Shown here piece after piece: positions 1 to 64,000 of a stretch of DNA of 64,000 nucleotides. The position numbers and the translations under genes are program-made. Location: assembly GCA_045541795.1 (NCBI GenBank), contig JAZQJV010000018.1:118236-182235 (forward strand), read 5' to 3'. The notes under the pieces were generated by a model, which did not search any database, was not told where the DNA came from, and was given only the letters and a program-made list of their open reading frames with translations. How positions within the stretch are numbered: position 1 is the stretch's first letter; every line of letters begins with the position of its first letter. Source of the DNA: Patescibacteria group bacterium. Lineage in GTDB: Bacteria; Patescibacteriota; Microgenomatia; UBA1400; PJMF01.

Positions 1-28
1 CTCAAATGTAGTGGCGGTAAACAACCCC

Positions 29-56
29 TTGACAAAACAAATATTTCTGGTATAAT
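29..56 (+). promoter_or_regulatory. sigma70-type promoter (TTGACA, 16-nt spacer, TGgTATAAT)
   Basis: TTGACA at 29-34 and extended -10 ctggTATAAT at 48-56 read directly. Downstream are an AGGAGG at 139-144, a 16-codon sORF and the terminator at 325-355. Confidence 0.45.
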
Positions 57-324
57 CAGAGTTGTTCTTTGATATTGATTGCCGCTGCCGATTGCATGGC
101 GGTTTGGCGATCCGATAAAGACAAAATCTGGTTTTGCAGGAGGTGGCGGCCAATGATTGTGCGTTTGATGACGACTATGATTACAGATTGGGCGAACATC
201 TAGCTCTCAAAAGAAGTGGGACGACAGATAGGAAAAATGCGCTTTTGGGCAGACTGATGGGCTCTACACTGTCAGTCTAGGAAGCAAAGCTGTACCATTG
301 CAAATTCGGAAATAAGGTTCAATT

Positions 325-355
325 AGCCCCGGAAATAATCCCGGGGCTTTTTTTA
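325..355 (+). terminator. rho-independent terminator
   Basis: GC stem agccccgg/ccggggct with loop aaataat, followed by a T run (cttttttt). Confidence 0.6.
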
Positions 356-388
356 CACAGATACAGGCAGGTAAAACACACAGGTTAA

Positions 389-565
389 GTGGGTAAAGAA
401 TTATCTAGTAATCGCACTGAACACGTAATTTATTTGCTTGACGAGCCAACCACTGGTTTGCATTTTGAGGATGTACAGCGATTGCTTTCGATTTTAAGTT
501 CGCTGGTAGGACAAAACTCCAAGTCATGGACAGGTAAGTTTTTGGTCACTGAATTGGCGCGTTAG
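389..565 (+). pseudogene. uvrA: 3' remnant of excinuclease ABC subunit A (uvrA)
   Basis: Translation gives [31 protein letters not shown]..., matching the C-terminal ABC signature/Walker B region of UvrA ([20 protein letters not shown]). An in-frame stop lies immediately upstream and the sequence degenerates after the motif. There is no upstream uvrA body, and a terminator precedes it. Confidence 0.55.
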
Positions 566-600
566 TCGCAGAGAGTAATGTTTAGTTTTTGTGATGAATT

Positions 601-626
601 ACCCCGACCTTACGGTCGGGGTTATG
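601..626 (+). terminator. GC-rich hairpin, probable retained terminator of former uvrA
   Basis: 8-bp stem ccccgacc/ggtcgggg with loop ttac, followed by TTAT. It lies 36 nt after the remnant's stop codon. Confidence 0.4.
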
Positions 627-834
627 GACAAATGTGATATGAATTATTTTGAACAATTATGTCTACTCAAAATTATAGTGACTACGCCCAGATTAACCTG
701 ATAACACCTATTGAATATGATCACTATTCAATTAGTTTGTTTAGGTTTTATCAATGTGAAAATTAATAAGTTGCCCAGCACGAGTTTGTTATAATCGGCT
801 TTAGGTTAATAATTTGTCTGGTCACCAGGCATAA

Positions 835-1374
835 GTGCCAACATTATTAACTGGAGGTTATATCACTTTTGCCTGGAAATCCATATGCGACCATCATGAC
901 TATAATCGTATTGATTTGCATGCCTTTAGACTGGACAATAGCTTTACTTATACAGTTTCACTTACAGTCAATTATGACAAGGTTAATCTTTTAGAGAAAC
1001 TGCCAGTCTTACCAAAGTTCGAACAATTATTTATAACTTTCAATCAACCACAAATGCTACTGACCGATACTTTATTGTGGCACGCTGATCGTTGTTACCA
1101 ATTTCAGGGACAAACATTCAATTATGTCCTCATCAGAGCACTGGTAAAAGCCAATGGAGAAATTCCCTGGAACGATCAGCTGCTGCTGATGTATGATCCT
1201 GGTCCTCTTCATCTAAGTAGCTCGAAAATAGATGATAGAAGTACTTTAATTTGTCGTGCTATAGATGACCTTAACTTGGAGCTCAAACAAAAACTTAAAA
1301 TGAATTTTACACCGATACACAGACGTAAAAATAAATTTATTAAATTTGATAAACAAATTATACTATCGACATAG
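835..1374 (+). CDS. hypothetical protein (AT-rich island gene)
   Basis: 179-codon ORF (GTG start) with no recognizable motif. A promoter-like tttgtTATAATc lies about 40 nt upstream. Confidence 0.35.
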   Translation: MPTLLTGGYITFAWKSICDHHDYNRIDLHAFRLDNSFTYTVSLTVNYDKVNLLEKLPVLPKFEQLFITFNQPQMLLTDTLLWHADRCYQFQGQTFNYVLIRALVKANGEIPWNDQLLLMYDPGPLHLSSSKIDDRSTLICRAIDDLNLELKQKLKMNFTPIHRRKNKFIKFDKQIILST

Positions 1375-1469
1375 ACTCACTTAGCTGGAGTTACTCTAGG
1401 CTCAGTTTTTGCTTCTCTGGTAGTTTAATATCCCTGTCTAGAAATTAGTCGAGGCTATTAAACGACCGC

Positions 1470-1679
1470 ATGAGACAGAGCACAATAGTAGTACCAGCTC
1501 GCACCGACATCGGGAAAAAATATCGTACTAGCTACGACCCTATATCAGAGCAGGACGTTCACGATTTTATTGCTGCCGTTAAGGCAGATAGTGGATGGGT
1601 ATTGAAGTTTGATGAGGCAAAACAAACAGCCAATGATTTAATAGAGTTGGCCAAATTAGTCAATAAATATCAGGAATAA
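1470..1679 (+). CDS. small hypothetical protein (69 aa)
   Basis: Short ORF in the island with no recognizable domain. Confidence 0.3.
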   Translation: MRQSTIVVPARTDIGKKYRTSYDPISEQDVHDFIAAVKADSGWVLKFDEAKQTANDLIELAKLVNKYQE

Positions 1680-1693
1680 CTGTCTTAAAAGTC

Positions 1694-1722
1694 TTGCATT
1701 TTTAATCAATTTGTGATATAAA
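1694..1722 (+). promoter_or_regulatory. promoter (TTGCAT, 17-nt spacer, TGaTATAAA) for the DUF1016/AlbA_2 operon
   Basis: -35/-10 read directly. The ATG at 1736 lies 13 nt after the -10, giving a near-leaderless transcript. Confidence 0.45.
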
Positions 1723-1735
1723 GACCACATTAATT

Positions 1736-2824
1736 ATGACAAACACAAAAAAGATCCAGACAGTTACTAGTAACGATATGTCGATGTCTAATGATCAAGA
1801 GTATCGGGAATGGTTAGTCGACTTAAAAACAAGATATCAACATAGTCGCATTAAAGCATCTATAAAAATTAATTATGAGGTCATTTTTTATTACTGGTCT
1901 GTTGGTCGTGACATTGTGATTAAAAAAGCCGAATCAAAATGGGGTAGTGGTTTTTATGATAATTTGAGTCGCGATCTACGACGAGAATTACCTGGTATAC
2001 AGGGATTATCAAAAACAAATCTCAAATACATGAAGTACTTTTATGATCTTTTTCCAGATGTGTTTACTGATAAGTCAATTCGTCCACAAGTTGTGGACGA
2101 ATTGGAGCAAATACCTTGGGGACATATCCGATATATTATAGATAAGTGTCGCGGTGATCAACAAAAGGTGATATTTTTCATCAATAAGACCGTGGAAAAC
2201 AACTGGTCGAGAGCAATGCTGCTAAATTTCCTGGATACAGATCTTTACGAGAGGCAAGGGAAGGCGATTACGAATTTTACCAATAAGTTAGCTTCGCCTC
2301 AAGGAGAATTAGCTCAACAGCTTACCAAAGATCCTTACAGTTTTGACTTTCTTACTATGAGAGAAAACTATCAAGAAAAAGAGCTTAAGGATGCCCTGAT
2401 TGCTAATATTGAAAGATTTCTGCTGGAACTTGGCAAAGGTTTTGCTTATATGGGACGGGAATACCGCTTACAAATCGGTGAAACTGAAAAATTTATAGAT
2501 ATGCTCTTTTACAACACTGTCCTGCGTTGTTACGTGGTAGTAGAAGTCAAAGTGGAGAAATTTGAATCCGGACATTTAGGGCAATTGGGATTGTATGTGA
2601 CCGCGGTTAATCATCAGCTCAAAAACGAAACTGACAATCCCACTATCGGTCTGTTGATTTGCAAGAGCAAAGAGAATGTGGTGGCGAAATACTCGCTAGA
2701 AAGCATGGCGGTGCCGATCGGAATATCAGAATATGAGTTGCAAAAAATCTATCCCGCTGATTTCAAGAGTAGTTTGCCAACGATAGAGGAGATAGAGAAT
2801 GAGCTGGCTGATAATAACGATTAG
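1736..2824 (+). CDS. DUF1016/YhcG-family PD-(D/E)xK nuclease (paralog 1)
   Basis: N-terminal YhcG_N-like region (EYREWLVDLKTRYQHSRIKASIKINYE). C-terminal core has the D...EVK pattern (DMLFYNTVLRCYVVVEVKVEKFESGHLGQLGLYV) and the family C-terminal motif GISEYEL. Confidence 0.7.
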   Translation: MTNTKKIQTVTSNDMSMSNDQEYREWLVDLKTRYQHSRIKASIKINYEVIFYYWSVGRDIVIKKAESKWGSGFYDNLSRDLRRELPGIQGLSKTNLKYMKYFYDLFPDVFTDKSIRPQVVDELEQIPWGHIRYIIDKCRGDQQKVIFFINKTVENNWSRAMLLNFLDTDLYERQGKAITNFTNKLASPQGELAQQLTKDPYSFDFLTMRENYQEKELKDALIANIERFLLELGKGFAYMGREYRLQIGETEKFIDMLFYNTVLRCYVVVEVKVEKFESGHLGQLGLYVTAVNHQLKNETDNPTIGLLICKSKENVVAKYSLESMAVPIGISEYELQKIYPADFKSSLPTIEEIENELADNND

Positions 2825-2845
2825 TAAAAATTAAGGTAATAACAT

Positions 2846-4273
2846 ATGTTCACACCTTTTGGCAAGAATCTCGACAATCTAAGTTTTGAAGACATTCAAA
2901 AATTTTGCGATAAAGGTGTTGCTGAAAATATTTATATTGATTACAAGAAAGAAATTAATCAGAAGAATGATCATCTTGCCAAAACTATTGCGTCCTTTGC
3001 TAATACACATGGCGGCTGGATAATAATTGGAGTAGAAGATAAGAATGATCGTCCAAACTCTCCATTTAACGGGATTGACTATACAGATGGAATAGAGTCT
3101 AGTATAACTACTATAATTGTTGACAATATTTATCCATATGTCGAAGTTACATCAAAGGTTATTGTCAACCATGATAATAAAAGAGCTTTTGTTGTAGTGT
3201 ATGTCCCAGAAAGTCATAAAACACCACATTGGATTAACAGCAGAAGGGATCTTTATATTAGAGCTAATACTAGAACAAAAACTGGCAGAGATGATATTAA
3301 GAATAAAAACGAAGACTTGGATATTTACGCCACTTCTGAAAATTGGGAATTCTTAAGAAATAAAAGGGAAAGGTCTCAACAACTGGCAATAGAATTGGAA
3401 ACAGCTTTAAATCGTTTGTTTCTATCATATAAAGATAAAGAAGAACGTTTGTGGTATCAAAATAACGAAAAAGTTAAAAATAATCCGTCGCTGCAAAGTA
3501 TAATATCTGAAGATATGGATACACTCGACTGTGCAGATCCAAGTATCACAACAATTAAAAATAGGCGAGAGTTCAGAAGCGAATGTTATCATGATAACAT
3601 TAGTATTATTGTCCAGCCAGTTTTCCCATCATACGCTATTTCTTCACCGCGTGATTTGAGAGAACACTATTCGTCTAACAGCGGTGCAAACCTCACTAAC
3701 GTTGGTTCACTTGACGAAAACTACAAACTTGATTATTTTCAAAACGGGATAGTAACTTTTTTTACTCCCGACAATAAGACAGGCAACCATTGCGCATTTT
3801 TTGCTCAAGACATCTTTGGTTCGTGCATGGTAAAACACAAGATAGTTCAACACAATCGAAAGAAGATTGATAACTACCAGGGTTATGAAGTGCCGCCAAA
3901 TAGTAACATTATTGACTTTGAATACTTGATAGTTTATATTGAACAATTTTTAAAATATGCATCAGTTTTTTATAAACAAATTGGTTATTTAGGCGAACTT
4001 AGACTTAAGGTGGTCATGAATGTGCCAGAATGGTCATATATGATAATTCATGATTCAACCAAGAATTTTCCGCTTGCATATAGTAATTCTGATAAATATT
4101 TTCTTTGGGAGAAAGTTTTTATTAATGCTGATTTTGTTAACGATCAAGAACGAAATAAAATACTAAATACTATGTATGAAAGTATTGGATTCTTTTTTAA
4201 TTGTGACGAAATTCCTAAACAAATAATTAATAATCTGAGAAAGAATCCAAATAATGCTAATGAGCAACTTTAA
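2846..4273 (+). CDS. AlbA_2 (Schlafen-like) domain protein with large C-terminal region of unknown function
   Basis: The N-terminus (NLSFEDIQKFCDKGVAENIYIDYKKE...TIASFANTHGGWIIIGVEDKND) matches the AlbA_2/divergent-AAA DNA-binding fold signature (sAFANt.GG.iiiGv.d). It starts 21 nt after DUF1016 paralog 1, so is probably co-transcribed. Confidence 0.6.
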   Translation: MFTPFGKNLDNLSFEDIQKFCDKGVAENIYIDYKKEINQKNDHLAKTIASFANTHGGWIIIGVEDKNDRPNSPFNGIDYTDGIESSITTIIVDNIYPYVEVTSKVIVNHDNKRAFVVVYVPESHKTPHWINSRRDLYIRANTRTKTGRDDIKNKNEDLDIYATSENWEFLRNKRERSQQLAIELETALNRLFLSYKDKEERLWYQNNEKVKNNPSLQSIISEDMDTLDCADPSITTIKNRREFRSECYHDNISIIVQPVFPSYAISSPRDLREHYSSNSGANLTNVGSLDENYKLDYFQNGIVTFFTPDNKTGNHCAFFAQDIFGSCMVKHKIVQHNRKKIDNYQGYEVPPNSNIIDFEYLIVYIEQFLKYASVFYKQIGYLGELRLKVVMNVPEWSYMIIHDSTKNFPLAYSNSDKYFLWEKVFINADFVNDQERNKILNTMYESIGFFFNCDEIPKQIINNLRKNPNNANEQL

Positions 4274-4303
4274 CTTCCCGTCTCAAAAACTCCCCAATCA
4301 TGC

Positions 4304-4368
4304 TATAATCAACCTCAAGTAACTGGGTTCGGATTTCCCGCCAGAAACCACCAAAAAATAGGATATTG
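4304..4368 (+). repeat. direct repeat R1: orphan copy of a promoter plus 5'-leader module
   Basis: TATAATCA, 14 nt, then TGGGTtCGGATTTCCCGCCAGAAACCACC and an AAAAA..GGAT..TG tail. It is near-identical to 6839-6907 with the same spacing. No downstream gene follows on the + strand. Confidence 0.6.
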
Positions 4369-4423
4369 AAGTACGCAAATTATATCCATATAAAAACGAT
4401 ATTTTAAGCAAATTATTTGGTAT

Positions 4424-5602
4424 TTAATCATTATTGTTAATGTTTAAAAGTAATTGTAATCTTTTCATGATTTCATCGAATGTTATTATTATATTTCTGG
4501 AAACACTCTTTCTGAATAAGTTGAACGATCTTTCTTGTTCTTCAAGAAGTCCTGATTTGTTACCGATAATAATTATTCCTAATGGATCAAGAGCATTCAA
4601 GCGGTTATCTTCATAATCTTTTCCAATAAGAGTTGAAAAATTATCACTCGCAATTCTAATTTGATTTTCTAGTTGAACTATCGCACCACTCAATTCGTCA
4701 GACATGGAATAGCACACATTCTCTCCAACGGCATCTGAATTGCCTCTATATTGATGTCCAATAATGGCACTTTGCGGTGTTTTAATTTCAATAACTGCAA
4801 AGCTTTTATTTGAAAGATTTTGCAAAAGAAAATCAGCGGCGACTCCTCCTTGGCCGTTTCTTCCACGACTGTTCTTTCCTCCTAGATATGTTTCGCCATT
4901 CAAATAACAGACTGGACAATAAAACAAACTCTCAAAAATCCACTGATTTTCTGTGAAGAATGCTTGCCAAAAGTTTTCTTTTTGGTTATTATTCATATTT
5001 TTCGCAATTGTATTAATTGCATTCTGCAATTTGGCTAGTAATATAATATTTTCTAATACTCTGATGTTTCCTTTTCCTAAATCTCTTAACTTGGTAATAA
5101 CCATTTCCTTATTTTTAATATCGCCAATTTGCAATAAAACACTTTCTATATTTCCTTCTCCAATAGATATTGTTGTGGTTCCAAATTTAATACCGTTTTC
5201 ATTTAGAGTCTCTCTAATTAACGGTAAATGCTCAAAGAGATTTTTCATGGCTTCACCATCAAGGTTGAGATCATAAAATTCTCCTTTTCTTAACTTAGTA
5301 ACAGATAGGCCTTTATAACTTTGCCAGTTGTCATTAATTCCTTTTCTTTCCCATCTGAAACCTCCTCGCAATGGTTTGTCAGTTTGAGATGGGTCTACCC
5401 ACTTTGGGTAAAAAAGTAATCTTGTGCTTTCAGTTTCTTTTAGTATAATTGGGGAAATATCAGCGGTTTTATTGGAAGTAGATTTTATTGTTATATCTTT
5501 TGATTCTTTCTGTTTGTCTGTAAATCCCTTGCGAGGTAGCGTGAAATCTATTTCTCCTGAAATATTGCTAAAATCATATTTTGGAGTCATGGTGGCTTTC
5601 AA
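4424..5602 (-). CDS. DUF4263-type PD-(D/E)xK nuclease, Shedu (SduA)-like
   Basis: C-terminal GGVAADFLLQN...SFAVIEIKTP (D..EIK nuclease core) and the terminal block IIIIGNKSGLLEEQERSFNLF...IITFDEIM fit the DUF4263 pattern (viiGr...IlTYDdL). The gene is 392 aa with a variable N-terminal domain. It lies 6 nt downstream of DUF1016 paralog 2. Confidence 0.55.
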   Translation of the reverse strand: MKATMTPKYDFSNISGEIDFTLPRKGFTDKQKESKDITIKSTSNKTADISPIILKETESTRLLFYPKWVDPSQTDKPLRGGFRWERKGINDNWQSYKGLSVTKLRKGEFYDLNLDGEAMKNLFEHLPLIRETLNENGIKFGTTTISIGEGNIESVLLQIGDIKNKEMVITKLRDLGKGNIRVLENIILLAKLQNAINTIAKNMNNNQKENFWQAFFTENQWIFESLFYCPVCYLNGETYLGGKNSRGRNGQGGVAADFLLQNLSNKSFAVIEIKTPQSAIIGHQYRGNSDAVGENVCYSMSDELSGAIVQLENQIRIASDNFSTLIGKDYEDNRLNALDPLGIIIIGNKSGLLEEQERSFNLFRKSVSRNIIITFDEIMKRLQLLLNINNND

Positions 5603-5608
5603 TCAAAA

Positions 5609-6736
5609 TTACCTATTTGCTTCTAGCAACTTTTTCTCTATCTCCTCTATCGTCGGCATCGTTCCTTCCACCTTTTGCGGATACAACTTCTCCAGTTCGT
5701 ACTCCGAAATTCCCAATGGTTGATTGCTAGATTCCAAAGCATACTGAGCGATTAAATTATCTTTTTGCTTGCAAATGAGCAAACCGATAGTCGGATTATC
5801 TCGTCCTTCTTTTTGTAAAAGGTGATTGCAAGAAACCACGTAACCGCCAAGTTGCCCCAAATCGGCAAAATCAAATTCGCCAATTTTCACTTCAACCACA
5901 ACGTAACAAGACAACTGTAAATTATAGAAAAGCAAATCAATAAATTTTTCTTTCTCGCCGATTTGCAGTCGATACTCTTTTCCCACATACGCGAAGCCCG
6001 TGCCAAGTTCTAATAAAAATTTGGTTATATTTTCTAGCAGGGCATCTTTTAATTTACGTTCATTGTATTTATCGGTAATACCAGTAAAAGCAAAATTATA
6101 TGGATCTTTTGTTAATTCCTGAGCTAAATCGCTAGTAACATTGGGTAAGGTTTTGCCAAAATTCGTCAATGCTTTTCCTCGTCGATCATAAAGATCGGTT
6201 TCAATAAAATTGAGTAGCATATCTCGGCTCCAACCATTTTCTATTGTTTGGTGAACAAAAAAGAGTGCTTTTTGTGGTTCTGTTTTGAATTTATCAATTA
6301 ACAGCTTATGATGGCCCCACGGAACAGAAAAAATGTCGCTTTCAATTTTCTCAATGACTTGCTGAGTAATTACATTACTTTCTATTTGCTCCCCAACTTG
6401 GGGAGCAATTTCGAAATATTGATGGTAAAGTATATAAAAGTTTTTCATGTACAACAAATTTGTCGGCGAAAAACACGTTGCGTCAGGATTGAGAGTTTTA
6501 AGGTCTCGGCTGAGATTTTTCATGAAACCACTGCTCCATTTACTTTCGGCTTTCATTACCACAATGTCTCTGCCCAAATCATAGTAAAAACGAAGCATTT
6601 CCCGATTAACTTTTACTGCTGCTCTAACTTGGCTCAAGCGATAACGAGAAGAAAGCTTCCCAATCCACGAGGCATAATTTTCATCTAGAATTGTTAGTGA
6701 CTGAACTTGTTTTGCAACCTGTTTTTTCTCTGTCAT
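5609..6736 (-). CDS. DUF1016/YhcG-family PD-(D/E)xK nuclease (paralog 2)
   Basis: About 60% identical by eye to paralog 1 over its full length (shared ...KAESKW.SGF..NLSRDL..., PWGH, ENGWSR.MLLNF, DLLFYN..L.CYVVVEVK, GISEYELEKLYP). Confidence 0.7.
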   Translation of the reverse strand: MTEKKQVAKQVQSLTILDENYASWIGKLSSRYRLSQVRAAVKVNREMLRFYYDLGRDIVVMKAESKWSSGFMKNLSRDLKTLNPDATCFSPTNLLYMKNFYILYHQYFEIAPQVGEQIESNVITQQVIEKIESDIFSVPWGHHKLLIDKFKTEPQKALFFVHQTIENGWSRDMLLNFIETDLYDRRGKALTNFGKTLPNVTSDLAQELTKDPYNFAFTGITDKYNERKLKDALLENITKFLLELGTGFAYVGKEYRLQIGEKEKFIDLLFYNLQLSCYVVVEVKIGEFDFADLGQLGGYVVSCNHLLQKEGRDNPTIGLLICKQKDNLIAQYALESSNQPLGISEYELEKLYPQKVEGTMPTIEEIEKKLLEANR

Positions 6737-6747
6737 AGTGGCTATTA

Positions 6748-6776
6748 CTTATAGCACAATAACGCTATTTTGTCAA
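6748..6776 (-). promoter_or_regulatory. promoter (TTGACA, 17-nt spacer, TATAAG) for the DUF1016/Shedu-like operon; near-leaderless
   Basis: Reverse complement reads TTGACAaaatagcgttattgtgcTATAAGtaatagccactATG. The start codon lies about 11 nt after the -10. Confidence 0.5.
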
Positions 6777-6838
6777 TACTGATAATTAATTATTATTGGC
6801 ATTTATTTTCAATTCTTGCAAAAACAACTTCATACTGT

Positions 6839-6907
6839 TATAATCAGTTTCAAATAATTGGGTGCGGATTTCCCGCCAGAAACCACCCCAAAAAGATGGG
6901 ATTACTG
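6839..6907 (+). repeat. direct repeat R2: promoter plus 5' leader of the zinc-ribbon/TM2 gene
   Basis: TATAATCA, 14 nt, then TGGGTgCGGATTTCCCGCCAGAAACCACC and the AAAAAgATgGGATtAcTG tail. The ATG at 6923 follows. Confidence 0.6.
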
Positions 6908-6922
6908 CGATGAAAGTGAAAC

Positions 6923-7054
6923 ATGACAGATGAAAAAACAAAATACTGTAAACATTGCGGTTCGCTTATTGATGTAGAATTGCATAATATGCCCGAAGTG
7001 TGGCAAGCAGGTCGAACAAGTAAAAGCCGAGCTTCCAAATGTAGTGATCAATAA
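6923..7054 (+). CDS. zinc-ribbon protein fragment (CxxC half), probably the frameshifted N-terminal part of the TM2 gene
   Basis: MTDEKTKYCKHCGSLIDVELHN... terminates at TAA 7052. The second CxxC half (CIICPKCGKQVEQ) is encoded in the frame of the downstream TM2 ORF, starting just after an in-frame TAG at 6975. Confidence 0.4.
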   Translation: MTDEKTKYCKHCGSLIDVELHNMPEVWQAGRTSKSRASKCSDQ

Positions 7055-7256
7055 CAATAACACCAATTCGAATATAAACTATGCTGGTGCTGTGGGGAGC
7101 GGGCGGCCTATCAATAAGTGGATAGCTTTGGGTTTATGTCTTTTTCTGGGCATATTCGGTGCTCATAAGTTTTATGAAGGAAAGATTGGCATGGGAATAT
7201 TGTATTTGTTTACATTTGGTTTGTTTAGTCTTGGTTGGTTTTTAGATATTTTTTAA
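7044..7256 (+). CDS. TM2 domain membrane protein (C-terminal part of split gene)
   Basis: GAHKFYEGKIGMGILYLFTFGLFSLGWFLDIF matches the TM2 domain signature. GTG start at 7044. Its upstream frame continues stop-free back to 6978 and encodes CPKCG. Confidence 0.55.
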   Translation: MINNNNTNSNINYAGAVGSGRPINKWIALGLCLFLGIFGAHKFYEGKIGMGILYLFTFGLFSLGWFLDIF

Positions 7257-7355
7257 TCCTAACAAAGCCTAATCCTTATTACATATAATACTTTTACATT
7301 TGCGTTTTTATTATAACTACGTTATAATAACACAAACTTTAAGGAAAATATAAAC

Positions 7356-8429
7356 ATGAAAAATCATCGAAAATTCCATCCTCGCATTATTGTCAATATC
7401 ATCTGTCTTTTTTCATTGGCATTATCTCACATTATTTTTTCGCTACCGATTAAAATAATTGATACAGTTTATGCCGTCGAGCGTGAAACTGTCACTGTGA
7501 GCCGTGTGATTGATGGTGATACAATCGTTTTGAATGATGGGCGAAAGGTTAGATATATTGGAATTGATACACCAGAAACAGTTCATCCAACAAAAAATGT
7601 GCAGTGTTTTGGGAAACAAGCCAGTAACAAAAATAGAGAATTAGTCCTTGGTAAAACTGTGGAACTGGAAAAAGATATCAGTGAAACTGATCGCTATGGA
7701 CGTTTACTCAGATATGTATATTTGGATGGCGTCATGATTAATCATAAATTAGTCGCTGAAGGTTATGCCACAACCGTAACCTATCCTCCAGATGTTAAGT
7801 ATAAAGAAGAATTCTCCAAAGCTCAGGCGCAGGCAAGACAAGCAAGACTTGGGCTATGGGGTAATGAATGCAACGAAAGCAGCAGCACTCACGCATCCTC
7901 AAACAACAATGCTAGCTCAAATACAAATAAAATGGATTCGTCAAGCACATCGTCATCATCTCAAAACAACAAAACTCAAAATGACCATGAAGGCAACCAA
8001 GCTTCTACTCAACCAACTAACACTAGCGCACAAAAATGTCCATCAAATTGTAGTGAGGCCAAAAGCATGGGAATGGTTAACATTACACCGTCGCATCCAT
8101 GCTGGCAAGAAAAATTTGATGGCGATAAAGATGGCGTGGGTTGTGAAAGTGACAACCGGTCTACCAATACAAAAACAACTAACAAATCCAATAATGTCAA
8201 TAAACAGACCAGTGCTACGCCGGCACCCACGCCAGTGCCAAGTCGCGCCCCAACGCCAGAACCAACCCCACCGCCTACGTCAGTGCCAGCTCCAGCTGCG
8301 CCAACCCAATCTTGTCCAAATAACTGTACCCAAGCAAAGGCAATGGGAATGGCCAATATGACACCTTCTCATCCTTGTTGGCAATCTAAATTTGACCGAG
8401 ATAAAGACGGTATTGGTTGCGAAGACTAG
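7356..8429 (+). CDS. secreted thermonuclease (SNase-like) with two C-terminal Excalibur calcium-binding domains
   Basis: N-terminal TM/signal segment. SNase core (VSRVIDGDTIVLNDGRKVRYIGIDTPE...DRYGRLLRYVYLDGVMINHKLVAEGYA). A PT-rich linker is followed by two copies of C.xNC..AK.MGMxN.TPSHPCWQ.KFD.DKDG.GCE (Excalibur DxDxDG...CE). Confidence 0.7.
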   Translation: MKNHRKFHPRIIVNIICLFSLALSHIIFSLPIKIIDTVYAVERETVTVSRVIDGDTIVLNDGRKVRYIGIDTPETVHPTKNVQCFGKQASNKNRELVLGKTVELEKDISETDRYGRLLRYVYLDGVMINHKLVAEGYATTVTYPPDVKYKEEFSKAQAQARQARLGLWGNECNESSSTHASSNNNASSNTNKMDSSSTSSSSQNNKTQNDHEGNQASTQPTNTSAQKCPSNCSEAKSMGMVNITPSHPCWQEKFDGDKDGVGCESDNRSTNTKTTNKSNNVNKQTSATPAPTPVPSRAPTPEPTPPPTSVPAPAAPTQSCPNNCTQAKAMGMANMTPSHPCWQSKFDRDKDGIGCED

Positions 8430-8438
8430 AAAGTAAAA

Positions 8439-9119
8439 ATGTCACAAAAAGATAATAGCAAACATTCTTGCAGAATAATCATGGCCGCATTGCTAGTGCT
8501 TCTAAGCATTGCATTGCTGCATAAATCTTTTTTTGCTGCCGCCTTCACTATCTGCTACGCATATCTCATCTCGCCACTATCAATTCAATTGGTAAGTAAA
8601 ATATGTAAGAAAGAAAATGAGAAATGGCTATATTCAACCATGACTTTTATTTTTGCTCTTTGCTGGATGACCACAATTCAAACTGGTCAGCCACAAATGG
8701 ATAATGTGTTAACGCAAAATAGTGAAAAAAACGCATCGCTAGAGAATGCGTCAACACAAAATAATGAAAAAATCGCTTCACTAGAAAAAGAGCTCCAATC
8801 AGTTAAGAACGAAAGAGATGAAATTCAAGCAAACAACCAAAAAAGAGCCATTTCAGCTGCCAAATCATATTTGGAATACAGTCCAATGTCGAGCCGAGAG
8901 TTGATTAAGCAACTCGAGTTAGAAGAATTTTCTCATGAAGACGCAGCATACGGTGTAGAGCATGCTGATATCAATTGGAACGATCAAGCATCACGGTCAG
9001 CAGTCCTCTTTATTGAGTTTGCTAATCCGTCAACCGAAGAATTAAAAAAACAACTTGAGTACGAAGGTTTCACAAGCAACGAAATAAAATTCGCCATTGA
9101 GCATAATAGTAATGGGTAA
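8439..9119 (+). CDS. membrane protein with tandem Ltp-family (host cell surface-exposed lipoprotein-like) domains
   Basis: Two N-terminal hydrophobic segments, then two repeats fitting the Ltp pattern (AISAAKSYLEYSPMSSRELIKQLELEEFSHEDAAYGVEHADINWNDQA, then SRSAVLFIEFANPSTEELKKQLEYEGFTSNEIKFAIEH). Confidence 0.6.
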   Translation: MSQKDNSKHSCRIIMAALLVLLSIALLHKSFFAAAFTICYAYLISPLSIQLVSKICKKENEKWLYSTMTFIFALCWMTTIQTGQPQMDNVLTQNSEKNASLENASTQNNEKIASLEKELQSVKNERDEIQANNQKRAISAAKSYLEYSPMSSRELIKQLELEEFSHEDAAYGVEHADINWNDQASRSAVLFIEFANPSTEELKKQLEYEGFTSNEIKFAIEHNSNG

Positions 9120-9148
9120 ATGACTCTATTGCTTCCAGTAAGGAAAGT

Positions 9149-9490
9149 ATGCCATCTACCAAAAGTTACCTTAATCACCTTCTAACTCAATTCTCGCAGT
9201 TGGATGATATTTCTTACCGCTCGATGATGGGGGAGTATATCATTTATTTCAAAGGCAAAGTAGTAGGTGGAATTTATGATGATCGATTTTTGGTCAAGAC
9301 AACAAAATCTGCACTCGCGTTGATGCCAAACACAAGCAAAGAATTACCATATCCCGGTGCGAAAGAAATGTTGTTGGTAGACGATACGGGAGACAAAGTA
9401 TTTTTACGCGAGCTGCTGACCGCGATATATGAGGAGCTGTCAGTGGTAAAGAAAAAAGAAAGCACATTAAAACGTTTATTAACGAATTGA
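9149..9490 (+). CDS. TfoX/Sxy N-terminal domain protein
   Basis: MMGEYIIYFKGKVVGGIYDDRFLVK resembles the TfoX_N core (MFGG.G.y.ng.mFa.i.dd.LylK). The ORF is 113 aa and has no C-terminal TfoX domain. Confidence 0.45.
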   Translation: MPSTKSYLNHLLTQFSQLDDISYRSMMGEYIIYFKGKVVGGIYDDRFLVKTTKSALALMPNTSKELPYPGAKEMLLVDDTGDKVFLRELLTAIYEELSVVKKKESTLKRLLTN

Positions 9491-9502
9491 CATTCATTGT
9501 CC

Positions 9503-10165
9503 TCATCTTTGACGTCTCGCTCTCTCCATATACTCTCTTTGCACCCGCATAAATAATTCCTTATCTGCCAAAAGCGTCCGGATCTCATTTAAAAAACGCT
9601 CGTACTCCGGATCAGAAAAAAAGTATTTCGCATAGCCGCCCTCACCAAATTTTTCTTTCAGGTGTTGCCAACTTCTCACAAACAATTGCTCGTCACTAAA
9701 ATCCGGATGTAAATTTTTACCATACACAAAACTTCGATACAAACAATCTTCTACGCTCGTATTTCTGTCCGCCGTGGACACAATTTTCCCGTACACGCTC
9801 CGGGGCTCGTGATTGCTTGAAGCACGATGATCTTCGATTGCCTCTTTAATCAGTTTTAATTGTTTACCGCTAAAAAAATCAGGCAAATGCTTATCCTCAC
9901 TCATCATCCGCGCAGAAATAATCTCATGCTTGGCTGGATCAATGTGATGTCCCAGATCATGATAAGCAGCCACAGTGTAGACAATGTCTAAGTTAACGTC
10001 GGTCAGTTTTTGCGCCAAGTTAATACTTCTTTCAATGACATATTTAATGTGTTTTAAATTATGAGCTGGCTCATTTTGAGCGTACTGCGGGAAAACATTT
10101 TGCTGGATGTATGTTTGTAATTTTCTATTGACGGTAGGATAAAAATTATTTTCTAACATAAACAT
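9503..10165 (-). CDS. HD-domain phosphohydrolase
   Basis: H..HD motif (HNLKH...AAYHDLGHHID) plus a downstream D. The start is reassigned to the ATG of MFMLENN because a TGtTATAAT -10 lies inside the longer TTG-initiated ORF, making the transcript leaderless. Confidence 0.6.
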   Translation of the reverse strand: MFMLENNFYPTVNRKLQTYIQQNVFPQYAQNEPAHNLKHIKYVIERSINLAQKLTDVNLDIVYTVAAYHDLGHHIDPAKHEIISARMMSEDKHLPDFFSGKQLKLIKEAIEDHRASSNHEPRSVYGKIVSTADRNTSVEDCLYRSFVYGKNLHPDFSDEQLFVRSWQHLKEKFGEGGYAKYFFSDPEYERFLNEIRTLLADKELFMRVQREYMERARRQR

Positions 10166-10269
10166 TACTATATTATAACACGAGCAGACATTTTGAAAGC
10201 TCAAAAATATAGCGTCCAGTTTTTACAACTTTCGCTCATTTCACCTTACCGGTATGGTATAATACCCCT

Positions 10270-10695
10270 ATGCAAAAATCAAATAATCTTATTTCAATTA
10301 TTTTGTGTGTGATCGCGGTGGTGAGTCTCGCTCTCAATGTCTACTGTGTCAATCAAAAACACACTCAGCCGGCGCCATCAAGTCAACTTGCCGAGGCACA
10401 GGCGGCCTACAAACTTTACATCGTCATCCCAGATAGTGTCACTGATACAGATAATTACATCCGTGAGCTGGAAACAATACTTGCCAATCGTGTCCCCGGC
10501 TACACGATGTATCCCACTCGTGGCGGCTCGCATGAAGACGACGGCAGCATGAGTTATCAGACCACTTTGGTCTGCGAGCTTTACGGCACTGATAAACAAA
10601 CTGTCACCCAAATTGCCCATCAAGTGATGACCAGTTTTAATGTGAACAGTGTGCCGGTGGCAACTCTTAGTTCACAGTGGGAAATAATTCGTTGA
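10270..10695 (+). CDS. hypothetical membrane-anchored or secreted protein
   Basis: N-terminal hydrophobic segment (LISIILCVIAVVSLALNVYC). No known motif. The promoter ggtaTGgTATAAT ends 8 nt before the ATG. Confidence 0.4.
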   Translation: MQKSNNLISIILCVIAVVSLALNVYCVNQKHTQPAPSSQLAEAQAAYKLYIVIPDSVTDTDNYIRELETILANRVPGYTMYPTRGGSHEDDGSMSYQTTLVCELYGTDKQTVTQIAHQVMTSFNVNSVPVATLSSQWEIIR

Positions 10696-10735
10696 CGATC
10701 ATTACTGTGTAAAACTGGTACAAAACGCTACAGGT

Positions 10736-11833
10736 ATGGTGCAAACATTGATTAGGCGCTATTGGCAAACTGCATTCGCTGTTGTCCTCGTGTGTCTGTC
10801 ACTGTGGCAGCTGAGGTCTTTGTGGACTCTTCACCAATTAGATTTTCACGTTTATTATCAAGCTGGTAAAGCTTGGCGAGATGGCGGTGATCCTTATGGC
10901 GATCTAGGTCTTGGTGAAAGTTTGACCTTCCTTTATCCCGCCCCTGCTTTGCTTATCTTTTGGCCGCTTTCATTTTTGGATCTGGAGACAGCACAAAAAG
11001 TGTGGTTGCTCATCAATCTGAGTTTGATTTTTGCCAGTGTTTATTTGTGTCTCACGCTCCATCGCACGAAAATTGCCTTAGCATCAGTAATGCTGTTTTA
11101 TGCTTTTGTCCTGCAAACATTTAGCGTCAAGTATAATCTTGGCATGGGGCAGATTAATGTTTTAGTGTTATTTTTGGTTTTATCCACCTGTCACTTGCTT
11201 TCTCGCCAGCATACAAGGTTAGCGGGTTTCTTTTTAGGGCTGGCGGGCGTCGTTAAAATCTGGCCTTTGGCCTTGTTGCCGTTTTTGTTATCTAAAAAAC
11301 AGTGGACAGTGTCTATAGTCGCCATTCTCACATTTTTGCTGCTTCAATTGCCTTGGTGGCAGACGACGGCGCGCAGTTTTGCCGCTGTCAGCGCGCACTT
11401 ACATACGGCAGGGTCAATCAGCGATGACGTCTACGACCAGTCGTTTATTGTTGCCCTTAATCGTCTGATGAATTGGTCGGGATGGAAAATAGTAGTGCCG
11501 GCCGCGATGATCGCCATTTACGCCTTTGTAAGCTATCGCTTTGGCCAATGCTTACCAATTGATGAAGTTTGCTTGTTTCTAATCATTCCCATCATTTTTG
11601 CGGCGTCGCCGGTGTACGCTCACTATCTGATTTATCTTTATCCGTGCTTATATCTATTACTCCGGCGCCATTGGCTGGCTTTGCTGTGTGCTTGGTTGTC
11701 GGTGCAAATTAAAATTGGTACGGATACAGTGTGGTATTTACGCTCGTATTATGCATGGTGGGCAGCATTGCTTTGTATTATAGCATTGGTTTATGGCGGC
11801 AGCAAAAAGAATTGGCATCGACTTCCCGTATAA
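10736..11833 (+). CDS. polytopic membrane glycosyltransferase, DUF2029/GT87-like
   Basis: DFHVYYQAGKAWRDGGDPYGD in the first loop resembles the DUF2029/PimE-type signature. More than 9 predicted TM segments. Confidence 0.5.
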   Translation: MVQTLIRRYWQTAFAVVLVCLSLWQLRSLWTLHQLDFHVYYQAGKAWRDGGDPYGDLGLGESLTFLYPAPALLIFWPLSFLDLETAQKVWLLINLSLIFASVYLCLTLHRTKIALASVMLFYAFVLQTFSVKYNLGMGQINVLVLFLVLSTCHLLSRQHTRLAGFFLGLAGVVKIWPLALLPFLLSKKQWTVSIVAILTFLLLQLPWWQTTARSFAAVSAHLHTAGSISDDVYDQSFIVALNRLMNWSGWKIVVPAAMIAIYAFVSYRFGQCLPIDEVCLFLIIPIIFAASPVYAHYLIYLYPCLYLLLRRHWLALLCAWLSVQIKIGTDTVWYLRSYYAWWAALLCIIALVYGGSKKNWHRLPV

Positions 11834-12025
11834 ATTTTCTCCTGGTGTCGCGTTTCGGGTTTGTACCTAGGTAATTCCAATTTCCTTTTCGCATTTTTTA
11901 TGGTATAATCACGCATCTTACTCACTTTCACGGTCAGATCATCACGGTTTTGCTCGTGGAGGCGGGTGAAATCAGATCTTTGACAAGTGAAGTGAAATCA
12001 TACATCCTTAAAGGAGGAATTTCCA

Positions 12026-14049
12026 TGAAGTTGAAGTTTTGGGTTTTGAGTTTGGCAGCAGTGTTGTGTTTCCCCGCTCTTGCGTCTGGTGCGAGCATCG
12101 AACAGATCTTGGCTAGCATGAGTACTAGCGATAAGATCTGTCAGCTCCTGATCCCAGCCTACCGCAAGACGGCCAGTAATGACGCCACTGTCTTAAGCAG
12201 CGACGCGGCGGCACTCATCAGTCAGTATCCTTTTGGTGGTTTTATCGTTTACGGCGAAAATCTTGTCGACAATGACGCCGGCGTCCGGTTCATCCATGAC
12301 GTCCAACGTGCTAATATCAGCGCTGATACCGGCCGGCCGCAATTGCTCGTAATGACCGATCAGGAAGGAGGCCTAGTCTATAGGCTTACTCACGGCACAA
12401 GCGGCATCTCGCCGATGGCTATGGGTGCGGCTAGAGACAGCACTGCCACTCAGACGATCGCCAAAATCCTAGGCACTGAAGTGTCGGCCCTCGGCATTAA
12501 TTGTAACCTCGCTCCAGTACTCGACGTCGTCACCAATCCGCGCGGTTATATCGGCCTGCGGGGTTTCGGCATTGATCCGCAGCTGGTAGCCGATCAAGCC
12601 AGTAGCTATCTGCGCGGCCTGCGGGAGGCGGGTGTCCTAGGGGCAGTCAAACATTTCCCCGGCACAGGCAGCGCTCAGGAAAACACAGATGGGGCCAATT
12701 TGCCCGTCGTCATTAGTAAGACCCTTGAAGAGCTAGAGTCTTGCGATCTCATTCCTTTCCGCCAGGTGATCAAGCAGGGCCTGGTAGACATCGTGATGGT
12801 TTGCAATGACAGTTTTTCAAGTATAGAAACGCGCCAATTTACCGGCTCTGACGGCCAGCAATATGCCCTCCCTGCTTCAGTTTCCCCGGCGATTATCAAT
12901 GACCTGCTGCGCTGTGGGCTCGGCTTTGACGGCCTGGTGCTCACTGATGCACTCTTGGGCACAGTCATGGCCGCACAGTTTAGTGCCGTGCAAGTCTTAG
13001 AGTTGGCTTTGCAGGCAGGCGCCGACATGATGCCGTACGCTTTAGACCTCAACTCAGTCGCGAGTGTGGCGGCATTCCAGCAGGCCCTGGAGACTTTCAC
13101 TGCACGGGTGGACGCGGATCAACAATTGCAAGGTCTACTAGACACTGCTGTCAGGAGGATTTTGACGTTTAAAAGTCGCCATGAACTCCTGACTCCGTAT
13201 GCTCGCTCAGATTCTTGGGCGGCTAGTCAGGCACAGACGGTACTCCAGAATGTCAGCAACCAGGCTCATCACGACCTCCAGTGGCCGGTTGCTTTGAGTG
13301 CGGTCACGCTGGTGGAAAACCGTAATCAGGCTTTGCCGCTTAGCGGTGATGAGAGAGTGGCCATCCTCTATTATTACGCTAGTCAGGAAGCATCAGTGCA
13401 ACTTGCTCTTGACCGGCTTGTAGCTGACGGTCAGCTGACAAGCAGCCAGGCGGCAGACGTCCTTAATCTAGACGTCCACGACGAAAACTTAAGCGAACTG
13501 CTCACCGGCGTGGACACCGTAGTCATTTTAAGCTCTGTCTATTATGAATCGGAGTTGAGCCCAGATTCTCCCTCTCCTTACAGCGACGAAATCAGTATCG
13601 TGCTGCCACTCCTGTCAGAACTCGCTGGTCGTGGAGTCAAAATCATTCACGCCAGTTGTCATCTTCCTTACGACATCGGGCTGTATCTGGGGCGAGTGGA
13701 TGCCATCCTGGCTTGCTATTTGGCCAACGGGATCTCCCTTCCTATCACCACACCAGATAATCAGCCTCGTTACGGCGTTATGGTACCGGCACTCGTTTAC
13801 AAGCTTTTTGATCAGCGGGGAGATTTTTCCGCCCGACTGCCCGTAGACATTTACACTATTAATGGCGGGCAGTATCAGCTAGACGATGTCCTTTTGTCTC
13901 GCGGCTGGGGTCTGACACTGGCTGGTGACGTCATCACTGATCCGGTAGCGACTCACCAGAGCTCTAGCGGCGGCTGTAATGCTTTGTCGGGATTGTGGCT
14001 GTGGACGGGCATTCTTGTTTTCGCCTCTAGCAAAAAGTACCACTGCTGA
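12026..14049 (+). CDS. secreted glycoside hydrolase family 3 (beta-N-acetylhexosaminidase-like)
   Basis: Signal peptide (MKLKFWVLSLAAVLCFPALASGA). GH3 N-domain motifs (LVMTDQEGG, GINCNLAPVLDV, KHFPGTGSAQENTD). The AAAGGAGG ribosome-binding site lies 8 nt upstream. The leader is about 115 nt from TTTTATGGTATAAT. Confidence 0.7.
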
Positions 14050-14088
14050 TTTCACCAGTCTAGCCAAACTAGACATCTTGTCAATCGC

Positions 14089-14112
14089 GCCGCCCTGTAT
14101 AGGGCGGCTTTT
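14089..14112 (+). terminator. rho-independent terminator between convergent genes
   Basis: gccgccct / gtat / agggcggc followed by TTTT. Confidence 0.6.
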
Positions 14113-14125
14113 ACGGTGTTAATTA

Positions 14126-15766
14126 CTATTTGGCCCCAAGTTTAGCTTCACTAGTGGCTGGTTTTTGCTCCCACAAAATAAACTCTTCTCCCCGCTGCAG
14201 GATTTGATAATTACTCAGCAATGCTGCCGGGAAAAAATAACCTTCATCATCTATCGTATAAGCAGCATACTCATATTCGGGAGCGTATTCATGCTGCATC
14301 TCACTGCTACCGTAGCGTGTTACTATCAGGTCTGGTGTCCGCTTGGCTATCATTTCGATGATCTCACTAAATACTTCTGGCGCCCCGGCGCGTGATAGTG
14401 TTGGCACCATGTAGTAACGCCCAGCATTGACAGCATTTGTCCCGTGGAAAAACGTATACCAACTATACGGATACAAAGCCAAAAGTTTTGGCGCGGGCGC
14501 ATAGCTCATGATGGCCGTCATGACATCTTGTTTTTCGGCGTAGATAAAATCCCTCGTGCTCTGGTAATTACGACTCAAAACAGCTGCTGTCGCCAGCACG
14601 CAGATCACACTATAAGCGGCAAATTCTGGCAAGTGAGGTTGCAAAATTTTCTCGTCCAATACCAATATTAGCATCAGCGCCAAAATCCCCATCACCCAAA
14701 ACCAATCATAAAAATGCCCGAAAACACCGTTAAAAACGATCCCGCCAACCAACAATGAGATCAGCAACACTTTAAACTGTACCGGGCACTTTTTCAAAGT
14801 TAAAAATAGCACGCTCACGAGTAAGTACACGAGCGACCAGGTGTGATTGGCTGGCAAATTCCACATCAAAGCCAATTGCTCCATGATTTTGAGGATTTTA
14901 GCCACCAAACTACCACCGGCTTGATTACCATAAGCACGAAAGGGAAGAAGAAAATAATGATAAATCAAATCAGCCCAAGCTCCATGAACGGTATACCAGG
15001 CAGCAACCAACAAACACACGCCCAAAAAACCGCCACCAAAGCCGGCCCAGAGCCTTATTTGGTCGCCCGCGCGCCGCTTAGAAATCCAGCCTAGGTAACC
15101 CAGTGTCACCAAAAAAATCCCAATATCTGTGTACTTACACCAAAAAACAACTCCAGCTAGCAAGCCCAAAATGACACTAGCTACCAATTTAGACTTGCTA
15201 GGCAATTTGGTCCAGTTTTGCGCCAGGAGCACACATCCCAAAGTGCATGTTAAAAGCAAACTCCCGATCGAACCCAAAGCGGGTGCAATCGGCTGTGGCG
15301 GTAGACCTAGATATACCAATACTGTGGCTAAAAGCGCCAGAACCAGCCGATATTTTTCTTGTACCCGCACTGACACTAAAATTTGGTGCAGCAAAAAGAA
15401 ATTGACTAAAGCGAGACTGCATTGCACCAAAAACATCCCCCGGAAGACATCACCAGGGTAAAGCAGACCTATAAGACCCCACCAATACATCCATATCGGG
15501 CCTTTCATGTCAAAAAAGTCCCGGTGTGGGAGCTCTCCACGCCGGATAAAATCACTATAAGTAGCGTAAATGCCAAAATCATCACCCAGACCAAAAACTG
15601 ACTGCAACGGCGAGAAAGGACTGGCAAGCGTCACCACGCCTAAAATAGCAAAGCAAGTAATGAAAATACCGAAACACAGCCGAAATTTTGTGTTTTCTTG
15701 CCAATAAGTAATTAGTTTGTGCATATTTGCTATTATATCATACCAAGTATTCTTCACGCTTAGCAA
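14126..15766 (-). CDS. polytopic membrane protein, possible GT-C-type glycosyltransferase
   Basis: More than 10 hydrophobic segments. The first loop (GDDFGIYATYSDFIRRGELPHRDFFDMKGPIWMY) resembles the acidic or KPPL-type loop of GT-C enzymes. C-terminal soluble domain. Confidence 0.4.
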   Translation of the reverse strand: MLSVKNTWYDIIANMHKLITYWQENTKFRLCFGIFITCFAILGVVTLASPFSPLQSVFGLGDDFGIYATYSDFIRRGELPHRDFFDMKGPIWMYWWGLIGLLYPGDVFRGMFLVQCSLALVNFFLLHQILVSVRVQEKYRLVLALLATVLVYLGLPPQPIAPALGSIGSLLLTCTLGCVLLAQNWTKLPSKSKLVASVILGLLAGVVFWCKYTDIGIFLVTLGYLGWISKRRAGDQIRLWAGFGGGFLGVCLLVAAWYTVHGAWADLIYHYFLLPFRAYGNQAGGSLVAKILKIMEQLALMWNLPANHTWSLVYLLVSVLFLTLKKCPVQFKVLLISLLVGGIVFNGVFGHFYDWFWVMGILALMLILVLDEKILQPHLPEFAAYSVICVLATAAVLSRNYQSTRDFIYAEKQDVMTAIMSYAPAPKLLALYPYSWYTFFHGTNAVNAGRYYMVPTLSRAGAPEVFSEIIEMIAKRTPDLIVTRYGSSEMQHEYAPEYEYAAYTIDDEGYFFPAALLSNYQILQRGEEFILWEQKPATSEAKLGAK

Positions 15767-15816
15767 TTAGCGCTCGCTTCAAACTACCCAAGATAGTCGC
15801 TTTCGCCCGGTTGGGT

Positions 15817-15844
15817 CTTGACAAATAGCGATTTTATGGTATAA
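15817..15844 (+). promoter_or_regulatory. promoter (TTGACA, 16-17-nt spacer, TGgTAATAA) abutting the infA start codon
   Basis: The -10 ends about 7 nt before ATG 15852, implying a leaderless transcript unless a downstream start is used. Confidence 0.5.
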
Positions 15845-15851
15845 TAAGAAT

Positions 15852-16175
15852 ATGGGTAAGGTACAAGCACATAAAAGAGCAGAAAAAGCCAAAAGACAGG
15901 TGAATTTTCAGCTGGATAAAGTCAAGAATCCAGACATGTTTGAATTTGAAGGCATTGTGGAGGACTGTCTGCCCAATACCAGTTTCCGCCTTAGCGTCAC
16001 CAGTTCCTCGCTCGAACCGCTTGTAGGTAAAAAACTGCTGGCGACACTAGCCGGCAAAATGCGCCTCTACCGCATCCGGGTGATGCCCGGTGATCAGGTC
16101 AAAGGATATGTGTCAAAATATGATCTAACTAAGGCAAAAATCACCTATAGATCCACAAAAAAGACTTCGGCGTAA
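15852..16175 (+). CDS. infA: translation initiation factor IF-1 with N-terminal extension
   Basis: The core (LPNTSFRL...GKMRLYRIRVMPGDQVKGYVSKYDLTKAKITYR) aligns to IF-1 (LPNTMFRV...GKMRKNYIRILTGDKV...PYDLSKGRIVFR). Confidence 0.75.
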   Translation: MGKVQAHKRAEKAKRQVNFQLDKVKNPDMFEFEGIVEDCLPNTSFRLSVTSSSLEPLVGKKLLATLAGKMRLYRIRVMPGDQVKGYVSKYDLTKAKITYRSTKKTSA

Positions 16176-16245
16176 ATTGGATGTACATTCTTGATAAATT
16201 GTGATATAATAGCGATTCTTAACAGGGAAAAAATGAGAAAGAAAA

Positions 16246-16359
16246 ATGAAAGTCAGATCGTCAGTTAAACCACTCTGCAATAAGTGTAAAGTAGTCAAGC
16301 GTCGTGGCGTCGTGCGTGTAGTCTGCACGAATCCAAAACACAAACAAAGACAAGGTTAA
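16246..16359 (+). CDS. rpmJ: 50S ribosomal protein L36
   Basis: [37 protein letters not shown] matches L36. It is not in the ORF track because it is under 60 aa. An extended -10 tgTGaTATAAT lies upstream at 16201-16210. Confidence 0.8.
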
Positions 16360-16367
16360 AGGTCAAT

Positions 16368-16778
16368 ATGTTGCGCATTTCAGGTGTTGATATCCCAGAA
16401 CAAAAGAAAGTGGCGTTTGCCCTCAGATACATTCATGGTGTCGGTCCTAAAGTGGCCGCAGACGTGATTCATCGCTCTAATATTGATGAAAACAAGCGCG
16501 CTCGTGATCTGACCTCAGAAGAGATCGGCCGTATCCAGACTGTATTAGAACAATATGTAATCGAGGGTGACCTCAAGCGCAAAGTAGCTGACGACATCGA
16601 CCGGCTCAAACGTATCCGTTCTTATCGCGGTTTACGGCATATCGCTGGCTTGCCGGTACGCGGACAACGTACCCGCACCAATTCTCGCTCAGTGCGCGGC
16701 AATAAGCGGACTACTATCGGTTCCATGACTAAGGAAATGGCGGCTAAACTGGAGGAAGCCAAAAATAAAAAAGGCTAA
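16368..16778 (+). CDS. rpsM: 30S ribosomal protein S13
   Basis: MLRISGVDIP...RYIHGVGPK...YRGLRH..GLPVRGQRT.TN.R. matches S13. Confidence 0.85.
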   Translation: MLRISGVDIPEQKKVAFALRYIHGVGPKVAADVIHRSNIDENKRARDLTSEEIGRIQTVLEQYVIEGDLKRKVADDIDRLKRIRSYRGLRHIAGLPVRGQRTRTNSRSVRGNKRTTIGSMTKEMAAKLEEAKNKKG

Positions 16779-16784
16779 TAGACT

Positions 16785-17186
16785 ATGAGAAAAAACCACA
16801 ATAATCGTCGTAATTTTAAGAAGAAAAGCAACAGAGTCGTTTCTAAAGGCCGGTTGTATGTGAGCGCTACCTTTAATAGTACCTTGGCCACCGTCACCGA
16901 CGAAAAAGGCAATGCGCTTTGCTGGTCATCCACTGGTGAATCTGGATTTTCTGGCGGTCGCAAATCTACACCTTTTGCCGCCACTGTCGCCGTGGAAAAC
17001 GCGCTCAATAAATCTAAGGCTTTTGGCATGAATGAAATTGATGTCTACATCAAAGGCATCGGCCCGGGGCGTGATGTCGTGCTCAATGTGCTGCGCGCCT
17101 CCAAAATGAAAGTAGGCATGATCGTGGACCGCACTCCTATTCCGCACAACGGTACTCGTTCACGCAAGGCAAAACATAATCGCTAA
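16785..17186 (+). CDS. rpsK: 30S ribosomal protein S11
   Basis: ATFNSTLATVTDEKGNALCWSSTGESGFSGGRKSTPFAA...TPIPHNG matches S11. Confidence 0.85.
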   Translation: MRKNHNNRRNFKKKSNRVVSKGRLYVSATFNSTLATVTDEKGNALCWSSTGESGFSGGRKSTPFAATVAVENALNKSKAFGMNEIDVYIKGIGPGRDVVLNVLRASKMKVGMIVDRTPIPHNGTRSRKAKHNR

Positions 17187-17197
17187 GGAATACTAAT

Positions 17198-17806
17198 ATG
17201 TCAAGATATACCGGACCAAAAACAAGAATTTCTCGCAAATTTAATGAAGACTTGTCGCTCAAGACAAATGCAGCTAAGACGGCACGCCGTCTCATGCAAG
17301 CTCCTGGTCAGCATGGTGCCAAAATGCGCCGCAAGCTCTCCCAGTACGGCATGCAGCTCAAAGAAAAGCAAAAAGTCAAAGCCATTTATGGTGTCAGCGA
17401 GAAGCAACTCGTACGTCTTTATAAGGAAGCTGCCAGCAAGCAGACCAATACGGGTATGACTTTGCTTTCATACTTAGAGCGCCGTCTCGATAATGTGATT
17501 TATCGCGCTGGTTTCGCTCCTACTCGTGCTGCCGCCAGACAGATAGTCAATCATGCTCACATCTGTGTCAATGGTCGTAAGCTAGATATTCCTTCATATA
17601 GAGTACAGGTGGGTGACGTGGTGACTATTGCTCCACGCTCCAATAAAATCAAAATTATCGCTGAAGCGATCAAAAATAGTGAAGTTCCTGAAATGGAATG
17701 GCTACAGGTCAAGGCTGGAGCAATCAAGATTGCTAGCTTGCCCAAGCGCGAAAACACCATGGAAAATATTGAAGAGCAGCTAATTGTGGAGTTCTATTCT
17801 CGATAG
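17198..17806 (+). CDS. rpsD: 30S ribosomal protein S4
   Basis: MSRYTGPKTRISRKF...LERRLDNVIYRAGFA.TRAAARQ.V.H matches S4. Confidence 0.85.
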   Translation: MSRYTGPKTRISRKFNEDLSLKTNAAKTARRLMQAPGQHGAKMRRKLSQYGMQLKEKQKVKAIYGVSEKQLVRLYKEAASKQTNTGMTLLSYLERRLDNVIYRAGFAPTRAAARQIVNHAHICVNGRKLDIPSYRVQVGDVVTIAPRSNKIKIIAEAIKNSEVPEMEWLQVKAGAIKIASLPKRENTMENIEEQLIVEFYSR

Positions 17807-17812
17807 AGGGGA

Positions 17813-18772
17813 GTGTGTATGAGAGATTTAAGTCAATATGAAGTATTAAATCCAGGTTTTGAGACGAAAGTTCTTGAAGAGTTAGAACCCAATCAAGCAG
17901 TGATTGAGATCTCGCCGCTGATGAATGGCTACGGTCACACCATCGGTAATGCTCTCCGCCGTGTTTTGCTGACCTCCTTAGTGGGCAGTGCGATCACGAG
18001 CGTGAAATTTGCTGATTCTGACCATCCCTATACTGGTGTGGATGGCTTGAGCGATGATTTGCTCAACATTATCCTTAATCTCAAGCAAGTAGTCATCCGT
18101 GGTGATTCTGACGAACGAGTCAATATCAGTCTAGATGTAGTCGGTCCCAAAGTCGTCACTGCTGGCGATATTCAAGTGCCGGCTGGCTTTGAGATCATCA
18201 ATAAAGATCTGGTGATTACCGAAATTGTCACTGATAAAGCTTTCAATGTCGAAATGGAAGTAGAAAGTGGCTTCGGCTATCGTATGGCTCCGGAAAAAGC
18301 CAAATCCTTGATCGGCCAGATAGATATTGATGCGCTCTTTTCTCCTGTCGCGACTGTGTCTTACAAAGTGGAAGAAACTCGTGTCGGCCGTCAGACTGAC
18401 TATGATCGTCTACTTTTAACTGTCAAGACCAAAGGTACGCTCACACCCTTAGAAGCGGTACAGCAGGGCGCACAGATCTTGGCGAAGCAATTCACTCAGA
18501 TCTTTGACCCAGTGGCCTTAGATCCAAGCAAACAAGATTTCTCGCAACGCAAATTTGATCCTAAGGAGGCTAAGATTATGCTCTTGACGGTGGAAGAGTT
18601 GGAACTGCCCACTAGATTGAGTAATGCCTTGCGGCGTGCTGGCTTTAAGACAGTCTATGATTTACTAAGTACCCAAAAGAGCGTTATTGCTAAGGTTAAA
18701 AACCTCGGTGCCAAGAGTATTGGCATCATTGAAGAAGCCTTAGCTGCTCACGGAGTGAAGCTGGAGGATTAA
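17813..18772 (+). CDS. rpoA: DNA-directed RNA polymerase subunit alpha
   Basis: GNALRRVLLTSLVGSAITSVKF in the N-domain. C-terminal domain LSNALRRAGFKTVYDL. Confidence 0.85.
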   Translation: MCMRDLSQYEVLNPGFETKVLEELEPNQAVIEISPLMNGYGHTIGNALRRVLLTSLVGSAITSVKFADSDHPYTGVDGLSDDLLNIILNLKQVVIRGDSDERVNISLDVVGPKVVTAGDIQVPAGFEIINKDLVITEIVTDKAFNVEMEVESGFGYRMAPEKAKSLIGQIDIDALFSPVATVSYKVEETRVGRQTDYDRLLLTVKTKGTLTPLEAVQQGAQILAKQFTQIFDPVALDPSKQDFSQRKFDPKEAKIMLLTVEELELPTRLSNALRRAGFKTVYDLLSTQKSVIAKVKNLGAKSIGIIEEALAAHGVKLED

Positions 18773-18774
18773 TT

Positions 18775-19353
18775 ATGAGACACCGCCTAAATAAAAAATC
18801 ATTCAATCGTGACACCAAATCCAGAAGAGCACTTTTGCACGGCGTTGCTGTCGCTGTCTTAGAACATGGCGAAATTATCACCACCAAACCCAAGGGTAAG
18901 GAGGCAAGTAAACTGATTGACAAGGTCATTTCTAAAGCCAAAAAAGGCGATCTGGCCTCCCGCCGACAACTACACCGCATTTTCGGCAGCCGTCAAGTGG
19001 TCAATAATCTGTGCGATCGGGTAGCTCCTGTGTTTGCCAATCGGCAATCTGGCTTTTCTCGCTTGGTATTTTACGGCAATCGTCGCGGTGATAACACGCC
19101 GATGTACCGTTTGAGCCTGGTGGAAGTATTACCCGCTCCCAAGAAAAGTGAAAAGCAAACTTCGCCGGTAAAAACAGCTAAGGCAACTAGTAAGTCAACC
19201 GCGAGCGCTCATGTCCATGACGACCAGGCAAAAAAGGCAGTTAAGACTGACCAAGGCAAGGCAGAAAAAGTGACCAATAAAATCGGTAATCTAGTGCGCC
19301 GTTCTACCAATCGGAATCGGTCTACAGCTAGCGGCGGTGGCAGAGGGAAATAA
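18775..19353 (+). CDS. rplQ: 50S ribosomal protein L17 with Lys/Ala-rich C-terminal extension
   Basis: MRHRLNKKSFNRDTKSRRALL...TTKPKGKE...NRQSGFSRLVFYGNRRGDNTPMYRLSLVE matches L17. Confidence 0.8.
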   Translation: MRHRLNKKSFNRDTKSRRALLHGVAVAVLEHGEIITTKPKGKEASKLIDKVISKAKKGDLASRRQLHRIFGSRQVVNNLCDRVAPVFANRQSGFSRLVFYGNRRGDNTPMYRLSLVEVLPAPKKSEKQTSPVKTAKATSKSTASAHVHDDQAKKAVKTDQGKAEKVTNKIGNLVRRSTNRNRSTASGGGRGK

Positions 19354-19355
19354 CT

Positions 19356-19787
19356 ATGCAAATCAGACATCAAAAAACGACAACGCTTAAACAAAAACAA
19401 GTGAAAAGAAATTGGCACTTGCTTGACGGCGATAATAAAGTCTTAGGACAGTTAGCCACTCAAATTGTGGAGTTACTTATGGGTAAACAAAAACCCACTT
19501 ATACTCCTAATATTGACGATGGCGACTACGTGGTGGTGGTGAATGCCTCAAACGTGGTCGTTACCGGCAACAAAGCTGATAAGAAAATCTACACTCACCA
19601 CTCCAATTATCCTGGGGGGCTAGTTAGCGAGAGCTTCCGCTCTTTGCAATCTCGTGACCCGGAGGCGGTTATCCGCTTGGCTGTCAAACGGATGCTACCA
19701 GATAACAAATTGCGCGACGTCCGCTTGGGACGGCTCAAGGTTTTTCCGGGATCGGAGCATTCTTATCAGAATTTTATAAAGGAATAA
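19356..19787 (+). CDS. rplM: 50S ribosomal protein L13
   Basis: WHLLDGDNKVLGQLATQIVELLMGKQKPTYTPNIDDGDYVVVVNA matches L13. Confidence 0.85.
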   Translation: MQIRHQKTTTLKQKQVKRNWHLLDGDNKVLGQLATQIVELLMGKQKPTYTPNIDDGDYVVVVNASNVVVTGNKADKKIYTHHSNYPGGLVSESFRSLQSRDPEAVIRLAVKRMLPDNKLRDVRLGRLKVFPGSEHSYQNFIKE

Positions 19788-19793
19788 AAGCGT

Positions 19794-20297
19794 ATGGCGA
19801 TCAAGAAAAACAAAAAATCAGTAGCGCAAAAAGTGGTCAAGAAAGAAAAACCAAAAATCATGACTAAATCTGGTCGTGGCGCGGTAGCTATGGCTTCGCC
19901 CAAGGGCGAATACGTGGCTGCGGTGGGTCGCAGACGTACCTCTACAGCTCGCATCCGCCTCTATCCTCGTCCTGGTGATTTTGTCGTTAACGGCGTGCCC
20001 GCAGGCAAGTATTTTGAGAATATTCCCAATGCGGCCACATATTACAATCGCCCGTTTGCAATCACCAATTGTCTGGGACGTTTTGCGGTGACAGTCAAAG
20101 TCACTGGCGGCGGTAAAAACGGCCAACTGGGCGCGCTTGCTCACGGCTTGGCTCGAGCTTTGGTAAAAATGAATCCAGATTATCATGAATTATTTAAAGA
20201 TTCTTCCTTGCTTACACGTGATGACCGGATGAAAGAAAGCCGCAAGATCGGCACTGGCGGTAAGGCTCGCCGCAAACGGCAATCTCCAAAGCGCTAA
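19794..20297 (+). CDS. rpsI: 30S ribosomal protein S9 with N-terminal extension
   Basis: GRRRTSTARIRLYPRPG...GGGKNGQLGALAHGLARAL...GGKARRKRQSPKR matches S9. Confidence 0.8.
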   Translation: MAIKKNKKSVAQKVVKKEKPKIMTKSGRGAVAMASPKGEYVAAVGRRRTSTARIRLYPRPGDFVVNGVPAGKYFENIPNAATYYNRPFAITNCLGRFAVTVKVTGGGKNGQLGALAHGLARALVKMNPDYHELFKDSSLLTRDDRMKESRKIGTGGKARRKRQSPKR

Positions 20298-20320
20298 TAC
20301 ATTGCAAAAGCCAACATCAA

Positions 20321-20346
20321 AACCCACCAGATACGGTGGGTTTTTA
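20321..20346 (+). terminator. rho-independent terminator after rpsI
   Basis: acccacc / agatac / ggtgggt followed by TTTTT. Confidence 0.6.
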
Positions 20347-20389
20347 AATTGCCTGCCCACAGCCCGCTTTTTGTGGTACAATCAGGAGT

Positions 20390-22195
20390 ATGCAGTTTAG
20401 TAAATTAAGCCAGACGCTACTTGACATCGAAGCAATCAACGCGCGCTTGCAAATCACTCAGATTTTATCAAAACTCTGGCCGCAGCTGGACGAGCGTGAA
20501 TTATGGCAAGCTGCCAACCTTATCCAGGGACAATTACAACCGCCCTATGAACAGCTTGTTTTTAGTCTGTCCGTGAAAATGATCGCCCGCGCTCTGGTGC
20601 AGCTGGCGCTCGCCAATGGTGGCTTGGCTGGCGGCGTAAGTGTGGATTTATTTGGGCAAGCTGATGAACAGTCACTTACTGATCAAATTAAAGCGATACA
20701 TCGCCGTTTTGGTGACTGGGGCGAGACGGCAGCGTCAGTGCACACCGAGCTTTTTGGTGCAAAAGGCTCTAATTTGAGCATTAATGATGTGTATACCAGA
20801 CTGACCGCGATTGCCAAGATCAGTGGCGACGGTTCACAACAGGCTAAGCTTGATGCCTTGGTCTCTTTACTGTCTGCAATTGATGCCTCGAGTGCTAAAT
20901 TTGTGATCAGGATGGTGATCGGCAAACTGCGTTTGGGTTTTTCTACGATGACGATTTTAGACAGCCTTTCGTGGGCGGTTTGCGGTGATAAATCCGAAAG
21001 CAAACTGCTAGAAAGCGCCTGGCAAAAAAAAGCTGATGTTGGCTTACTGGCGGCCGCCTACTTGCCACTGCAAAACCTCACGCCGCTCAAGCGCCGGGAA
21101 AAATTAGCTGCAGACTATCACGCGAGCGTGGGCGTACCTTTAGTGCCGGCTTTGTGCCAACGGCTCAATTCTACCACTGACATCATCGAAAAGGTGGGCG
21201 CTACCATCGCTGAGCCTAAATATGATGGCATGCGCATCCAAATTCACGTCCGCCGTCAGGGTGGGCTGCAAGTTTTTGCTTTCACCAGGAGTTTGGAAAA
21301 TGTTTCTCACATGTTTCCAGAGCTACAAGAATTTGCCAGTAGCCTCGATGTGGATGCCGCCATTTTTGACTCAGAAGCTGTGGGCTTTAATGCTCACACC
21401 GGGCAGATGTTGCCTTTCCAAGAGACCATTAGTCGGCGTCGGCTTCACGACGTCGATCAAAAAGCTCAGTCCATCAAAATGAAATTTTTCATTTTTGACG
21501 TTTTACTTTTAAATGAGCAGGAACTCATCACGACGCCCTTGGCTGAGCGCAAAAAACTACTGCGCCAAACAGTTGCCGATAGCGACGTCGCGCAGGTGAC
21601 GAGTTTTATCGTCACTAGTGATCCCGGACAGCTGCGCCAGTTCCATGAACGCCAGCTCCAGCTTGGTCTGGAGGGGATGGTGGCCAAAGGGGAGAGCAGT
21701 GATTATCAAAGCGGCCGCAAAGGCTGGCACTGGGTCAAGATTAAAGAAGCAGAAGGTACTCGTGGCAAGCTCAATGACACCCTTGATTTAGTAGTCATGG
21801 GTTATTATTATGGTCAGGGCCGGCGGCATGATATGGGCGTGGGAGCGATTCTTACAGGCGTGTTGGCAGATAATGGTGATATTGTCACGATCAGCAAAAT
21901 CGGCACCGGCTTTACTGATGAAAATCTTTCTTCCTTCCACTCTCAAGCAGAAAATTACCGTACAGATACCAAGCCCACCGACTACCAAGTAGGCAAGCAG
22001 CTGATACCGGATGTGTGGTTGAGGCCGCACCTAGTAGCCGAAATTGCTGCTGACGAGCTTACTCGCTCTACCATGCATACAAGCGGCTACGGCCTCCGTT
22101 TCCCCCGCATTATCCGGTGGCGAGACGATAAAACCGCTGCTCAAGCTACCACCCGCAGCGAGCTGGCATCCATTACTATAGATAAAGGAGATTAA
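20390..22195 (+). CDS. ATP-dependent DNA ligase
   Basis: Adenylation motif I (EPKYDGMRIQIHV). Downstream OB-fold region. About 250-aa N-terminal DNA-binding domain. The near-leaderless promoter tgTGgTACAAT lies 7 nt upstream. Confidence 0.7.
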   Translation: MQFSKLSQTLLDIEAINARLQITQILSKLWPQLDERELWQAANLIQGQLQPPYEQLVFSLSVKMIARALVQLALANGGLAGGVSVDLFGQADEQSLTDQIKAIHRRFGDWGETAASVHTELFGAKGSNLSINDVYTRLTAIAKISGDGSQQAKLDALVSLLSAIDASSAKFVIRMVIGKLRLGFSTMTILDSLSWAVCGDKSESKLLESAWQKKADVGLLAAAYLPLQNLTPLKRREKLAADYHASVGVPLVPALCQRLNSTTDIIEKVGATIAEPKYDGMRIQIHVRRQGGLQVFAFTRSLENVSHMFPELQEFASSLDVDAAIFDSEAVGFNAHTGQMLPFQETISRRRLHDVDQKAQSIKMKFFIFDVLLLNEQELITTPLAERKKLLRQTVADSDVAQVTSFIVTSDPGQLRQFHERQLQLGLEGMVAKGESSDYQSGRKGWHWVKIKEAEGTRGKLNDTLDLVVMGYYYGQGRRHDMGVGAILTGVLADNGDIVTISKIGTGFTDENLSSFHSQAENYRTDTKPTDYQVGKQLIPDVWLRPHLVAEIAADELTRSTMHTSGYGLRFPRIIRWRDDKTAAQATTRSELASITIDKGD

Positions 22196-22196
22196 A

Positions 22197-23384
22197 ATGC
22201 GCATTGCGATGTTTACTGATACCTTTTACCCCAAAAATGATGGCATGTCTACCAGTACGCAGCATCTGGCCGTCAGTTTAGCTGCCTCTGGTCATCAGGT
22301 CTTGATTGTCGCTCCCAAAGTTCACCGTTCTTCCCTCGATTTTACTCTTCCTGGCGTGCAAATCGTCTGGCTTACTTCCATTCCCGCGGGATTATATCCT
22401 GATCTACGCCTTGCTTCCTGGTCACCGCGCCTCCACAAAAAGCTCCACGACTTCGCGCCAGAAGTTATCCACGTCATGTCACCGATGCCAGTTAGTCTGA
22501 CGGGCATGGCTTACGCCAAAGTACAGCGCCTACCTATCGTCATGACTTTTCACACTTATTTTATGGATCCCGAATACCTCAAAGTCATTCATATAGATAA
22601 ATCCAGTCGGTCAAAATTTGTGGAAGAACTGGGCTGGGATTTGGCCAAAACTGTCCACGCTCGCGCCGATGTCACTATTGCTCCCACAGACTTTGTCGCC
22701 GCCGACCTCAAAAAGCGCAATTTCAAGCAGCCCATCCTCACTATCCCCAGCGGCGTGCAGATCAAAAAAAAACCTCTCTCACGAGAAAAAATCGCCAACC
22801 TGCGTCAATCACTAGGGATTAGTGATGATAAACGGGTGATAGTTAGTATTGGGCGTGTCAGTCAAGAAAAAAACCTGCGCGGTCTGCTGCGGGTGTTTCA
22901 AGCAGCACACCGTGAAGTCCCAGAAGCTTGCCTGCTGGTAGTCGGCGGCGGGCCTGATCTCGAAGCTGTCAAAAAGTACGCCGCTAAACTCGATCTTGCA
23001 GATAGTGTCATTTTCACCGGCGATGTCCCTCACGAAAAAGTTTTGAGCGCTGGTTATTACGCACTGGGTGAATTTTTCACCACCGCCAGCATGAGCGAAA
23101 CTCAAGGCATGACGAGCGTCGAAGCTCAGATATACGGTTTACCAGTAGTGGCTTATCACTCTAAAGGCTTACCTTTTGTCATCGGTCAAGCGGGCGTCAT
23201 GGTGACGGAAAATGACGAGTCAGCTTTGGCGAGGGCAATGATAGATTTGCTGTGTCAGCCGCATCAACTGGAAGCGTTGCGTGAAAAAGTCACTGCCAAC
23301 TTAGCTCGCTTTGACATTAACCATACTACTAAACAAATTGTAGAAGGCTACGAGCTGGCGCTGACAATTAATCATTCCCAATAA
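22197..23384 (+). CDS. GT4-family glycosyltransferase (GT-B)
   Basis: MRIAMFTDTFYPKNDGMSTSTQHLAVSLAASGHQVLIVAP in the N-terminal Rossmann half. C-terminal E-x7-E motif (SETQGMTSVEAQIYGLPVVA). Confidence 0.65.
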   Translation: MRIAMFTDTFYPKNDGMSTSTQHLAVSLAASGHQVLIVAPKVHRSSLDFTLPGVQIVWLTSIPAGLYPDLRLASWSPRLHKKLHDFAPEVIHVMSPMPVSLTGMAYAKVQRLPIVMTFHTYFMDPEYLKVIHIDKSSRSKFVEELGWDLAKTVHARADVTIAPTDFVAADLKKRNFKQPILTIPSGVQIKKKPLSREKIANLRQSLGISDDKRVIVSIGRVSQEKNLRGLLRVFQAAHREVPEACLLVVGGGPDLEAVKKYAAKLDLADSVIFTGDVPHEKVLSAGYYALGEFFTTASMSETQGMTSVEAQIYGLPVVAYHSKGLPFVIGQAGVMVTENDESALARAMIDLLCQPHQLEALREKVTANLARFDINHTTKQIVEGYELALTINHSQ

Positions 23385-23694
23385 GATCGGCAAGACTGTC
23401 AACTTTTTTCGGCATAGTCTTGCTCATCACTGTCCACATCCGGATTTGTTTGGGATCTTCGCTAAAGTCAGCGTCAGTGACCTCACTGGTGGCGACTGCA
23501 AGACTATCGCTGCTGTCCTGCACTGCTACTTCTACCCGGCACATCCCCAGCGGGTGCAAATCACTGGCAAAAGTTCGCAAGAAAATCAGTTTACCACCTT
23601 TTTTCTGATAAGCAAAACGTTCCGGCTTAGTGACGGTACTAGCTATTCTTTCAATGAACTCATCAGGATCTTGATTGGCGTTAATGGCGATCAT
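23368..23694 (-). CDS. hypothetical protein (about 108 aa)
   Basis: ORF trimmed to the MIAINANQ start. No known motif. Overlaps the GT4 stop by 17 nt. Confidence 0.3.
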   Translation of the reverse strand: MIAINANQDPDEFIERIASTVTKPERFAYQKKGGKLIFLRTFASDLHPLGMCRVEVAVQDSSDSLAVATSEVTDADFSEDPKQIRMWTVMSKTMPKKVDSLADLIGND

Positions 23695-23813
23695 TTTGTC
23701 CTTTTTGTGCGCAATTTGTAAAATTATGTTCACTTTTTCCAGATGTAGGTGTTTAACATTTGTTAAACATTTGTTTAACAAACTGCCAAACGCATTGATA
23801 AATTTTACCTACC

Positions 23814-23890
23814 AATTGGTGACTCCAGAGGGATTCGAACCCTCGATCTTTTGGATGAAAACCAAATATCCTGGACCGCTAGACGATGGA
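23814..23890 (-). tRNA. tRNA-Glu (anticodon UUC), CCA encoded
   Basis: Reverse complement GGCTCCATCGTCTAGCGGTCCAGGATATTTGGTTTTCATCCAAAAGATCGAGGGTTCGAATCCCTCTGGAGTCACCA. It has a 7-bp acceptor stem (one GU pair), GG in the D-loop, anticodon stem TTTGG/CCAAA with loop TTTTCAT (U33, UUC, A37) and T-arm GAGGG-TTCGAAT-CCCTC. Confidence 0.8.
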
Positions 23891-23910
23891 GCCAGCTTTC
23901 AAAGAACTCA

Positions 23911-23938
23911 CATATTATATCACATTTCCTGCCAAAAG
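23911..23938 (-). promoter_or_regulatory. promoter for tRNA-Glu (TTGCTT, 16-nt spacer, TGaTATAAT)
   Basis: Reverse complement reads cTTGCTTttggcaggaaatgtgaTATAATatgtgag. It lies about 20 nt upstream of the tRNA 5' end. Confidence 0.45.
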
Positions 23939-23956
23939 CAAGAGGAAAAACGAAGA

Positions 23957-26050
23957 TTATGGCTTATTTTTGGTTTTGACCGCTGATTTGCTTTTTAGCG
24001 CAAATAGTAAACTGAGCACGCACTCCTTAATGCTTGGCCGATGATAGGCACGAGCACACACATTTTTTTTATCAAATGTCAGCCGTCGAAACGTAAAATG
24101 ACGTTCGCGTTCCAATAAAAAACGTAAAATTTTCTCGCTGGCCACTCCGGCGGCCACATATGCAGTACTGCCGAGCTGCGGCATCGCGACGCCAAAAGGA
24201 GTAATTTTTTGTCCTCGCACATACAAACCCATTTCATCACGCACGGCATTTTCTAGTCCCACCATCCGTGCTGCCACTTGCAAAAAATCACCTGAGAGCA
24301 TAGCTTGGAGTTTATCGTCACCAAGCCCAAACACCAGCGACTCACCACGCTTAGCGGCATCACTATTTTGGAAGGTAAGCTGAGCGATAGAGCCTACGTC
24401 AGATACCGCCACCACCGCCACGTTTTCTTTCCGGGCAATTTCGAGAATCGCCAATTTATCTTTGAGCGTATCTATCGCTTCTACCACTACGTCCACTTTT
24501 TGACCGGTAATGCCACCGGTCAGCCAGACAGTAAGGTTTTCTCGGTGAAAGCCATCGGCAGATAAATAAATGATTTGCGTGGGGTCTTGACGATGCAGAC
24601 GTCTGGCAAAATCCACACTTTTGGTGTCATGACTGGCGGCATCCAAAACGTCATAATTGGTGCGGTTAAAATTGGTAACATTTGGTCCTTTGGGATCACC
24701 GATACTTAGGTATCCGATCCGGCCGTCGCGGATCAAGTTTTCTGCCGTGGCGCTAGCCACACTTGCTCCGGCCACCAGTACGTGGGCCCGTGCAAAAATC
24801 AAACGAGCCTCCAGCCAAGAAATCGAGTAGGCACGGTCTTGTAGCAGCTGACCTGGGCTGGAGTTGAGTGCCAATTTCCAGGCCGGCAAAGGAGGGAATT
24901 GTACAACTGCTTCCAGTTGTCCGGTACGCGTAAAATAAAAGCCAAAAAACCCGTAATTCATTTTGTCGGTCAAATGCTCCCAAGCACTAAATTGCTCCGC
25001 TAAATATCGTGCCACCGGACCTTTGTCTGTAGAGAGGTTCTCTTTGAGTTTAGCGTAAGTACTCTCGACTAAAGTATAAAACTTGCCGCCTACATTTTCA
25101 AAAGTTTGCCCGGCAAAATTGACACTTAAATGCTGATCGCTCAGATCAAAAATCCGCGCGCTGGCTACTTCTTCCCATGACATCAAAATCGGACGTCCGG
25201 GATAAAAAGTGGCTGGATGAGCGAGTTTGTCTCGTACAAAGCTCAAATTCCATTCGTTGGTAATCAGCTCCTGCCAGATGTACTCGTCGCCAGCTGACGG
25301 CATATTAGTTGTATTTTCGCCTTGATTTTCGGTTTTATTTATACGGTCACTGCGTAAAGCAATTTCGTATGGTCTGCAGTTGTGGAAGTATCGCGGCCAA
25401 TGTGCCAGCATAAATCTCGTCTGCTCGTTGTCTGCAAGTTTGGCCTGCGCCATTTCCCGAGCCTCAATCCCGCACCGATCCATAAATGCTTTCACATTGG
25501 TGCTCATCGTGCAAGCCAACCATGATTTGGGCATATCTAAGTCTGCTGTTAAAGTCTGCACGAGACCATGTAAAATCTGGATTCTTAGCTCGTCATCATG
25601 AGTGAGGTCAAAATAAGGATGAAAGGCCAGTCGTTCAAATTCATAAGGTACTTGCCCGGTTTTTTGGTACGGCCAGCCGTCAGGCATTGTAAAAAACTGG
25701 AAGAGTTCAAGCCTCTCGTGCACTAGTCGTAGTGTCCCCAAAATTACACCTTGGCTGCAAGCAACTGCCGTTTTGATGTGGGCGTCACTGCCTGTTTCGT
25801 TAAAAGTCATGCGTTTGGGATCACTATTTGTCGCATAGCGGCCATTGTAAGCGACGCTTATAAGCGGTTGCAATAAAATGTAATCTGCGGGTTGGGCCAA
25901 ACGGTAAGAAATTCCCGCTTGCGCAAACGAGTTTTTTAAATTGCCCAAATTGCTAATTAAAGCCGCCGCATCCGCTAAAACTGCCTCGTCACTAGTGTGC
26001 TGTTTTAGCTTATTTAGATATAGTTGAGTGGTAGTTGGTGCAAAATTCAT
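23957..26050 (-). CDS. two-domain protein with a LuxI/N-acyl-amino-acid-synthase-like acyltransferase N-terminus and a ThiF/MoeB E1-like adenylyltransferase C-terminus
   Basis: N-terminal blocks (DAHIKTAV, GVILGTLRLV, YEFERLAF) follow the AHL-synthase/NAS pattern. C-terminal VLVAGASVASATAENLIRDGRIGYLSIGDPKGPNVTNFNRTNY aligns with the ThiF motif (VLVvGaGGLGs.aa.yLa.aGVG.l.lvD.D.Ve.SNLnRQ), followed by DVVVEAID. Start placed at MNFAPTT to leave room for divergent promoters. Confidence 0.5.
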   Translation of the reverse strand: MNFAPTTTQLYLNKLKQHTSDEAVLADAAALISNLGNLKNSFAQAGISYRLAQPADYILLQPLISVAYNGRYATNSDPKRMTFNETGSDAHIKTAVACSQGVILGTLRLVHERLELFQFFTMPDGWPYQKTGQVPYEFERLAFHPYFDLTHDDELRIQILHGLVQTLTADLDMPKSWLACTMSTNVKAFMDRCGIEAREMAQAKLADNEQTRFMLAHWPRYFHNCRPYEIALRSDRINKTENQGENTTNMPSAGDEYIWQELITNEWNLSFVRDKLAHPATFYPGRPILMSWEEVASARIFDLSDQHLSVNFAGQTFENVGGKFYTLVESTYAKLKENLSTDKGPVARYLAEQFSAWEHLTDKMNYGFFGFYFTRTGQLEAVVQFPPLPAWKLALNSSPGQLLQDRAYSISWLEARLIFARAHVLVAGASVASATAENLIRDGRIGYLSIGDPKGPNVTNFNRTNYDVLDAASHDTKSVDFARRLHRQDPTQIIYLSADGFHRENLTVWLTGGITGQKVDVVVEAIDTLKDKLAILEIARKENVAVVAVSDVGSIAQLTFQNSDAAKRGESLVFGLGDDKLQAMLSGDFLQVAARMVGLENAVRDEMGLYVRGQKITPFGVAMPQLGSTAYVAAGVASEKILRFLLERERHFTFRRLTFDKKNVCARAYHRPSIKECVLSLLFALKSKSAVKTKNKP

Positions 26051-26126
26051 ATTTGACTTTCTGTAAAATTTGTAGTACAACATTAACAATCATAAATTAG
26101 TGATGATTATAAACGAGGAACGTTAT

Positions 26127-27791
26127 ATGTCAAGGACTAAATATGAATTTGAATTATATCAGGCTGAGCCGATGGCCGACCTGAGAGAAGTTATTAATTA
26201 TGCCGCCCAAAGTTACGCCGATAAACCGGCGTTTATTTTTCAGCAGCACCTTGAGGATGAGCCAGAAAAGATCACTTTTGCTCAGTATCGGCAAGATATT
26301 AAAGAAGTCGCCTGCGGGTTGATTAGCGCGCTCCGGATTGACGTTAGTCGTCGTGACAGCAAAAAAATCGCACTGCTTGCGCCTAATAGTTACTGGTGGT
26401 CAGTCTGCTACCTGGCCGTCACTACCATCGGTCATGTCATCGTGCCTCTAGATCCTAATTTGCCTAGTGATGATTTACTATCATTTATGAAGCGCGCGGG
26501 AGTAAGTTCGGTCATTTTCACGCCTACTATCAATGATAAAATTGCCAGCCTTAAAAATTCTTTGGTCAAAATGAAGCATTACATCGCCATGGGCGAAGCC
26601 AGTGAGGCCACAATTACACTAGAAAAAGTGCGCGCTGCCGGCATCAAGCAACTGCAAAAAAATCCGGGTCTTTATGATGAGATCACTATTTTCCCAGATA
26701 GCCTGTCGACTTTGCTTTTTACCTCTGGTACCACTTCTACACCCAAAGCAGTAATGCTCACTCACAAAAACCTCGCCTCAGAGTTGGCTGGTATGCGCCA
26801 GTTTAACGACTTCCAAAACGAACGCCTACTTTCGGTACTTCCACTTTACCACTCGTATGAGTTTATGGTAGGGTTACTTTTCCCGATCTACTGCGGCTGC
26901 ACTATTTACTATTTGCCGGGCGGCTTGCGCGCTTTCACCGATCAACTCGAGCGTGTTCGGCCGACAGTGATGGTCTTAGTACCTTTGGTGATCGAGGAAG
27001 CCTACCGCCGGGTACGAGCAAGTTTGGATGATCCCGAAGATCACGAGGCCTTGGCGGCAGCCCTAAAAAATTACTACGGCGGACAACTGACGAGAATCAT
27101 TGATGGCGGCGCGCCTATCAATAGTGACATCGCCGAGATTTACGACCGCTCCGGCATCAAGCTCCTGCAAGGCTACGGCATCACGGAATGCTCACCAGTA
27201 GTTTCCATGAATCCAGACCGCTATTACAAACCACGCAGTATCGGTATGCCGTTGCCCAATATCCGGGTGAAGATTTTTGAGCCCGATAGTGAGGGAGTGG
27301 GGGAAGTCATCGTGCGCGGGCTCACAGTCATGCTTGGCTACTATAAAGATGAGCGCAAAACTGATCAAGCCATCATTGACAATTGGTTGCACACGGGTGA
27401 TTATGGCCGCTTCGATGAAGATGGTTTTCTCTATGTGGTGGGGCGCAAAAAAAACGTTATCATCGGTAAAAACGCCAAGAAAATCTACCCGGAAGAAGTA
27501 GAATATCATCTCACCTGCTGCCCGGAAATTCGTGAGGCGATGGTTTACGGTCAGGCAGTAGATGATGATACCAAAGTCGCGGCTTTACTGGTGATTGACG
27601 AGGATAATTTCCGCCGTTACCACAGCGAACTCGGCTCTAAGCCGACACCTGAACAAATCCAAAAAGTGATGGCGGGAGTAATTGAAGCTGTCAACCAGGC
27701 GAATGTCAAATACAAGCGCATCTATAATTGGCAGATTGTCACCGCCTTACCGCGGACAGCAACAGGTAAAATAAAAAGGAATCAAGTTTGA
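26127..27791 (+). CDS. AMP-dependent synthetase/ligase (fatty acyl-AMP/CoA ligase-like)
   Basis: AMP-binding motif LLFTSGTTSTPKAVMLTHKNL. C-terminal GDYGRFDEDGFLYVVGRKKNVI and a TGK near the C-terminus. Confidence 0.7.
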   Translation: MSRTKYEFELYQAEPMADLREVINYAAQSYADKPAFIFQQHLEDEPEKITFAQYRQDIKEVACGLISALRIDVSRRDSKKIALLAPNSYWWSVCYLAVTTIGHVIVPLDPNLPSDDLLSFMKRAGVSSVIFTPTINDKIASLKNSLVKMKHYIAMGEASEATITLEKVRAAGIKQLQKNPGLYDEITIFPDSLSTLLFTSGTTSTPKAVMLTHKNLASELAGMRQFNDFQNERLLSVLPLYHSYEFMVGLLFPIYCGCTIYYLPGGLRAFTDQLERVRPTVMVLVPLVIEEAYRRVRASLDDPEDHEALAAALKNYYGGQLTRIIDGGAPINSDIAEIYDRSGIKLLQGYGITECSPVVSMNPDRYYKPRSIGMPLPNIRVKIFEPDSEGVGEVIVRGLTVMLGYYKDERKTDQAIIDNWLHTGDYGRFDEDGFLYVVGRKKNVIIGKNAKKIYPEEVEYHLTCCPEIREAMVYGQAVDDDTKVAALLVIDEDNFRRYHSELGSKPTPEQIQKVMAGVIEAVNQANVKYKRIYNWQIVTALPRTATGKIKRNQV

Positions 27792-27847
27792 GCTTGCATT
27801 TTGCGCGCAAACGTTATATAATATTAAAAAGTTGTCTGAAAGGGGTT

Positions 27848-28243
27848 ATGTCAGATAATGCAAAAAAAATCTTACTCGTAGAAGATGAAACAGAACTGCG
27901 AGAGCTATACAAAATCCTCTTACAAGGGGAGAATTATCAGGTAGATGCTGTCGGTGACGGCAAAGCCGGACTGGAAGCAATGAGTCGCGGCGGCTATGAT
28001 TTGGTCCTTTTGGATATCATGCTGCCATTCATTGACGGACTAGATGTGCTTGAGCGCAATGCTAAATCGGATATTGCTACCAAGCAGCCCAATAAATCCG
28101 TGGTTTTGCTTACCAATTTGGCTCAAGACCAGACCATTGCCAAGGGGCTGGAGTACGGCGTGCGTGGTTACATGATCAAAAGTGACTACAACCCAGAACA
28201 GCTATTGGAAGCGGTCGCTGATTTCATCGCCAATCCGGCTTAG
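27848..28243 (+). CDS. single-domain response-regulator receiver (CheY-like)
   Basis: KKILLVEDE...YDLVLLDIMLP..DG matches a receiver domain (phospho-acceptor Asp in LLDIM). No output domain. Confidence 0.65.
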   Translation: MSDNAKKILLVEDETELRELYKILLQGENYQVDAVGDGKAGLEAMSRGGYDLVLLDIMLPFIDGLDVLERNAKSDIATKQPNKSVVLLTNLAQDQTIAKGLEYGVRGYMIKSDYNPEQLLEAVADFIANPA

Positions 28244-28250
28244 GTGCCGT

Positions 28251-28631
28251 TTACATCCCATCTACCAATGTGGGGACACTGATGCCACTAGCATCTGTGC
28301 CGAAGGCCACCGTCAGGACGAGCTGGAAAACGGCCCAGGTGCATGCCAACACTAAAATACCGATAATGGCGGCTAAAATCTGATTACGGGCGTCTTCGAC
28401 TTTACCCTTATCGCCGCCAGAAGCGATCCAGTGAATGGCGCCCATGATGAGGTGATAAAGAGTTAGTAAAGCCGCTACCATGATAGTGAGCGTAAACACG
28501 TTATGCAAAAGCGAGCCAGCACTGGGGTTGATTTTCAGACCGCCGACGCCATTGGGATCGAGATCGTTGAGATTAAAAACCCCCGCCGAAAACAGCGGAA
28601 TACTTGCCAGTTGACCGTACTTTTTATTCAT
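28251..28631 (-). CDS. small two-TM membrane protein, VirB2/TrbC pilin-like (paralog A)
   Basis: TM1 is followed by the loop ASGGDKGKVEDARNQ and then TM2 (ILAAIIGILVLA). This aligns with the loop and TM2 of the 40090 gene (SGGNPSGFETAKNTFTYAIFGFVLA). Confidence 0.4.
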   Translation of the reverse strand: MNKKYGQLASIPLFSAGVFNLNDLDPNGVGGLKINPSAGSLLHNVFTLTIMVAALLTLYHLIMGAIHWIASGGDKGKVEDARNQILAAIIGILVLACTWAVFQLVLTVAFGTDASGISVPTLVDGM

Positions 28632-28880
28632 TTACACTTTCTAACAATAAGTACTATTATATACCCATTTGATCATTTTGTCAAGAGGGGAAACGCATTC
28701 CGCTGTCACCAAGATTATCGGAACTGTATCCCATCTAGTAAATACGGATTGGCTGGCGCCGTGGCTTCATCAGCCGTCAGATTAAAACGTTTCACCGTAT
28801 TCCATAAAAGATATAGTTTGTCAAAGGTGAATGCAACTGCCACCCACATTGTCATCCAAGCGTGATATAATAAGATGTAG

Positions 28881-29546
28881 ATGCAAAAAATTTGGCAAGC
28901 AATTGGTGATTTTTTGGTAGGGTTGATCTATCCACCTTTTTGCGTACGTTGCGGGCAAATCGGCACTCTTTTTTGCGATCGCTGCTATACTCATCTCAAT
29001 TTCATCACCACCAAAAACCTAGTGCCATCACTTTTTCGTGACGAAAAAAACCCGGTGTATCTGGAAAATGTGACAGCCCTGTGCGTCTACGACGCTGTAC
29101 TGAAAAAAGTTTTACATCAATACAAATACGGCGGCGTGCGCGATCTTTTCCGGTCATTGGCTTACTGGCTTTATGAATTTACATCCTGGGACGCAGACAT
29201 TATCACTTACATTCCCATTCATAAAAAAAGGAAAGTGGAGCGCGGCTATAATCAAGCCCAACTTCTAGCACAGGAATTGTCGCGCTTGTCCGGCATTCCT
29301 TGCGTCAGCCTGCTCGCTCGTCCCGTCTACAAACAAAAGCAAGCCTTAAGCAAAAATAAAGCCGAGCGTCTTGCCAAAACTAAAAACATTTTTGCCGCCC
29401 GCGAAAATGACCTCGATCGTCGTCTTAGAGTTCTAATAATTGATGACGTAGTCACTTCTGGCGCTACTCTCAATGAAGCGGCGCGGATTCTGCATGATGC
29501 CGGTTTCCAGCACATCCAAGCCTTGGCAGTAGCGCATGGAGATTGA
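28881..29546 (+). CDS. comFC: ComF-family phosphoribosyltransferase-domain protein
   Basis: N-terminal Cys4 (CVRCGQ...CDRC). C-terminal PRTase motif VLIIDDVVTSGATLNEAARIL. The -10 gcgTGaTATAAT ends about 9 nt before the ATG. Confidence 0.65.
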   Translation: MQKIWQAIGDFLVGLIYPPFCVRCGQIGTLFCDRCYTHLNFITTKNLVPSLFRDEKNPVYLENVTALCVYDAVLKKVLHQYKYGGVRDLFRSLAYWLYEFTSWDADIITYIPIHKKRKVERGYNQAQLLAQELSRLSGIPCVSLLARPVYKQKQALSKNKAERLAKTKNIFAARENDLDRRLRVLIIDDVVTSGATLNEAARILHDAGFQHIQALAVAHGD

Positions 29547-31344
29547 TATGTCAGAGATTCAAGACATCAAAGATCGGGTGGTTTTAAGTGAAATTATAGG
29601 CCGTCACGTCAAGCTTACTCCGGCTGGCACTTACCTCAAGGGCCTTTGCCCTTTTCACCATGAAAAATCTCCTAGCTTCCACGTCAACGACCAGCTCGGC
29701 TTTTATAAGTGTTTTGGTTGCGGTGAGGGAGGGGATGTCTTTAATTTCCTGGAAAAATACGAAGGTATGACTTTCCGCGAAGCACTAGAGTATTTGGCAG
29801 AAATGACCGGCGTCCAGCTTGTCAACCGTCAAAGCTCGCCCGAAGACAAACTGCGCGAACGCGTCCTTAAATGCCTAGAGGAAGCCGCTAACTGGTATCA
29901 AAAAAACCTCTCTGAGCCGGTAGGTGAGCAAGCCCGAAAATATCTGCAAACGCGCGGTACTAGTAGCACACTGATCAAAGATTTCAAACTCGGTGCCGCT
30001 CCTGATGATTGGCAAGCACTCTGTACTTTCTTGCGCCGTCAAAAATTTAGTGATGAAGAAATTGTCGCCGCCGGCCTTGCTAGGAAAAAAGATACTGGCC
30101 GGATTTACGATGCTTTCCGTGGTCGGCTGATGTTTCCACTGCGCAACCATCGTGGTCAGGTAGTTGGTTTTTCCGGTCGTCAGCTCGTCACCAATCCCAA
30201 CGAAGGTAAATACATCAATACCCCAGAAACTATGGTCTATCACAAAGGCAAAATGTTATACGGTCTTTATGAACATGCGGGGCCGATCCGCAAAAATAAG
30301 ACCATGCTGATCGTGGAGGGCGAGTTTGACATGCTGTCTAGTACTCAGGCTGGAGTGGACTTTGTCTGCGCGATCAAAGGCTCAGCGCTTACGGCCGATC
30401 ATGCCACACTAATATCCCGGTACACCAATAAAGTTTTGCTCTCGCTTGACAGCGATAATGCCGGCATTAATGCCACCAAAAAAGCCATCAAAGCGCTGCG
30501 TCCGCAAGGAGTAGAACTGCGCGTAGTAATGATAGAAGGCGGCAAAGACCCAGATGAGCTTGCCCGGAGTAATCCTGCCTCATGGCGTGAACAGGTCAAA
30601 AAAGCAGTGAGTGTTTATGAATTTTTCATTCAAGTCATCACGACCCAAAACGATATTCGTACGATCGACGGCCAAAAACACGTCCTCCAGGAACTCGGGC
30701 AAATTTTCCCGCTGATAGACAACCGCCTGGAGTACGAATTCTACCTCAAAAAAGTCGCCTCCATCCTCAATCAAGACCTCGAAGTGGTGCGCGCTGACAT
30801 CCAGCAATACGGCCAACTCTTGCCAAAAGATCCGCCATCATCTCCTAAGCTCCAGGCTCATCCCCCCAAAAAATCCTCTGGCACTCCCAAGCTCAAGCGT
30901 CAGGAGGCCTATGTCTGGTTTCTTTTCTTGCAATGTCTGGCTCGGAGCGAGCAAATTGCCGATGCTAGTACTTACGTCATTCATGCTGACTGGCAGACGC
31001 CGTTTTTGCGCCAACTTGCCAGTGCCTATCAGGATTATTATCAAAAAAATCCTCAAGCCACGCTCAAGGGTTTTCATCAATCACTACCAGAGGATTTCCA
31101 GGATAAAGTCGCACTTTTGAGCCTTAATCAAAATTTCCTCACGCTGGCGGGCAAAACCAATCTCCAGACAGAATGGCTCAAGCAATCAAAAGCTCATGAA
31201 CGCCTGGTGGCGACCCAAAAAATTGCCGTACTTGCGGCGGAAATCGCTGCCTTGGATAAAATTGATGACCCCACTCTGGAGCAAGAAAAACACAAAAATG
31301 AGCTCCTCCAACAGGTGGTCGAGCTGCGCAGATTTAAACTCTAA
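29536..31344 (+). CDS. dnaG: DNA primase
   Basis: CHC2 zinc finger (CPFHHEKSPSFHVN...YKCFGCGEGGD). TOPRIM region (LIVEGEFDMLS...DSDNAG). Confidence 0.8.
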   Translation: MEIDMSEIQDIKDRVVLSEIIGRHVKLTPAGTYLKGLCPFHHEKSPSFHVNDQLGFYKCFGCGEGGDVFNFLEKYEGMTFREALEYLAEMTGVQLVNRQSSPEDKLRERVLKCLEEAANWYQKNLSEPVGEQARKYLQTRGTSSTLIKDFKLGAAPDDWQALCTFLRRQKFSDEEIVAAGLARKKDTGRIYDAFRGRLMFPLRNHRGQVVGFSGRQLVTNPNEGKYINTPETMVYHKGKMLYGLYEHAGPIRKNKTMLIVEGEFDMLSSTQAGVDFVCAIKGSALTADHATLISRYTNKVLLSLDSDNAGINATKKAIKALRPQGVELRVVMIEGGKDPDELARSNPASWREQVKKAVSVYEFFIQVITTQNDIRTIDGQKHVLQELGQIFPLIDNRLEYEFYLKKVASILNQDLEVVRADIQQYGQLLPKDPPSSPKLQAHPPKKSSGTPKLKRQEAYVWFLFLQCLARSEQIADASTYVIHADWQTPFLRQLASAYQDYYQKNPQATLKGFHQSLPEDFQDKVALLSLNQNFLTLAGKTNLQTEWLKQSKAHERLVATQKIAVLAAEIAALDKIDDPTLEQEKHKNELLQQVVELRRFKL

Positions 31345-31389
31345 AAAATTGCCAGCCAAACTGCCCAAAAGTGTGATATAATATAGCAT

Positions 31390-31632
31390 ATGCCAATTTT
31401 GAAAAACGCAAAAAAAGCTTTACGTAGTAGTGAACGCAAACGGGTCATCAACCGCCGCGTCAAAACCCAAGTGAAGACTTTCATGGACAAAGTCAAAAAA
31501 TCTGGTTTGGCCGCTGATGGCAATGCTGCTTATTCCGCTATTGATAAAGCCGTCAAGAAAAACTTGATCCATCACAATAAAGCTGCCAGGCTTAAAGCCC
31601 ACGTCGCCAAGGCCATCAAAGCCAGCAAGTGA
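31390..31632 (+). CDS. rpsT: 30S ribosomal protein S20
   Basis: MPILKNAKKALRSSERKR..N...K......I.HHNKAARLKAHVAK matches S20. Leaderless from gtgTGaTATAAT. Confidence 0.8.
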   Translation: MPILKNAKKALRSSERKRVINRRVKTQVKTFMDKVKKSGLAADGNAAYSAIDKAVKKNLIHHNKAARLKAHVAKAIKASK

Positions 31633-31672
31633 GCCCTGTCCTGCTTGCCTGATACAGCCAGAAAGGTGTGGT

Positions 31673-33496
31673 ATGAACTCTGATACTTTACCAGTGTCTA
31701 GTGATAAGATCCGCAACTTTTCTATAATTGCTCATATTGATCACGGCAAGACCACGCTGACCGATCGTCTTTTGGAGCTCACGGGCAACGTCACTCGGGG
31801 ACAGGCGGAGCGAGTCATGGATTCCAATCCCATCGAAAAGGAGCGCGGCATCACCATTAAATTAGCTCCGGTCAGGCTTAATTACCGCGGCTTTCAGCTC
31901 AATTTGATTGATACACCAGGGCATGTAGACTTTAATTACGAGGTTTCCCGGTCTCTGGCAGCCTGCGAAGGCGCGCTCCTCGTGGTGGACGCTACTCAGG
32001 GAGTGCAGGCTCAGACTCTTTCAAATTATTACAAAGCCGCCCGGCTCGGCCTCAAAATCATCCCCGTCATTAATAAAATCGATCTACCAGTGGCCGATGT
32101 GGAAAAAACCACGCTCGAACTGATGGAAGCCTTTGATTTTGCTCCCGAAGATGTGATCGCTGTCTCGGCCAAATCTGGCGTCGGCGTCGAGAAAATCTTA
32201 GACGCCATCATCCGGCAAATCCCGCCACCCTCAAGTAGTCAATACGCCGGAGCGCCGGATGATCCCGCTTGCGGCTCTATCATCACTGCCACTTTTGACC
32301 GCCATCGTGGTGCTGTCGCTTATGTCCGCATGTACCAAGGACAAATCCATCATGATGACAAACTCATCTTCTTGGCCAACGGTCAGACCTGCCATCCGCT
32401 GGAAATTGGCTGCTTTTCGCCGTCAATGACGCCACTGTCGACACTAAGCGCCGGTGAGGTCGGCTATATTTGTACTGGTCTCAAAGACATCCGTCAGCTA
32501 GCCATCGGCGATAGTTTTACCACTTTTCCCGCTGATCCCGCCGTCCAGCCACTGCCGGGATTTAAAAAAGTCCAGCCAGTAGTCTTCATGGAAGTTTATC
32601 CTATTGATGCCGATCTTTTCCCGTCGCTCCAGGATGCCGTCATTAAACTTTCTTATCACGATGCCGCCCTCACTTATTCCACCACTCATTCCAACGCTTT
32701 GGGATCGGGGATCAAAGTGGGTTTTTTGGGAATTTTACATGCTGAGATCGTCCTTGAGCGCCTTAGTCAAGAATTTAATCTCGATCTGATCGCTACCGCG
32801 CCCACCGTGGATTATAAAGTAACTCTCACCACGGGTGAGCAGTTGCACGTCTTCACGCCTTCGGATCTACCGGATCCGTCGCAAATCGCCCAGATCGAAG
32901 AACCGATCGTCCGCCTCGAAATTTTCACGCCTGAGCTTTACGGCAGCGACATTATCCAATTTGTCCGTTCTCGGCGCGGCGAGCTGACCAGTAGCGAGTT
33001 TACCGCTGGCAACCTCAAAATTATTTTTAAGCTCCCCCTAAGCGAACTCATCACCGATTTTCACGATCAGCTCAAATCATTAAGTTCTGGTTTTGCTTCT
33101 CTTGAGTACGAACAAATTGGTTACCGGGCAGTAGACGCTGTCAAAGTCAGTATCCTTTTGGCCGGTGAGCCAGTGGAAGCCCTCAGTTTTATTGCCCTCG
33201 AGTCACAAGCAGAAGCCAAAGGTCGAGCAATGGTGGAAAAACTCAAAAAAGTTGTCCCGCGCCAGATGTTTGAAATCCCCATCCAAGCCGCCATCGGGGC
33301 CAAAGTTATCGCTCGCGAGACAATCAAAGCCTACCGCAAAGACGTGACAGCTAAACTTTACGGCGGCGACGTCACTAGGCGTCAAAAACTCCTCAAAAAG
33401 CAAGCTCGCGGCAAAAAACGGATGAAGCAATTTGGCAAAGTCAATCTCGATCAGGATGTATTTTTAAGCCTTTTGCGCCAAAACACGAATGAGTAG
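31673..33496 (+). CDS. lepA: elongation factor 4
   Basis: IRNFSIIAHIDHGKTTLTDRLL... and the LepA-specific C-terminal region. Confidence 0.85.
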   Translation: MNSDTLPVSSDKIRNFSIIAHIDHGKTTLTDRLLELTGNVTRGQAERVMDSNPIEKERGITIKLAPVRLNYRGFQLNLIDTPGHVDFNYEVSRSLAACEGALLVVDATQGVQAQTLSNYYKAARLGLKIIPVINKIDLPVADVEKTTLELMEAFDFAPEDVIAVSAKSGVGVEKILDAIIRQIPPPSSSQYAGAPDDPACGSIITATFDRHRGAVAYVRMYQGQIHHDDKLIFLANGQTCHPLEIGCFSPSMTPLSTLSAGEVGYICTGLKDIRQLAIGDSFTTFPADPAVQPLPGFKKVQPVVFMEVYPIDADLFPSLQDAVIKLSYHDAALTYSTTHSNALGSGIKVGFLGILHAEIVLERLSQEFNLDLIATAPTVDYKVTLTTGEQLHVFTPSDLPDPSQIAQIEEPIVRLEIFTPELYGSDIIQFVRSRRGELTSSEFTAGNLKIIFKLPLSELITDFHDQLKSLSSGFASLEYEQIGYRAVDAVKVSILLAGEPVEALSFIALESQAEAKGRAMVEKLKKVVPRQMFEIPIQAAIGAKVIARETIKAYRKDVTAKLYGGDVTRRQKLLKKQARGKKRMKQFGKVNLDQDVFLSLLRQNTNE

Positions 33497-33512
33497 ATGA
33501 TATAATAGTACC

Positions 33513-34127
33513 ATGCAAGATAAAGATGGACGCCAACTTGATCAAAAAACTATTGCCGCTAAAGTGAGCCGCCGGTTGCAGGCGTATTGGCTAGAATTTG
33601 TCACTGGTTTTTTATGGTGGTTCGTCGGTCATATCCCGTTTCACACCGTCCGCAAACTTTTTTACCGTCTTTCTGGCATACGTATCGGCCGTCATTCCAC
33701 CATTCATATGCGCGCGCGCATTTTTGATCCCCGTTTTATCACTATCGGCGATGACACGATTATTGGCGAACGCGCGACGCTTGATGGTCGCCGTCAACTG
33801 CCGGGCTCTGACAGCTATCTGTGCATCGGCAATCATGTGGATATTGCCTCGGAAGTGATGATTTGGAATAGTGAACATGATCTAAAAAGCCCTACTTGGG
33901 CGGCTCGTGAAGAGCCGGTAATCATTGATGATTATGTTTTTATCGGCCCGCGCGCCATCATCTTGCCGGGGGTCAGGCTGGGGCGGGGGAGTGTGGTCGC
34001 CGCGGGGGCGGTGGTCACCAAAGACGTGCCAGCCATGACCATTGTCGCTGGCGTCCCCGCCAAAAAAATCGGCGAACGTCAGGGAGCGCTTGATTATCAG
34101 CTCGGCCGGTATCGGCTGTGGCAATAG
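33513..34127 (+). CDS. left-handed beta-helix (hexapeptide-repeat) acetyltransferase with N-terminal TM segment
   Basis: Hexapeptide repeats (IGDDTIIGERATL, VFIGPRAIILPGVRLGRGSVVAAGAVVTKDVPAMTIVAGVPAKKIG). Leaderless from gaTGaTATAAT. Confidence 0.6.
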   Translation: MQDKDGRQLDQKTIAAKVSRRLQAYWLEFVTGFLWWFVGHIPFHTVRKLFYRLSGIRIGRHSTIHMRARIFDPRFITIGDDTIIGERATLDGRRQLPGSDSYLCIGNHVDIASEVMIWNSEHDLKSPTWAAREEPVIIDDYVFIGPRAIILPGVRLGRGSVVAAGAVVTKDVPAMTIVAGVPAKKIGERQGALDYQLGRYRLWQ

Positions 34128-34472
34128 TCATTCCCAATCAGTGACAGATTGGCAGGAATTTGGAATGGGAGAGCCAGCAAAATTGCGTCCCCTCATTTCC
34201 CTTTCTTGTGTTATAATAGCGACAGCACAAGTACAAATTATTGCTGAAGGGAGACGTGAAGAGTTAACAGAAGAAAAATGAACCGCACCAACACGAAATT
34301 ACGATGGATGGCAATCGAAAGCGGAAAGAAGCGAGTGACGTATTCTGGCTTAAGTATAGGTTTTCGATTGAGGAAGCTGTTATAGCGACTCCTGAGATAA
34401 TTTGTGCTTGTGCGGGTCGGAGAGTCGCTCGTTTCTTTGCGTCAGCATACCTTTTGCAGCTAGAAAGCACGT

Positions 34473-35684
34473 ATGAACGGGAAAATAGTGCCGGTGTTTT
34501 TGGCGGCAGTTTTACTTCTCCCCTTATGGAGGGGAGATAGGCATACCACAGGTACAGCCAGAGGGGAGGTGCAAGCAGCCAGTAGTGCCACCACCAAAAA
34601 ACTCAAAGACGTGGCGCTTGGTGAGGTTATCCAAATTGGTGTTACTAAGTACGTCAAGATCGCTGCCAATAGCTATCAGGCGGTAAAGCCGTATACCTGT
34701 GCTGACCCAGTACTCACTTATGCCGGTGCTAGCAAAAGTTTCACTTATACGGGGAACTATCAGACATTTACGGCATATGCTGGGTGCCAGTACCAGGTGG
34801 AGCTGTGGGGTGCACAGGGCAATGACAACGGTTCAGTACTTGGCGGCAGAGGCAGTTACACTGCCGGATTATTTACGCCAGACGGCACAAGCTCACTTTA
34901 CGTTTATGTCGGCCAACATCAACAGTCAGTGCTAGCAGCTTCCTTTAATTGCGGTTCTACCGGCCCCTTAAATCACGGCGGCGATGCTGTTGGCTACGGG
35001 GGCGGCGGTGCTACAGATATTCGCACCGTAAGCGGAACTTGGGATAATGAAAACTCACTGCGTTCCCGGATCATTGTCGCCGCCGGCGGTGGTGGCAGTA
35101 AAATCTGGGGCGGTTGTAATTCAGTCGGATCTCAAGAAGGGATTTTTGCTGGCGGTATTAGCGGCTATACTGGTCCAGGCTCTGGTTACGCACCCAATGC
35201 TTGCGTCGCCGGGACTGGCGGTACTCAAGTGGCTGGTGGCAGTGCCTCTACGTGTACTGGTAATGGTGGCACCAGAGCGAGTGCGGGCAGCTTTGGTAAA
35301 GGCGGCAATCCTGGCAGTACATATAGCGCCGGTGGTGGCGGCGGCTGGTATGGTGGGGGCGGCGGCACTGCTAGTCACTGTTATATTGCCTGCGGCGGTT
35401 CTGGTTCCTCTTACATCTCCGGCCACACTGGCTGCGTCGGCGTCACTTCACTAAGCGACACTACTCCCAAATCCGGCTGCACCACCGGTACGACTAATAA
35501 TGCCTGTTCGCTTAGCCCTACTGGTCTGAGCTTCACTGACACCGTGATGATTGACGGTGCTGGTTATTCCTGGACAAATGTAAAAGGATCACTTCAACAA
35601 ATGCCCAATCCTGCCGGCGGTTACTACGCGAGCGGCGTGGGTCATACCGGCAATGGTGCCGCCCGTATCACCCGCCTTAATTAA
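34473..35684 (+). CDS. secreted glycine-rich repeat protein
   Basis: Signal peptide (MNGKIVPVFLAAVLLLPLW). Beta-rich N-domain (QVELWGAQGNDNGSVLGGRGSY...LYVYVGQ) then long Gly-rich tracts (GGGGSKIWGG..., SAGGGGGWYGGGGGTAS) with scattered Cys. The promoter tgTGtTATAAT lies about 250 nt upstream. Confidence 0.45.
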   Translation: MNGKIVPVFLAAVLLLPLWRGDRHTTGTARGEVQAASSATTKKLKDVALGEVIQIGVTKYVKIAANSYQAVKPYTCADPVLTYAGASKSFTYTGNYQTFTAYAGCQYQVELWGAQGNDNGSVLGGRGSYTAGLFTPDGTSSLYVYVGQHQQSVLAASFNCGSTGPLNHGGDAVGYGGGGATDIRTVSGTWDNENSLRSRIIVAAGGGGSKIWGGCNSVGSQEGIFAGGISGYTGPGSGYAPNACVAGTGGTQVAGGSASTCTGNGGTRASAGSFGKGGNPGSTYSAGGGGGWYGGGGGTASHCYIACGGSGSSYISGHTGCVGVTSLSDTTPKSGCTTGTTNNACSLSPTGLSFTDTVMIDGAGYSWTNVKGSLQQMPNPAGGYYASGVGHTGNGAARITRLN

Positions 35685-35718
35685 TCACTTACCACTCTTT
35701 CTACCTTTTAGATGTGCT

Positions 35719-35748
35719 CACGCCCGCGAAAGCGGGCGCGGGTTTTTT
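35719..35748 (+). terminator. rho-independent terminator
   Basis: cgcccgc / gaaa / gcgggcg followed by cgggTTTTTT. Confidence 0.55.
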
Positions 35749-35841
35749 AATCTCGTATTTTGTACACAAAACATACCCATTTAACCCCTTGCAATGTGCA
35801 CCACACGATGATAAAATAAAAACGAGAAAGAAAGAATTTTT

Positions 35842-37059
35842 ATGCTCAACAACCGCAAACTGATTTACTTCATCTTAGTACTCGCCATTGCCATCGTGAG
35901 CGCCGGCATCGGCGCCTGGTTCGGCTACGGCCAAAAAGTAAGCACCGGCACCAAACTGCTAACTGCCAATCATGTTGCTCCCGCAGACTCATCACTTGCC
36001 GAAAGTCAAGAATACGAATCGCTGCTGGCCGATATCGAGGCTGGTAACTTTGCACAAACCGAGGCAGCTCCAACGACACCGGCCTCAATTGCTCCTGTCA
36101 TGTCTGGCAGCGTCGAGCCGTCAGGCACAGTTCCCAAAACCGTCTCCATCCCCACGCTGGGAGAAGCCAACGCCATCAGCTACACGAGCAGGGATCTCGG
36201 TGGCGGCAACTGGGAGAGTCACTTTTACATCTATACGGTGGATTTTGGCGGCGATGTCTTTAACTTTTTGGATCTGTCGCTTCCCGTCCATGCTGCCGCT
36301 TACGTGGGCGCCGTGCCAGGATTTAGTGACCACACCATGGTTTTCAGCTCTTCAGATGACGCTGGTATGCCGATCATTTATGCTGTCGACCTGGCAGAAA
36401 ATCCGGATCAATACGTCACTTTCGCCAGCGTCGCCGATCAGAAGGCCTTTTGTCAGTTGGTGCCTAACTGCGATCTTGGTTCCTCGATTTTTGCGCTGCA
36501 AAAAGTAAACGGCCGGCTCGCTTTTAACACCGGCGTAGATTGCTACGCTAATTCCTGTCCTACTTATTATATCGATTTGTTTAAAGGCGGTCACCTGGAA
36601 AACGCTACCAGTCAACCAGCAAACGCACCATTAGCTTATCCCAATAGCCTTTCTGCCAGTGACGGTTTCAGCGTCCAGCGGGAGGGCGGCAGCTTATATT
36701 TAACCGATCCTTCTGGTAAATCAAGCGAAGTTCTAAGCGGTGTCATTAGTTACTTTTTCTGGCGCAATCACATTTTTTACCTGCTCAATAACGACCGCAC
36801 CAACGTCTACCGTTTTGATATCCGCTCTGGCAAGTCGGACTCAATCTATACAGTCACTGGCGGCCGCTTGCTTGGTCTGTCCACCATGGGTCAAAATAAA
36901 ATCTTGCTCACCTTCCAACCCGATGGCTCCAATCAGTGGCAGTCCCGGATCATTGATCATGATGGTCAAGCGGCGAGCTTCACCTATTACCAAGCTGGCG
37001 CAGCTGTACCCGTAGATTTCAGCGACACTCACAGTATTACGGTGCAGTACTTTGAGTAG
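35842..37059 (+). CDS. hypothetical membrane-anchored extracytoplasmic protein
   Basis: N-terminal TM (LIYFILVLAIAIVSAGIGAWFGY), then about 370 aa of a Ser/Thr/Gly-rich probable beta-rich domain. No known motif. Confidence 0.4.
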   Translation: MLNNRKLIYFILVLAIAIVSAGIGAWFGYGQKVSTGTKLLTANHVAPADSSLAESQEYESLLADIEAGNFAQTEAAPTTPASIAPVMSGSVEPSGTVPKTVSIPTLGEANAISYTSRDLGGGNWESHFYIYTVDFGGDVFNFLDLSLPVHAAAYVGAVPGFSDHTMVFSSSDDAGMPIIYAVDLAENPDQYVTFASVADQKAFCQLVPNCDLGSSIFALQKVNGRLAFNTGVDCYANSCPTYYIDLFKGGHLENATSQPANAPLAYPNSLSASDGFSVQREGGSLYLTDPSGKSSEVLSGVISYFFWRNHIFYLLNNDRTNVYRFDIRSGKSDSIYTVTGGRLLGLSTMGQNKILLTFQPDGSNQWQSRIIDHDGQAASFTYYQAGAAVPVDFSDTHSITVQYFE

Positions 37060-37212
37060 TCACTAGCAAAATTGCAGAGTGCATCAACGCTCACAAAAAT
37101 GTCAGCGCAAAAATTAGCAGTCTCATGTCTACTCTGCTAATGATTTTAATGGTGTTAAAAAATACTGAAACACAAAGCAAAATTCATTTATTGTACACAA
37201 TAAATACTCAAT

Positions 37213-38655
37213 TTAATCTTCCACCACGTATGCCACCAGCTCATCACCAGCTTGGAAGTCGAGCTTTTTTTGCCGGAAAGTGATACCACCCTCAGTTGGC
37301 GCTTTAAAATGATCCACTTCGAGTTTACCGTGCATCATTGACGAGACAATGGGATCGGCGATGATCTGTCCGTCACGCTTGAGATGGTATTTATCATTTT
37401 TCTTGAGTTCACCACTGGTCACTTTCACGCCCGCAATCCGCAAGCCTTTCATCTCAAAAATTTCTTGGATCGTAGCCGTGCCCGTCACTACCTCATCAAT
37501 GGTTGGCTCCAAAAGCTTGAGCATCTTTTTTTGGATGTATTCAATCAACTCATAAATAATGTCATATGATTTAATCTTGACACCATGCGCTTTGGCCACT
37601 TGGGTGATATGTGGACTGACTTTCACTTGGAAACTTAAAATCTTTGCCCCGGCAGTGTGTGCTAATTCTACATCTGTATCCGTCACTTCGCCCACACCTT
37701 GGCTAATGATCTCGACACTGTCCGGATCGCAGTTGGCAGCAATTGCCTCCAGCGTTCCCTGGGTGTCAGCTTTGAGGATAAATTTGAGCTTGTTGCTATC
37801 GCCTAAAACAGAAAAATCAATTCCGGCATAAGGATCATTACTGACACTTTGCTTCTCCACTGCTGGGCTGTGGTCTTGAGGATGGCACGTGACGATCGAA
37901 CCGACGGCAGGCACATCTTTGAAACCAATTATTTGTCCCGGCTCACCAGGAAGAAGTTGCTGTACCGGTTTACCAAAATCATTGAGGATGTTTTTGACTT
38001 TACCACTCGTCTCTGCCGTGTAAATATCATCACGCACTTTGAGCGTGCCCGACTGGACGATAATATTAGCGACCGCTCCCCGGCGTGGATCTTTGGCCGA
38101 CTCAATCACTACAGCCTGGAAGTCATCATTTGGATCGGCTTGCAGCTCTAGCAAATCAGCCGTAATGACCAAAGTTTCCAATAGCTTGTCAATTCCTTTG
38201 CCGGTTTTGGCGGATATTTCTACTGCTTCGGTGTCGCCGCCAAAATCAGTCACCACTACATCATGCTCGGCCAGCTGTGACTTGACGTTGATCACATTAA
38301 TGTCTGGTAAATCAATTTTATTGATGGCTACCACCACCGGTACACCAGCCGTTTTGATGTGACGGATAGACTCGATGGTTTGCGGTTTGACGCCATCATT
38401 AGCGGCCACTACTAGTACTACAATATCCGTGATCGCTGCACCTCGCTCCCGCATCGCGCTAAAAGCAGCGTGGCCTGGTGTATCAATAAAAGTCAGCTGA
38501 GCATCGCCCACCTTTACCTGGTAAGCGCCGATATGCTGAGTGATCCCCCCTTGTTCTTTGGCCGTGAGCCGCGAGCGGCGCAAGAAGTCCAAAAGCGTCG
38601 TCTTACCGTGGTCTACATGGCCCATGATGGTGATGACTGGGGATCTTTTGCTCAT
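37213..38655 (-). CDS. infB: translation initiation factor IF-2 (short form)
   Basis: G-domain [26 protein letters not shown]-terminal IF-2 beta-barrel domains. Overlaps the nusA stop. Confidence 0.8.
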
Positions 38656-39959
38656 GCTTTCTTTGCTAAAGGATTCGGGGTCAGAAGCGACGGCGAATTC
38701 TGATAATCAGTTTCTACTTGCTTGGTCGCGCGCTCAATGATTGCTTGCTTGTCTTCGGCTGAAAGCACTTCATTATCCTGCAAGCGGTTTTGGAAACGCA
38801 CGATGTCGTTACTATTGGTCAGCTTAAGGTTGACGAGCTCTTCGCGGACTTGCGGGCTTAGTCCAAAACTATCAATTTCATATTCCTCGCTACCGCTCAC
38901 TTGCTTGGCCACGTCGCCAGCTTCATCCACGATCGTGATCGACATGCCCAAAAGTTTGCCGGCTAAACGCACGTTTTGCCCACTGCGACCGATCGCGAGA
39001 GAAATTTGATCCGCCGGTGCTTTTACCGTGGCGGTATTAGTCTTGGCATCATAGTTGATGGTTAAGTTTTCGGCTGGCGCCAAAGCCGCAGCAATTAGCT
39101 GTGTCTTATCATCATAAAAGGGGATAATGTCAATTTTTTCGTTATTTAGTTCCTTGATGATTTCTTGTACTCGGACACCACGCTGGCCGACACAAGAACC
39201 TACCGGATCTACGCCTTGAGGCTGGTTGCTGGAGACCGCCAACTTGGTGCGGATACCCGCTTCCCGGGCGATCATACGGATCTGGACGGCCCCACTGGCA
39301 ATTTCTGGGACTTCTCGCTCAAATAGTAACTCTACCAAGCGGGCATCGGCCCTGGAGACGATAATCGTCCGGTGACCAGCCACCTCACCAATCTCCTTGA
39401 TGAGTACGGCCAGCCGAGCGTTACTCTTGTAAAACTCACCGCGCATCTGCTCGCGTGGCGGCATCGCAGCATAACCACGTCCCACATCCATCCAGACCAC
39501 ACCCCGCTCCATCCGGACTACTTGCGCCGTAATCATCTGACCGATTTGATTTTGGTATTCACCAATGATCTGGTCACGCTCGGCATCACGCATCCGGGCA
39601 ATAATAATTTGCTTAGCCAACTGTGCTGCAATCCGCCCAAAACCAGACGGCGTAACGTCTTCGGCTTGCGTCTCATCATAGCTTTCGTCTTCGGGATCAT
39701 CAGGATGAAGCCGTGGCGCACGGAAAACATACATCTCGCCAGTAAGCCGGTCCACTTGACCCCAATAATAAAAAGCGGGATCTAGAGGGATGTCATTTTC
39801 TCCGCCTGCCTGCTTGCGGTAAGCACCGACAAGGCCCGCTTCAATCGCCAGATAAACTTGCTCTGGATCAATTTTGCGTTCGGCAGACACCTGGGCGATG
39901 GCCGCGGCAAATTCTGTTCTCTGGGATTTTTTTGCTTTTAGATCGTTTTTTCTTGCCAT
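38652..39959 (-). CDS. nusA: transcription termination/antitermination factor NusA
   Basis: N-terminal domain, S1-like region and KH repeats (GVDPVGSCVGQRGVRVQEIIKEL). Forms a nusA-infB operon. Confidence 0.8.
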   Translation of the reverse strand: MARKNDLKAKKSQRTEFAAAIAQVSAERKIDPEQVYLAIEAGLVGAYRKQAGGENDIPLDPAFYYWGQVDRLTGEMYVFRAPRLHPDDPEDESYDETQAEDVTPSGFGRIAAQLAKQIIIARMRDAERDQIIGEYQNQIGQMITAQVVRMERGVVWMDVGRGYAAMPPREQMRGEFYKSNARLAVLIKEIGEVAGHRTIIVSRADARLVELLFEREVPEIASGAVQIRMIAREAGIRTKLAVSSNQPQGVDPVGSCVGQRGVRVQEIIKELNNEKIDIIPFYDDKTQLIAAALAPAENLTINYDAKTNTATVKAPADQISLAIGRSGQNVRLAGKLLGMSITIVDEAGDVAKQVSGSEEYEIDSFGLSPQVREELVNLKLTNSNDIVRFQNRLQDNEVLSAEDKQAIIERATKQVETDYQNSPSLLTPNPLAKKA

Positions 39960-40029
39960 GTTATCCTTGCTTGCTTACTAAAAATCGGCAACTGGGAGGA
40001 TGCCGAGCTTGGCTAAGGTCAATAACTAC

Positions 40030-40058
40030 ATTATATCACAAAAACTGCTTCTTGTCAA
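40030..40058 (-). promoter_or_regulatory. consensus promoter (TTGACA, 17-nt spacer, TGaTATAAT) for nusA-infB
   Basis: Reverse complement reads cTTGACAagaagcagtttttgtgaTATAATgtag. Confidence 0.5.
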
Positions 40059-40079
40059 GGGCTAATTTTGGTGTATAAT
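40052..40079 (+). promoter_or_regulatory. promoter (TTGTCA, 16-nt spacer, TGtTATAAT) for the pilin-like/giant-protein operon
   Basis: Shares its -35 hexamer with the divergent nusA promoter, giving a back-to-back arrangement. Confidence 0.45.
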
Positions 40080-40089
40080 TGGGGAACTT

Positions 40090-40563
40090 ATGAAAAAATG
40101 GAGTGTGATCGCAGTTTTAATTTTGAGCCTGTTTGCGGGACGGCCAGCACATGCTGCCCCTTACGAAAGTTGGAAGAGTTCCAAAATGTGCACAGGCGCT
40201 AAAGACACGCTTTCTGAAGACGTTGCCACTATCGCTGGTATCGTTTGCCTGATCGCCAATGCCTTAAATGCCGTCCTGACGCTGTTTTCCTTCGTCGGCT
40301 TCCTCATGTTTGTGTATGCCAGTTTTATGCTCATGATCTCTGGCGGTAATCCCAGCGGCTTTGAAACAGCGAAAAATACCTTTACTTACGCAATTTTTGG
40401 CTTCGTGCTGGCTTTATCATCATTTGTGATCATCAATCTTATTTCTTATTACACTGGCCTCAATAGCTTCTTTGTCATCAAATTCTTGCCCAATACTATT
40501 TCTGGCAGCGCCAGCAGTGGCGGTACAGGCGGTAGCGGTACGGGAGGTACAAGCGGGCCATAA
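40090..40563 (+). CDS. VirB2/TrbC pilin-like secreted two-TM protein (paralog B) with Gly/Ser-rich tail
   Basis: Signal peptide (MKKWSVIAVLILSLFAGRPAHA). TM1, loop SGGNPSGFETAKN, TM2, and a C-terminal GSASSGGTGGSGTGGTSGP. Confidence 0.45.
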   Translation: MKKWSVIAVLILSLFAGRPAHAAPYESWKSSKMCTGAKDTLSEDVATIAGIVCLIANALNAVLTLFSFVGFLMFVYASFMLMISGGNPSGFETAKNTFTYAIFGFVLALSSFVIINLISYYTGLNSFFVIKFLPNTISGSASSGGTGGSGTGGTSGP

Positions 40564-40564
40564 T

Positions 40565-43500
40565 ATGCGCATTGATAAATTCTTACCGGCAAAACGTTGG
40601 CAAACTGTTATCATTGGGGTCAGTTTGGTTTTTGGCTGCATGATGTCGCTGCAAAATTTGCACCTAGACCTAGTTTCTGACGTCTGGAGTGCGCAGTATC
40701 AGGATGTTTATAGTCAAGTGATGAGTATTTTCCAGTCACGAGGTGAGACCATCCCTACTAATGTCGCCGCCGACATCATCGAGCGTTCTGGCGGTGATCA
40801 AAATCAAGCTATAGCTACTCTGGAAAAGTATCTCAACGTCTACAAAGCTTTGCAAGCGCGTAATCCTGATGTCTCTTCTCTAGTCATCAGTTTGATCGCC
40901 AAACAGTACCCAGATAATTACTCACAGGCCAGCACAGCTTTGTCGCAGACGGTCTCGACAGCTAAGCAGATCCAGGACTACCAAAATATAAATACTATTG
41001 CGGCGCAAATTGTGGCCGCTTTAGGGATTAATAATAGTTTCACGCAGACACTCTCAGACGCTTATGACGTCGTCAATAATGCCAGTAATATGGGCCAGCA
41101 GATGAACGTCAACAATATCGCCGCTCAAATTTTGTCTGCGCTCGATCTTACCGGAGAACTATCCTCGGGTTTTGGCAGCCAGGCTGATTTGCAAAATACG
41201 CTTCAAAGCATGACTAGATCGTCCCTCTTGCAAAGTCAAGACGCTAAGGATGTCCTCGGTGCCTTAGACATTTTCACGCCGGGTAATTTCTCGTCTGATG
41301 CCGGCAGCGTGAGTAAAATTGCCAGTGATCTTTTAGGCGGAAAACTTTCAGACACGGTCAAAAGTGTGGTAGATAAAGAAATTGCCGAAAGTTTGGGCGC
41401 GCTTAATCTAGGTAGTTTGTCTGGTCTTAGCGAAGGTAAAGGGAATTTTTCTGGCATTCTTGAGCAGGTGACATCTAAAACTGCCGGTGAAGCTGGCAAA
41501 TACAAGGATGTCTACGAAACCGTCACCAAAGGTATGAGCACTCAGGACATCGTCAAAATGGGCACCGACAAAATCAAAGACAGTATCTTAGATAATTCTA
41601 CCCTCGACCAGGAAAAAGCCGCTCAGGAAACCAAAAAAGAACTTGACCAAGAGGCAAAAAAAGCCGTAGACGAGGAAAAAAAACTACAGGATGAAGGATT
41701 GATTGATCCGTCGAGCGTACCAAGCAGTAGCCCTTCGCCTTCTTCAACTCCCGATCCTTCAGCCAGTCCTTCACCATCACCTTCCGCAAGTCCTTCTCCT
41801 GGTGCCAGCCCGTCGCCAGGGGCGAGCCCGAGTCCCTCTCCGTCTGCTAGTCCGTCACCGAGCGCTTCGCCGTCGCCGTCAGCGTCACCGAAAGCAACTG
41901 AATACATCAGAAGTGGTGCACAGGGATCCTTTATCACCGCTATCATAGATAAACTCAGAATGAGCGGCACGGCCGAAAATATTAAGGAAGGTTTTGCTGC
42001 TAAAATGATCGCCAAGAATTTATCGCTGGAGGGATATGAAGCCTATCATATCAAAACTGTCAGCCGTTTGCAGCCCTATATGAATTTTTCTCATCGCCGT
42101 AACAATGTAGATTTTAGCCAAGCCAAAGTACCCCTCATGCGCAATAGTAACTACAAACCTGAACGGCTTAATTCTGCCGAAAATTATTACGGCTATAATG
42201 CCCGGGTAGGAGTGAATGACACTGATATCCTTACTGAGTCAGCCTGGGTCGCCAAAATGTCGCAGCCTGTCAAATGCAGCCTCAAAGCCGCCAATCTTGC
42301 CTATATCGTGCGCACTTGCGACATTCTTCATGAAGACACATGCGAAGGTCTATACCTGACCGCTGATGGCAGTGAAACCATCAAAGATACTAAGATCAAA
42401 GTCCATGATTTGGCTCTTGCGGTGACAGCCATTCTCATCACTGATGGCAGCCAACGTGACGAGTTAATCAATGCGGTGGCGCTCGCTTTGGCGACGGGCA
42501 AAGGCGATCTTAGCGGCATCATGGGACAAGTAACCAATATTATTAATAGTATTGGCGGTGAGAATTCAGATGTACTGTCGCGTTTGCTGGCTATGGCTTC
42601 AGATAAAGTCATGGAACCTATCTATGATAACCGGATTCCTTTTTGTGAGACACTTTATAATACTCCAGCCACAGCGGCTACGGATGAGACGGGCTTACTG
42701 CTAGAAATGGCCAAAGGCAACATCCAAGCGGAGGATATGGGCAAAATTTATCTGCGCTGGGCGATGGAAAAATTGGACTTTTACCTGGCACGTGAATACC
42801 GCACTGCATACCTAGTGCAAACTACAAGAATCTGCCCGGTACGTCGGCAATTTATCTGCTCTAAATCCTCACCCGTATATAAGTATGCACCAGCACCCAC
42901 AGGCACCTGCTTAGTACAACTCCCCTGTATACCTGGTATCACCCCAGATCAGGTGCGTGTATATCCATTCAAAATCCCAGATCTTTTCACCAATAAGAAT
43001 TTTTGCAAAACGTCTGATCTAGAATATCCTGGGCTCTTGAATGACGTCAAATGTGAGCCCTCTGAGCAATTCCAATATGCAGACATGATACAAGAATATC
43101 ACGATCCGGCACTTTTACAAAAAAATTTCCTCATGAATATGGAGCAGATCCGCGCTGAACGTGAAGAGTTTTTAGCAAAACGCAAAACTCGCGCCCAGCA
43201 CTCTGCCGAAGCCTGTACGGCCAATAGTGCTACCACTCTTGCCAAAATGCAAGAGGCCGACTTAACATGCACCGACAAAAATGTGCTTAGCGGTGATCTG
43301 ATTGACTGTGAAAACTGCAATGGCGAAGCCAGACGAGTCAAAGCGGCTCTAGTGAAAGTCATCAACGGTGCCATCAAACATGGCGAACTTTACAAAATCG
43401 AAAATCCCAACGGCAACTCGCCGGGTACTGATGATGTCAGCGGCGGGCTTAGTAGTTCCGCCATTACCACTTCTGCCGTGAATCCGCTCGAACCAGCTAT

Positions 43501-44137
43501 CACTGATGTCAACTATTTTAATGATTTCTGCTTATGTCGGGAAAAAATGTTCCTTTGGGTCCCGTGGTTTGCCTACGCTAAACTTGATTACTTTGTCGTC
43601 GAGCCGATCAGTGATGAGGTGGAAAGTATTGAGGAGCACATTGTCTCGCCGTTTTTCCGCACTAGTCAATACCAGCAATTCCTCAAAAATGACAGCCGTC
43701 AAAATCGTAAAATCCAAGTCACTGGCGCCAAGAGTAACCTGAGTGACATCCCGATTTGGCTGCCTGCTGGCGGGCCGATCAGTAATGTCTTTTTGCAGCA
43801 GCAAGTTTTATACAATCAAGATCAAGACATTTATAAGAACTTTAAAAAATGCGTTTCCGCCGCCTCATATTTTGAGTCACAGTGCATGGGTGCGGATAGC
43901 GGCAAAGAGGATGAGGCTTTTGACGAGGCTAAAAGTCAGTGCATATTGCGTGCGGAAGCTGGCTGTACTCGTGGCTGTGGCGAGAACGGAGTGATTTCGC
44001 TTACCTATGGTAGCGAGGACGGTAAGACTATTATTGACTGTGAATGCGGCAATACTGGCGGTGAAGACAGTAGCGGGCCAAGAAATTATCATTATGAATG
44101 TGAAAATTCCACCGATACTGAATGGGATGACGTCTAA
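40565..44137 (+). CDS. giant (1190-aa) membrane-anchored surface protein with PS-rich linker and Cys-rich C-terminal domain
   Basis: The ATG overlaps the stop of the pilin-like gene (TAATATG). N-terminal TM (VIIGVSLVFGCMMSL). Long Ser/Gln/Ala-rich region. (SPSPSA)n linker at about aa 380-450. C-terminal 750 aa has more than 30 Cys (CENCNGE, CECGNTGGED). Confidence 0.5.
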   Translation: MRIDKFLPAKRWQTVIIGVSLVFGCMMSLQNLHLDLVSDVWSAQYQDVYSQVMSIFQSRGETIPTNVAADIIERSGGDQNQAIATLEKYLNVYKALQARNPDVSSLVISLIAKQYPDNYSQASTALSQTVSTAKQIQDYQNINTIAAQIVAALGINNSFTQTLSDAYDVVNNASNMGQQMNVNNIAAQILSALDLTGELSSGFGSQADLQNTLQSMTRSSLLQSQDAKDVLGALDIFTPGNFSSDAGSVSKIASDLLGGKLSDTVKSVVDKEIAESLGALNLGSLSGLSEGKGNFSGILEQVTSKTAGEAGKYKDVYETVTKGMSTQDIVKMGTDKIKDSILDNSTLDQEKAAQETKKELDQEAKKAVDEEKKLQDEGLIDPSSVPSSSPSPSSTPDPSASPSPSPSASPSPGASPSPGASPSPSPSASPSPSASPSPSASPKATEYIRSGAQGSFITAIIDKLRMSGTAENIKEGFAAKMIAKNLSLEGYEAYHIKTVSRLQPYMNFSHRRNNVDFSQAKVPLMRNSNYKPERLNSAENYYGYNARVGVNDTDILTESAWVAKMSQPVKCSLKAANLAYIVRTCDILHEDTCEGLYLTADGSETIKDTKIKVHDLALAVTAILITDGSQRDELINAVALALATGKGDLSGIMGQVTNIINSIGGENSDVLSRLLAMASDKVMEPIYDNRIPFCETLYNTPATAATDETGLLLEMAKGNIQAEDMGKIYLRWAMEKLDFYLAREYRTAYLVQTTRICPVRRQFICSKSSPVYKYAPAPTGTCLVQLPCIPGITPDQVRVYPFKIPDLFTNKNFCKTSDLEYPGLLNDVKCEPSEQFQYADMIQEYHDPALLQKNFLMNMEQIRAEREEFLAKRKTRAQHSAEACTANSATTLAKMQEADLTCTDKNVLSGDLIDCENCNGEARRVKAALVKVINGAIKHGELYKIENPNGNSPGTDDVSGGLSSSAITTSAVNPLEPAITDVNYFNDFCLCREKMFLWVPWFAYAKLDYFVVEPISDEVESIEEHIVSPFFRTSQYQQFLKNDSRQNRKIQVTGAKSNLSDIPIWLPAGGPISNVFLQQQVLYNQDQDIYKNFKKCVSAASYFESQCMGADSGKEDEAFDEAKSQCILRAEAGCTRGCGENGVISLTYGSEDGKTIIDCECGNTGGEDSSGPRNYHYECENSTDTEWDDV
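41700..41895 (+). repeat. imperfect tandem codon-level repeats encoding the (S/A/G)PSPS linker
   Basis: Reiterated agtcc(t/g)tc(a/g)cc(a/g)... units. Coding low-complexity sequence, not a CRISPR array. Confidence 0.5.
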
Positions 44138-45725
44138 ATGGCGCCAACTTCAATCTTGGCGCTGCTGGCTGCCATACCTGGTTTTGGCACTAGCGATGGC
44201 GATCGCCATCGCCCTCAAAAAGGATTATTACATTGATGAAATTTACAGCTATGGTCTCGCCAATAGTCTGACGCCGCAAATAGATATTAGCAATCCTGGT
44301 ATTTTCCGGCCGGCTTGGTCAGTGTTTCGCCCGTACGTGACCGCTTCCTGGTGGCACGTGCTTGATTTACCTTCTGTGTGGCAAAATCAGGCCGCTGATG
44401 TCCATCCTCCATTTTACTATTTGTTGCTGCATGTGGTTTCCTCACTTGCGCCAGGTATTTTCTCGCGTGGCTTTGCGGGCTTGATTAATATCATTTCTGC
44501 TCTAGTGTGCCTTTATTTTGTGGGGAGTATCTTGCGTCGTCTGGAAGTCAGCCCAGCTGCTCGGCATTGGATCAGCCTGTGTCTCTCGCTCCATCCAGCC
44601 ATCATTGGCGCTGGTAGCTTTTTGCGGATGTACTTGTTGCTGTCAGCACTCCTTTTGGCCATTACTGATCAAACGCTTGCCCTCATCCAAAATCCTGTGT
44701 CAATCAAATCCTGGTATCGCACTCCGCTTACGTGGCTTGTCACCGCCGCTTGCCTTACCCATTACTATGCATACGTCTATCTGATTGGACTTGTCGGTGC
44801 CGCTCTCATTTTGTTTTGGCGGCGTGGTCAAAAACAAGCCTGTCGCCATTTGTTGGCTTGTGCCGTTGCTGGCGTCGCCAGCGCCTTAATACTATTCCCG
44901 TATGCGCTGCGCCATGTATTTTTTGCTGACCGCGGGACTCAGTCATGGAGCAACTTTTTGCAGCTGTCTGCCTTTCGCGCGCGTTTAGATCTTTATACGA
45001 ATTTGCTCAATAGACAGCTTTTTGGCGGTTTTGGCTGGTTGCTTATTGGTATGATCGGTATTGCTTTGGCGGTTTATCTTTGGCAAGGAAGACGCCGGCT
45101 CCAAGCGAGTGTAAATAAACTTGGTCTTTGGCTGGTGGTGACGGCGCCAGCGTGTGCTTACCTGATTCTTGTTGGTATTTCTTCAGTCTTTACTGTGGAC
45201 CGGTACATGCAGCCGCTGTATTTCCCCGTTATCACCATTGTGTACGGCAGTTTGGCACTACTAATTTGGCGCCATGCGCCTTCTCGTTGGCGATCAGGAC
45301 TATTAATAGCAGTACTCAGCGTGTGTACTGTTTTTTCTTGGCGCGTACAAGAATGGCCCTATCTTTATTGGGAGAGAGAGCAAGAAATTGCCAGAGCACG
45401 CGCTCACGAGGGCTTAGATTGCCTCTTCCTGTATCAAGATCGTTGGACCGCTCTTTACTATTTTGAGGAATTGCGTCATTACCGTTCTGTCACCTTTATC
45501 CCTGTAGAGGCCAATGACCGCATCCGTTATTATATGGAAGTCATCAAGCACGCCCATATAGATGAATTAGTAGTCGCTTTTGGTTTGGGTGATGACGATC
45601 CTCGTGAACCAGAAGCAGTTCTTAATAAATTCCTTGATATATCGGGATTTTTAGAGTACAAGCAAACAATTTGGCAGCATAGCCCCAAATCAGCAAGTTA
45701 TCTAGTGGGCAGTAAAGTCGACTGA
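44127..45725 (+). CDS. GT-C-type membrane glycosyltransferase (ArnT/PMT family-39-like)
   Basis: First-loop DEIYSYGLANS and HPPFYYLLLH motifs. About 11 TM segments. Start overlaps the giant gene's stop (ATGACGTCTAAATGG). Confidence 0.55.
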   Translation: MTSKWRQLQSWRCWLPYLVLALAMAIAIALKKDYYIDEIYSYGLANSLTPQIDISNPGIFRPAWSVFRPYVTASWWHVLDLPSVWQNQAADVHPPFYYLLLHVVSSLAPGIFSRGFAGLINIISALVCLYFVGSILRRLEVSPAARHWISLCLSLHPAIIGAGSFLRMYLLLSALLLAITDQTLALIQNPVSIKSWYRTPLTWLVTAACLTHYYAYVYLIGLVGAALILFWRRGQKQACRHLLACAVAGVASALILFPYALRHVFFADRGTQSWSNFLQLSAFRARLDLYTNLLNRQLFGGFGWLLIGMIGIALAVYLWQGRRRLQASVNKLGLWLVVTAPACAYLILVGISSVFTVDRYMQPLYFPVITIVYGSLALLIWRHAPSRWRSGLLIAVLSVCTVFSWRVQEWPYLYWEREQEIARARAHEGLDCLFLYQDRWTALYYFEELRHYRSVTFIPVEANDRIRYYMEVIKHAHIDELVVAFGLGDDDPREPEAVLNKFLDISGFLEYKQTIWQHSPKSASYLVGSKVD

Positions 45726-47348
45726 TTATTTTAGCCGCCACACTTGTAGTGTTGGCGCATCTGCCTGTGGTCGCTCATACTCCTGTACCAATGCGACGGG
45801 CTTGATGTCCTCATCCAAATCCAGCCGGTGCGAATTAGCGACCAGTAAGACCTCGTCATATTCATCCCAGTTTGGCTGGGGAGAAAGTTTATCAAAATTG
45901 TGTATCGGCGGCGCACCCAAACCTAGGACTTTGATGTTGTCACGCACACTACTTTTCCATAAATATATCTGCAAACCGTCGGGTAATGTCCCCACAAAAC
46001 CTTCAGTAAGAACCAACAGCTTCTTACTCGCCGCCAACTCTTGTAAATATTCGGCCGTTTGCTTGATCCCATGTCCGGAAGACCAGTCCCAAAATAATTG
46101 CTGTCTGTCGGCTGGCAGTAGCGGCAGTTTAAATGGATTGGTATGAATCCGCCAGCTCCAATAATGGCCAGTAACTAATACAATTAAAATTAACGCGAGT
46201 TTAAAATTTATCAATTCAATCCGACGAATCAGGGATAAGCACACCACAAAGCTGACGATAATAAACGGTACCACCGGTAGAAAATAACGCGGGTAGACGA
46301 CTTTACCCAGCATGATGATAGGCAAAGCATAGGCGAATCCTGAGATTAAAATCAAAAGCGGTAACGCTGTCCGTGAACGCCGGCGACAAACATAAATCAA
46401 AGCCATACACAAAGTAGTGACAGTCATCGTGAGTCCAGTATAATTTGTAATTACGCGGGCAAAGTTGAGCACATTGTAAGTTAAAATCGCAAACGGTTGA
46501 CGCAAAAAGTCACCCACGCTATATAAAAAGTCACCACCGCGACTAAATAGCATCGGGAATGCGGGGCTGATTTTTAAGACAGCAAAAATTATCACTCCGA
46601 TCGCACTAATGACAAAAAGTGGCATTAACTGCGAGGCAAGCGAGCGCCAAAAACTTTCTCGGTTTTGTTTGTTTTTTATCTTTGACCACTGCGCGTGGTA
46701 AAACGGCACAGTGGCTAAAACTGGCGCCAACAAAAGACAGGAAAACTTTGTCCACATCGCCAGTCCCCACGAGGTGCCAGCAGCCAGCGTCCACCAGTAC
46801 CAACTGTTTTTGTCCTTGTCTCGGCTCAAATATGCGCCAGTCGCTTGATAAGTAAGGATGAACGTGAGACTGATGAAAAAAGACACGGCGCTGTCCATCA
46901 GTGCCAAACGATTAGTCAGCATTAATCCAGGCGAGAAAATTACCAGCAACCCTGCTAAAAGTTGATAACGCCTTTTATGGACGAAAACTTTGACCATATA
47001 AATCGTCACGAGCAATTGACCCAGACCAAAAAGAATCGCCGCCACCCGTCCTGCCACCAGCGGATCGGCAAAAATTTTGATCAAAGGTATCGCCGTCCAA
47101 ATGACCAGCGGCGTTTTACCATCATTGAGAGCAAAAAAACTATACTGCTGCCAATCAGAAATAGCCAGCTGCGACCAATAAATATAAATTGCTTCATCCA
47201 CAAAAACAGGGATGGATTGCAGTTTGGCCAGCCGCTGCCAACAAAAGATTACAATGATTATTCCTAAAAGATAATAGTACCAATACCGAGCTAAATGAAT
47301 GCTAGCCTTGAGCGTTTTTTTCAATTTTGTATACCAATCCCACCACAT
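45726..47348 (-). CDS. GT-C-type membrane glycosyltransferase (ArnT/PMT family-39-like)
   Basis: VFVDEAIYIYWSQ, DGKTPLVIW and R..A.LFG... blocks typical of the family-39/83 N-terminus. Polytopic. Confidence 0.6.
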   Translation of the reverse strand: MWWDWYTKLKKTLKASIHLARYWYYYLLGIIIVIFCWQRLAKLQSIPVFVDEAIYIYWSQLAISDWQQYSFFALNDGKTPLVIWTAIPLIKIFADPLVAGRVAAILFGLGQLLVTIYMVKVFVHKRRYQLLAGLLVIFSPGLMLTNRLALMDSAVSFFISLTFILTYQATGAYLSRDKDKNSWYWWTLAAGTSWGLAMWTKFSCLLLAPVLATVPFYHAQWSKIKNKQNRESFWRSLASQLMPLFVISAIGVIIFAVLKISPAFPMLFSRGGDFLYSVGDFLRQPFAILTYNVLNFARVITNYTGLTMTVTTLCMALIYVCRRRSRTALPLLILISGFAYALPIIMLGKVVYPRYFLPVVPFIIVSFVVCLSLIRRIELINFKLALILIVLVTGHYWSWRIHTNPFKLPLLPADRQQLFWDWSSGHGIKQTAEYLQELAASKKLLVLTEGFVGTLPDGLQIYLWKSSVRDNIKVLGLGAPPIHNFDKLSPQPNWDEYDEVLLVANSHRLDLDEDIKPVALVQEYERPQADAPTLQVWRLK

Positions 47349-47419
47349 ATCACTTATTATACCCTAGATTTTGCAAAATTTCCCTGCGATTACACTTATA
47401 AGTGTGGTAAAATACAACC

Positions 47420-48238
47420 ATGTCAAAAAACGCCAAAAAATTACTTGTTATTGCAGTTTCGTTGTTTGTTTTGGCAGCTGTCTTTTACTGGACGAAAACC
47501 CAGCAGCCTGCTCCAGATCGCCTTTCACGACAAACTGCTATCACTCCGCAAACCCGCTATTTATCTACACTTGAAAGTCTCGATACATTTGTGGTCCGCC
47601 ACACAGCAATTTTTACCTCTCCCGACGAAACTTCTGACGGCACACCGTTTACCATTACCGAAACTGTCCGCCATGAATACTCACTCTCACCCAATCTGCG
47701 CGTCGAGACGAGCTTGCCCGCTTCTGTCAGTGCTAGTTTGAGCAGTAATCCTCAAGTGCAATCGCGCGTCGCCCAAATCTCCCAAGCTTACACTGACCAA
47801 GAGAATTTTCCACTTTATATCGTCACTGATCATCAAGCACAAACCATCACTTACTACGAAAACTTTGGCGGTGACTGGACGTATTCCACTAAACCCCTTT
47901 ATCAAGTGGACCGTCAGCATTTTTACGGCGGACTGTGGGAGACCAACCAGACGCCAAAGTTAATCAGTGATGGCGTCTTACAGGCTCGCGATAGTGCCGA
48001 CACTGGTACTTACAACTTTTATTTCAATGATCAAGATCAGCTCACAATGGTGGAATTCATTGAAGACGGCGACATGATGAGTGAAGAGTATCAGATTTTA
48101 GACGAACTTCCTATAGTCACGATCCCAGCCACAGTAATGGAAAGCGCTGTAGAATTCCAGCCGGAAATAATTTTTGAGGACACTAGTGAGTATTTGCCTA
48201 CAGTCGGTGAGAGTGTCTATGTTCCTGACATGGAGTAG
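47420..48238 (+). CDS. hypothetical secreted or membrane-anchored protein
   Basis: N-terminal hydrophobic anchor (LLVIAVSLFVLAAVFYW). No known motif. Confidence 0.4.
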   Translation: MSKNAKKLLVIAVSLFVLAAVFYWTKTQQPAPDRLSRQTAITPQTRYLSTLESLDTFVVRHTAIFTSPDETSDGTPFTITETVRHEYSLSPNLRVETSLPASVSASLSSNPQVQSRVAQISQAYTDQENFPLYIVTDHQAQTITYYENFGGDWTYSTKPLYQVDRQHFYGGLWETNQTPKLISDGVLQARDSADTGTYNFYFNDQDQLTMVEFIEDGDMMSEEYQILDELPIVTIPATVMESAVEFQPEIIFEDTSEYLPTVGESVYVPDME

Positions 48239-48253
48239 GGCAGACGCTATCGT

Positions 48254-50128
48254 TTATATCCACCGTTGCAGGTGTCCCACTATTGCGCTGGCGAGCTCGC
48301 TATCGAGTAATCCTCTCCGGGCAAAATCCAGACAGTATTCTCGCACTAAGTGATACTGCGATAGCTTGTAATAGCGATCCAGAAGTAAGCGTGCAAACTG
48401 CCAGCTCCAGCGTCTATCACGCATGAGTAATGTCCACTCATCTTCTTCATTCCAAGTCAAAAGTTGACTCTCACCGCTCGCTTCCCGATTATAACTAAAT
48501 GTCATGTTGACTCCTTCATTAATCCGCAGCGTCTCTTCATGATAAGTGGCTACCTCACCATGAGTATTGTAAGCAAAAAGACTAAAAGTCGCTCCCGGAT
48601 CGCCGCTCGAGAGTGCGAGTCGATATTTTTCATCCCTGGGCTTAGGTAGTAGATACTGATACCCCACCTGCTTGCCGGTGTCTTGATCATAAAAAGGTGC
48701 TTTGATACCACCAACTTCCACGCCGTTTGTATTATAGACACCGATTTCACTCTCGCCGATTACATTTACGATTAAGTAACTTTGGTCAGTAAATGATGGC
48801 ACAAAACGCCTTCGGGAAATAATTTTGCCAGCATATGTCTTTAAGCTTCGCTTGCCATAATAAGGATCATTGATTTGCGCCTCCAAATTATTTATCGCGA
48901 CACCGCTGCCTACTACAAAGTGCCCCGTTACTTCCTGGATGAATGGCTCATATTTGAGCAGTCCTATAGGCGCGCTTGCATAGAGAAAGTCACTTTTTTC
49001 AAAACGGTATTCAAATTTGGGGAAAGACATGTCCCAAGCTTGATAATAGTCATGTAGCCAATTTGACAGTCTCATGATTGCTGCCATATTGAGATAAGTT
49101 TTATTGACGTAACCATCTTTTTGCCCCTTAAGCCATTCATTTAAGTGTGGCACATCTAGTTGCTGACTATTAGGAAATTGCAAGTAACCGTACGAGTTGA
49201 GCAGCATTACGACACTGGTAAGTAAGCACCCATGACTGCCGATGGTGAGCGTATCTGAGTGACCCAACTTAATGTCGCGCCAGCGTTCATCTGTTTGGAA
49301 TAATTGAGGCACGTTTAAATTGAGCTGGTAATTATCTGGAGTGTAGGCTACCCAGTGTAAATTAAAGCTTGATGTATCGGGATGCGTCAGCATACTGCTG
49401 TCAATCAAAAAACTTGGGTGCGCAAGTGTTGGCTCTAAGTGCACCGTCTTTGACTCAATCACCTGACCGTGAGCGTAATACTCGCGGTGCGCCTCATCCG
49501 TAGGGTACATTTTAATCAGTCTGTTATCTGCAAACTCCTGGATCGTGACGATGAAATGTTCTCCTTCAGGCACGGCATACACAGTTAAGCGTTCATGACT
49601 GCTGACGGTTTCGAGTCCTTCGGCATCACGATTACCAGTCAGACAATAAAAAGCGGTATCCCGCCTGTCTTCGCCCAAATCTAGCCGACAACGCAAAAAA
49701 TCTACACTCCCGTCCTCATGAGTGCGCCAGTCGACCTCCCAGCGGTCGCCAAGCTGATAATCCGTCACAGAAAACTCAAACGTGAGCGCATACTCCACTG
49801 GCAAACCGATCGACTGACCATCGTAACCATGTATCTGCGATCGCGCCAAATCATTTTCACCAGGCCTTAGATGCAGTGTCCCGGTAGCCAAGGGATTGCG
49901 AGTTTTATCGGGCGGCTCTACCCAGACATCTCCAGTCTTACTCCAGTTAGTGTCACTTGCAAAAAAATCCAGCAAAAAAGCTCGTGGTGATTCCTGCGCT
50001 CCTGCGGACTGACTCGTGATCAGCAGCCAGACAAGTGCCGCCCACATTACTACTATATTTTGTATCATTTGTTTTAATTTGTTTTGCATATTGGCAAATA
50101 TACACACAATTCTTTCAAATTCTTTCAT
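48254..50128 (-). CDS. secreted protein with C39-like papain-fold cysteine peptidase domain
   Basis: Probable start at MIQNIVVMWAALVWLLITSQSAGAQE (signal peptide). TIGSHGCLLTSVVMLLNSYGY fits the Peptidase_C39_2 catalytic-Cys motif (n.CGpaSlamvL.yyG). Confidence 0.45.
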   Translation of the reverse strand: MKEFERIVCIFANMQNKLKQMIQNIVVMWAALVWLLITSQSAGAQESPRAFLLDFFASDTNWSKTGDVWVEPPDKTRNPLATGTLHLRPGENDLARSQIHGYDGQSIGLPVEYALTFEFSVTDYQLGDRWEVDWRTHEDGSVDFLRCRLDLGEDRRDTAFYCLTGNRDAEGLETVSSHERLTVYAVPEGEHFIVTIQEFADNRLIKMYPTDEAHREYYAHGQVIESKTVHLEPTLAHPSFLIDSSMLTHPDTSSFNLHWVAYTPDNYQLNLNVPQLFQTDERWRDIKLGHSDTLTIGSHGCLLTSVVMLLNSYGYLQFPNSQQLDVPHLNEWLKGQKDGYVNKTYLNMAAIMRLSNWLHDYYQAWDMSFPKFEYRFEKSDFLYASAPIGLLKYEPFIQEVTGHFVVGSGVAINNLEAQINDPYYGKRSLKTYAGKIISRRRFVPSFTDQSYLIVNVIGESEIGVYNTNGVEVGGIKAPFYDQDTGKQVGYQYLLPKPRDEKYRLALSSGDPGATFSLFAYNTHGEVATYHEETLRINEGVNMTFSYNREASGESQLLTWNEEDEWTLLMRDRRWSWQFARLLLDRYYKLSQYHLVREYCLDFARRGLLDSELASAIVGHLQRWI

Positions 50129-50280
50129 CTTTTTACCGCAAAATATGCGGTAATAACCAATTTACCTGCGTTCACCAGCAATATTCATCAGTCAAAATCT
50201 ATCATAATTTGCTACCACCACCTGCAAAAAATACCAATATAACAGCACATTTTTCTCTTATAATGACTAAAAGTGACGGC

Positions 50281-50314
50281 GGGAAAAATTTCGACCTTAG
50301 TCGAAATTTTTCCC
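50281..50314. promoter_or_regulatory. perfect 15-bp inverted repeat (GGGAAAAATTTCGAC ctta GTCGAAATTTTTCCC), candidate operator
   Basis: Read directly from the sequence. It lies about 40 nt upstream of the tgTGcTATAAT -10 of the DUF360 gene and about 155 nt upstream of the divergent peptidase gene. No U-tract follows, so it is not a terminator. Confidence 0.5.
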
Positions 50315-50370
50315 CAAACCCCTCACTAAATTGCCCCGCCAACTTCAAGAATTTGTGCTATAATAACCTC

Positions 50371-50781
50371 ATGATTACAAAATTCATTCGCAATTATATA
50401 ATTATTGTCCTGGCTTTATTTGTCACTGACTGGCTGATGAATAACATCTCTTTCGGCTATCCCACCGGCAAAAATTTTTCATTTGCTGTTTTTTGGGACG
50501 GCTTGCCCGTGCTTTTGGTCACCGCACTCGTGCTCACATTACTTTCATTGATCGCCAAGCCTATTCTCAAAATTCTTTCTGCGCCCATTAATTTTGTCAC
50601 TCTCGGCCTATTTAATGTCGTTATTGATGTCCTGATTTTTTGGCTGACGGCATATTTGGTGTCTGGCTTTAGCATTGGTGAGCTCTCACTCGGGCAGATT
50701 CACCTCGGCGCCTTCTTTTCGTATGCCGCAGTTTCTCTCGTTTTTGGCTTTTTACAGGGGCTTTTGGCTTTGATTTTGTGA
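50371..50781 (+). CDS. DUF360/phage_holin_4_2-family four-TM membrane protein
   Basis: The MITKFIRNYIIIVLALFVTDWL...INFVTLGLFNVVIDVLIFWL... topology and motifs match the family. The long upstream in-frame extension is rejected because the promoter lies inside it. The ATG may be at 50370 or 50371; the ORF-track frame gives 50371. Confidence 0.5.
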   Translation: MITKFIRNYIIIVLALFVTDWLMNNISFGYPTGKNFSFAVFWDGLPVLLVTALVLTLLSLIAKPILKILSAPINFVTLGLFNVVIDVLIFWLTAYLVSGFSIGELSLGQIHLGAFFSYAAVSLVFGFLQGLLALIL

Positions 50782-50846
50782 CATTGCCCATTTTGTACCT
50801 TTAAGATAGGGTTGATTTTTGTGGCGGCTTAGATTACAATGAAACT

Positions 50847-52145
50847 ATGGCAATACTTACAGCACAAAATAATAGCGTTACAATTAGTAGCTTGATTGCA
50901 AGGGAAATTCTTGACTCGCGTGGCATTCCCACCATCGAATGCTCCCTTACCCTCTCGAACGGAGTGATGGTCGTCACCAGCGTCTCTACTGCCAATCTGA
51001 CCGGCAATGTGGGCTATCATGAACTTCGTGATCATGATCCCAATCGCATGCTCGGCATGGGCGTCACCAAAGCTGTAGACATCATCAATACTCAAATTGC
51101 CGGACGGCTAATCGGCAAAAATCCTATTGACCAAGAAAGCATTGATGCTCTGCTCATTAGTCTTGATTCCTCCAAAAGTCTCGAAAACATCGGCGCTAAT
51201 ACAACTATGGTCGTTTCTCAAGCAGTGCTCAAAGCTGCGGCTTTATCCTACGGCTGGCCGCCATACTATTATATTTTCAAACGTTACGCTCTTTCGAGCG
51301 TGCTGGCTGTGCCTACCTGTATTTACGGCCTGATTGATGGCGGAAAACACGGCACTGATAATCTTGATTTCCAAGAATTTCAAGTCATCCCCGCCAATCA
51401 TCTCAATTTCCAGCGTTCACTGGAAATTGCTGTTTCTCTTTTTAAAGCACTAGGCGATCTGCTCAAATCCAAAGGTGCCATCCGCTCAGTCGGGCCAAAT
51501 GGCGGTTATACGCCAAATTTGTACAAAAACACTGATGCCTTCGATTTGATGTCTGAAGCCGCCCGTCAAATCAGTCTCATTATCGGCCGTGATATTTTCT
51601 TTGGTGCGGATTTCAACGCCGATAGCTTTTATTCTGCTGGCCGCTACAAGATCAAAGACAAAACCGAAGCCTTTAGCGCGAAACAATGGATGGATTATCT
51701 CAAAGATCTCAATAAACTTTACGCTCTGTACTCATTCGAGGATCCATTTGCCAGTGCAGATTTGGGCTCTTGGCGTGAATTTACCAATGAATTTGACAAA
51801 GCCGCACGCATTGTCTCGGATTCCATGACTCGCACTGATGCCAAGCTGACTGCGGGCGCCATCAAAGAGCGTATCGGCAACACTCTTATCGTCAAGACGG
51901 GTCAAGTGCCCACGATCACTGATCTGATCGAGGCCGTCAAAACCGCTCGTCAGGCCAACTGGCAGATCGTCGTCTCTAATCGCGAAGGTGAAACTATGGA
52001 TGACTTTATCGCTGATTTGGGCGTAGGTTTGGGTGCAGAATTTGTCAAATTTGGCCCGCCTAATCGTGGTGAGCGCATTATCAAGTACAACCGCTTGCTC
52101 CAGATCAATAACGAATTGCAGATGATCAATCAGGCAAGTAAATAG
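50847..52145 (+). CDS. eno: enolase
   Basis: N-terminal IAREILDSRGIPTIEC. Overall enolase length and blocks (SHRSGETED-like region is divergent but recognizable). Confidence 0.8.
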   Translation: MAILTAQNNSVTISSLIAREILDSRGIPTIECSLTLSNGVMVVTSVSTANLTGNVGYHELRDHDPNRMLGMGVTKAVDIINTQIAGRLIGKNPIDQESIDALLISLDSSKSLENIGANTTMVVSQAVLKAAALSYGWPPYYYIFKRYALSSVLAVPTCIYGLIDGGKHGTDNLDFQEFQVIPANHLNFQRSLEIAVSLFKALGDLLKSKGAIRSVGPNGGYTPNLYKNTDAFDLMSEAARQISLIIGRDIFFGADFNADSFYSAGRYKIKDKTEAFSAKQWMDYLKDLNKLYALYSFEDPFASADLGSWREFTNEFDKAARIVSDSMTRTDAKLTAGAIKERIGNTLIVKTGQVPTITDLIEAVKTARQANWQIVVSNREGETMDDFIADLGVGLGAEFVKFGPPNRGERIIKYNRLLQINNELQMINQASK

Positions 52146-52147
52146 TT

Positions 52148-53842
52148 ATGCTCAAAGTTAACAAACACATCATCCAGCCAATGCTCTCCGGTAAAGATTT
52201 TACTGATGAGTTTCCGCGTAAACCGTACGGTCGCCCGCCCACTGTCCTCCTGATTCTTGATGGCTGGGGGATTGGCCCCAATAATGCCGGTAATGCAATT
52301 TCTTTGGGCAAAACACCCAACATGGATCTTTTTTGGTTATCATTTCCGCATACCCAACTAGCAGCTTCTGGTGAGGCCGTCGGCTTGCCTAAAGGTGAAG
52401 ACGGTAATAGTGAGACTGGGCACGTCAATATCGGTGCTGGCAATATCGTGTATCAGGATTTACCGCGGGTTAATATGTCGATTAATGATGGCAGTTTCCA
52501 GCGTAATACCGCTTTCCTAGGCGCTTTTGAGCACGTCAAAAAAAATAATTCTGCTCTCCACATTATGGGATTAGCCGGCAGCGGCGGAGTGCATGCCAAC
52601 CTCCAACACATGCTTACCTTAATCGAAATGGCGGCCGCTCACAATGTCCCACACGTGTACTTACATCTTTTTACTGACGGCCGTGATTCACCGCCCTATC
52701 AATCACCAGATATTATCCAGACTGTGCTCAATAAATGCCAGCAGGTAGGTAAAGGTGAAATTGTCTCGGTGATGGGTCGTTTTTACGCTATGGATCGTGA
52801 TTTACGCTGGGATCGGGTAGAAGCTGCATATGACTGCCTTACCTCTGGCATCGGCGAAAAGGCCAACGATCCTTTTGCCGCTATCAATCTCGAACATCAA
52901 AAAGGCAATACTGATGAGTTCGTCACTCCTACCAATATTCTTGACAGCGAGGGTAAGCTCATTACCATCACTGACAACGACGCCGTCATTTTCACCAATT
53001 ACCGTATTGACCGGCCGCGCGAACTCACACGTGCTTTTGTGTTGCAAGAATTTGGTGAGCAGACAGTGAGTTTTGATCCTTATGCTGAAAAGTACGAAAA
53101 AACCAATCTTCACCAAAACCAGGTCTCCGTCGCCTTCCCTCGCAAACGCTATCTGCAAAATCTGTATTTCGTCACGATGACGCGTTATGAGGATAACTTG
53201 CCAGTGGTAGAAGCATTTCCGCCTCAGCCCGTCAAAATGCCTATTGGTCGCATTTTTGCAGAAAACGGTCTCAAGCAATTACGCGTGAGTGAGACGGAAA
53301 AAGAACGTTTTGTCACTTACTACATGAATGGCCAGAAAGAATTCATTTACCCGGGTGAAGATCGCGTAATCCTGCCCTCCAAAGGTGAGCGATCTTATGA
53401 TCTCGTGCCAGAAATGAGCGCTTTTGAAATCACTGATGAAGTTTGCAGTCGTGTCACTCAGTCAGATTACGATGTGATCGTCATTAATATTGCTAATGGC
53501 GACATGGTCGGGCATACCGGCAATCTTCAAGCCGGCATTAAGGCCTGTGAATACGTGGATGAGTGCGTCGGGCGCATTGCCAAAGCAGTTTACCAAAAAG
53601 GCGGCAATCTCATCATCACTGCCGATCACGGCAACGTGGAAGAAATGATTGACATGAACACTGGCAACATGGATACCGAGCACTCCACTTTCCCAGTGCC
53701 TTTCATCGTGATCTCGCCGCAATTTTTTAATCAATCTCGCACCCTGCCCTCCGGCGTATTGGCCGATATTGCTCCCACTATGCTAGCGCTTATGGGCATT
53801 CCTCAACCCGTCTCTATGACCGGTCGCAATCTGCTGCAATAA
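52148..53842 (+). CDS. gpmI: 2,3-bisphosphoglycerate-independent phosphoglycerate mutase
   Basis: ITADHGN and GDMVGHTG metal-binding motifs. LLILDGWG N-terminal motif. About 50-aa N-terminal extension. Confidence 0.8.
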   Translation: MLKVNKHIIQPMLSGKDFTDEFPRKPYGRPPTVLLILDGWGIGPNNAGNAISLGKTPNMDLFWLSFPHTQLAASGEAVGLPKGEDGNSETGHVNIGAGNIVYQDLPRVNMSINDGSFQRNTAFLGAFEHVKKNNSALHIMGLAGSGGVHANLQHMLTLIEMAAAHNVPHVYLHLFTDGRDSPPYQSPDIIQTVLNKCQQVGKGEIVSVMGRFYAMDRDLRWDRVEAAYDCLTSGIGEKANDPFAAINLEHQKGNTDEFVTPTNILDSEGKLITITDNDAVIFTNYRIDRPRELTRAFVLQEFGEQTVSFDPYAEKYEKTNLHQNQVSVAFPRKRYLQNLYFVTMTRYEDNLPVVEAFPPQPVKMPIGRIFAENGLKQLRVSETEKERFVTYYMNGQKEFIYPGEDRVILPSKGERSYDLVPEMSAFEITDEVCSRVTQSDYDVIVINIANGDMVGHTGNLQAGIKACEYVDECVGRIAKAVYQKGGNLIITADHGNVEEMIDMNTGNMDTEHSTFPVPFIVISPQFFNQSRTLPSGVLADIAPTMLALMGIPQPVSMTGRNLLQ

Positions 53843-53916
53843 GTCCAGTGACTACAGCTGAGAAGGTTTCCGGTCACAAGCCACTGCTTACGACTGCATG
53901 ATCGTAATATCAGTGC

Positions 53917-55734
53917 TTATATTTTTTTGAGTAAAGCCACGCCTTCTATATTATCCAGCCGAAATTCCCCAGTGTCATTGTCACGCTCGCCGTGCCAGTG
54001 ACTGAGCAAAACGTGCGCCTCCCAGCCGTCGAGATTTACTTTCCAGCTGGCGCCCGCACCATCTTGGAAATGTTCCAGGCCGTGCGGCTTGAGCTTTGTA
54101 AGCACCGCGCCAAAGTTTTCGCTGTCGCCGCAACCGTAAACGTACTGACTACTTTCAGCATTTGTAAGCTCACACTGCGTATTCAACTCGGCCACCAGCG
54201 GCGTCACGTCCAAAGTTAACTGCGCACTCGGACTGGCCAAAAGTAATACACCCACCTTGTCGTCTAGCGGAGTTTCACTTTCACTCCAGCGCCACGTCCA
54301 CGTCTCACCATTCCAATTTACACTTTGCATTTCATTATTGACACTCACGAGCAGATCATAATCACTCACATCTGGGTAAAACCGCAACAGCGATGTCAAA
54401 TTGCCGTAAAAGTGGACCACTTGCGCCGCCGGCTTATCATTATCTTCGCGCGTCGGGCCAGTATAATAATGCCGGTGCGGATAAAGCTCGGCCAACCACG
54501 CGTCCGCATGCAGACTTTTTTGCGACCATGCTACCACGACGGGACTAAGTAAGCATATACTCAAGGCGATCAAAGCGGTGCTCAGTAAAATGCCTATAGT
54601 CTGGCGCCGCCACCACAAATACAAAGTTGTTAAGACCCAGATTACTCCTGCTACCACCAAAAACCGCGGCTGTGTCCAGCCAAAAGCACTTATCCGAGTC
54701 CCAATCCCCCAAATCACTAAAGCCATTAATGGCACTAAGCTTACAGCCAAAATTTTGGCAAAAGTATCAGCCAAGCTTTTGCTATTTTTGCGCATGCAAT
54801 CGGTCAATATCAGCCATAGACCAGCGCCAATAGCAAACCACAACGCTAGATGTGTCATCCCGTACTCCGGCCATTGCCGGATCAGAGCCTGCTTGATTAA
54901 GTATACATATAAAATCACGTCATACAAAGCCAAAAGCGGCCCGGCCAAATAAATCCCGCAAATCCGCCAAAATTTATTCACGCGCCAGGACTCTAAATCA
55001 AAATCTTTCTCCGGCCACACCAAAAGCAGTGCTAAGCTCGGCCAGATCAACTCGCATCCTGTCAGCCACATGAGTGTCCAGTCCCATACGTGCTTCACGT
55101 CAAATAATACTTCCAAAAGGCCCAAAGCCAAAAGCACACCGATAAAAACGATGCTGCCAAAAACATACGCCAACGCTGCCTGATGTATAAAATACAGCCC
55201 TAGTTTGCCTAGCAGGCGTGGCTTTTTTACAGCCAACAACAAGTGATACCAGGCAGCGCACGCGAGCATTATCAACATACATATCCCGCCTGTCACTACG
55301 ATTCCTTCCCACCAATCCATGAGGTCTGCCGGCGGGTTTAAATCGCGCAAGTATCTAAGCAGTCCACCGCTGGCACGCTCCAAGATTAGTCCGCCCGTTA
55401 GCGCTAGTGTCGTTACCAAGCACGCCGGTGGGATTCTTCCCAAAAACTTCGGCAAACGGCAATTATCCTGTTGCAAGTAAGTCCTCGCAGTCAAGGCCAA
55501 AAGCCAGCTCCAAGTTAAAAAGTTCAACCAGATTACCAATGTCTCCACGGCGGGTTCTACCCACTCTGGCTGCGGATAATTTAAGACCTCGGTCAAATAA
55601 ACAATCGCCAAAATCACACCACTCCAAGCCGCCCACAGCATCACGGTCTCTGGCATCCGCCGGAAAAGTCGCAGCCAAGCCTGCCGCACGCGAGCGGAAA
55701 AATCATGAATAAAACCAGCAACTCTATTTGTCAT
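53917..55734 (-). CDS. hypothetical polytopic membrane protein with C-terminal extracytoplasmic domain
   Basis: About 12 hydrophobic segments in the first 400 aa. C-terminal 200 aa hydrophilic. Co-directional with flippase and NTP-transferase genes. Confidence 0.4.
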   Translation of the reverse strand: MTNRVAGFIHDFSARVRQAWLRLFRRMPETVMLWAAWSGVILAIVYLTEVLNYPQPEWVEPAVETLVIWLNFLTWSWLLALTARTYLQQDNCRLPKFLGRIPPACLVTTLALTGGLILERASGGLLRYLRDLNPPADLMDWWEGIVVTGGICMLIMLACAAWYHLLLAVKKPRLLGKLGLYFIHQAALAYVFGSIVFIGVLLALGLLEVLFDVKHVWDWTLMWLTGCELIWPSLALLLVWPEKDFDLESWRVNKFWRICGIYLAGPLLALYDVILYVYLIKQALIRQWPEYGMTHLALWFAIGAGLWLILTDCMRKNSKSLADTFAKILAVSLVPLMALVIWGIGTRISAFGWTQPRFLVVAGVIWVLTTLYLWWRRQTIGILLSTALIALSICLLSPVVVAWSQKSLHADAWLAELYPHRHYYTGPTREDNDKPAAQVVHFYGNLTSLLRFYPDVSDYDLLVSVNNEMQSVNWNGETWTWRWSESETPLDDKVGVLLLASPSAQLTLDVTPLVAELNTQCELTNAESSQYVYGCGDSENFGAVLTKLKPHGLEHFQDGAGASWKVNLDGWEAHVLLSHWHGERDNDTGEFRLDNIEGVALLKKI

Positions 55735-56981
55735 CAGTTAATTATATCACTTATCACTGCCTTTGTGCTGCCCGATACCGGCGAGTTTTTACTTTTCGTC
55801 ATTTGGGCCACCAAGCAGACATTCATCAATACAAGCAGTCCCTCTCCGCCTACCATTGCCCACACGCCGCCCGAGATCCCCAAGCGCGGCACTAGCAAAT
55901 AATTAAGGCACAAATTAAAAACCGTCGAGCCTAACAAAAACGGTACGTAACGGGCGACCCCGTCACTGCTTTGCAGCACGGTATTTAGTGGAGCGTTAAA
56001 AAAGAACAAAATCACCACCACGCCAAACAGCCGCAAAATCTTGGCCGCTGGAGCGTATGCCTCACCCAAAAGTCCCGTCGTCAAAAAATTGGCGCCCAGC
56101 GCCATTCCTCCCGCCACCACAAAGCCCAGCCCACACATCACTGCGACCATTTTCGCAATTTGCAGCCTAGAAAGTCCTCCTTTTTTTGCCGCCAGCGGGA
56201 AAAGATTATGGAAAAGCGCCTGCGGGAGCAAGTTAAACGCATCCAAATATCGGTACGCCGCCGAATAAATTCCCAGACTGCTACTCGCCAAAAACCGGTT
56301 GATGATCAGCTGATCCGCCCGCGAGTAAATTACGCCCAAACTGTCAATTGCCGCATACGGCCAACTAGACCACCAGTTGATCCGTCCACTCTGCTTGTAA
56401 TGCTTGAGGCTGCGCCAACAAACCGTCACGGGGAAGTACCACGGTATCATGATCAGCCACGTCAGTAAATAAGCCAGATAAAACTTCCCGCTATCATCCG
56501 GTGTGCGGATAAAAAACAAACTCCCAAAAAGCAGCACGTTGCGGACAATCAGCTTGACACCCAGCATAAAACTGCGCTCATGACTCAAGTAATAAGCATC
56601 CGCCACCGTCACCAAGGCTTCAATTGCCAGACTGCCCAAAAAAAACGGCCAGACGCCAGCTTGCAGCCAGCCAAAATGCTGCTCAGCCACCATAAAAATC
56701 ACCGCCGAGCAGACCAGCAGCAGTCCCCGCCAAGCGGTCAGCCGCCCCAATAGTCCCGGCGTTTTGGCGAGGGCTGTTTGTTTGAGGTACCAGTTTTTGA
56801 CGCCCAAGTCCCCAATCGTCGTCACCAGCTGGATGAGCGTCACAAAAAGCATGATTTGTCCAAATTTTTCCGGCAAGACTGCCCGCGCAATGATCATAAA
56901 ATACACCGCCGAAAGCAGCTTGCCGCCCACCAAAAGTCCAAAATAAATGAGTGATTTTCCCAGTAGTCGGCGCAACATCAA
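55734..56981 (-). CDS. polysaccharide/oligosaccharide flippase (Wzx/MOP superfamily)
   Basis: 12-TM architecture. N-terminal GLLVGGKLLSAVYFMIIARAVLPEKFG typical of the polysaccharide biosynthesis protein family. Confidence 0.6.
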   Translation of the reverse strand: MMLRRLLGKSLIYFGLLVGGKLLSAVYFMIIARAVLPEKFGQIMLFVTLIQLVTTIGDLGVKNWYLKQTALAKTPGLLGRLTAWRGLLLVCSAVIFMVAEQHFGWLQAGVWPFFLGSLAIEALVTVADAYYLSHERSFMLGVKLIVRNVLLFGSLFFIRTPDDSGKFYLAYLLTWLIMIPWYFPVTVCWRSLKHYKQSGRINWWSSWPYAAIDSLGVIYSRADQLIINRFLASSSLGIYSAAYRYLDAFNLLPQALFHNLFPLAAKKGGLSRLQIAKMVAVMCGLGFVVAGGMALGANFLTTGLLGEAYAPAAKILRLFGVVVILFFFNAPLNTVLQSSDGVARYVPFLLGSTVFNLCLNYLLVPRLGISGGVWAMVGGEGLLVLMNVCLVAQMTKSKNSPVSGSTKAVISDIIN

Positions 56982-57904
56982 GCCCTCCGGTACTCAGCCC
57001 ACAAATCCTCAGGATACACGCCGTCGGCGATCAGCTGCTTGATCGCACCCACCGTAGTCTGCTTATCGGCCGCATACGTCACGCCAAACCAGCGCTCATG
57101 AGTCGGTAACATCTGCATCTGCGCGATCCCAGCCTGGATCAAATCATTGACCACATTGGGAGTAAAAAATTCTCGGCTTTCATCGTGGCCGTACTGGGTC
57201 AAAAACGCCAGCAGCCCTTCATCTAAGTAGCTAAAAATATCCGGTGTAAAAGCGAAAAGTATCATGGATACCGGCCGATCAGGCGCGATCTCATGATCGA
57301 CGCCTTGCTTGTCTCGGCTCACGATTTTCCCGTCACACCAGCCGATCTTGGTGTGCTCGTGGATAGACGTCACCAGGCCCGCCTCATTGGTTTTTAGCAA
57401 TCCGCGCGCCACCCAACCGTTGGCAGAAAGCGTCTTGCTGATCTGGTAGCCGACGACTCCATATCGCTTGCGGCTATCCGCCGGTAAGCTGTCTATCCAC
57501 TCGGCCGCTTGGAGGAAAGCCCCCCGGCCGTAAAAATCGTCAGCGCTGATCACCGCAAACGGTTCCTGGATCGTTTTTCTGGCCGTCCAGACGGCATGAC
57601 CAGTACCCCAGGGCTTAGTCCGTCCCGGCGGAGCGCTAAAGCCCTCCGGCAAATCTGTCATTTCTTGATTTAAATATATAAGTTCTGCCTGCGCCTGTGC
57701 CCCAGTAGCGGCAAAATGCGCCTGAAAATCAGCGGCAAATTCCTGGCGGATCACAAACACCACGCGCTCAAATCCCGCCTGAAGCGCATCATACACCGAA
57801 TAATCTATCAGGTACTGTCCGCCCGGCCCCACACAGTCAATTTGCTTGAGCCCGCCATAGCGCGAACCCATCCCTGCTGCCATGATCAAAAGCGTTTTGC
57901 GCAT
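56978..57904 (-). CDS. sugar-phosphate nucleotidyltransferase (UTP-glucose-1-phosphate uridylyltransferase-like)
   Basis: Start at MRKTLLIMAAGMGSRYGGLKQ (G-x-G-x-R NTP-transferase motif). The longer ORF upstream of it is hydrophobic junk. Confidence 0.6.
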   Translation of the reverse strand: MRKTLLIMAAGMGSRYGGLKQIDCVGPGGQYLIDYSVYDALQAGFERVVFVIRQEFAADFQAHFAATGAQAQAELIYLNQEMTDLPEGFSAPPGRTKPWGTGHAVWTARKTIQEPFAVISADDFYGRGAFLQAAEWIDSLPADSRKRYGVVGYQISKTLSANGWVARGLLKTNEAGLVTSIHEHTKIGWCDGKIVSRDKQGVDHEIAPDRPVSMILFAFTPDIFSYLDEGLLAFLTQYGHDESREFFTPNVVNDLIQAGIAQMQMLPTHERWFGVTYAADKQTTVGAIKQLIADGVYPEDLWAEYRRA

Positions 57905-57970
57905 ATGCGTTATTATACCATACAAAAAGCTGTCTGCATCGGTAAAATTCACCCAGGCAAAAATTGCCTC

Positions 57971-57999
57971 TTGACAAATGACCCATAATGTGATATAAT
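57971..57999 (+). promoter_or_regulatory. consensus promoter repeat copy 1 (TTGACA-aatgacccataatgtga-TATAAT), oriented antisense to the downstream kinase gene
   Basis: The 32-bp tcTTGACAAATGACCCATAATGTGaTATAATa is identical except for one base to 61696-61727. Confidence 0.55.
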
Positions 58000-58049
58000 A
58001 TAAGATATTATGATAGAAAAAAGAATAAAGAAAAATAATTATTATAGGT

Positions 58050-59054
58050 TTAGACAAAAACTGCCCACTGCTTGGGGTTTTGCCCGGCCACAATCTGACA
58101 GCTAATTTCCAGCGCTCCGTAAACTGGGGATTTTTCCGGGATGATGAGCACGGCTGGCAGTCCTGAGTCTGCTATCATTTTGGCAAATTCCTCCCGCCAG
58201 CAAAGCAAGAAACTCCCGCCCGCCACCAAGTCAAATTGCGTCTCCGCCAGCCCCAATTTGTAAGCCAACGCCTGCACATGAGTGAACAATTGCCCCAGAC
58301 AATAATTGACGATGTGGATGGCTACCTGGTCACCAGCTAGGGCCTGCGTACTGCATACCTTAGCCAAAGCCGCGATCTCATCTTTGCCCGGGACACGGCT
58401 ATATATGACGTCTTTAAGCTCTGCCAAATTGTCCACTTCAAAATGCCGTAAAACTGGTTTTGTCAGCGTTGTCTCCATGCCGCGCCCATCGAGTGCTCGT
58501 GCCACCGCGCGCAAAGTCAGTCTACCGGCGTCAAAGCCGCTGCCTTCGTCACTCAAAAGGTAATCCAGTCCGCCCATGCGCGACCATTGACCCTCACTGC
58601 TCACGCCGATACAATTACTGCCCGTCCCGCCGATAATTACCATTGCTGGCCGCTTGCTGGTCCCGGCTGTCAGCGCCGCCACCGCGTCATTAATGATCAC
58701 GATTTTTTTAATTGGCCACTCACGCAAGGTCTCGCCCAAAACTTGCTCTGCTCGCCGCAGATCCTGCTTGGTATCCAGCCCCGCAGTCGCGATCACCGCT
58801 AATTCTATTTCTTCATCCAGTGTCTGCTGGACAAACAACGCTGGTGGCACTTGATCGCTGTCGGTGTTTGTCGCTTCTTTTTGTAAAAGTTGACGCACGC
58901 CTTCGCGCGCATTATAGCCGGCCACGCCTACGCTTACCGCTGATACATTGACACTACCACCACTGACAATTTTTTCTATCCTGCCGCTGGCGTCTGCGAG
59001 TAAGTATTCCGATCGGCTCGCGCCGCCATCTATAGCAATGATCTTGCCGCTCAC
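58050..59054 (-). CDS. BadF/BadG/BcrA/BcrD-type ATPase, N-acetylglucosamine kinase-like
   Basis: Sugar-kinase ATPase motifs KIIAIDGGASRS and LSDEGSGF. GTG start overlaps the GH57 stop (GTGA). Confidence 0.6.
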   Translation of the reverse strand: MSGKIIAIDGGASRSEYLLADASGRIEKIVSGGSVNVSAVSVGVAGYNAREGVRQLLQKEATNTDSDQVPPALFVQQTLDEEIELAVIATAGLDTKQDLRRAEQVLGETLREWPIKKIVIINDAVAALTAGTSKRPAMVIIGGTGSNCIGVSSEGQWSRMGGLDYLLSDEGSGFDAGRLTLRAVARALDGRGMETTLTKPVLRHFEVDNLAELKDVIYSRVPGKDEIAALAKVCSTQALAGDQVAIHIVNYCLGQLFTHVQALAYKLGLAETQFDLVAGGSFLLCWREEFAKMIADSGLPAVLIIPEKSPVYGALEISCQIVAGQNPKQWAVFV

Positions 59055-60274
59055 GCGCACCTTTCTTGCAGATCTGCCAGTACGATACAATAGCGCCGGT
59101 AAGCCTCATACGGCGAATCATAAGCACTAAAGTAAGCGTGCACATCACCGTCAGCAAAGTATTTGGTGCACATATAATAAAAATGATCACTCGTCTGCAA
59201 ACGACGCCAGTCAGTCAGCAAACGCTCATCTTTTTTGCGCCACACCGCTTTTTCTAAGTCATAAATTTTCCGGAGGGTGTCCCATTGCAAATCATTTGAC
59301 CGCCACGCGGATAAGTCGCGGTCTTCATCTGCCCACGAGATCGGCTCATCCACATTATAAACTGGTAAAGTTTTCACCCACGCTGCCCAGTCTTTTTTGG
59401 TCCGGTATTTTTTGGGCGTCAGTTCATCGCGCGGATTGACGAAATTAATGTGCTCATCATTGCAGCCCAGCTCTACAAACTTTTCAAAAAAAGGAAAGAT
59501 ACCCGTGCTCGCCCACTGATGTTCGCCAAAAGTTTCAAAGTCCATGAAAAGATTAATAATTTCTTCATCGCGGTAGTCATGTAGCCAACGGCAATATTTG
59601 TCTGCGGTCAATGGCCACTCACTCCAGCTTTTTTGCGAAAAACGGAAAGCAATATCATCACTTAAAGGAGCATGCTTGAGCAACATCGGCAGTGCTGGGT
59701 CGCAATTTGCCCGGTAAACCTGTGTTTTTGGCCGGCCGGCCATTAGCCTGTCCACTCCTTCCACCAAAATCCCGCGGAAACCCAAATTAGCCACCTGCCA
59801 GCCGATATAATTACTGTAAATCATTTCGGTATTGCGGAAAACCACCGGTTTGACGTCAAAGAGTTCCCGCAGTAAATCCTTGTGCATTTTTACCTGACGT
59901 TTAAATTCCGTCTCTGAGTAAAGCGCTGACAAAGAGTGATAATAGTTTTCGCCCACAATTTCTACTTGACCGCGATGCTGGCTCAAGCGATAAAGCAAAT
60001 CCAAAACGTCCTGACCCCAAGCTTGACATTGCTCCAAAAATACTCCCGAGCACGAAAACGCAAATTTAAAATCCGGATATTTTTCCACTAGTTTTAAAAG
60101 TAAGCCCAGCATCGGCCGGTAGCTTTTTTCGGCCACCTTCAAAAAGACCTCATGATTTTGGTCGCGGCAATCATCACAAAAATAACGATGCCGCTCATCC
60201 CCGAGATCCGTCACCGCAAAATTTGTCAACCGGTAAGGCTGATGGAGCAAAAAATAAAAACAAACTTTCGGCAT
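59051..60274 (-). CDS. glycoside hydrolase family 57 (alpha-glucan acting)
   Basis: N-terminal CFYFLLHQPYRL (HQP motif), GQVEIVGENYYH and DFETFGEHQW blocks characteristic of GH57. Confidence 0.65.
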   Translation of the reverse strand: MPKVCFYFLLHQPYRLTNFAVTDLGDERHRYFCDDCRDQNHEVFLKVAEKSYRPMLGLLLKLVEKYPDFKFAFSCSGVFLEQCQAWGQDVLDLLYRLSQHRGQVEIVGENYYHSLSALYSETEFKRQVKMHKDLLRELFDVKPVVFRNTEMIYSNYIGWQVANLGFRGILVEGVDRLMAGRPKTQVYRANCDPALPMLLKHAPLSDDIAFRFSQKSWSEWPLTADKYCRWLHDYRDEEIINLFMDFETFGEHQWASTGIFPFFEKFVELGCNDEHINFVNPRDELTPKKYRTKKDWAAWVKTLPVYNVDEPISWADEDRDLSAWRSNDLQWDTLRKIYDLEKAVWRKKDERLLTDWRRLQTSDHFYYMCTKYFADGDVHAYFSAYDSPYEAYRRYCIVLADLQERCA

Positions 60275-61557
60275 TAACTCGTTTTCCTTTTTTTGGTCGT
60301 CACCTTACGTTTACGGGATGTTTTTTTCTTAGCGTCACTGGCCACTTTTTGATATACTTTTTCAATTTTGGCCGCCGACTTTTTCCAGGTGTTTTGGTCT
60401 AGGTGCGCCAACTGATCGCTCACTACTTGTTCGCGGTAAGCGTGATCATTGATCAAATGTAACACTTCCGCCGCCATCGCGTCTACGTCCCAAAAATCAA
60501 ATTTCGGGCTGCCGGTCATCACTTCTACCACTCCAGAATTTTTGGAAGCAATCACCGGCGTGTGTGCCATGGCCGCCTCCGCCGCCGACAGCCCAAAAGG
60601 CTCACTTACACTCGGCATCACAAACACATCCGCTCGCCGCAAAATTGCTTGCTGCGCTCCGCCGCGCACAAATCCCGAAAACAGCAAATTGGCAGACAAA
60701 GATTTACTGGCGGTGCTCAAAAGTAAATGCTGGTACATGTCGCCCATGCCCGAAACAATAAACAAGATGTCTGGCCGCACCGTCATCAGTTTTTCGGCCA
60801 ACTGTACGAAGTAATCCGGGCCTTTTTGCATCGTCAGCCGCCCCATGAACACCACTACCGGCCGGCCGGTGGCAAATACTTTCTCGCCGCCGCTCATTTT
60901 TTGTAAGAAACGCACCACGCCGTTGTGCACTACGTCGATTTTGCAAGGATCAATCCCGTACTGCTCTACCAACACCCGTTTGGTGTAATAGCTCACGGCT
61001 AACACTCTGTCGGCCAGCCGCATTCCGGTCACCTCACACTGTCCGATATAAGTAGCTAAGTCTGCTCCACCACTGCGGTCATATTCGGTAGAATGGATAT
61101 GAGCAATGAAAGGCTTGCCGAGTTTTTGTTTGATCCGGATCGCCGCTGGCATACTCATCCAGTCGTGGGCATGCACCACATCAAACTCATCAATGTGGGC
61201 CAGGGCATAATCAAAAACTTTGGCCGCGTATTCTTCTACTCGGTCTTCCATCCATGATCCCGGGCGCGGGCAAAATTCAGTCTCAGCACTATCGGTATTT
61301 TTGCTATTGGCGTAAGCATTAAAAGGCGGGCGAGAATTTGAGTCTTCCGGCAAGAAATCAGCCCAACTACTATTATAACAGTCCACCACATCGATGTTTT
61401 CCGGCACATCCTGGGCGATGTAGGGCAGAGTAAACTTTACGCTCACACCATCAGCATGCAGCGCTTGTGCCATCTGCGCACAGGCAGTGCCCAAACCGCC
61501 ACTATTGTGTGGTGGTAACTCCCAGCCGATCATTAATACTCTTGGTTTTTCTTGCAC
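60274..61557 (-). CDS. GT-B glycosyltransferase, glycogen/alpha-glucan synthase-like
   Basis: N-terminal KPRVLMIGWELPPHNSGGLGTACAQMA (compare the glycogen synthase K.GGL motif). C-terminal GT4/GT5-type fold (SEPFGLSAAEAAMAHTPVIAS). Confidence 0.55.
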   Translation of the reverse strand: MQEKPRVLMIGWELPPHNSGGLGTACAQMAQALHADGVSVKFTLPYIAQDVPENIDVVDCYNSSWADFLPEDSNSRPPFNAYANSKNTDSAETEFCPRPGSWMEDRVEEYAAKVFDYALAHIDEFDVVHAHDWMSMPAAIRIKQKLGKPFIAHIHSTEYDRSGGADLATYIGQCEVTGMRLADRVLAVSYYTKRVLVEQYGIDPCKIDVVHNGVVRFLQKMSGGEKVFATGRPVVVFMGRLTMQKGPDYFVQLAEKLMTVRPDILFIVSGMGDMYQHLLLSTASKSLSANLLFSGFVRGGAQQAILRRADVFVMPSVSEPFGLSAAEAAMAHTPVIASKNSGVVEVMTGSPKFDFWDVDAMAAEVLHLINDHAYREQVVSDQLAHLDQNTWKKSAAKIEKVYQKVASDAKKKTSRKRKVTTKKRKTS

Positions 61558-61697
61558 GGACTTATGTTATCACGAATTGGGATGTCCTGCAAGTAGATAT
61601 TTTATACTCATAAGGGGTCAGATTTTTATAGGTCCTAAACTTAAAATATTATAGGGTATGCAAATTTAGGCCTATAATATTAAATCAAAATTGACTC

Positions 61698-61726
61698 TTG
61701 ACAAATGACCCATAATGTGGTATAAT
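61698..61726 (+). promoter_or_regulatory. consensus promoter repeat copy 2 (TTGACA-aatgacccataatgtgg-TATAAT) upstream of the thioredoxin-like gene
   Basis: As copy 1. A second TTGACA, 16-nt spacer, TGgTAAAAT promoter follows at about 61779-61806. Confidence 0.55.
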
Positions 61727-61830
61727 AGGTAATTATGAAAGGTAAACAGGTGATAAAAAACAGTCAAAAATACTCGCGAATGTGGTCGGCGTGGATTTTG
61801 GGGGTTGACAATATGTGAATTGATGGTAAA

Positions 61831-62334
61831 ATGCACACCATGGAAGAAAGATATACACCCATCATTACAATTAGCGTCGTGATTGCAGCTTTGTTTGCGA
61901 CTTTGGTCTTTGTCCGGCTACATCGTACCCCGCTCGCCACCCCAGAGACATATAATGAAGTTTCACCCAGTGCTGAGCTGGCATTAGATTTTAATGCTCA
62001 CCGTCATTATATCTTTAGTCGTGACGACTGCATCCACTGTCAAAACCTAGAAAGCTACCTTGATAGTCATGAAGGCAGCCGTTCTCGTCTCGACATCGAG
62101 ATAGCCAATCTCTCTCAAACGGCCACTGCCAACTACTTCTATAATAAAGCCGTGGAATTTAGTGAAGTTTGCGGCCAGGATTCCAGCCAGTTGGGTACAC
62201 CGTTCCTCTATATCAATGATGAGAGTGTGCCCATGAGTGAACGTTGCATCGCTGGCGATACGCCGATCATGGCTTACTTTGACGGTTTGCTCGCGCCAGA
62301 GACAGCCAGTATGCCTGCTGCCGATAATCAATGA
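61831..62334 (+). CDS. membrane-anchored thioredoxin/glutaredoxin-fold protein (CxxC)
   Basis: N-terminal TM (IITISVVIAALFATLVFV) then YIFSRDDCIHCQNLESYL (CxxC redox motif), with GTPFLYIND downstream. Confidence 0.45.
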   Translation: MHTMEERYTPIITISVVIAALFATLVFVRLHRTPLATPETYNEVSPSAELALDFNAHRHYIFSRDDCIHCQNLESYLDSHEGSRSRLDIEIANLSQTATANYFYNKAVEFSEVCGQDSSQLGTPFLYINDESVPMSERCIAGDTPIMAYFDGLLAPETASMPAADNQ

Positions 62335-62381
62335 CTATTAGTGAATTAGCCGTGGTAAGTAGTGAGTAGAAATGGGGTTTT

Positions 62382-63368
62382 GTGAAAAAAGTGATCTGGG
62401 CAGCATTGATTTTAGGTTTGGTCGTAGTTTTTGGCGGATTCTTTGGTCTGGTGTGGTATGTGCAAGCTCTATTTGCTCCCATCAATCCTGCCGACCAGAC
62501 AGAAATTCACTATGTGGTGGCAAAGGGTAGCTCACTGGGGGCGGTGGCCGCTGATCTGGAAGCTCAAGGCATTGTCAAGAGTGCGGAAGGCTTGCGGCTT
62601 TATGCCCGGATTTTCCATGTGGGCGATAGCGTCCAGGCTGGAGAGCATATCTTGCATCGCAGTGATGATGCCGCCGGGATTATCTCGAGCCTAGAAATGC
62701 CACCCGCTCAGGTGACGTTTACCATTTTGCCCGGGTGGCGGCGTGAAGAAATCGCTGCTTATCTGAGCACTGCTGGTTTGAGCGAATTTGATGACAAGCA
62801 GTTTTTGGCGCTCACTGCCGATCTGGAAGGTCAGCTCATGCCCGAAACCTACAAAATTGCTCCCTTGAGTGATACAGCGACCATCGTGGATGTGCTCCAT
62901 GGACAATTTGTACACGACATCCTAGAAAACCCCGAGCTGCAGCCACAGTTTGCCGCCTCCAGCTATAGTCAAAATGAAATCATTACTCTCGCCTCCTTGC
63001 TCCAGCGCGAGGGCAAATCTCTATCCGAAATGAAAATGATCGCCGGGATCTTGTATTCCCGTCTGGAAGACCATTATCCGCTTCAGCTGTGCGCTAGTGC
63101 GCAATACGCCACGGGTCAAGACAGTGAGAGTGGCAAATGGTGGGAACCGCCCACCCTGGCCGATACTCAGTTTGACTCACCATACAATACTTACGTCAAC
63201 AAGGGGCTGCCACCAGGGCCGATCAGTACTGTCAGCGTGGATGCCGTGCGCGCCGCTCTGGATCCCACGCCGAGTGACTATTATTACTATTTACATGATA
63301 GTGATGGGCAGATTCACTATGCCACCACGCTTGATGGTCACGAACGTAATAAAAGTTTATATTTATAG
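62382..63368 (+). CDS. mltG: endolytic murein transglycosylase MltG (YceG family)
   Basis: N-terminal TM. YceG blocks including NTYVNKGLPPGPISTVSVDAVRAALDP and YYYYLHDSDGQIHYA. Confidence 0.7.
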   Translation: MKKVIWAALILGLVVVFGGFFGLVWYVQALFAPINPADQTEIHYVVAKGSSLGAVAADLEAQGIVKSAEGLRLYARIFHVGDSVQAGEHILHRSDDAAGIISSLEMPPAQVTFTILPGWRREEIAAYLSTAGLSEFDDKQFLALTADLEGQLMPETYKIAPLSDTATIVDVLHGQFVHDILENPELQPQFAASSYSQNEIITLASLLQREGKSLSEMKMIAGILYSRLEDHYPLQLCASAQYATGQDSESGKWWEPPTLADTQFDSPYNTYVNKGLPPGPISTVSVDAVRAALDPTPSDYYYYLHDSDGQIHYATTLDGHERNKSLYL

Positions 63369-63370
63369 TC

Positions 63371-64000
63371 ATGAAAAAAACCGTCTTGGCACTCGTTTTT
63401 TCGCTTACATGGGTAAGCAGCGTGCAGGCGGCCGAATTTGACGCGGATTTACAGGCGGAGTATAGTTTTGCACCCAGTAGTCCGGCTAAAGTTACCCTTG
63501 ATTATACCCTGACCAACACCAACGCTGCCGTCTTTGTCCAAAATTACCAGGTGATTTTGCCTGGCAGCGCGGCCAGTATTGTCGTCCAAAACAAAGACGA
63601 GGATATTACGAAAGAAGTGCATACCGATCACGATCGGCAGGTTTTAGACCTCGCTTTTCAAAATGATACCGTGGGTCAAGGCAAAAAAAGAAAGTTTGCC
63701 CTTGAATACATAGACAGCAAGCTCCTCGGGCGCCGGGGCGGCAGTCAGCTGATCCGGATCCCAGCTCTTGAAGGCTACGAAAACCTCACAACGTACAAAA
63801 CTATCGTCCGCTTGCCGCTAGGCTTTGGCAGCCCAGATCTACTCACCCCGCAGCCGAGTAAGGTGGGCACGGCTTCTGGGCAACTGGTATATACCTTTGA
63901 CCAAAAAGACGGCCAGACGATTAATATCGGTTTTGGGCAAAAACAAGTCCTCCAGTTTAATTACGAGCGGATCTTGACCAACCTCAGTAATTATCCGGCC
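63371..64000 (+). CDS. secreted hypothetical protein (3' end outside window)
   Basis: Signal peptide (MKKTVLALVFSLTWVSSVQA). The ORF runs to the window edge. Confidence 0.4.
   Translation, partial: MKKTVLALVFSLTWVSSVQAAEFDADLQAEYSFAPSSPAKVTLDYTLTNTNAAVFVQNYQVILPGSAASIVVQNKDEDITKEVHTDHDRQVLDLAFQNDTVGQGKKRKFALEYIDSKLLGRRGGSQLIRIPALEGYENLTTYKTIVRLPLGFGSPDLLTPQPSKVGTASGQLVYTFDQKDGQTINIGFGQKQVLQFNYERILTNLSNYPA

Follow-up and report, generated by a model that had tools for sequence, protein, structure and literature searches.

A predicted acyltransferase-ThiF fusion encoded divergently from an acyl-CoA-synthetase-like ligase and a stand-alone receiver in a Patescibacteria group bacterium

Genes and features of the locus

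The stretch of DNA that was analysed (the window, 64 kb) comes from an uncultured gut bacterium. On its minus strand lies a gene for a fused protein, divergently transcribed from the genes for an acyl ligase and a receiver. We found all genes and motifs as originally described, namely DAHIKTAV (residue 90), GVILGTLRLV (102), YEFERLAF (137), RTNY (464) and DVVVEAID (521) in the fused protein, and TSGTTSTPK in the ligase (residue 199 of the 554-aa form that starts at ATG 26127). The features are as follows.

23957..24787, minus strand: E1/ThiF-like domain, residues 423-698 plus stop codon, predicted ATP-dependent carboxylate-adenylating cyclase
24752..24772, minus strand: variant nucleotide loop A-G-A-S-V-A-S, residues 428-434 (translation checked)
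24788..25294, minus strand: middle domain, residues 254-422, a cyclase-clade-specific N-terminal extension
25295..25357, minus strand: fusion-junction linker, residues 233-253, non-conserved and of low pLDDT
25358..26050, minus strand: N-terminal domain, residues 2-232, FeeM/LuxI-like GNAT-fold acyltransferase, predicted N-acyl amino acid synthase
26106..26133, minus strand: sigma-70-like consensus promoter of the fused gene, TTGACA-16-TATAAT
26127..27791, plus strand: AMP-forming acyl-CoA-synthetase-like ligase, 554 aa (PF00501)
27848..28243, plus strand: stand-alone CheY-like receiver, 131 aa (PF00072)

The minus-strand open reading frame (23957-26089) has a TTG start and 710 aa. Judged from sequence, the true start is most likely ATG 26050 (697 aa), because a 98%-identical homologue, P0001, begins MNFAPTT. 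The earlier figure of 698 aa is what translating 23957-26053 gives, with a start one codon ahead of this ATG; we keep that numbering for residues of the fused protein, so that numbering from Met-1 is obtained by subtracting 1. The promoter of the fused gene matches the consensus at 12/12 positions and sits in the 76-nt divergent intergenic region, spanning 26133..26106. For the ligase, ATG 26127 rather than GTG 26100 is probably the start used. The receiver starts at ATG 27848, and an identical 131-aa sequence was found in a public collection. Ligase and receiver are probably cotranscribed.

Domains of the fused protein

The acyltransferase fold proposed for the N-terminal part was recovered by structure comparison, with FeeM and LasI as the best matches and both FeeM-type N-acyl amino acid synthases and LuxI-type AHL synthases among the best. 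The sequence matches are weaker: that to the FeeM HMM covers residues 63-148 and falls under the threshold for PF21926, and no autoinducer-synthase model matched the domain in Pfam scans. The YEFERLAF block forms a beta-4 Glu-x-x-Arg motif, nearly invariant within the family, which we take to resemble the E-x-S-R motif of the LuxI family, and an extra helical segment of ~45 aa lies at the N terminus of the domain. TyzA of Mycobacterium tuberculosis likewise has FeeM and AHL synthase as structural neighbours (PMC10404671). Similarity to the putative TrzA encoded beside a Rhodococcus Rv1355c-family gene was not significant (E 0.04-0.1), and since the match to FeeM is also below threshold, the kinship of the domain with OxzA, TyzA and TrzA is one of predicted fold only.

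The linker that follows (pLDDT 33-43) differs in length among fused homologues, and where the halves are encoded separately, their genes overlap by 4-23 nt at its position. Behind it, the 200 aa previously described as unknown sequence prove to hold a conserved domain of ~170 aa that is kept in all 445-aa short forms, its first half being indeed without known relative. No Pfam model matches this middle domain. An hhalign comparison matched residues 324-408 to the N-terminal extension of ThiF-nitroreductase (Rv1355c-family) proteins (probability 95%, E 1.9e-8), and by this sequence comparison the second half of the domain is homologous to the extension of Rv1355c-type cyclases.

The predicted structure of the middle domain contains a beta-beta-beta-alpha-alpha stretch, and the Foldseek matches include long alignments to PaaA. 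Both would suit a peptide-modifying, RiPP-type E1-like enzyme (MccB or PaaA type) in which the middle domain clamps a leader peptide and the GNAT-like domain acylates or gives immunity, as MccE, which carries a GNAT domain, does. We regard this as very unlikely, as the middle domain aligns with the extension of small-molecule cyclases and the N-terminal domain best matches FeeM and LasI instead of RimL/MccE-type acetyltransferases. There is also no conserved small open reading frame in the module, where gaps are under ~80 nt or genes overlap, and a 137-aa open reading frame downstream is not conserved.

The C-terminal part is E1/ThiF-like, as predicted, both by fold (Foldseek matches to UBA5, AclA, ThiF, MoeB and PaaA at E ~1e-10, and also to BubCD) and by profile, the best solved relative in a PDB profile search being the tRNA t6A cyclodehydratase TcdA (E 6e-9). 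Its score against Pfam ThiF (26.3-27.8) is just under the threshold of 28.1. The best NCBIfam family for the fused protein is NF005901, "Rv1355c family", which matches all 54 relatives, the fused protein scoring far below the cutoff of 476. The expected catalytic Asp, Arg and Lys hold up even in distant relatives, with D453, R464, K478 and D528 invariant across all 54; the equivalent Asp217 of TrzS is essential for cyclisation (PMC12856293). The nucleotide loop is a different matter: the GxGxxG-like signature claimed for it is in fact A-G-A-S-V-A-S, invariant in the close family and one residue shorter than the canonical GIGGVGS loop of TcdA. A G-x-S-V-G/A pattern is common to true Rv1355c-family proteins, which read GLSVG, and the ThiF-nitroreductase proteins of the OxzB clade share with the ThiF-like part of the window protein this loop, the Asp/Arg/Lys residues and, partially, the N-terminal extension.

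Fold matches to UBA5, BubCD, ThiF and MoeB could also point to an E1 for ubiquitin-like or sulfur-carrier proteins (ThiF/MoeB, or Bil/Bub/Cap2-type defence), and the TcdA match to a tRNA-modification enzyme, a pair of readings to which we give the least credence of all. The family has no conserved Cys and hence neither a CxxC zinc site nor a catalytic Cys; E2, JAB and ubiquitin-like/ThiS/MoaD genes are missing from every locus, and neither the fused protein nor the ligase is matched by any PADLOC defence model. TcdA uses ATP to activate a carboxylate and so cyclises an N-carbamoyl amino acid (PMC12596934), but its substrate is tRNA and, at 268 aa, it has neither an acyltransferase partner nor the N-terminal extension.

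Conservation of the module and its partner genes

The whole arrangement recurs in related loci among flanking genes that differ each time, and it is therefore more than chance. In most relatives the two halves are separate, overlapping genes; at least five close sequences have the fused form, as does the distant P0106, and the two forms are intermixed on the tree. The proposed linkage of the fused gene with ligase and receiver is borne out by this conserved neighbourhood. The ligase adjoins the enzyme genes, with variable flanking genes, in 11/11 close loci that include the upstream side, and in a distant locus (L024, 32% identical) acyltransferase, cyclase and ligase follow in this order in one operon, with the ligase downstream and an MFS transporter adjoining. 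In a relative from Parabacteroides, the enzyme pair lacks a ligase, kinase or receiver gene in its vicinity. As for its type, the ligase (PF00501, E 3e-69) best matches the NCBIfam model for long-chain-fatty-acid--CoA ligase, and all of its top PDB relatives are CoA ligases. Its original assignment as a fatty acyl-AMP ligase is not borne out, the nearest solved and curated relatives all being acyl-CoA synthetases.

The receiver contains PF00072 only (E 1.4e-20) and no output domain, with the acidic pair, phospho-acceptor Asp, Thr and Lys conserved. At 66-85% identity across loci it is conserved more highly than any other gene in the module, and it was found in 9/10 loci with that side of the contig present. 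It had been called an orphan, which is true in the window, where no histidine kinase occurs within the 64 kb, but not of most relatives, which have a 7TM histidine kinase in the module: a HisKA_7TM sensor kinase lies directly downstream in 8/12 close loci. It also follows the distant fusion in L019 and lies near the distant P0079 pair, where a 130-aa receiver comes after it.

Envelope genes (GT4, SpoIID, PMT and a pilin-like gene) are close by in the window and in related loci. Together with the constant linkage of an acyl-CoA-synthetase-like ligase, they would be compatible with structural lipid metabolism instead of signalling, in which N-acyl amino-acid lipids serve the membrane or envelope, or host fatty acids are detoxified, in an organism assumed to depend on scavenged fatty acids, and the two-component system senses the state of the envelope and regulates the process. 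This seems unlikely to us, as the flanking envelope genes vary by locus whereas the association with kinase and receiver persists in distant relatives, and a stand-alone receiver cannot directly regulate transcription. The aminolipid pathways known to us depend on an O-acyltransferase instead of an ATP-dependent ThiF-like cyclase.

Relation to oxazolone pathways and the predicted product

The closest known system is the oxazolone synthetase pathway (OxzA/OxzB, TyzACB, TrzAS), in which an N-acyltransferase (OxzA, TyzA, TrzA) uses acyl-CoA to make an N-acyl amino acid and a ThiF-like cyclase (OxzB, TyzB, TrzS) closes the ring with ATP; the N-acyl amino acid and E1-like carboxylate activation suggested in the original prediction match this pathway type (PMC12856293, PMC10404671, bioRxiv 10.1101/2020.06.11.147165). 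The gene pair of acyltransferase and ThiF-like cyclase is thus of a known kind, but neither the fusion, which had been reported as not recognised, nor the missing oxidase or the two-component link is described in the literature covered.

OxzA/OxzB (Pseudoalteromonas rubra and other Proteobacteria; bioRxiv 10.1101/2020.06.11.147165) are encoded by adjacent genes and follow the same two-step logic. The sequence similarity of the window protein to this type is remote (41-42 bits to NF005901), and OxzB carries a fused nitroreductase-type oxidase, whereas here there is none and the acyltransferase is the fusion partner. Linked ligase, receiver and, in relatives, 7TM kinase genes further set our locus apart. 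In the TyzA/TyzB/TyzC system (Rv2336, Rv2338c and Rv2337c; PMC10404671), TyzB resembles the window protein in being a ThiF-like cyclase with no fused oxidase, but it has 318 aa against a core of ~445 aa with a longer N-terminal domain here, organism and gene context differ, and TyzC, the separate flavin oxidase encoded beside it, has no equivalent in the locus. TrzS is a ThiF-oxidase fusion of ~720 aa (TrzA/TrzS, Rv1356c/Rv1355c; PMC12856293), in contrast to the acyltransferase-ThiF fusion of the window, which is under the Rv1355c family cutoff. With its oxidase disabled, TrzS releases the saturated cyclised intermediate (PMC12856293), which is the product predicted for the window protein. The trzAS locus also adjoins signalling genes (c-di-GMP turnover; PMC12856293), as ours lies beside one; a Myxococcaceae homologue adjoins a hybrid kinase with receivers and a Rhodococcus homologue a GGDEF gene.

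On balance, we lean towards a cassette of three enzymes that would make a fatty-acyl amino-acid derivative, like an oxazolone synthetase without the oxidase, whose product we propose to be a signal. Most likely, an N-acyl amino acid is made from a scavenged fatty acid and then cyclised or activated, the activities of fused protein and ligase being predicted from homology and fold. Going by family membership and conserved linkage, the ligase would convert the fatty acid, probably scavenged if our assumption about the metabolism of the organism is right, to acyl-CoA. The FeeM/LuxI-like domain would then move the acyl group onto the amine of an amino acid, since its fold neighbours TyzA, OxzA and TrzA do exactly that; FeeM itself uses acyl-ACP, whereas the locus has no ACP gene. 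Following the precedent of TyzB, TrzS and OxzB, the ThiF-like domain with its clade-specific extension would adenylate the carboxylate with ATP, and attack by the amide oxygen would give a saturated 2-alkyl-oxazol-5(4H)-one. In the fused protein, the intermediate would be channelled from the acyltransferase to the cyclase.

All characterised oxazolone pathways include a flavin oxidase as a defining component, and its absence from the window and all related loci counts against the oxazolone reading. It also leaves nothing to stabilise an oxazolone by desaturation. With the same enzymes, the adenylate could be captured by another nucleophile: attack by the side chain of the amino acid itself would yield an N-acyl lactone, thiolactone or lactam, such as an AHL-like N-acyl homoserine lactone formed without SAM, and attack by a second amine an N-acyl dipeptide or amide. 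AHL synthases among the best fold matches and the sensor kinase gene adjoining in relatives would agree with this, and ThiF-like enzymes have been described that form thiolactones, phosphoramidates and indolylamide macrocycles (PMC12150305; reviewed in PMC12596934). We still think such capture improbable, about as much so as a structural-lipid role: the ThiF-like part has its closest curated relatives among oxazolone cyclases, which close the ring through the amide oxygen and release it saturated (PMC12856293), and nothing in our data points to homoserine or any other particular amino acid.

For the oxazolone-synthetase-like cassette that we favour, loss of the oxidase would fit the anoxic gut habitat, because the oxidase of the known pathways needs O2. 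Being reactive, the saturated azlactone may not be the end product. The signalling role, which we infer, is the least certain part of the explanation; it is proposed because the enzymes share a divergent unit with a stand-alone receiver, to which most relatives add a HisKA_7TM kinase. LuxM/LuxN, CqsA/CqsS and AgrBD/AgrCA are signalling pairs of synthase and membrane sensor kinase, and the related loci similarly put small-molecule enzymes, a 7TM histidine kinase and a receiver in one unit, although the enzymes and the sensor domain (HisKA_7TM) are unrelated and the receiver has no DNA-binding domain. The cyclised product or its hydrolysis product would be a lipid signal sensed by the HisKA_7TM kinase, and the receiver would relay the output by protein-protein contact.

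Layout of the unit and other features of the window

The original prediction described a minus-strand protein that joins an N-acyl amino acid synthase (NAS)/LuxI-like N terminus to a ThiF/E1-like domain, next to a fatty acyl-AMP ligase and an orphan receiver. Every motif it quoted was recovered at its place in the translation, and the overall observation was confirmed, with an interpretation that is essentially right. The unit has the following features:

23957-26089, minus strand: ORF of the fused gene, with the likely start at ATG 26050 (697 aa)
26127 (best start, ATG), plus strand: ANL ligase, divergent from the fused gene (PF00501, E 3e-69)
27848 (start, ATG), 3' of the ligase: receiver of 131 aa (PF00072), with an identical sequence in the public collection
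23817-23893, minus strand: tRNA-Glu (anticodon TTC), 64 nt 3' of the fused-gene stop, which is the downstream end of the unit

The homolog P0001 (98% identical) begins with MNFAPTT, matching the start of the fused gene at ATG 26050. Residues are numbered here by the 698-residue translation of 23957-26053, from which 1 is subtracted for Met-1 numbering. For the ligase, ATG 26127 is the best start, since positions 26133..26106 are taken up by a perfect promoter of the minus-strand gene (TTGACA-16-TATAAT). The tRNA-Glu gene sits between the fused gene and a nonconserved 137-aa ORF (23368-23781), which overlaps the end of a GT4 glycosyltransferase gene.

GC content is uneven along the window: it is 0.34 to 0.38 in positions 1-8000, rises to 0.54 where a GH3 glycosyl hydrolase is encoded (11950-14049), and is about 0.47 elsewhere, which may reflect acquired DNA. 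Many ORFs of the window have no Pfam match, among them three large ones without a match at an E value of ≤0.001 (40472-44137, plus strand, 1221 aa; 44007-45725, plus strand, 572 aa; and 14126-15766, minus strand, 546 aa), while a 624-aa protein (48254-50128, minus strand) has a weak, sub-threshold Peptidase_C39-like match (E 5e-4). Such ORFs, together with genes for a T4SS-pilin-like protein and an ATP-dependent DNA ligase, may point to a Patescibacteria-like lineage with a small genome.

Domains of the fused protein, the ligase, and the receiver

(i) ThiF-like domain. The full-length model of the fused protein has a pLDDT of 81, and Foldseek matched its C-terminal domain (residues 423-698) to UBA5, AclA, BubCD, ThiF, PaaA, and MoeB at E values of about 1e-10 (no paper was found on AclA, 9egb). 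The family profile matched TcdA in the PDB at 6e-9, and PF00899 scored the window protein at 26.3 to 27.8 bits, just below the threshold of 28.1. Residues G429, S431, D453, R464, K478, and D528 are invariant across 54 aligned sequences, and the E1 fold together with the last four of them bears out the E1/ThiF-like assignment. The nucleotide loop, first described as GxGxxG-like, actually reads A-G-A-S-V-A-S, one residue shorter than the GIGGVGS of TcdA, and departs from the canonical GxGxxG pattern. The form G-x-S-V-G/A is common to the window family (GASVAS) and to true Rv1355c-family proteins (GLSVG). This variant is no evidence of a dead ATP site, as TrzS, which belongs to the Rv1355c family, is ATP dependent (PMC12856293).

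The best NCBIfam model for the fused protein is the Rv1355c family protein (NF005901), which was matched by 54/54 aligned core relatives, more than any other model. The window protein itself reached only 41 to 42 bits where the cutoff is 476, which speaks against membership of the Rv1355c clade, whereas the common best model, nucleotide loop, and N-terminal extension speak for it. When 1.84 billion representatives were searched exhaustively with the profile, 745 matched at an E value of ≤1e-3; these include ThiF-nitroreductase proteins, one of them with a cluster member named "Rv1355c family protein." Rv1355c is TrzS (PMC12856293). In the NF005901 alignment, the position of D528 would approximately match that of TrzS Asp217, a residue whose loss abolishes cyclization (PMC12856293).

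No Cys is found in invariant or near-invariant columns of the family, and the Cys residues of the window protein lie at nonconserved positions, which speaks against a thioester relay and against a zinc site of ThiF/MoeB type. A role as an E1 for ubiquitin-like or sulfur-carrier (ThiS/MoaD) proteins was rejected on this ground and for want of a conserved small partner gene in any locus. More broadly, no conserved ACP, E2, JAB, ubiquitin-like, or precursor-peptide gene was present in the loci examined. A RiPP enzyme of the MccB/PaaA type was likewise rejected, as there is no conserved small ORF and no space for one within the module, the 137-aa ORF at 23368-23781 not being conserved. As to a defense system, also rejected, PADLOC models matched neither the fused protein nor the ligase; the receiver alone was matched, weakly, through the receiver domains of defense proteins.

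(ii) Middle domain. Part of the roughly 200 aa that the original prediction left unassigned can now be placed. Residues 324-408 can be aligned to the extension at the N terminus of ThiF-nitroreductase (Rv1355c-type) proteins (hhalign probability 95%, E 1.9e-8), with a common YG-x-[WF]-x-[FY]-Y block, and the first 70 residues of the domain (which spans 254-422) still have no relative. There was no PDB match to the middle domain among the listed matches of two fold searches with the model of residues 1-425. This is weak evidence, as GNAT matches filled those lists.

(iii) N-terminal domain, a predicted acyltransferase. The AlphaFold2 model of residues 1-425, built on a 41-sequence alignment, has a mean pLDDT of 88 and shows a GNAT-type beta-alpha pattern at 49-232. 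Foldseek ranked FeeM first and also listed MesI and BjaI. The lead over generic GNATs is modest, so that on the model the domain belongs probably, short of proof, to the FeeM/LuxI-like subgroup. The NAS/LuxI-like claim is thus probably right for the fold but found little echo in sequence profiles. The FeeM HMM (PF21926) gave 15.6 to 17.9 bits against a gathering threshold of 27 (E 0.003 to 0.014 for the window protein) and matched 3/42 family members, at best with an E of 8e-5; autoinducer-synthase models were absent among Pfam matches at an E value of ≤0.1, and the LuxI likeness is one of fold only. A profile of 42 N-domain family members had no match among PDB sequences even at an E of 10, and the N-domain alignment profile recovered almost no further homologs from the word-indexed database. 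Against a putative TrzA, for which a 259-aa gene adjoining a Rhodococcus Rv1355c-family gene served as a surrogate, the HMM E value was 0.038 and that of hhalign was 0.11, neither of them significant; the 687-aa gene upstream of a Myxococcaceae Rv1355c-family gene is unrelated to the N-terminal domain. OxzA, TyzA, and TrzA have low sequence identity even among themselves (PMC10404671). The closest structural homologs of TyzA are FeeM and an AHL synthase (PMC10404671), the same structural neighbors as those of the window domain.

(iv) Ligase and receiver. The ligase matches PF00501 at 234 bits, together with AMP-binding C-terminal domains. Its best NCBIfam models are long-chain-fatty-acid--CoA ligases, although below their cutoffs, and its top PDB relatives are all CoA ligases (oxalyl-CoA, fatty-acid-CoA, 4-coumarate-CoA, FadD13, and FadD5), with no FAAL among the best solved relatives. 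As OxzA, TyzA, and TrzA use acyl-CoA and there is no ACP gene, acyl-CoA synthetase appears to be the economical reading of this sequence. The receiver (PF00072, 74 bits) has no output domain. Its EDE, LLDIMLP, LLTNL, and MIKS motifs (acidic pair, phospho-acceptor Asp, Thr/Ser, and Lys) are kept in 8 receiver orthologs of 127 to 131 aa, with all phospho-acceptor residues intact, and its identity across loci (66 to 85%) is the highest of the module genes.

Fused and split forms and their gene neighborhood

A word-indexed search returned only 18 relatives, 4 of them long and 14 of about 445 aa spanning just the middle and ThiF-like parts. The genomes with the short form code for a protein of 237 to 270 aa without a Pfam match directly upstream, in a gene that overlaps the short one by 4 to 23 nt, and this protein aligns over its full length to the N-terminal 235 residues of the window protein at 35 to 44% identity. 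The fusion junction (residues 233-253) is not conserved, varies in length, and has low model confidence. Fused and split forms are interleaved in a rough neighbor-joining tree of the core, and P0106 (738 aa), which is only very distantly related, is fused as well; joining or splitting therefore probably occurred repeatedly, a point in favor of the two activities acting together. Public records call the approximately 20 known close family members only "hypothetical" or "ThiF family adenylyltransferase." A search of 185,579 species-representative genomes gave just 8 loci, all in MAGs, which carry the labels "bacterium," "Mycoplasmataceae," or "uncultured Pseudomonadales," the last probably assigned automatically.

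We counted 12 distinct close loci (eleven plus L023). The ligase adjoins in 11/11 of those with the upstream side present, with a 3.3-kb insertion intervening in L007, and the receiver is found in 9 of the 10 where the contig covers that side. In 8/12 (L001, L004, L005, L006, L007, L014, L016, and L023), the next gene downstream of the cyclase codes for a histidine kinase (about 720 aa; 9367-11529 in L001) whose sensor is HisKA_7TM. Outside the module, the gene content changes between loci (SmpB, enolase, thioredoxin reductase, reverse transcriptase, PMT, a pilin-like gene, and HSP20), so the linkage of the module is more than simple synteny. No histidine kinase was found in the 64-kb window by tblastn with the L001 kinase or by Pfam on ten large ORFs, and L002, the nearest split relative, likewise lacks one. 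The receiver is thus an orphan within the window, as first described, but not in the family, where most close loci carry the kinase within the module.

The association extends to distant relatives. P0106 is followed by a HisKA_7TM kinase, and the P0079 pair (about 21% identity) has as neighbors a HisKA_7TM kinase, a 130-aa receiver, and then a PilB-like ATPase. L024 (32% identity, in a non-CPR-like genome with flagellar FapA) codes for an acyltransferase of 320 aa, a cyclase of 432 aa, and an AMP-binding ligase of 535 aa in one overlapping operon (6677-11930). Convergent to this operon is an MFS transporter, which may export the product, with HTH regulators beyond. A Parabacteroides relative has the enzyme pair alone. 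Among true Rv1355c-family genes, a ThiF-oxidase gene in a Myxococcaceae MAG (L020, 1811-11440) lies beside signaling genes that include a hybrid kinase and receivers, and another on a Rhodococcus plasmid (L021, 1869-2804) adjoins a GGDEF gene. A sigma-54 activator is also seen among these signaling neighbors. In Mycobacterium tuberculosis, the neighbors of Rv1355c are c-di-GMP turnover genes (PMC12856293).

Several other neighbors were observed. Right after the receiver, the window codes for a 126-aa T4SS-pilin-like protein (28251-28631, minus strand; PF18895) with its own perfect sigma-70 promoter (28656-28684, minus strand), an adjacency also seen in L008 (77% identity). Together with the PilB-like neighbor, this may hint that the receiver output concerns pili. 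Of the close loci, L005 diverges most, and there a radical SAM/SPASM protein (4627-5505) stands in the usual receiver slot; it could conceivably be an O2-independent tailoring enzyme for the product. In L006, a bAvd-like gene and a reverse transcriptase (2982-4792), the hallmark pair of diversity-generating retroelements, adjoin the receiver gene. An ATP-dependent DNA ligase gene followed by the GT4 glycosyltransferase gene (20390-23384, plus strand) adjoins the module in the window. The same pair occurs at the opposite side in L002 and L003, which indicates local synteny with the nearest split-form relative.

Comparison with the oxazolone pathways and proposed role

In the characterized oxazolone synthetase pathways, an N-acyltransferase (OxzA, TyzA, or TrzA) acylates an aromatic amino acid from acyl-CoA, giving the N-acyl aromatic amino acid (bioRxiv 10.1101/2020.06.11.147165, PMC10404671, PMC12856293). 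A ThiF-like cyclase, which is TyzB (P95234) in the Tyz pathway and a ThiF domain within OxzB (A0A5S3UR53) and TrzS in the others, then uses ATP to form the oxazolone (same papers; reviewed in PMC12596934), and a nitroreductase-type flavin oxidase, fused to the cyclase or encoded adjacently, desaturates the product (bioRxiv 10.1101/2020.06.11.147165, PMC10404671, PMC12856293). The arrangement of an acyltransferase of FeeM/AHL-synthase-like fold next to or fused with a ThiF-like enzyme is found here too. One difference is the flavin oxidase, which the Oxz, Tyz, and Trz pathways carry and the window and related loci lack: five oxidase domains used as tblastn queries gave no match in the window or L001 to L019 at an E value of ≤1 or in L023 or L024 at ≤1e-3, and Pfam scans of the neighboring genes showed none. 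The loss of this O2-dependent enzyme may reflect an anoxic habitat, as suggested by the goat jejunum in two related MAG record titles.

In the pathway that we propose, the ligase would convert fatty acid, ATP, and CoA to acyl-CoA, which the N-terminal domain would join to an amino acid to give an N-acyl amino acid. The ThiF-like domain with its extension would then use ATP to adenylate the carboxylate, and attack by the amide oxygen would yield a saturated 2-alkyl-oxazol-5(4H)-one. For analogs, each chemical step has been demonstrated, and TrzS deficient in the oxidase releases the saturated ring (PMC12856293). The domain folds, conserved catalytic residues, fusion, and gene linkage are directly supported here; that these enzymes perform the same steps as their analogs, and on which substrates, we infer by analogy. 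A saturated azlactone is reactive, so its capture by another nucleophile, giving a lactone, lactam, or amide, is a real alternative to the free oxazolone. The system is not categorically new and appears to be an oxidase-free, fused, ligase-assisted variant of the oxazolone-type pathway of N-acyl amino acid synthase plus ThiF-like cyclase. It would add to this pathway type a form that lacks the oxidase, a fusion of acyltransferase and cyclase, and a fatty-acid ligase dedicated to it.

What stands out is the repeated link with a 7TM histidine kinase and a single-domain receiver. It speaks directly to the physiological role of N-acyl oxazolones, which the papers on OxzAB, TyzACB, and TrzAS left open while suspecting signaling. 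Our literature search turned up no paper that connects Patescibacteria with such a synthase, and HisKA_7TM only in two census or review papers, with no ligand reported. The gene neighborhood, recurring across deep divergence, suggests a signaling role for the product. More tentatively, and with the balance at present against it, we put forward that uncultured, host-associated bacteria, possibly of the Patescibacteria/CPR, may run a lipid circuit of autocrine or quorum type, in which a scavenged fatty acid and an amino acid would be made into a labile N-acyl oxazolone (or lactone), sensed by HisKA_7TM and relayed by the single-domain receiver. If true, this would be the first receptor and physiological role for oxazolone lipids. 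The tie of enzyme, kinase, and receiver in several lineages, even at about 20 to 30% identity, provides a concrete receptor candidate for lipids of the oxazolone type. The genes are found in uncultured bacteria of animal guts and other metagenomes, and if these need the lipids of their hosts, a signal made of fatty acids that they scavenge would matter for how they perceive the host or their own density.

Follow-up and report, generated by a model that had tools for sequence, protein, structure and literature searches.

The gene pair and its surroundings

The window, a 64-kb stretch of DNA from a Microgenomatia-like Patescibacterium, one of the ultrasmall bacteria of the CPR/Patescibacteria, contains on its + strand a gene for a VirB2-like pilin (157 aa, 40090..40563), the "partner" pilin, followed one base later by a gene for an exported, cysteine-rich protein of 1190 residues (40565..44137 including the stop codon), here called the giant. 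Both ORFs are present as given in the preliminary description, and an orthologue with 56% identity covers the entire length of the giant. The two genes had been thought to share an overlapping stop and start. Direct reading of the junction TAA-T-ATG (40561..40567, + strand) corrects this to a 1-nt spacer: the sequence is CCA TAA T ATG, with the stop at 40561-40563, a lone T at 40564 and the ATG at 40565. Tight coupling of the two genes is plausible. A consensus scan revealed a promoter-like site, TTGTCA-16-TATAAT (40052..40079, + strand), that ends 10 nt 5' of the pilin ATG, and a divergent perfect TTGACA-17-TATAAT oriented toward nusA; both are pattern matches only. No terminator-like site was found on the + strand from the pilin to the end of the giant.

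A + strand gene for a multi-spanning membrane protein of ~532 aa (44127..45725) overlaps the giant at its end; the start of this gene is uncertain (44007, 44094 or 44127), and its product has no match in Pfam or PDB. The gene may form part of one operon with the giant; an orthologue (56% identity) lies behind the giant only in L001, and the tie between the two is weak. Convergent to it, on the - strand, lies a gene for a PMT-like GT-C glycosyltransferase of 540 aa (45726..47348; PF02366 PMT, E=3.5e-14); only the window, L001 and L002 have it next to the giant. The nusA-infB genes adjoin the pilin-giant pair in all loci with a visible flank.

Both genes of the pair are real and under purifying selection. 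Comparison with the near-identical strain L088 gives dN/dS values of 0.05 (pilin) and 0.11 (N-domain of the giant), against 0.09 for IF-2. An interruption of the large ORF, which would have spoken against the preliminary description, was not found: the frame is intact in the window and kept in full in the orthologues L001 and L002. The contig of strain L088 departs from the giant ORF just before the linker described below, about 250 nt from the contig end, which is read as an assembly break.

The partner pilin

The small gene had been described as encoding a pilin of the VirB2 type, and the comparison with known families agrees with this. The protein scores 26.0 bits against PF18895 (T4SS_pilin), slightly below the gathering cut-off of 26.6, with E=1e-5 and coverage of 67 of the 71 profile positions, and it weakly matches NF045849, a family of pilin-like conjugal transfer proteins. 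Its orthologues are likewise annotated with PF18895, some of them without the mark "weak". A signal peptide (aa 1-22, ...AHA|AP) is followed by a conserved pair of cysteines, Cys34 and Cys53, by two hydrophobic helices (about aa 51-80 and 97-124, in hydrophobic segments at about aa 44-86 and 96-124) either side of a short charged loop, SGGNPSGFETAKN, and by a C-terminal tail rich in Gly and Ser. Small size, a signal peptide and two helices joined by a short polar loop make up the VirB2/TrbC-type topology. In an alignment of 11 orthologues, which are 44-70% identical, the signal peptide, the two helices and the loop are kept.

Architecture of the giant

The giant comprises, in order, a signal or anchor segment, an alpha-solenoid that is modeled with confidence, a long helix, a Pro/Ser-rich (PS) linker, a Cys-rich head and a small Cys-rich tail. 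The anchor-stalk-head layout proposed earlier was borne out by the comparison of relatives insofar as an N-domain, a variable spacer and a conserved head recur. The sole hydrophobic segment (aa 14-32; 40604..40660, + strand) is preceded by four basic residues, and the N-terminus MRIDKFL(P/S)AKRW is kept in strain L088. The segment is ambiguous and could be a Sec signal peptide or else a signal anchor that is not cleaved. Thus, of the term "membrane-anchored" the single N-terminal hydrophobic segment stands and the anchor is not established, since the cleavage site of the giant itself is ambiguous and 10 of the 11 other family members with N-termini that were read begin with Sec signal peptides of the canonical, cleavable type (such as VGA|Q, SEA|Q, AKA|A and VEA|Q).

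For residues 33-325 (40661..41539, + strand) AlphaFold2 predicts an alpha-solenoid of about six repeats, each composed of a long and a short helix (mean pLDDT 74.9; >85 over model residues 10-220). Homologues of this N-domain occur in P0001, L002, L083, P0026 and P0027 (E 1e-27 to 1e-68). A Foldseek comparison of the model with the PDB yielded nothing significant, the best hits (E 0.4) being generic helical repeats. A Lys/Glu-rich segment (aa 326-385; 41540..41719, + strand) follows, predicted to form for the most part one helix of ~50 residues (aa 326-376; model residues 294-344) that runs into the Ser/Pro/Ala linker (aa 386-442; 41720..41890, + strand; PSSSPSPSSTPDPSASPSPSPSASPSPGASPSPGASPSPSPSASPSPSASPSPSASP). 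The repeat character of the linker noted earlier is evident, but with 57 residues the linker is of moderate length rather than long, and at the DNA level it is an imperfect repeat (68% matches) without a clean tandem repeat. Neither its sequence nor its length is conserved among orthologues. Some relatives have a PS or TP linker as the spacer; in L083, P0026 and P0027, 300-600 residues of GDLxxL-type repeats take its place.

The conserved Cys-rich core of the head comprises ~680 residues (aa 446-1125; 41900..43939, + strand) and contains 16 Cys as well as the motifs PLLRN..RLNSAE.YYGY, YRTAY.VQ..RICP, PDQVRIYPFK.PDLFTNKNFC, INC.NC, AK..YW.V.P and GAGPI.N.F..QQ.LY; a clade-specific helical insertion lies at about head residues 180-280. 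HMM domain limits and the alignment delimit a C-terminal tail with 8 Cys (aa 1126-1190; 43940..44134, + strand), modeled with a helix and a small beta-sheet (pLDDT about 62-80), which is found only in the subclade of the window (window, P0001, P0025, L002). Head core and tail together thus hold 24 of the 25 Cys of the giant, fewer than the more than 30 attributed to the head in the preliminary description. All 24 are kept in the 56%-identical orthologue, and about 11 are conserved in the head throughout the family, as are the invariant polar residues D350, R353, N365, N367, Y376, Y400, D402, R428 and N489 of the head. Searches of the complete giant and 14 head sequences with Pfam (E<=1) and NCBIfam identified no known domain in the C-terminal ~745 aa, as the earlier reading had supposed, and no match to a known intracellular enzyme. 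The same databases yielded no recognizable binding or enzyme domain in the giant of the window, and in particular no lytic transglycosylase, CHAP/NlpC-P60 or M23 domain at E<=1. The structure model of the head is of low confidence (pLDDT 58.9). The head would appear to be an uncharacterized extracytoplasmic module of the disulfide type; an extracytoplasmic location is deduced from the family-wide signal peptides and the even number (24) of conserved Cys.

Pairing, modularity and pilin arrays

The pilin-giant pair is conserved among relatives, the survey of which had been proposed at the outset. At all 14 loci the gene directly 3' of the partner pilin belongs to the head family (window, L001, L002, L006, L007, L082, L083, L084, L085, L086/87, L104, L105, L106 and, with the N-domain only, L088). 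In the 12 relatives with both gene ends, the spacing ranges from a 4-nt overlap to 62 nt; the gap called in L106 is 138 nt, and an in-frame start with a signal peptide exists upstream of the called start. The partner pilin is found at related nusA loci of only 4 of 80 GTDB species representatives, and the head family occurs in very few genomes. Identities amount to 26-55% among the heads versus 44-70% among the pilins. The head defines a new, narrowly distributed and previously undescribed family; the window protein, which served as the query and seed of the head HMMs, has the core motifs and conserved Cys, the Sec signal and the position 3' of the partner pilin that characterize it.

The pairing is invariant and the partner protein is modular. 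In stalked forms the N-domain is followed by a PS linker or by GDLxxL repeats. In sister lineages the head is fused to SLT, SLT_3, 3D, SpoIID, M23, esterase, C39_2 or nuclease-type Exo_endo_phos domains, with a catalytic domain of the lytic transglycosylase, CHAP/NlpC-P60 or M23 type present in P0028-P0032, P0034-P0036 and L006. The window protein, L001, L002, L083, P0026 and P0027 have no hydrolase domain, yet head and pairing are retained. Fusion of the head to peptidoglycan hydrolases, esterases and a nuclease therefore argues that the family has at least as much to do with attack on or remodeling of cell walls as with adhesion.

More distant JGI metagenome loci (L090-L093, L096, L099) contain arrays of 4 to 11 pilins that are closed by a pilin of the partner type (116-136 bits), the other pilins being divergent (20-47 bits). 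Behind the array-closing pilin follows a Cys-rich protein of 1000-1630 aa that matches the head HMM as a distant homologue (E 1e-13 to 1e-21), and 4 of the 5 array-associated head-family proteins examined have a clear signal peptide at the N-terminus. A 1125-aa protein of L097/98 matches the head HMM after one iteration (E 7e-10). In L102 the pilin array is located 3.4 kb from VirB4, and in L091 and L096 SpoIID genes are divergent from the arrays.

Relation to type IV secretion systems

The type IV secretion pilus of Patescibacteria is poorly understood. VirB2-like pilins, including arrays of them, occur widely in Patescibacteria, above all in Microgenomatia (Quinonero-Coronel et al. 2025, PMC12102498), the arrays are tied to T4SS loci (PMC12102498, PMC10633639), and in S. 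epibionticum pilin array and T4SS are essential (Wang et al. 2023, PMC10633639; PMC12857230). The small gene resembles these pilins in its near-threshold PF18895 match, signal peptide, two helices and Microgenomatia-like lineage. Unlike the arrays, the window contains a single pilin beside nusA-infB, with no VirB4, VirB6 or T4CP found within 64 kb. The Pfam scan of 44 ORFs of the window, i.e. the pilin, the giant, their neighbors and most ORFs of at least 200 aa, leaving aside the ORFs at 59051-63368 and most short ones, gave no match to a T4SS ATPase or channel, VirB3, VirB4, VirB6 or T4CP. The tie of the module to a T4SS is therefore indirect. A conserved large partner behind a specific terminal pilin subtype is not described in PMC12102498 or PMC10633639.

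TraN of F-like conjugation systems is a large, Sec-exported, Cys-rich, T4SS-associated adhesin for mating-pair stabilization, the variable part of which selects the partner cell. The giant resembles F-type TraN as a functional analogue only: Pfam scans of the full giant and 14 head sequences (E<=1) yielded no TraN match, and TraN resides in the outer membrane of diderms, whereas the organism of the window is a monoderm. With the tip subunits VirB5/TraC the giant shares, according to the earlier proposal, the idea of an accessory protein presented on a VirB2 filament. A VirB5-type tip protein was rejected; there is no Pfam match, the N-domain is a repeat solenoid without a significant PDB match in Foldseek, to VirB5 or to any other known protein associated with pili, and VirB5, a helical bundle of ~220 residues, differs entirely in size and architecture. 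PrgB-type LPXTG adhesins are likewise large surface proteins in which a stalk bears a functional domain at its distal end. A sortase-anchored adhesin was also rejected, since the sole hydrophobic segment is N-terminal and the acidic C-terminus ...ENSTDTEWDDV has no sorting signal; Pfam showed no adhesin domains in the giant, and no PrgB-like adhesins were detected in Patescibacteria (PMC12102498).

Parallels are also found among the hydrolases. Monoderm T4SSs require multidomain peptidoglycan hydrolases, such as TraG of pIP501 and PrgK, the latter with LytM, SLT and CHAP domains, and a recognizable VirB1 is absent from many Patescibacterial genomes (PMC12102498). Like PrgK (pCF10), TraG (pIP501) and CwlT (ICEBs1), the sister head proteins are exported, associated with a pilin or T4SS, and combine M23, SLT, 3D or SpoIID domains. 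The window protein differs in having no hydrolase domain, and the novel head that unifies the family is absent from PrgK, TraG and CwlT.

Possible function of the module

The head family lies behind the pilin subtype in every relative examined and is therefore a strong candidate for an accessory of the T4SS pilus. We tentatively favor, with somewhat less than even confidence, a model in which the locus, with its one pilin and one partner, represents the minimal form of a conserved Microgenomatia surface module that serves such a pilus. In this module one VirB2-like pilin subtype always precedes a large, Sec-exported, disulfide-rich protein bearing the head. Both proteins would be produced from a single near-leaderless transcript and would cooperate on the cell surface as an accessory to the T4SS-type pilus of Patescibacteria. 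The partner pilin may hold the large protein, acting as an adaptor or terminal subunit, and the head may be a common module that engages a target in the cell envelope by binding or catalysis. In sister lineages the head would bring peptidoglycan hydrolases, esterases or a nuclease to this target; in the lineage of the window the alpha-solenoid, the long helix and the PS linker would keep it at a distance. The absence of enzymes and the presence of solenoid, helix and linker therefore suggest a non-catalytic binding or spacer variant. Its target would most plausibly be the cell wall of a host at the site of contact, so that the giant may have a role in host binding.

In Agrobacterium, virB1 adjoins virB2, and the C-terminal product of VirB1 promotes T-pilus formation. 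By this precedent the module could serve the envelope of its own cell, with the head protein as a VirB1/PrgK-like factor that opens or organizes the peptidoglycan for assembly of the pilin through the wall and with stalked, enzyme-less forms like the window protein as scaffolds or regulators. We consider this rather unlikely, although most of the enzyme-armed members have lytic transglycosylase-type or M23 domains, SpoIID genes flank pilin arrays, monoderm T4SSs depend on multidomain hydrolases, and many Patescibacterial genomes have no recognizable VirB1 (PMC12102498). Arguing against it are the six enzyme-less members named above, which keep head and pairing; the esterase, C39-like and endonuclease/exonuclease/phosphatase domains, for which remodeling of the own wall has no need; and stalks with as many as about 500-600 repeat residues, which suggest a reach past the own wall.

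Still less probable is that the head proteins are secreted effectors or toxins against host or competitor cells, similar to polymorphic toxins. The conserved head would then serve for delivery, for targeting or as a catalytic domain of a novel kind, with the exchanged enzyme domains as payload, and the pilin would be co-inherited only because it is part of the same attack apparatus. The conserved core with variable N- and C-terminal enzymatic modules, nuclease and esterases included, would fit, as would the much faster evolution of the head family than of the pilin, and the invariant polar residues of the head are compatible with an active site. However, no conserved immunity-like gene lies downstream, where the neighbors vary by locus, the proteins use Sec signal peptides and not a T4SS coupling-protein signal, the giant is under purifying rather than diversifying selection between close strains (dN/dS 0.11), and the window variant has no payload domain.

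In the classic holin-endolysin arrangement, a small membrane protein gene lies directly upstream of a wall hydrolase gene. That the "pilin" is no filament subunit but, in a similar manner, a small bitopic or two-helix membrane protein dedicated to the exported giant as its receptor, chaperone or holin-like gate, with a likeness to PF18895 in topology only, agrees with the score below the gathering threshold, the lack of T4SS genes found nearby in the window and the strict one-to-one pairing with a single pilin subtype even among many other pilins, but is very doubtful: the partner pilin shows clear homology to the pilins of tandem arrays that are tied to T4SS loci (PMC12102498, PMC10633639), its orthologues show the VirB2/TrbC-type signal peptide, helices and charged loop, and the giants, with Sec signal peptides of their own, have no need of a holin.

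Pairing of a VirB2-like pilin with the head family

The strongest result of the analysis is the pairing of two genes. In all 14 loci in which the upstream flank is visible, a partner-type pilin gene lies directly 5' of a gene of the head family, which encodes the Cys-rich region (core residues 446-1125) conserved in the giant, the 1190-residue protein of the window. Both genes are on the same strand, and in loci that contain both gene ends the spacing varies between an overlap of 4 nt and a gap of 62 nt. At one locus (L106) the called gap is 138 nt, but an in-frame start and a signal peptide are found further upstream. The pair usually adjoins nusA-infB, and the genes further 3' of it are not conserved across the loci. 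A mobile-element or prophage origin of the pair was rejected in view of the adjacency of nusA-infB in all relatives.

In the window, the pilin is encoded by a 157-codon ORF at 40090-40563 (+) and the giant by a 1190-codon ORF (+) that begins with the ATG at 40565 and ends with the stop at 44135-44137. Re-reading of the ORFs from the sequence reproduced the coordinates, sizes and general layout of the preliminary description but not the stop-start overlap that it had reported: the junction reads CCA-TAA-T-ATG, with a 1-base spacer and zero overlap. A pattern scan revealed a promoter-like TTGTCA-16-TATAAT, the end of which is 10 nt 5' of the pilin's ATG, and no terminator-like site was found on the + strand between pilin and giant or directly after the giant. 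A third ORF, for a multi-spanning membrane protein, shares bases with the 3' end of the giant. In a comparison with the near-identical strain L088, the NusA protein of which is 100% identical to that of the window, dN/dS was 0.05 for the pilin, 0.11 for the N-domain of the giant and 0.09 for IF-2, indicative of ordinary purifying selection on both genes of the pair. Two full-length orthologues of the giant (L001, 56% identity; L002, about 52%) keep the frame and all 24 Cys residues of the head. The observation in the preliminary description is thus partly confirmed, and its interpretation, a tip adhesin on a VirB2-like filament, is partly supported. The conserved, previously undescribed pilin-partner family with its informative domain swaps goes further than that description could, whereas tip location and host binding would be conjecture and no T4SS was detected nearby.

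Additional loci were retrieved from JGI metagenomes with the pilin alignment as query. In these loci (L090-L103), VirB2-like pilin genes stand in tandem arrays of 4 to 11. In L090-L093, L096 and L099 a partner-type pilin (116-136 bits) closes the array of far more divergent pilins (20-47 bits) and is directly followed by a protein of 1000-1630 residues with 20-30 Cys. A clear signal peptide is present in four of the five large proteins with examined N-termini. They match the head HMM with E values of 1e-13 to 1e-21, the 1125-residue protein of L097/98 doing so after one iteration (E 7e-10), and no Pfam domains were found in them. The exported proteins downstream in L100-L103 (500-750 aa) could be matched neither to the head family nor to a Pfam domain, and may represent further unrecognised pilin-partner families.

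The partner pilin

The partner pilin has two hydrophobic helices with a short charged loop between them, together with a signal peptide, a conserved pair of Cys and a Gly/Ser tail. Its score against PF18895 (T4SS_pilin) is 26.0 bits, the gathering score being 26.6, and it weakly matches a mycoplasma ICE pilin-like family of NCBIfam. Orthologues are 44-70% identical and the pilin is therefore far better conserved than the giant. In one relative (L007, 9219-9848, -) the pilin core is preceded by an extra N-terminal Cys-rich module and the pilin's own PS linker, which includes SEPPPSTSPIPSASPTPSSSPTPSASPTPGG. PS linkers are thus a general spacer device of the lineage, and the N-terminus of the pilin can carry cargo. 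The window contains a second, divergent VirB2-like pilin ORF at 28251-28631 (-), of 126 aa and with two hydrophobic helices and the loop ASGGDKGKVEDARN, which matches the partner-pilin HMM with E=5e-8. This ORF is solitary, with a ComF-like gene on one side and a response-regulator gene on the other.

The giant and its surroundings

The giant contains 25 Cys, 24 of them beyond residue 570, and not the more than 30 initially counted; its Ser/Pro/Ala repeat, described as a long linker, spans only residues 386-442. The single hydrophobic segment, residues 14-32, had been taken for an anchor. As textbook cleavable signal peptides occur in 10 of the 11 other family members with N-termini that were read, the segment may instead be a signal peptide. 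The sequence VFGC at residues 22-25 fits a lipobox, yet Cys25 is absent from the orthologues P0001 and L002, and the lipoprotein reading was rejected.

Neither Pfam nor NCBIfam returned a credible match to the giant, and an exact-sequence look-up retrieved no record. The model of the N-domain is good (overall pLDDT 74.9; above 85 for about 210 residues) and shows a solenoid in which each repeat pairs a long with a short helix, after which comes one helix of about 50 residues; a Foldseek comparison with the PDB yielded generic helical repeats and no significant neighbour. In the head core, which is about 650 residues long, about 11 Cys and several invariant polar residues are shared across the family; members of the window subclade also have a helical insertion and, at the C-terminus, a tail with 8 Cys. 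No Pfam model covers the head and no structural relative was detected, and its own model, obtained from 14 sequences, is poor (pLDDT 58.9), such that the head is regarded as an unclassified domain.

Two large polytopic membrane proteins are encoded at the 3' end of the giant (44007-47348). The first, of about 532 aa, has a YYIDEIYSYG loop motif and is unclassified, with no family match in Pfam or the PDB; the second, encoded convergently, is a PMT-like GT-C glycosyltransferase that contains FVDEAIYIYW. L001 keeps both genes and L002 only the PMT-like one. Taken with the PS linker, this arrangement makes it an attractive idea, noted here only as an aside, that GT-C enzymes encoded next to the giant O-glycosylate the linker; counting against it are the restriction of glycosyltransferase neighbours to the three closest genomes and the lack of a family match for the 532-aa protein. 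The contig of L088 departs from the giant ORF at ...DQEAKKAV (6180-6474), just 5' of the PS linker, and its last 250 nt or so are unrelated sequence. An assembly break or chimera at the repeat is the probable cause, a real rearrangement being the lesser possibility. L088, the sole near-identical contig, is therefore uninformative on variation in PS-linker length.

Architectures of the head family

An exhaustive HMMER search of 1.84 billion representative proteins with the head (residues 446-1190 plus an orthologue) identified only 15 proteins. In word-indexed searches, the full giant retrieved mostly low-complexity matches to the PS linker, with the orthologue P0001 as the sole real one, a 16-sequence head alignment retrieved two proteins and the N-domain a single fragment, from the near-identical strain. 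No match was obtained in a profile search of genome contigs with clade-specific patterns from a 2-sequence head alignment, nor in a metagenome scan with a 14-sequence head alignment. The productive handles for finding loci were nusA and then the pilin.

Two architectures are seen among the HMMER relatives and the loci recovered via nusA. Stalked forms (window, L001, L002, L083, P0026, P0027) consist of a signal peptide, an N-domain of about 300 residues, a spacer and the head. Their N-domains are homologous (E 1e-27 to 1e-68). As spacer, the proteins of the window, L001 and L002 have a PS or TP linker, and those of the other three have GDLxxL-type repeats that extend over 300-600 residues. In enzyme-armed forms (P0028-P0032, P0034-P0036, L006) the head comes after the signal peptide, in some cases with an M23 or endonuclease/exonuclease/phosphatase domain in between, and is itself followed by SLT, SLT_3, 3D, SpoIID, esterase or C39-like domains. 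In P0034 an esterase sits inside the head. The closest functional analogues of the enzyme-armed forms are PrgK/VirB1-type hydrolases and those of the stalked forms are TraN- or VirB5-type contact proteins; the window giant itself was not recognised as a member of any of these types. VirB2-like pilins and pilin arrays are documented in Patescibacteria, notably Microgenomatia and Saccharimonadia, as are VirB1-like hydrolases that carry M23 or LysM domains (PMC12102498). In the accessible text of published accounts of Patescibacterial T4SS pilins, a large conserved partner behind a specific pilin subtype is not described. The pilin is hence of an already known type; what appears to be new is the partner family, with its modular logic and the strictness of its coupling to the pilin.

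Possible functions

The domain swaps of the head family, as read from sequence, point to peptidoglycan and other envelope substrates. In the model that we favour, with a likelihood approaching even, the pair is a surface module accessory to a T4SS-type pilus. In it the adaptor would be the partner pilin and the head would be the common module engaging the envelope, and the window giant would be an enzyme-less binding variant with a spacer. A VirB4 gene is located 3.4 kb from one related pilin array and SpoIID genes flank two. VirB4, VirB6 and coupling-protein genes were not detected by Pfam among 44 window ORFs, which comprised the pair's neighbours and most ORFs of at least 200 aa, leaving out ORFs 59051-63368 and most short ORFs. 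It is less likely, at perhaps one chance in a few, that the family remodels the cell's own wall for pilus biogenesis; the hydrolase domains of most armed forms speak for such a role, and the lack of one in the window giant and the other stalked forms speaks against it. It is improbable that the giant is a secreted effector in which the head would serve for targeting or catalysis; against this, the family members have Sec signal peptides and not a T4SS coupling-protein signal. Least probable is that the 'pilin' is a non-filament membrane partner; its Pfam score falls just short of the gathering score, but its subtype closes arrays of VirB2-like pilins. What the analysis establishes is that the genes are real, their topology, how the family is distributed, the pairing and the domain swaps; localisation, interaction and target are inferred.

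According to reviews, the function of Patescibacterial T4SS and VirB2-like pilins is 'completely unknown', with a conduit to the host being speculated, and both are essential in the sole Patescibacterium studied genetically (PMC11665869, PMC12857230); for S. epibionticum, the essentiality of the pilin array and T4SS is likewise stated in PMC10633639. In a more far-reaching proposal, which we consider doubtful, the head family would be the missing distal component of the Patescibacterial VirB2-like pilus. An adaptor or terminal pilin would display the disulfide-locked giant, whose head, a new fold, would dock onto the pilin, and swappable modules (long stalks, lytic transglycosylases, M23 peptidase, esterases, nuclease) would set the action on the host envelope. 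The apparatus would then engage or breach the host wall and be a host-wall device, not a conjugation pilus. The head family provides concrete candidates for what the Patescibacterial pilus carries or needs, and the pilin-partner gene pair a marker for such loci in Microgenomatia.

Genomic context

A NusA scan of GTDB genomes groups the organism with Patescibacteria of the Microgenomates/'Pacebacteria' type; a MAG from goat jejunum is its closest relative (82% NusA identity). The setting of the pair is chromosomal. The NusA and IF-2 genes lie upstream of the pair and are divergent from it. The other Pfam-matched neighbours serve mostly housekeeping or envelope functions (primase, LepA, enolase, phosphoglycerate mutase, RpoA, DNA ligase, glycosyltransferases). 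A 403-aa protein encoded at 34473-35684 strongly matches the ALK/LTK glycine-rich domain (PF12810, E=7e-34), which is unusual for a CPR bacterium; its gene adjoins that of a 405-aa protein without a family. At 11950-14049 the GC content reaches a local peak of 54% in the gene of a 699-aa GH3 (NagZ-like) glycoside hydrolase, which adjoins a GT87 glycosyltransferase gene. Positions 1-10200 have a GC content of 34-38%, versus about 47% elsewhere, and are dense in defence and nuclease genes. They encode two YhcG/DUF1016 PDDEXK nucleases (1736-2824; 5609-6736, -), a Schlafen AlbA_2 protein (2846-4273), a Shedu SduA homologue (4424-5602, -), a staphylococcal-nuclease plus Excalibur protein (7356-8429) and an Ltp-type surface lipoprotein (8439-9119), and the region has the appearance of a defence island that a CPR genome acquired.
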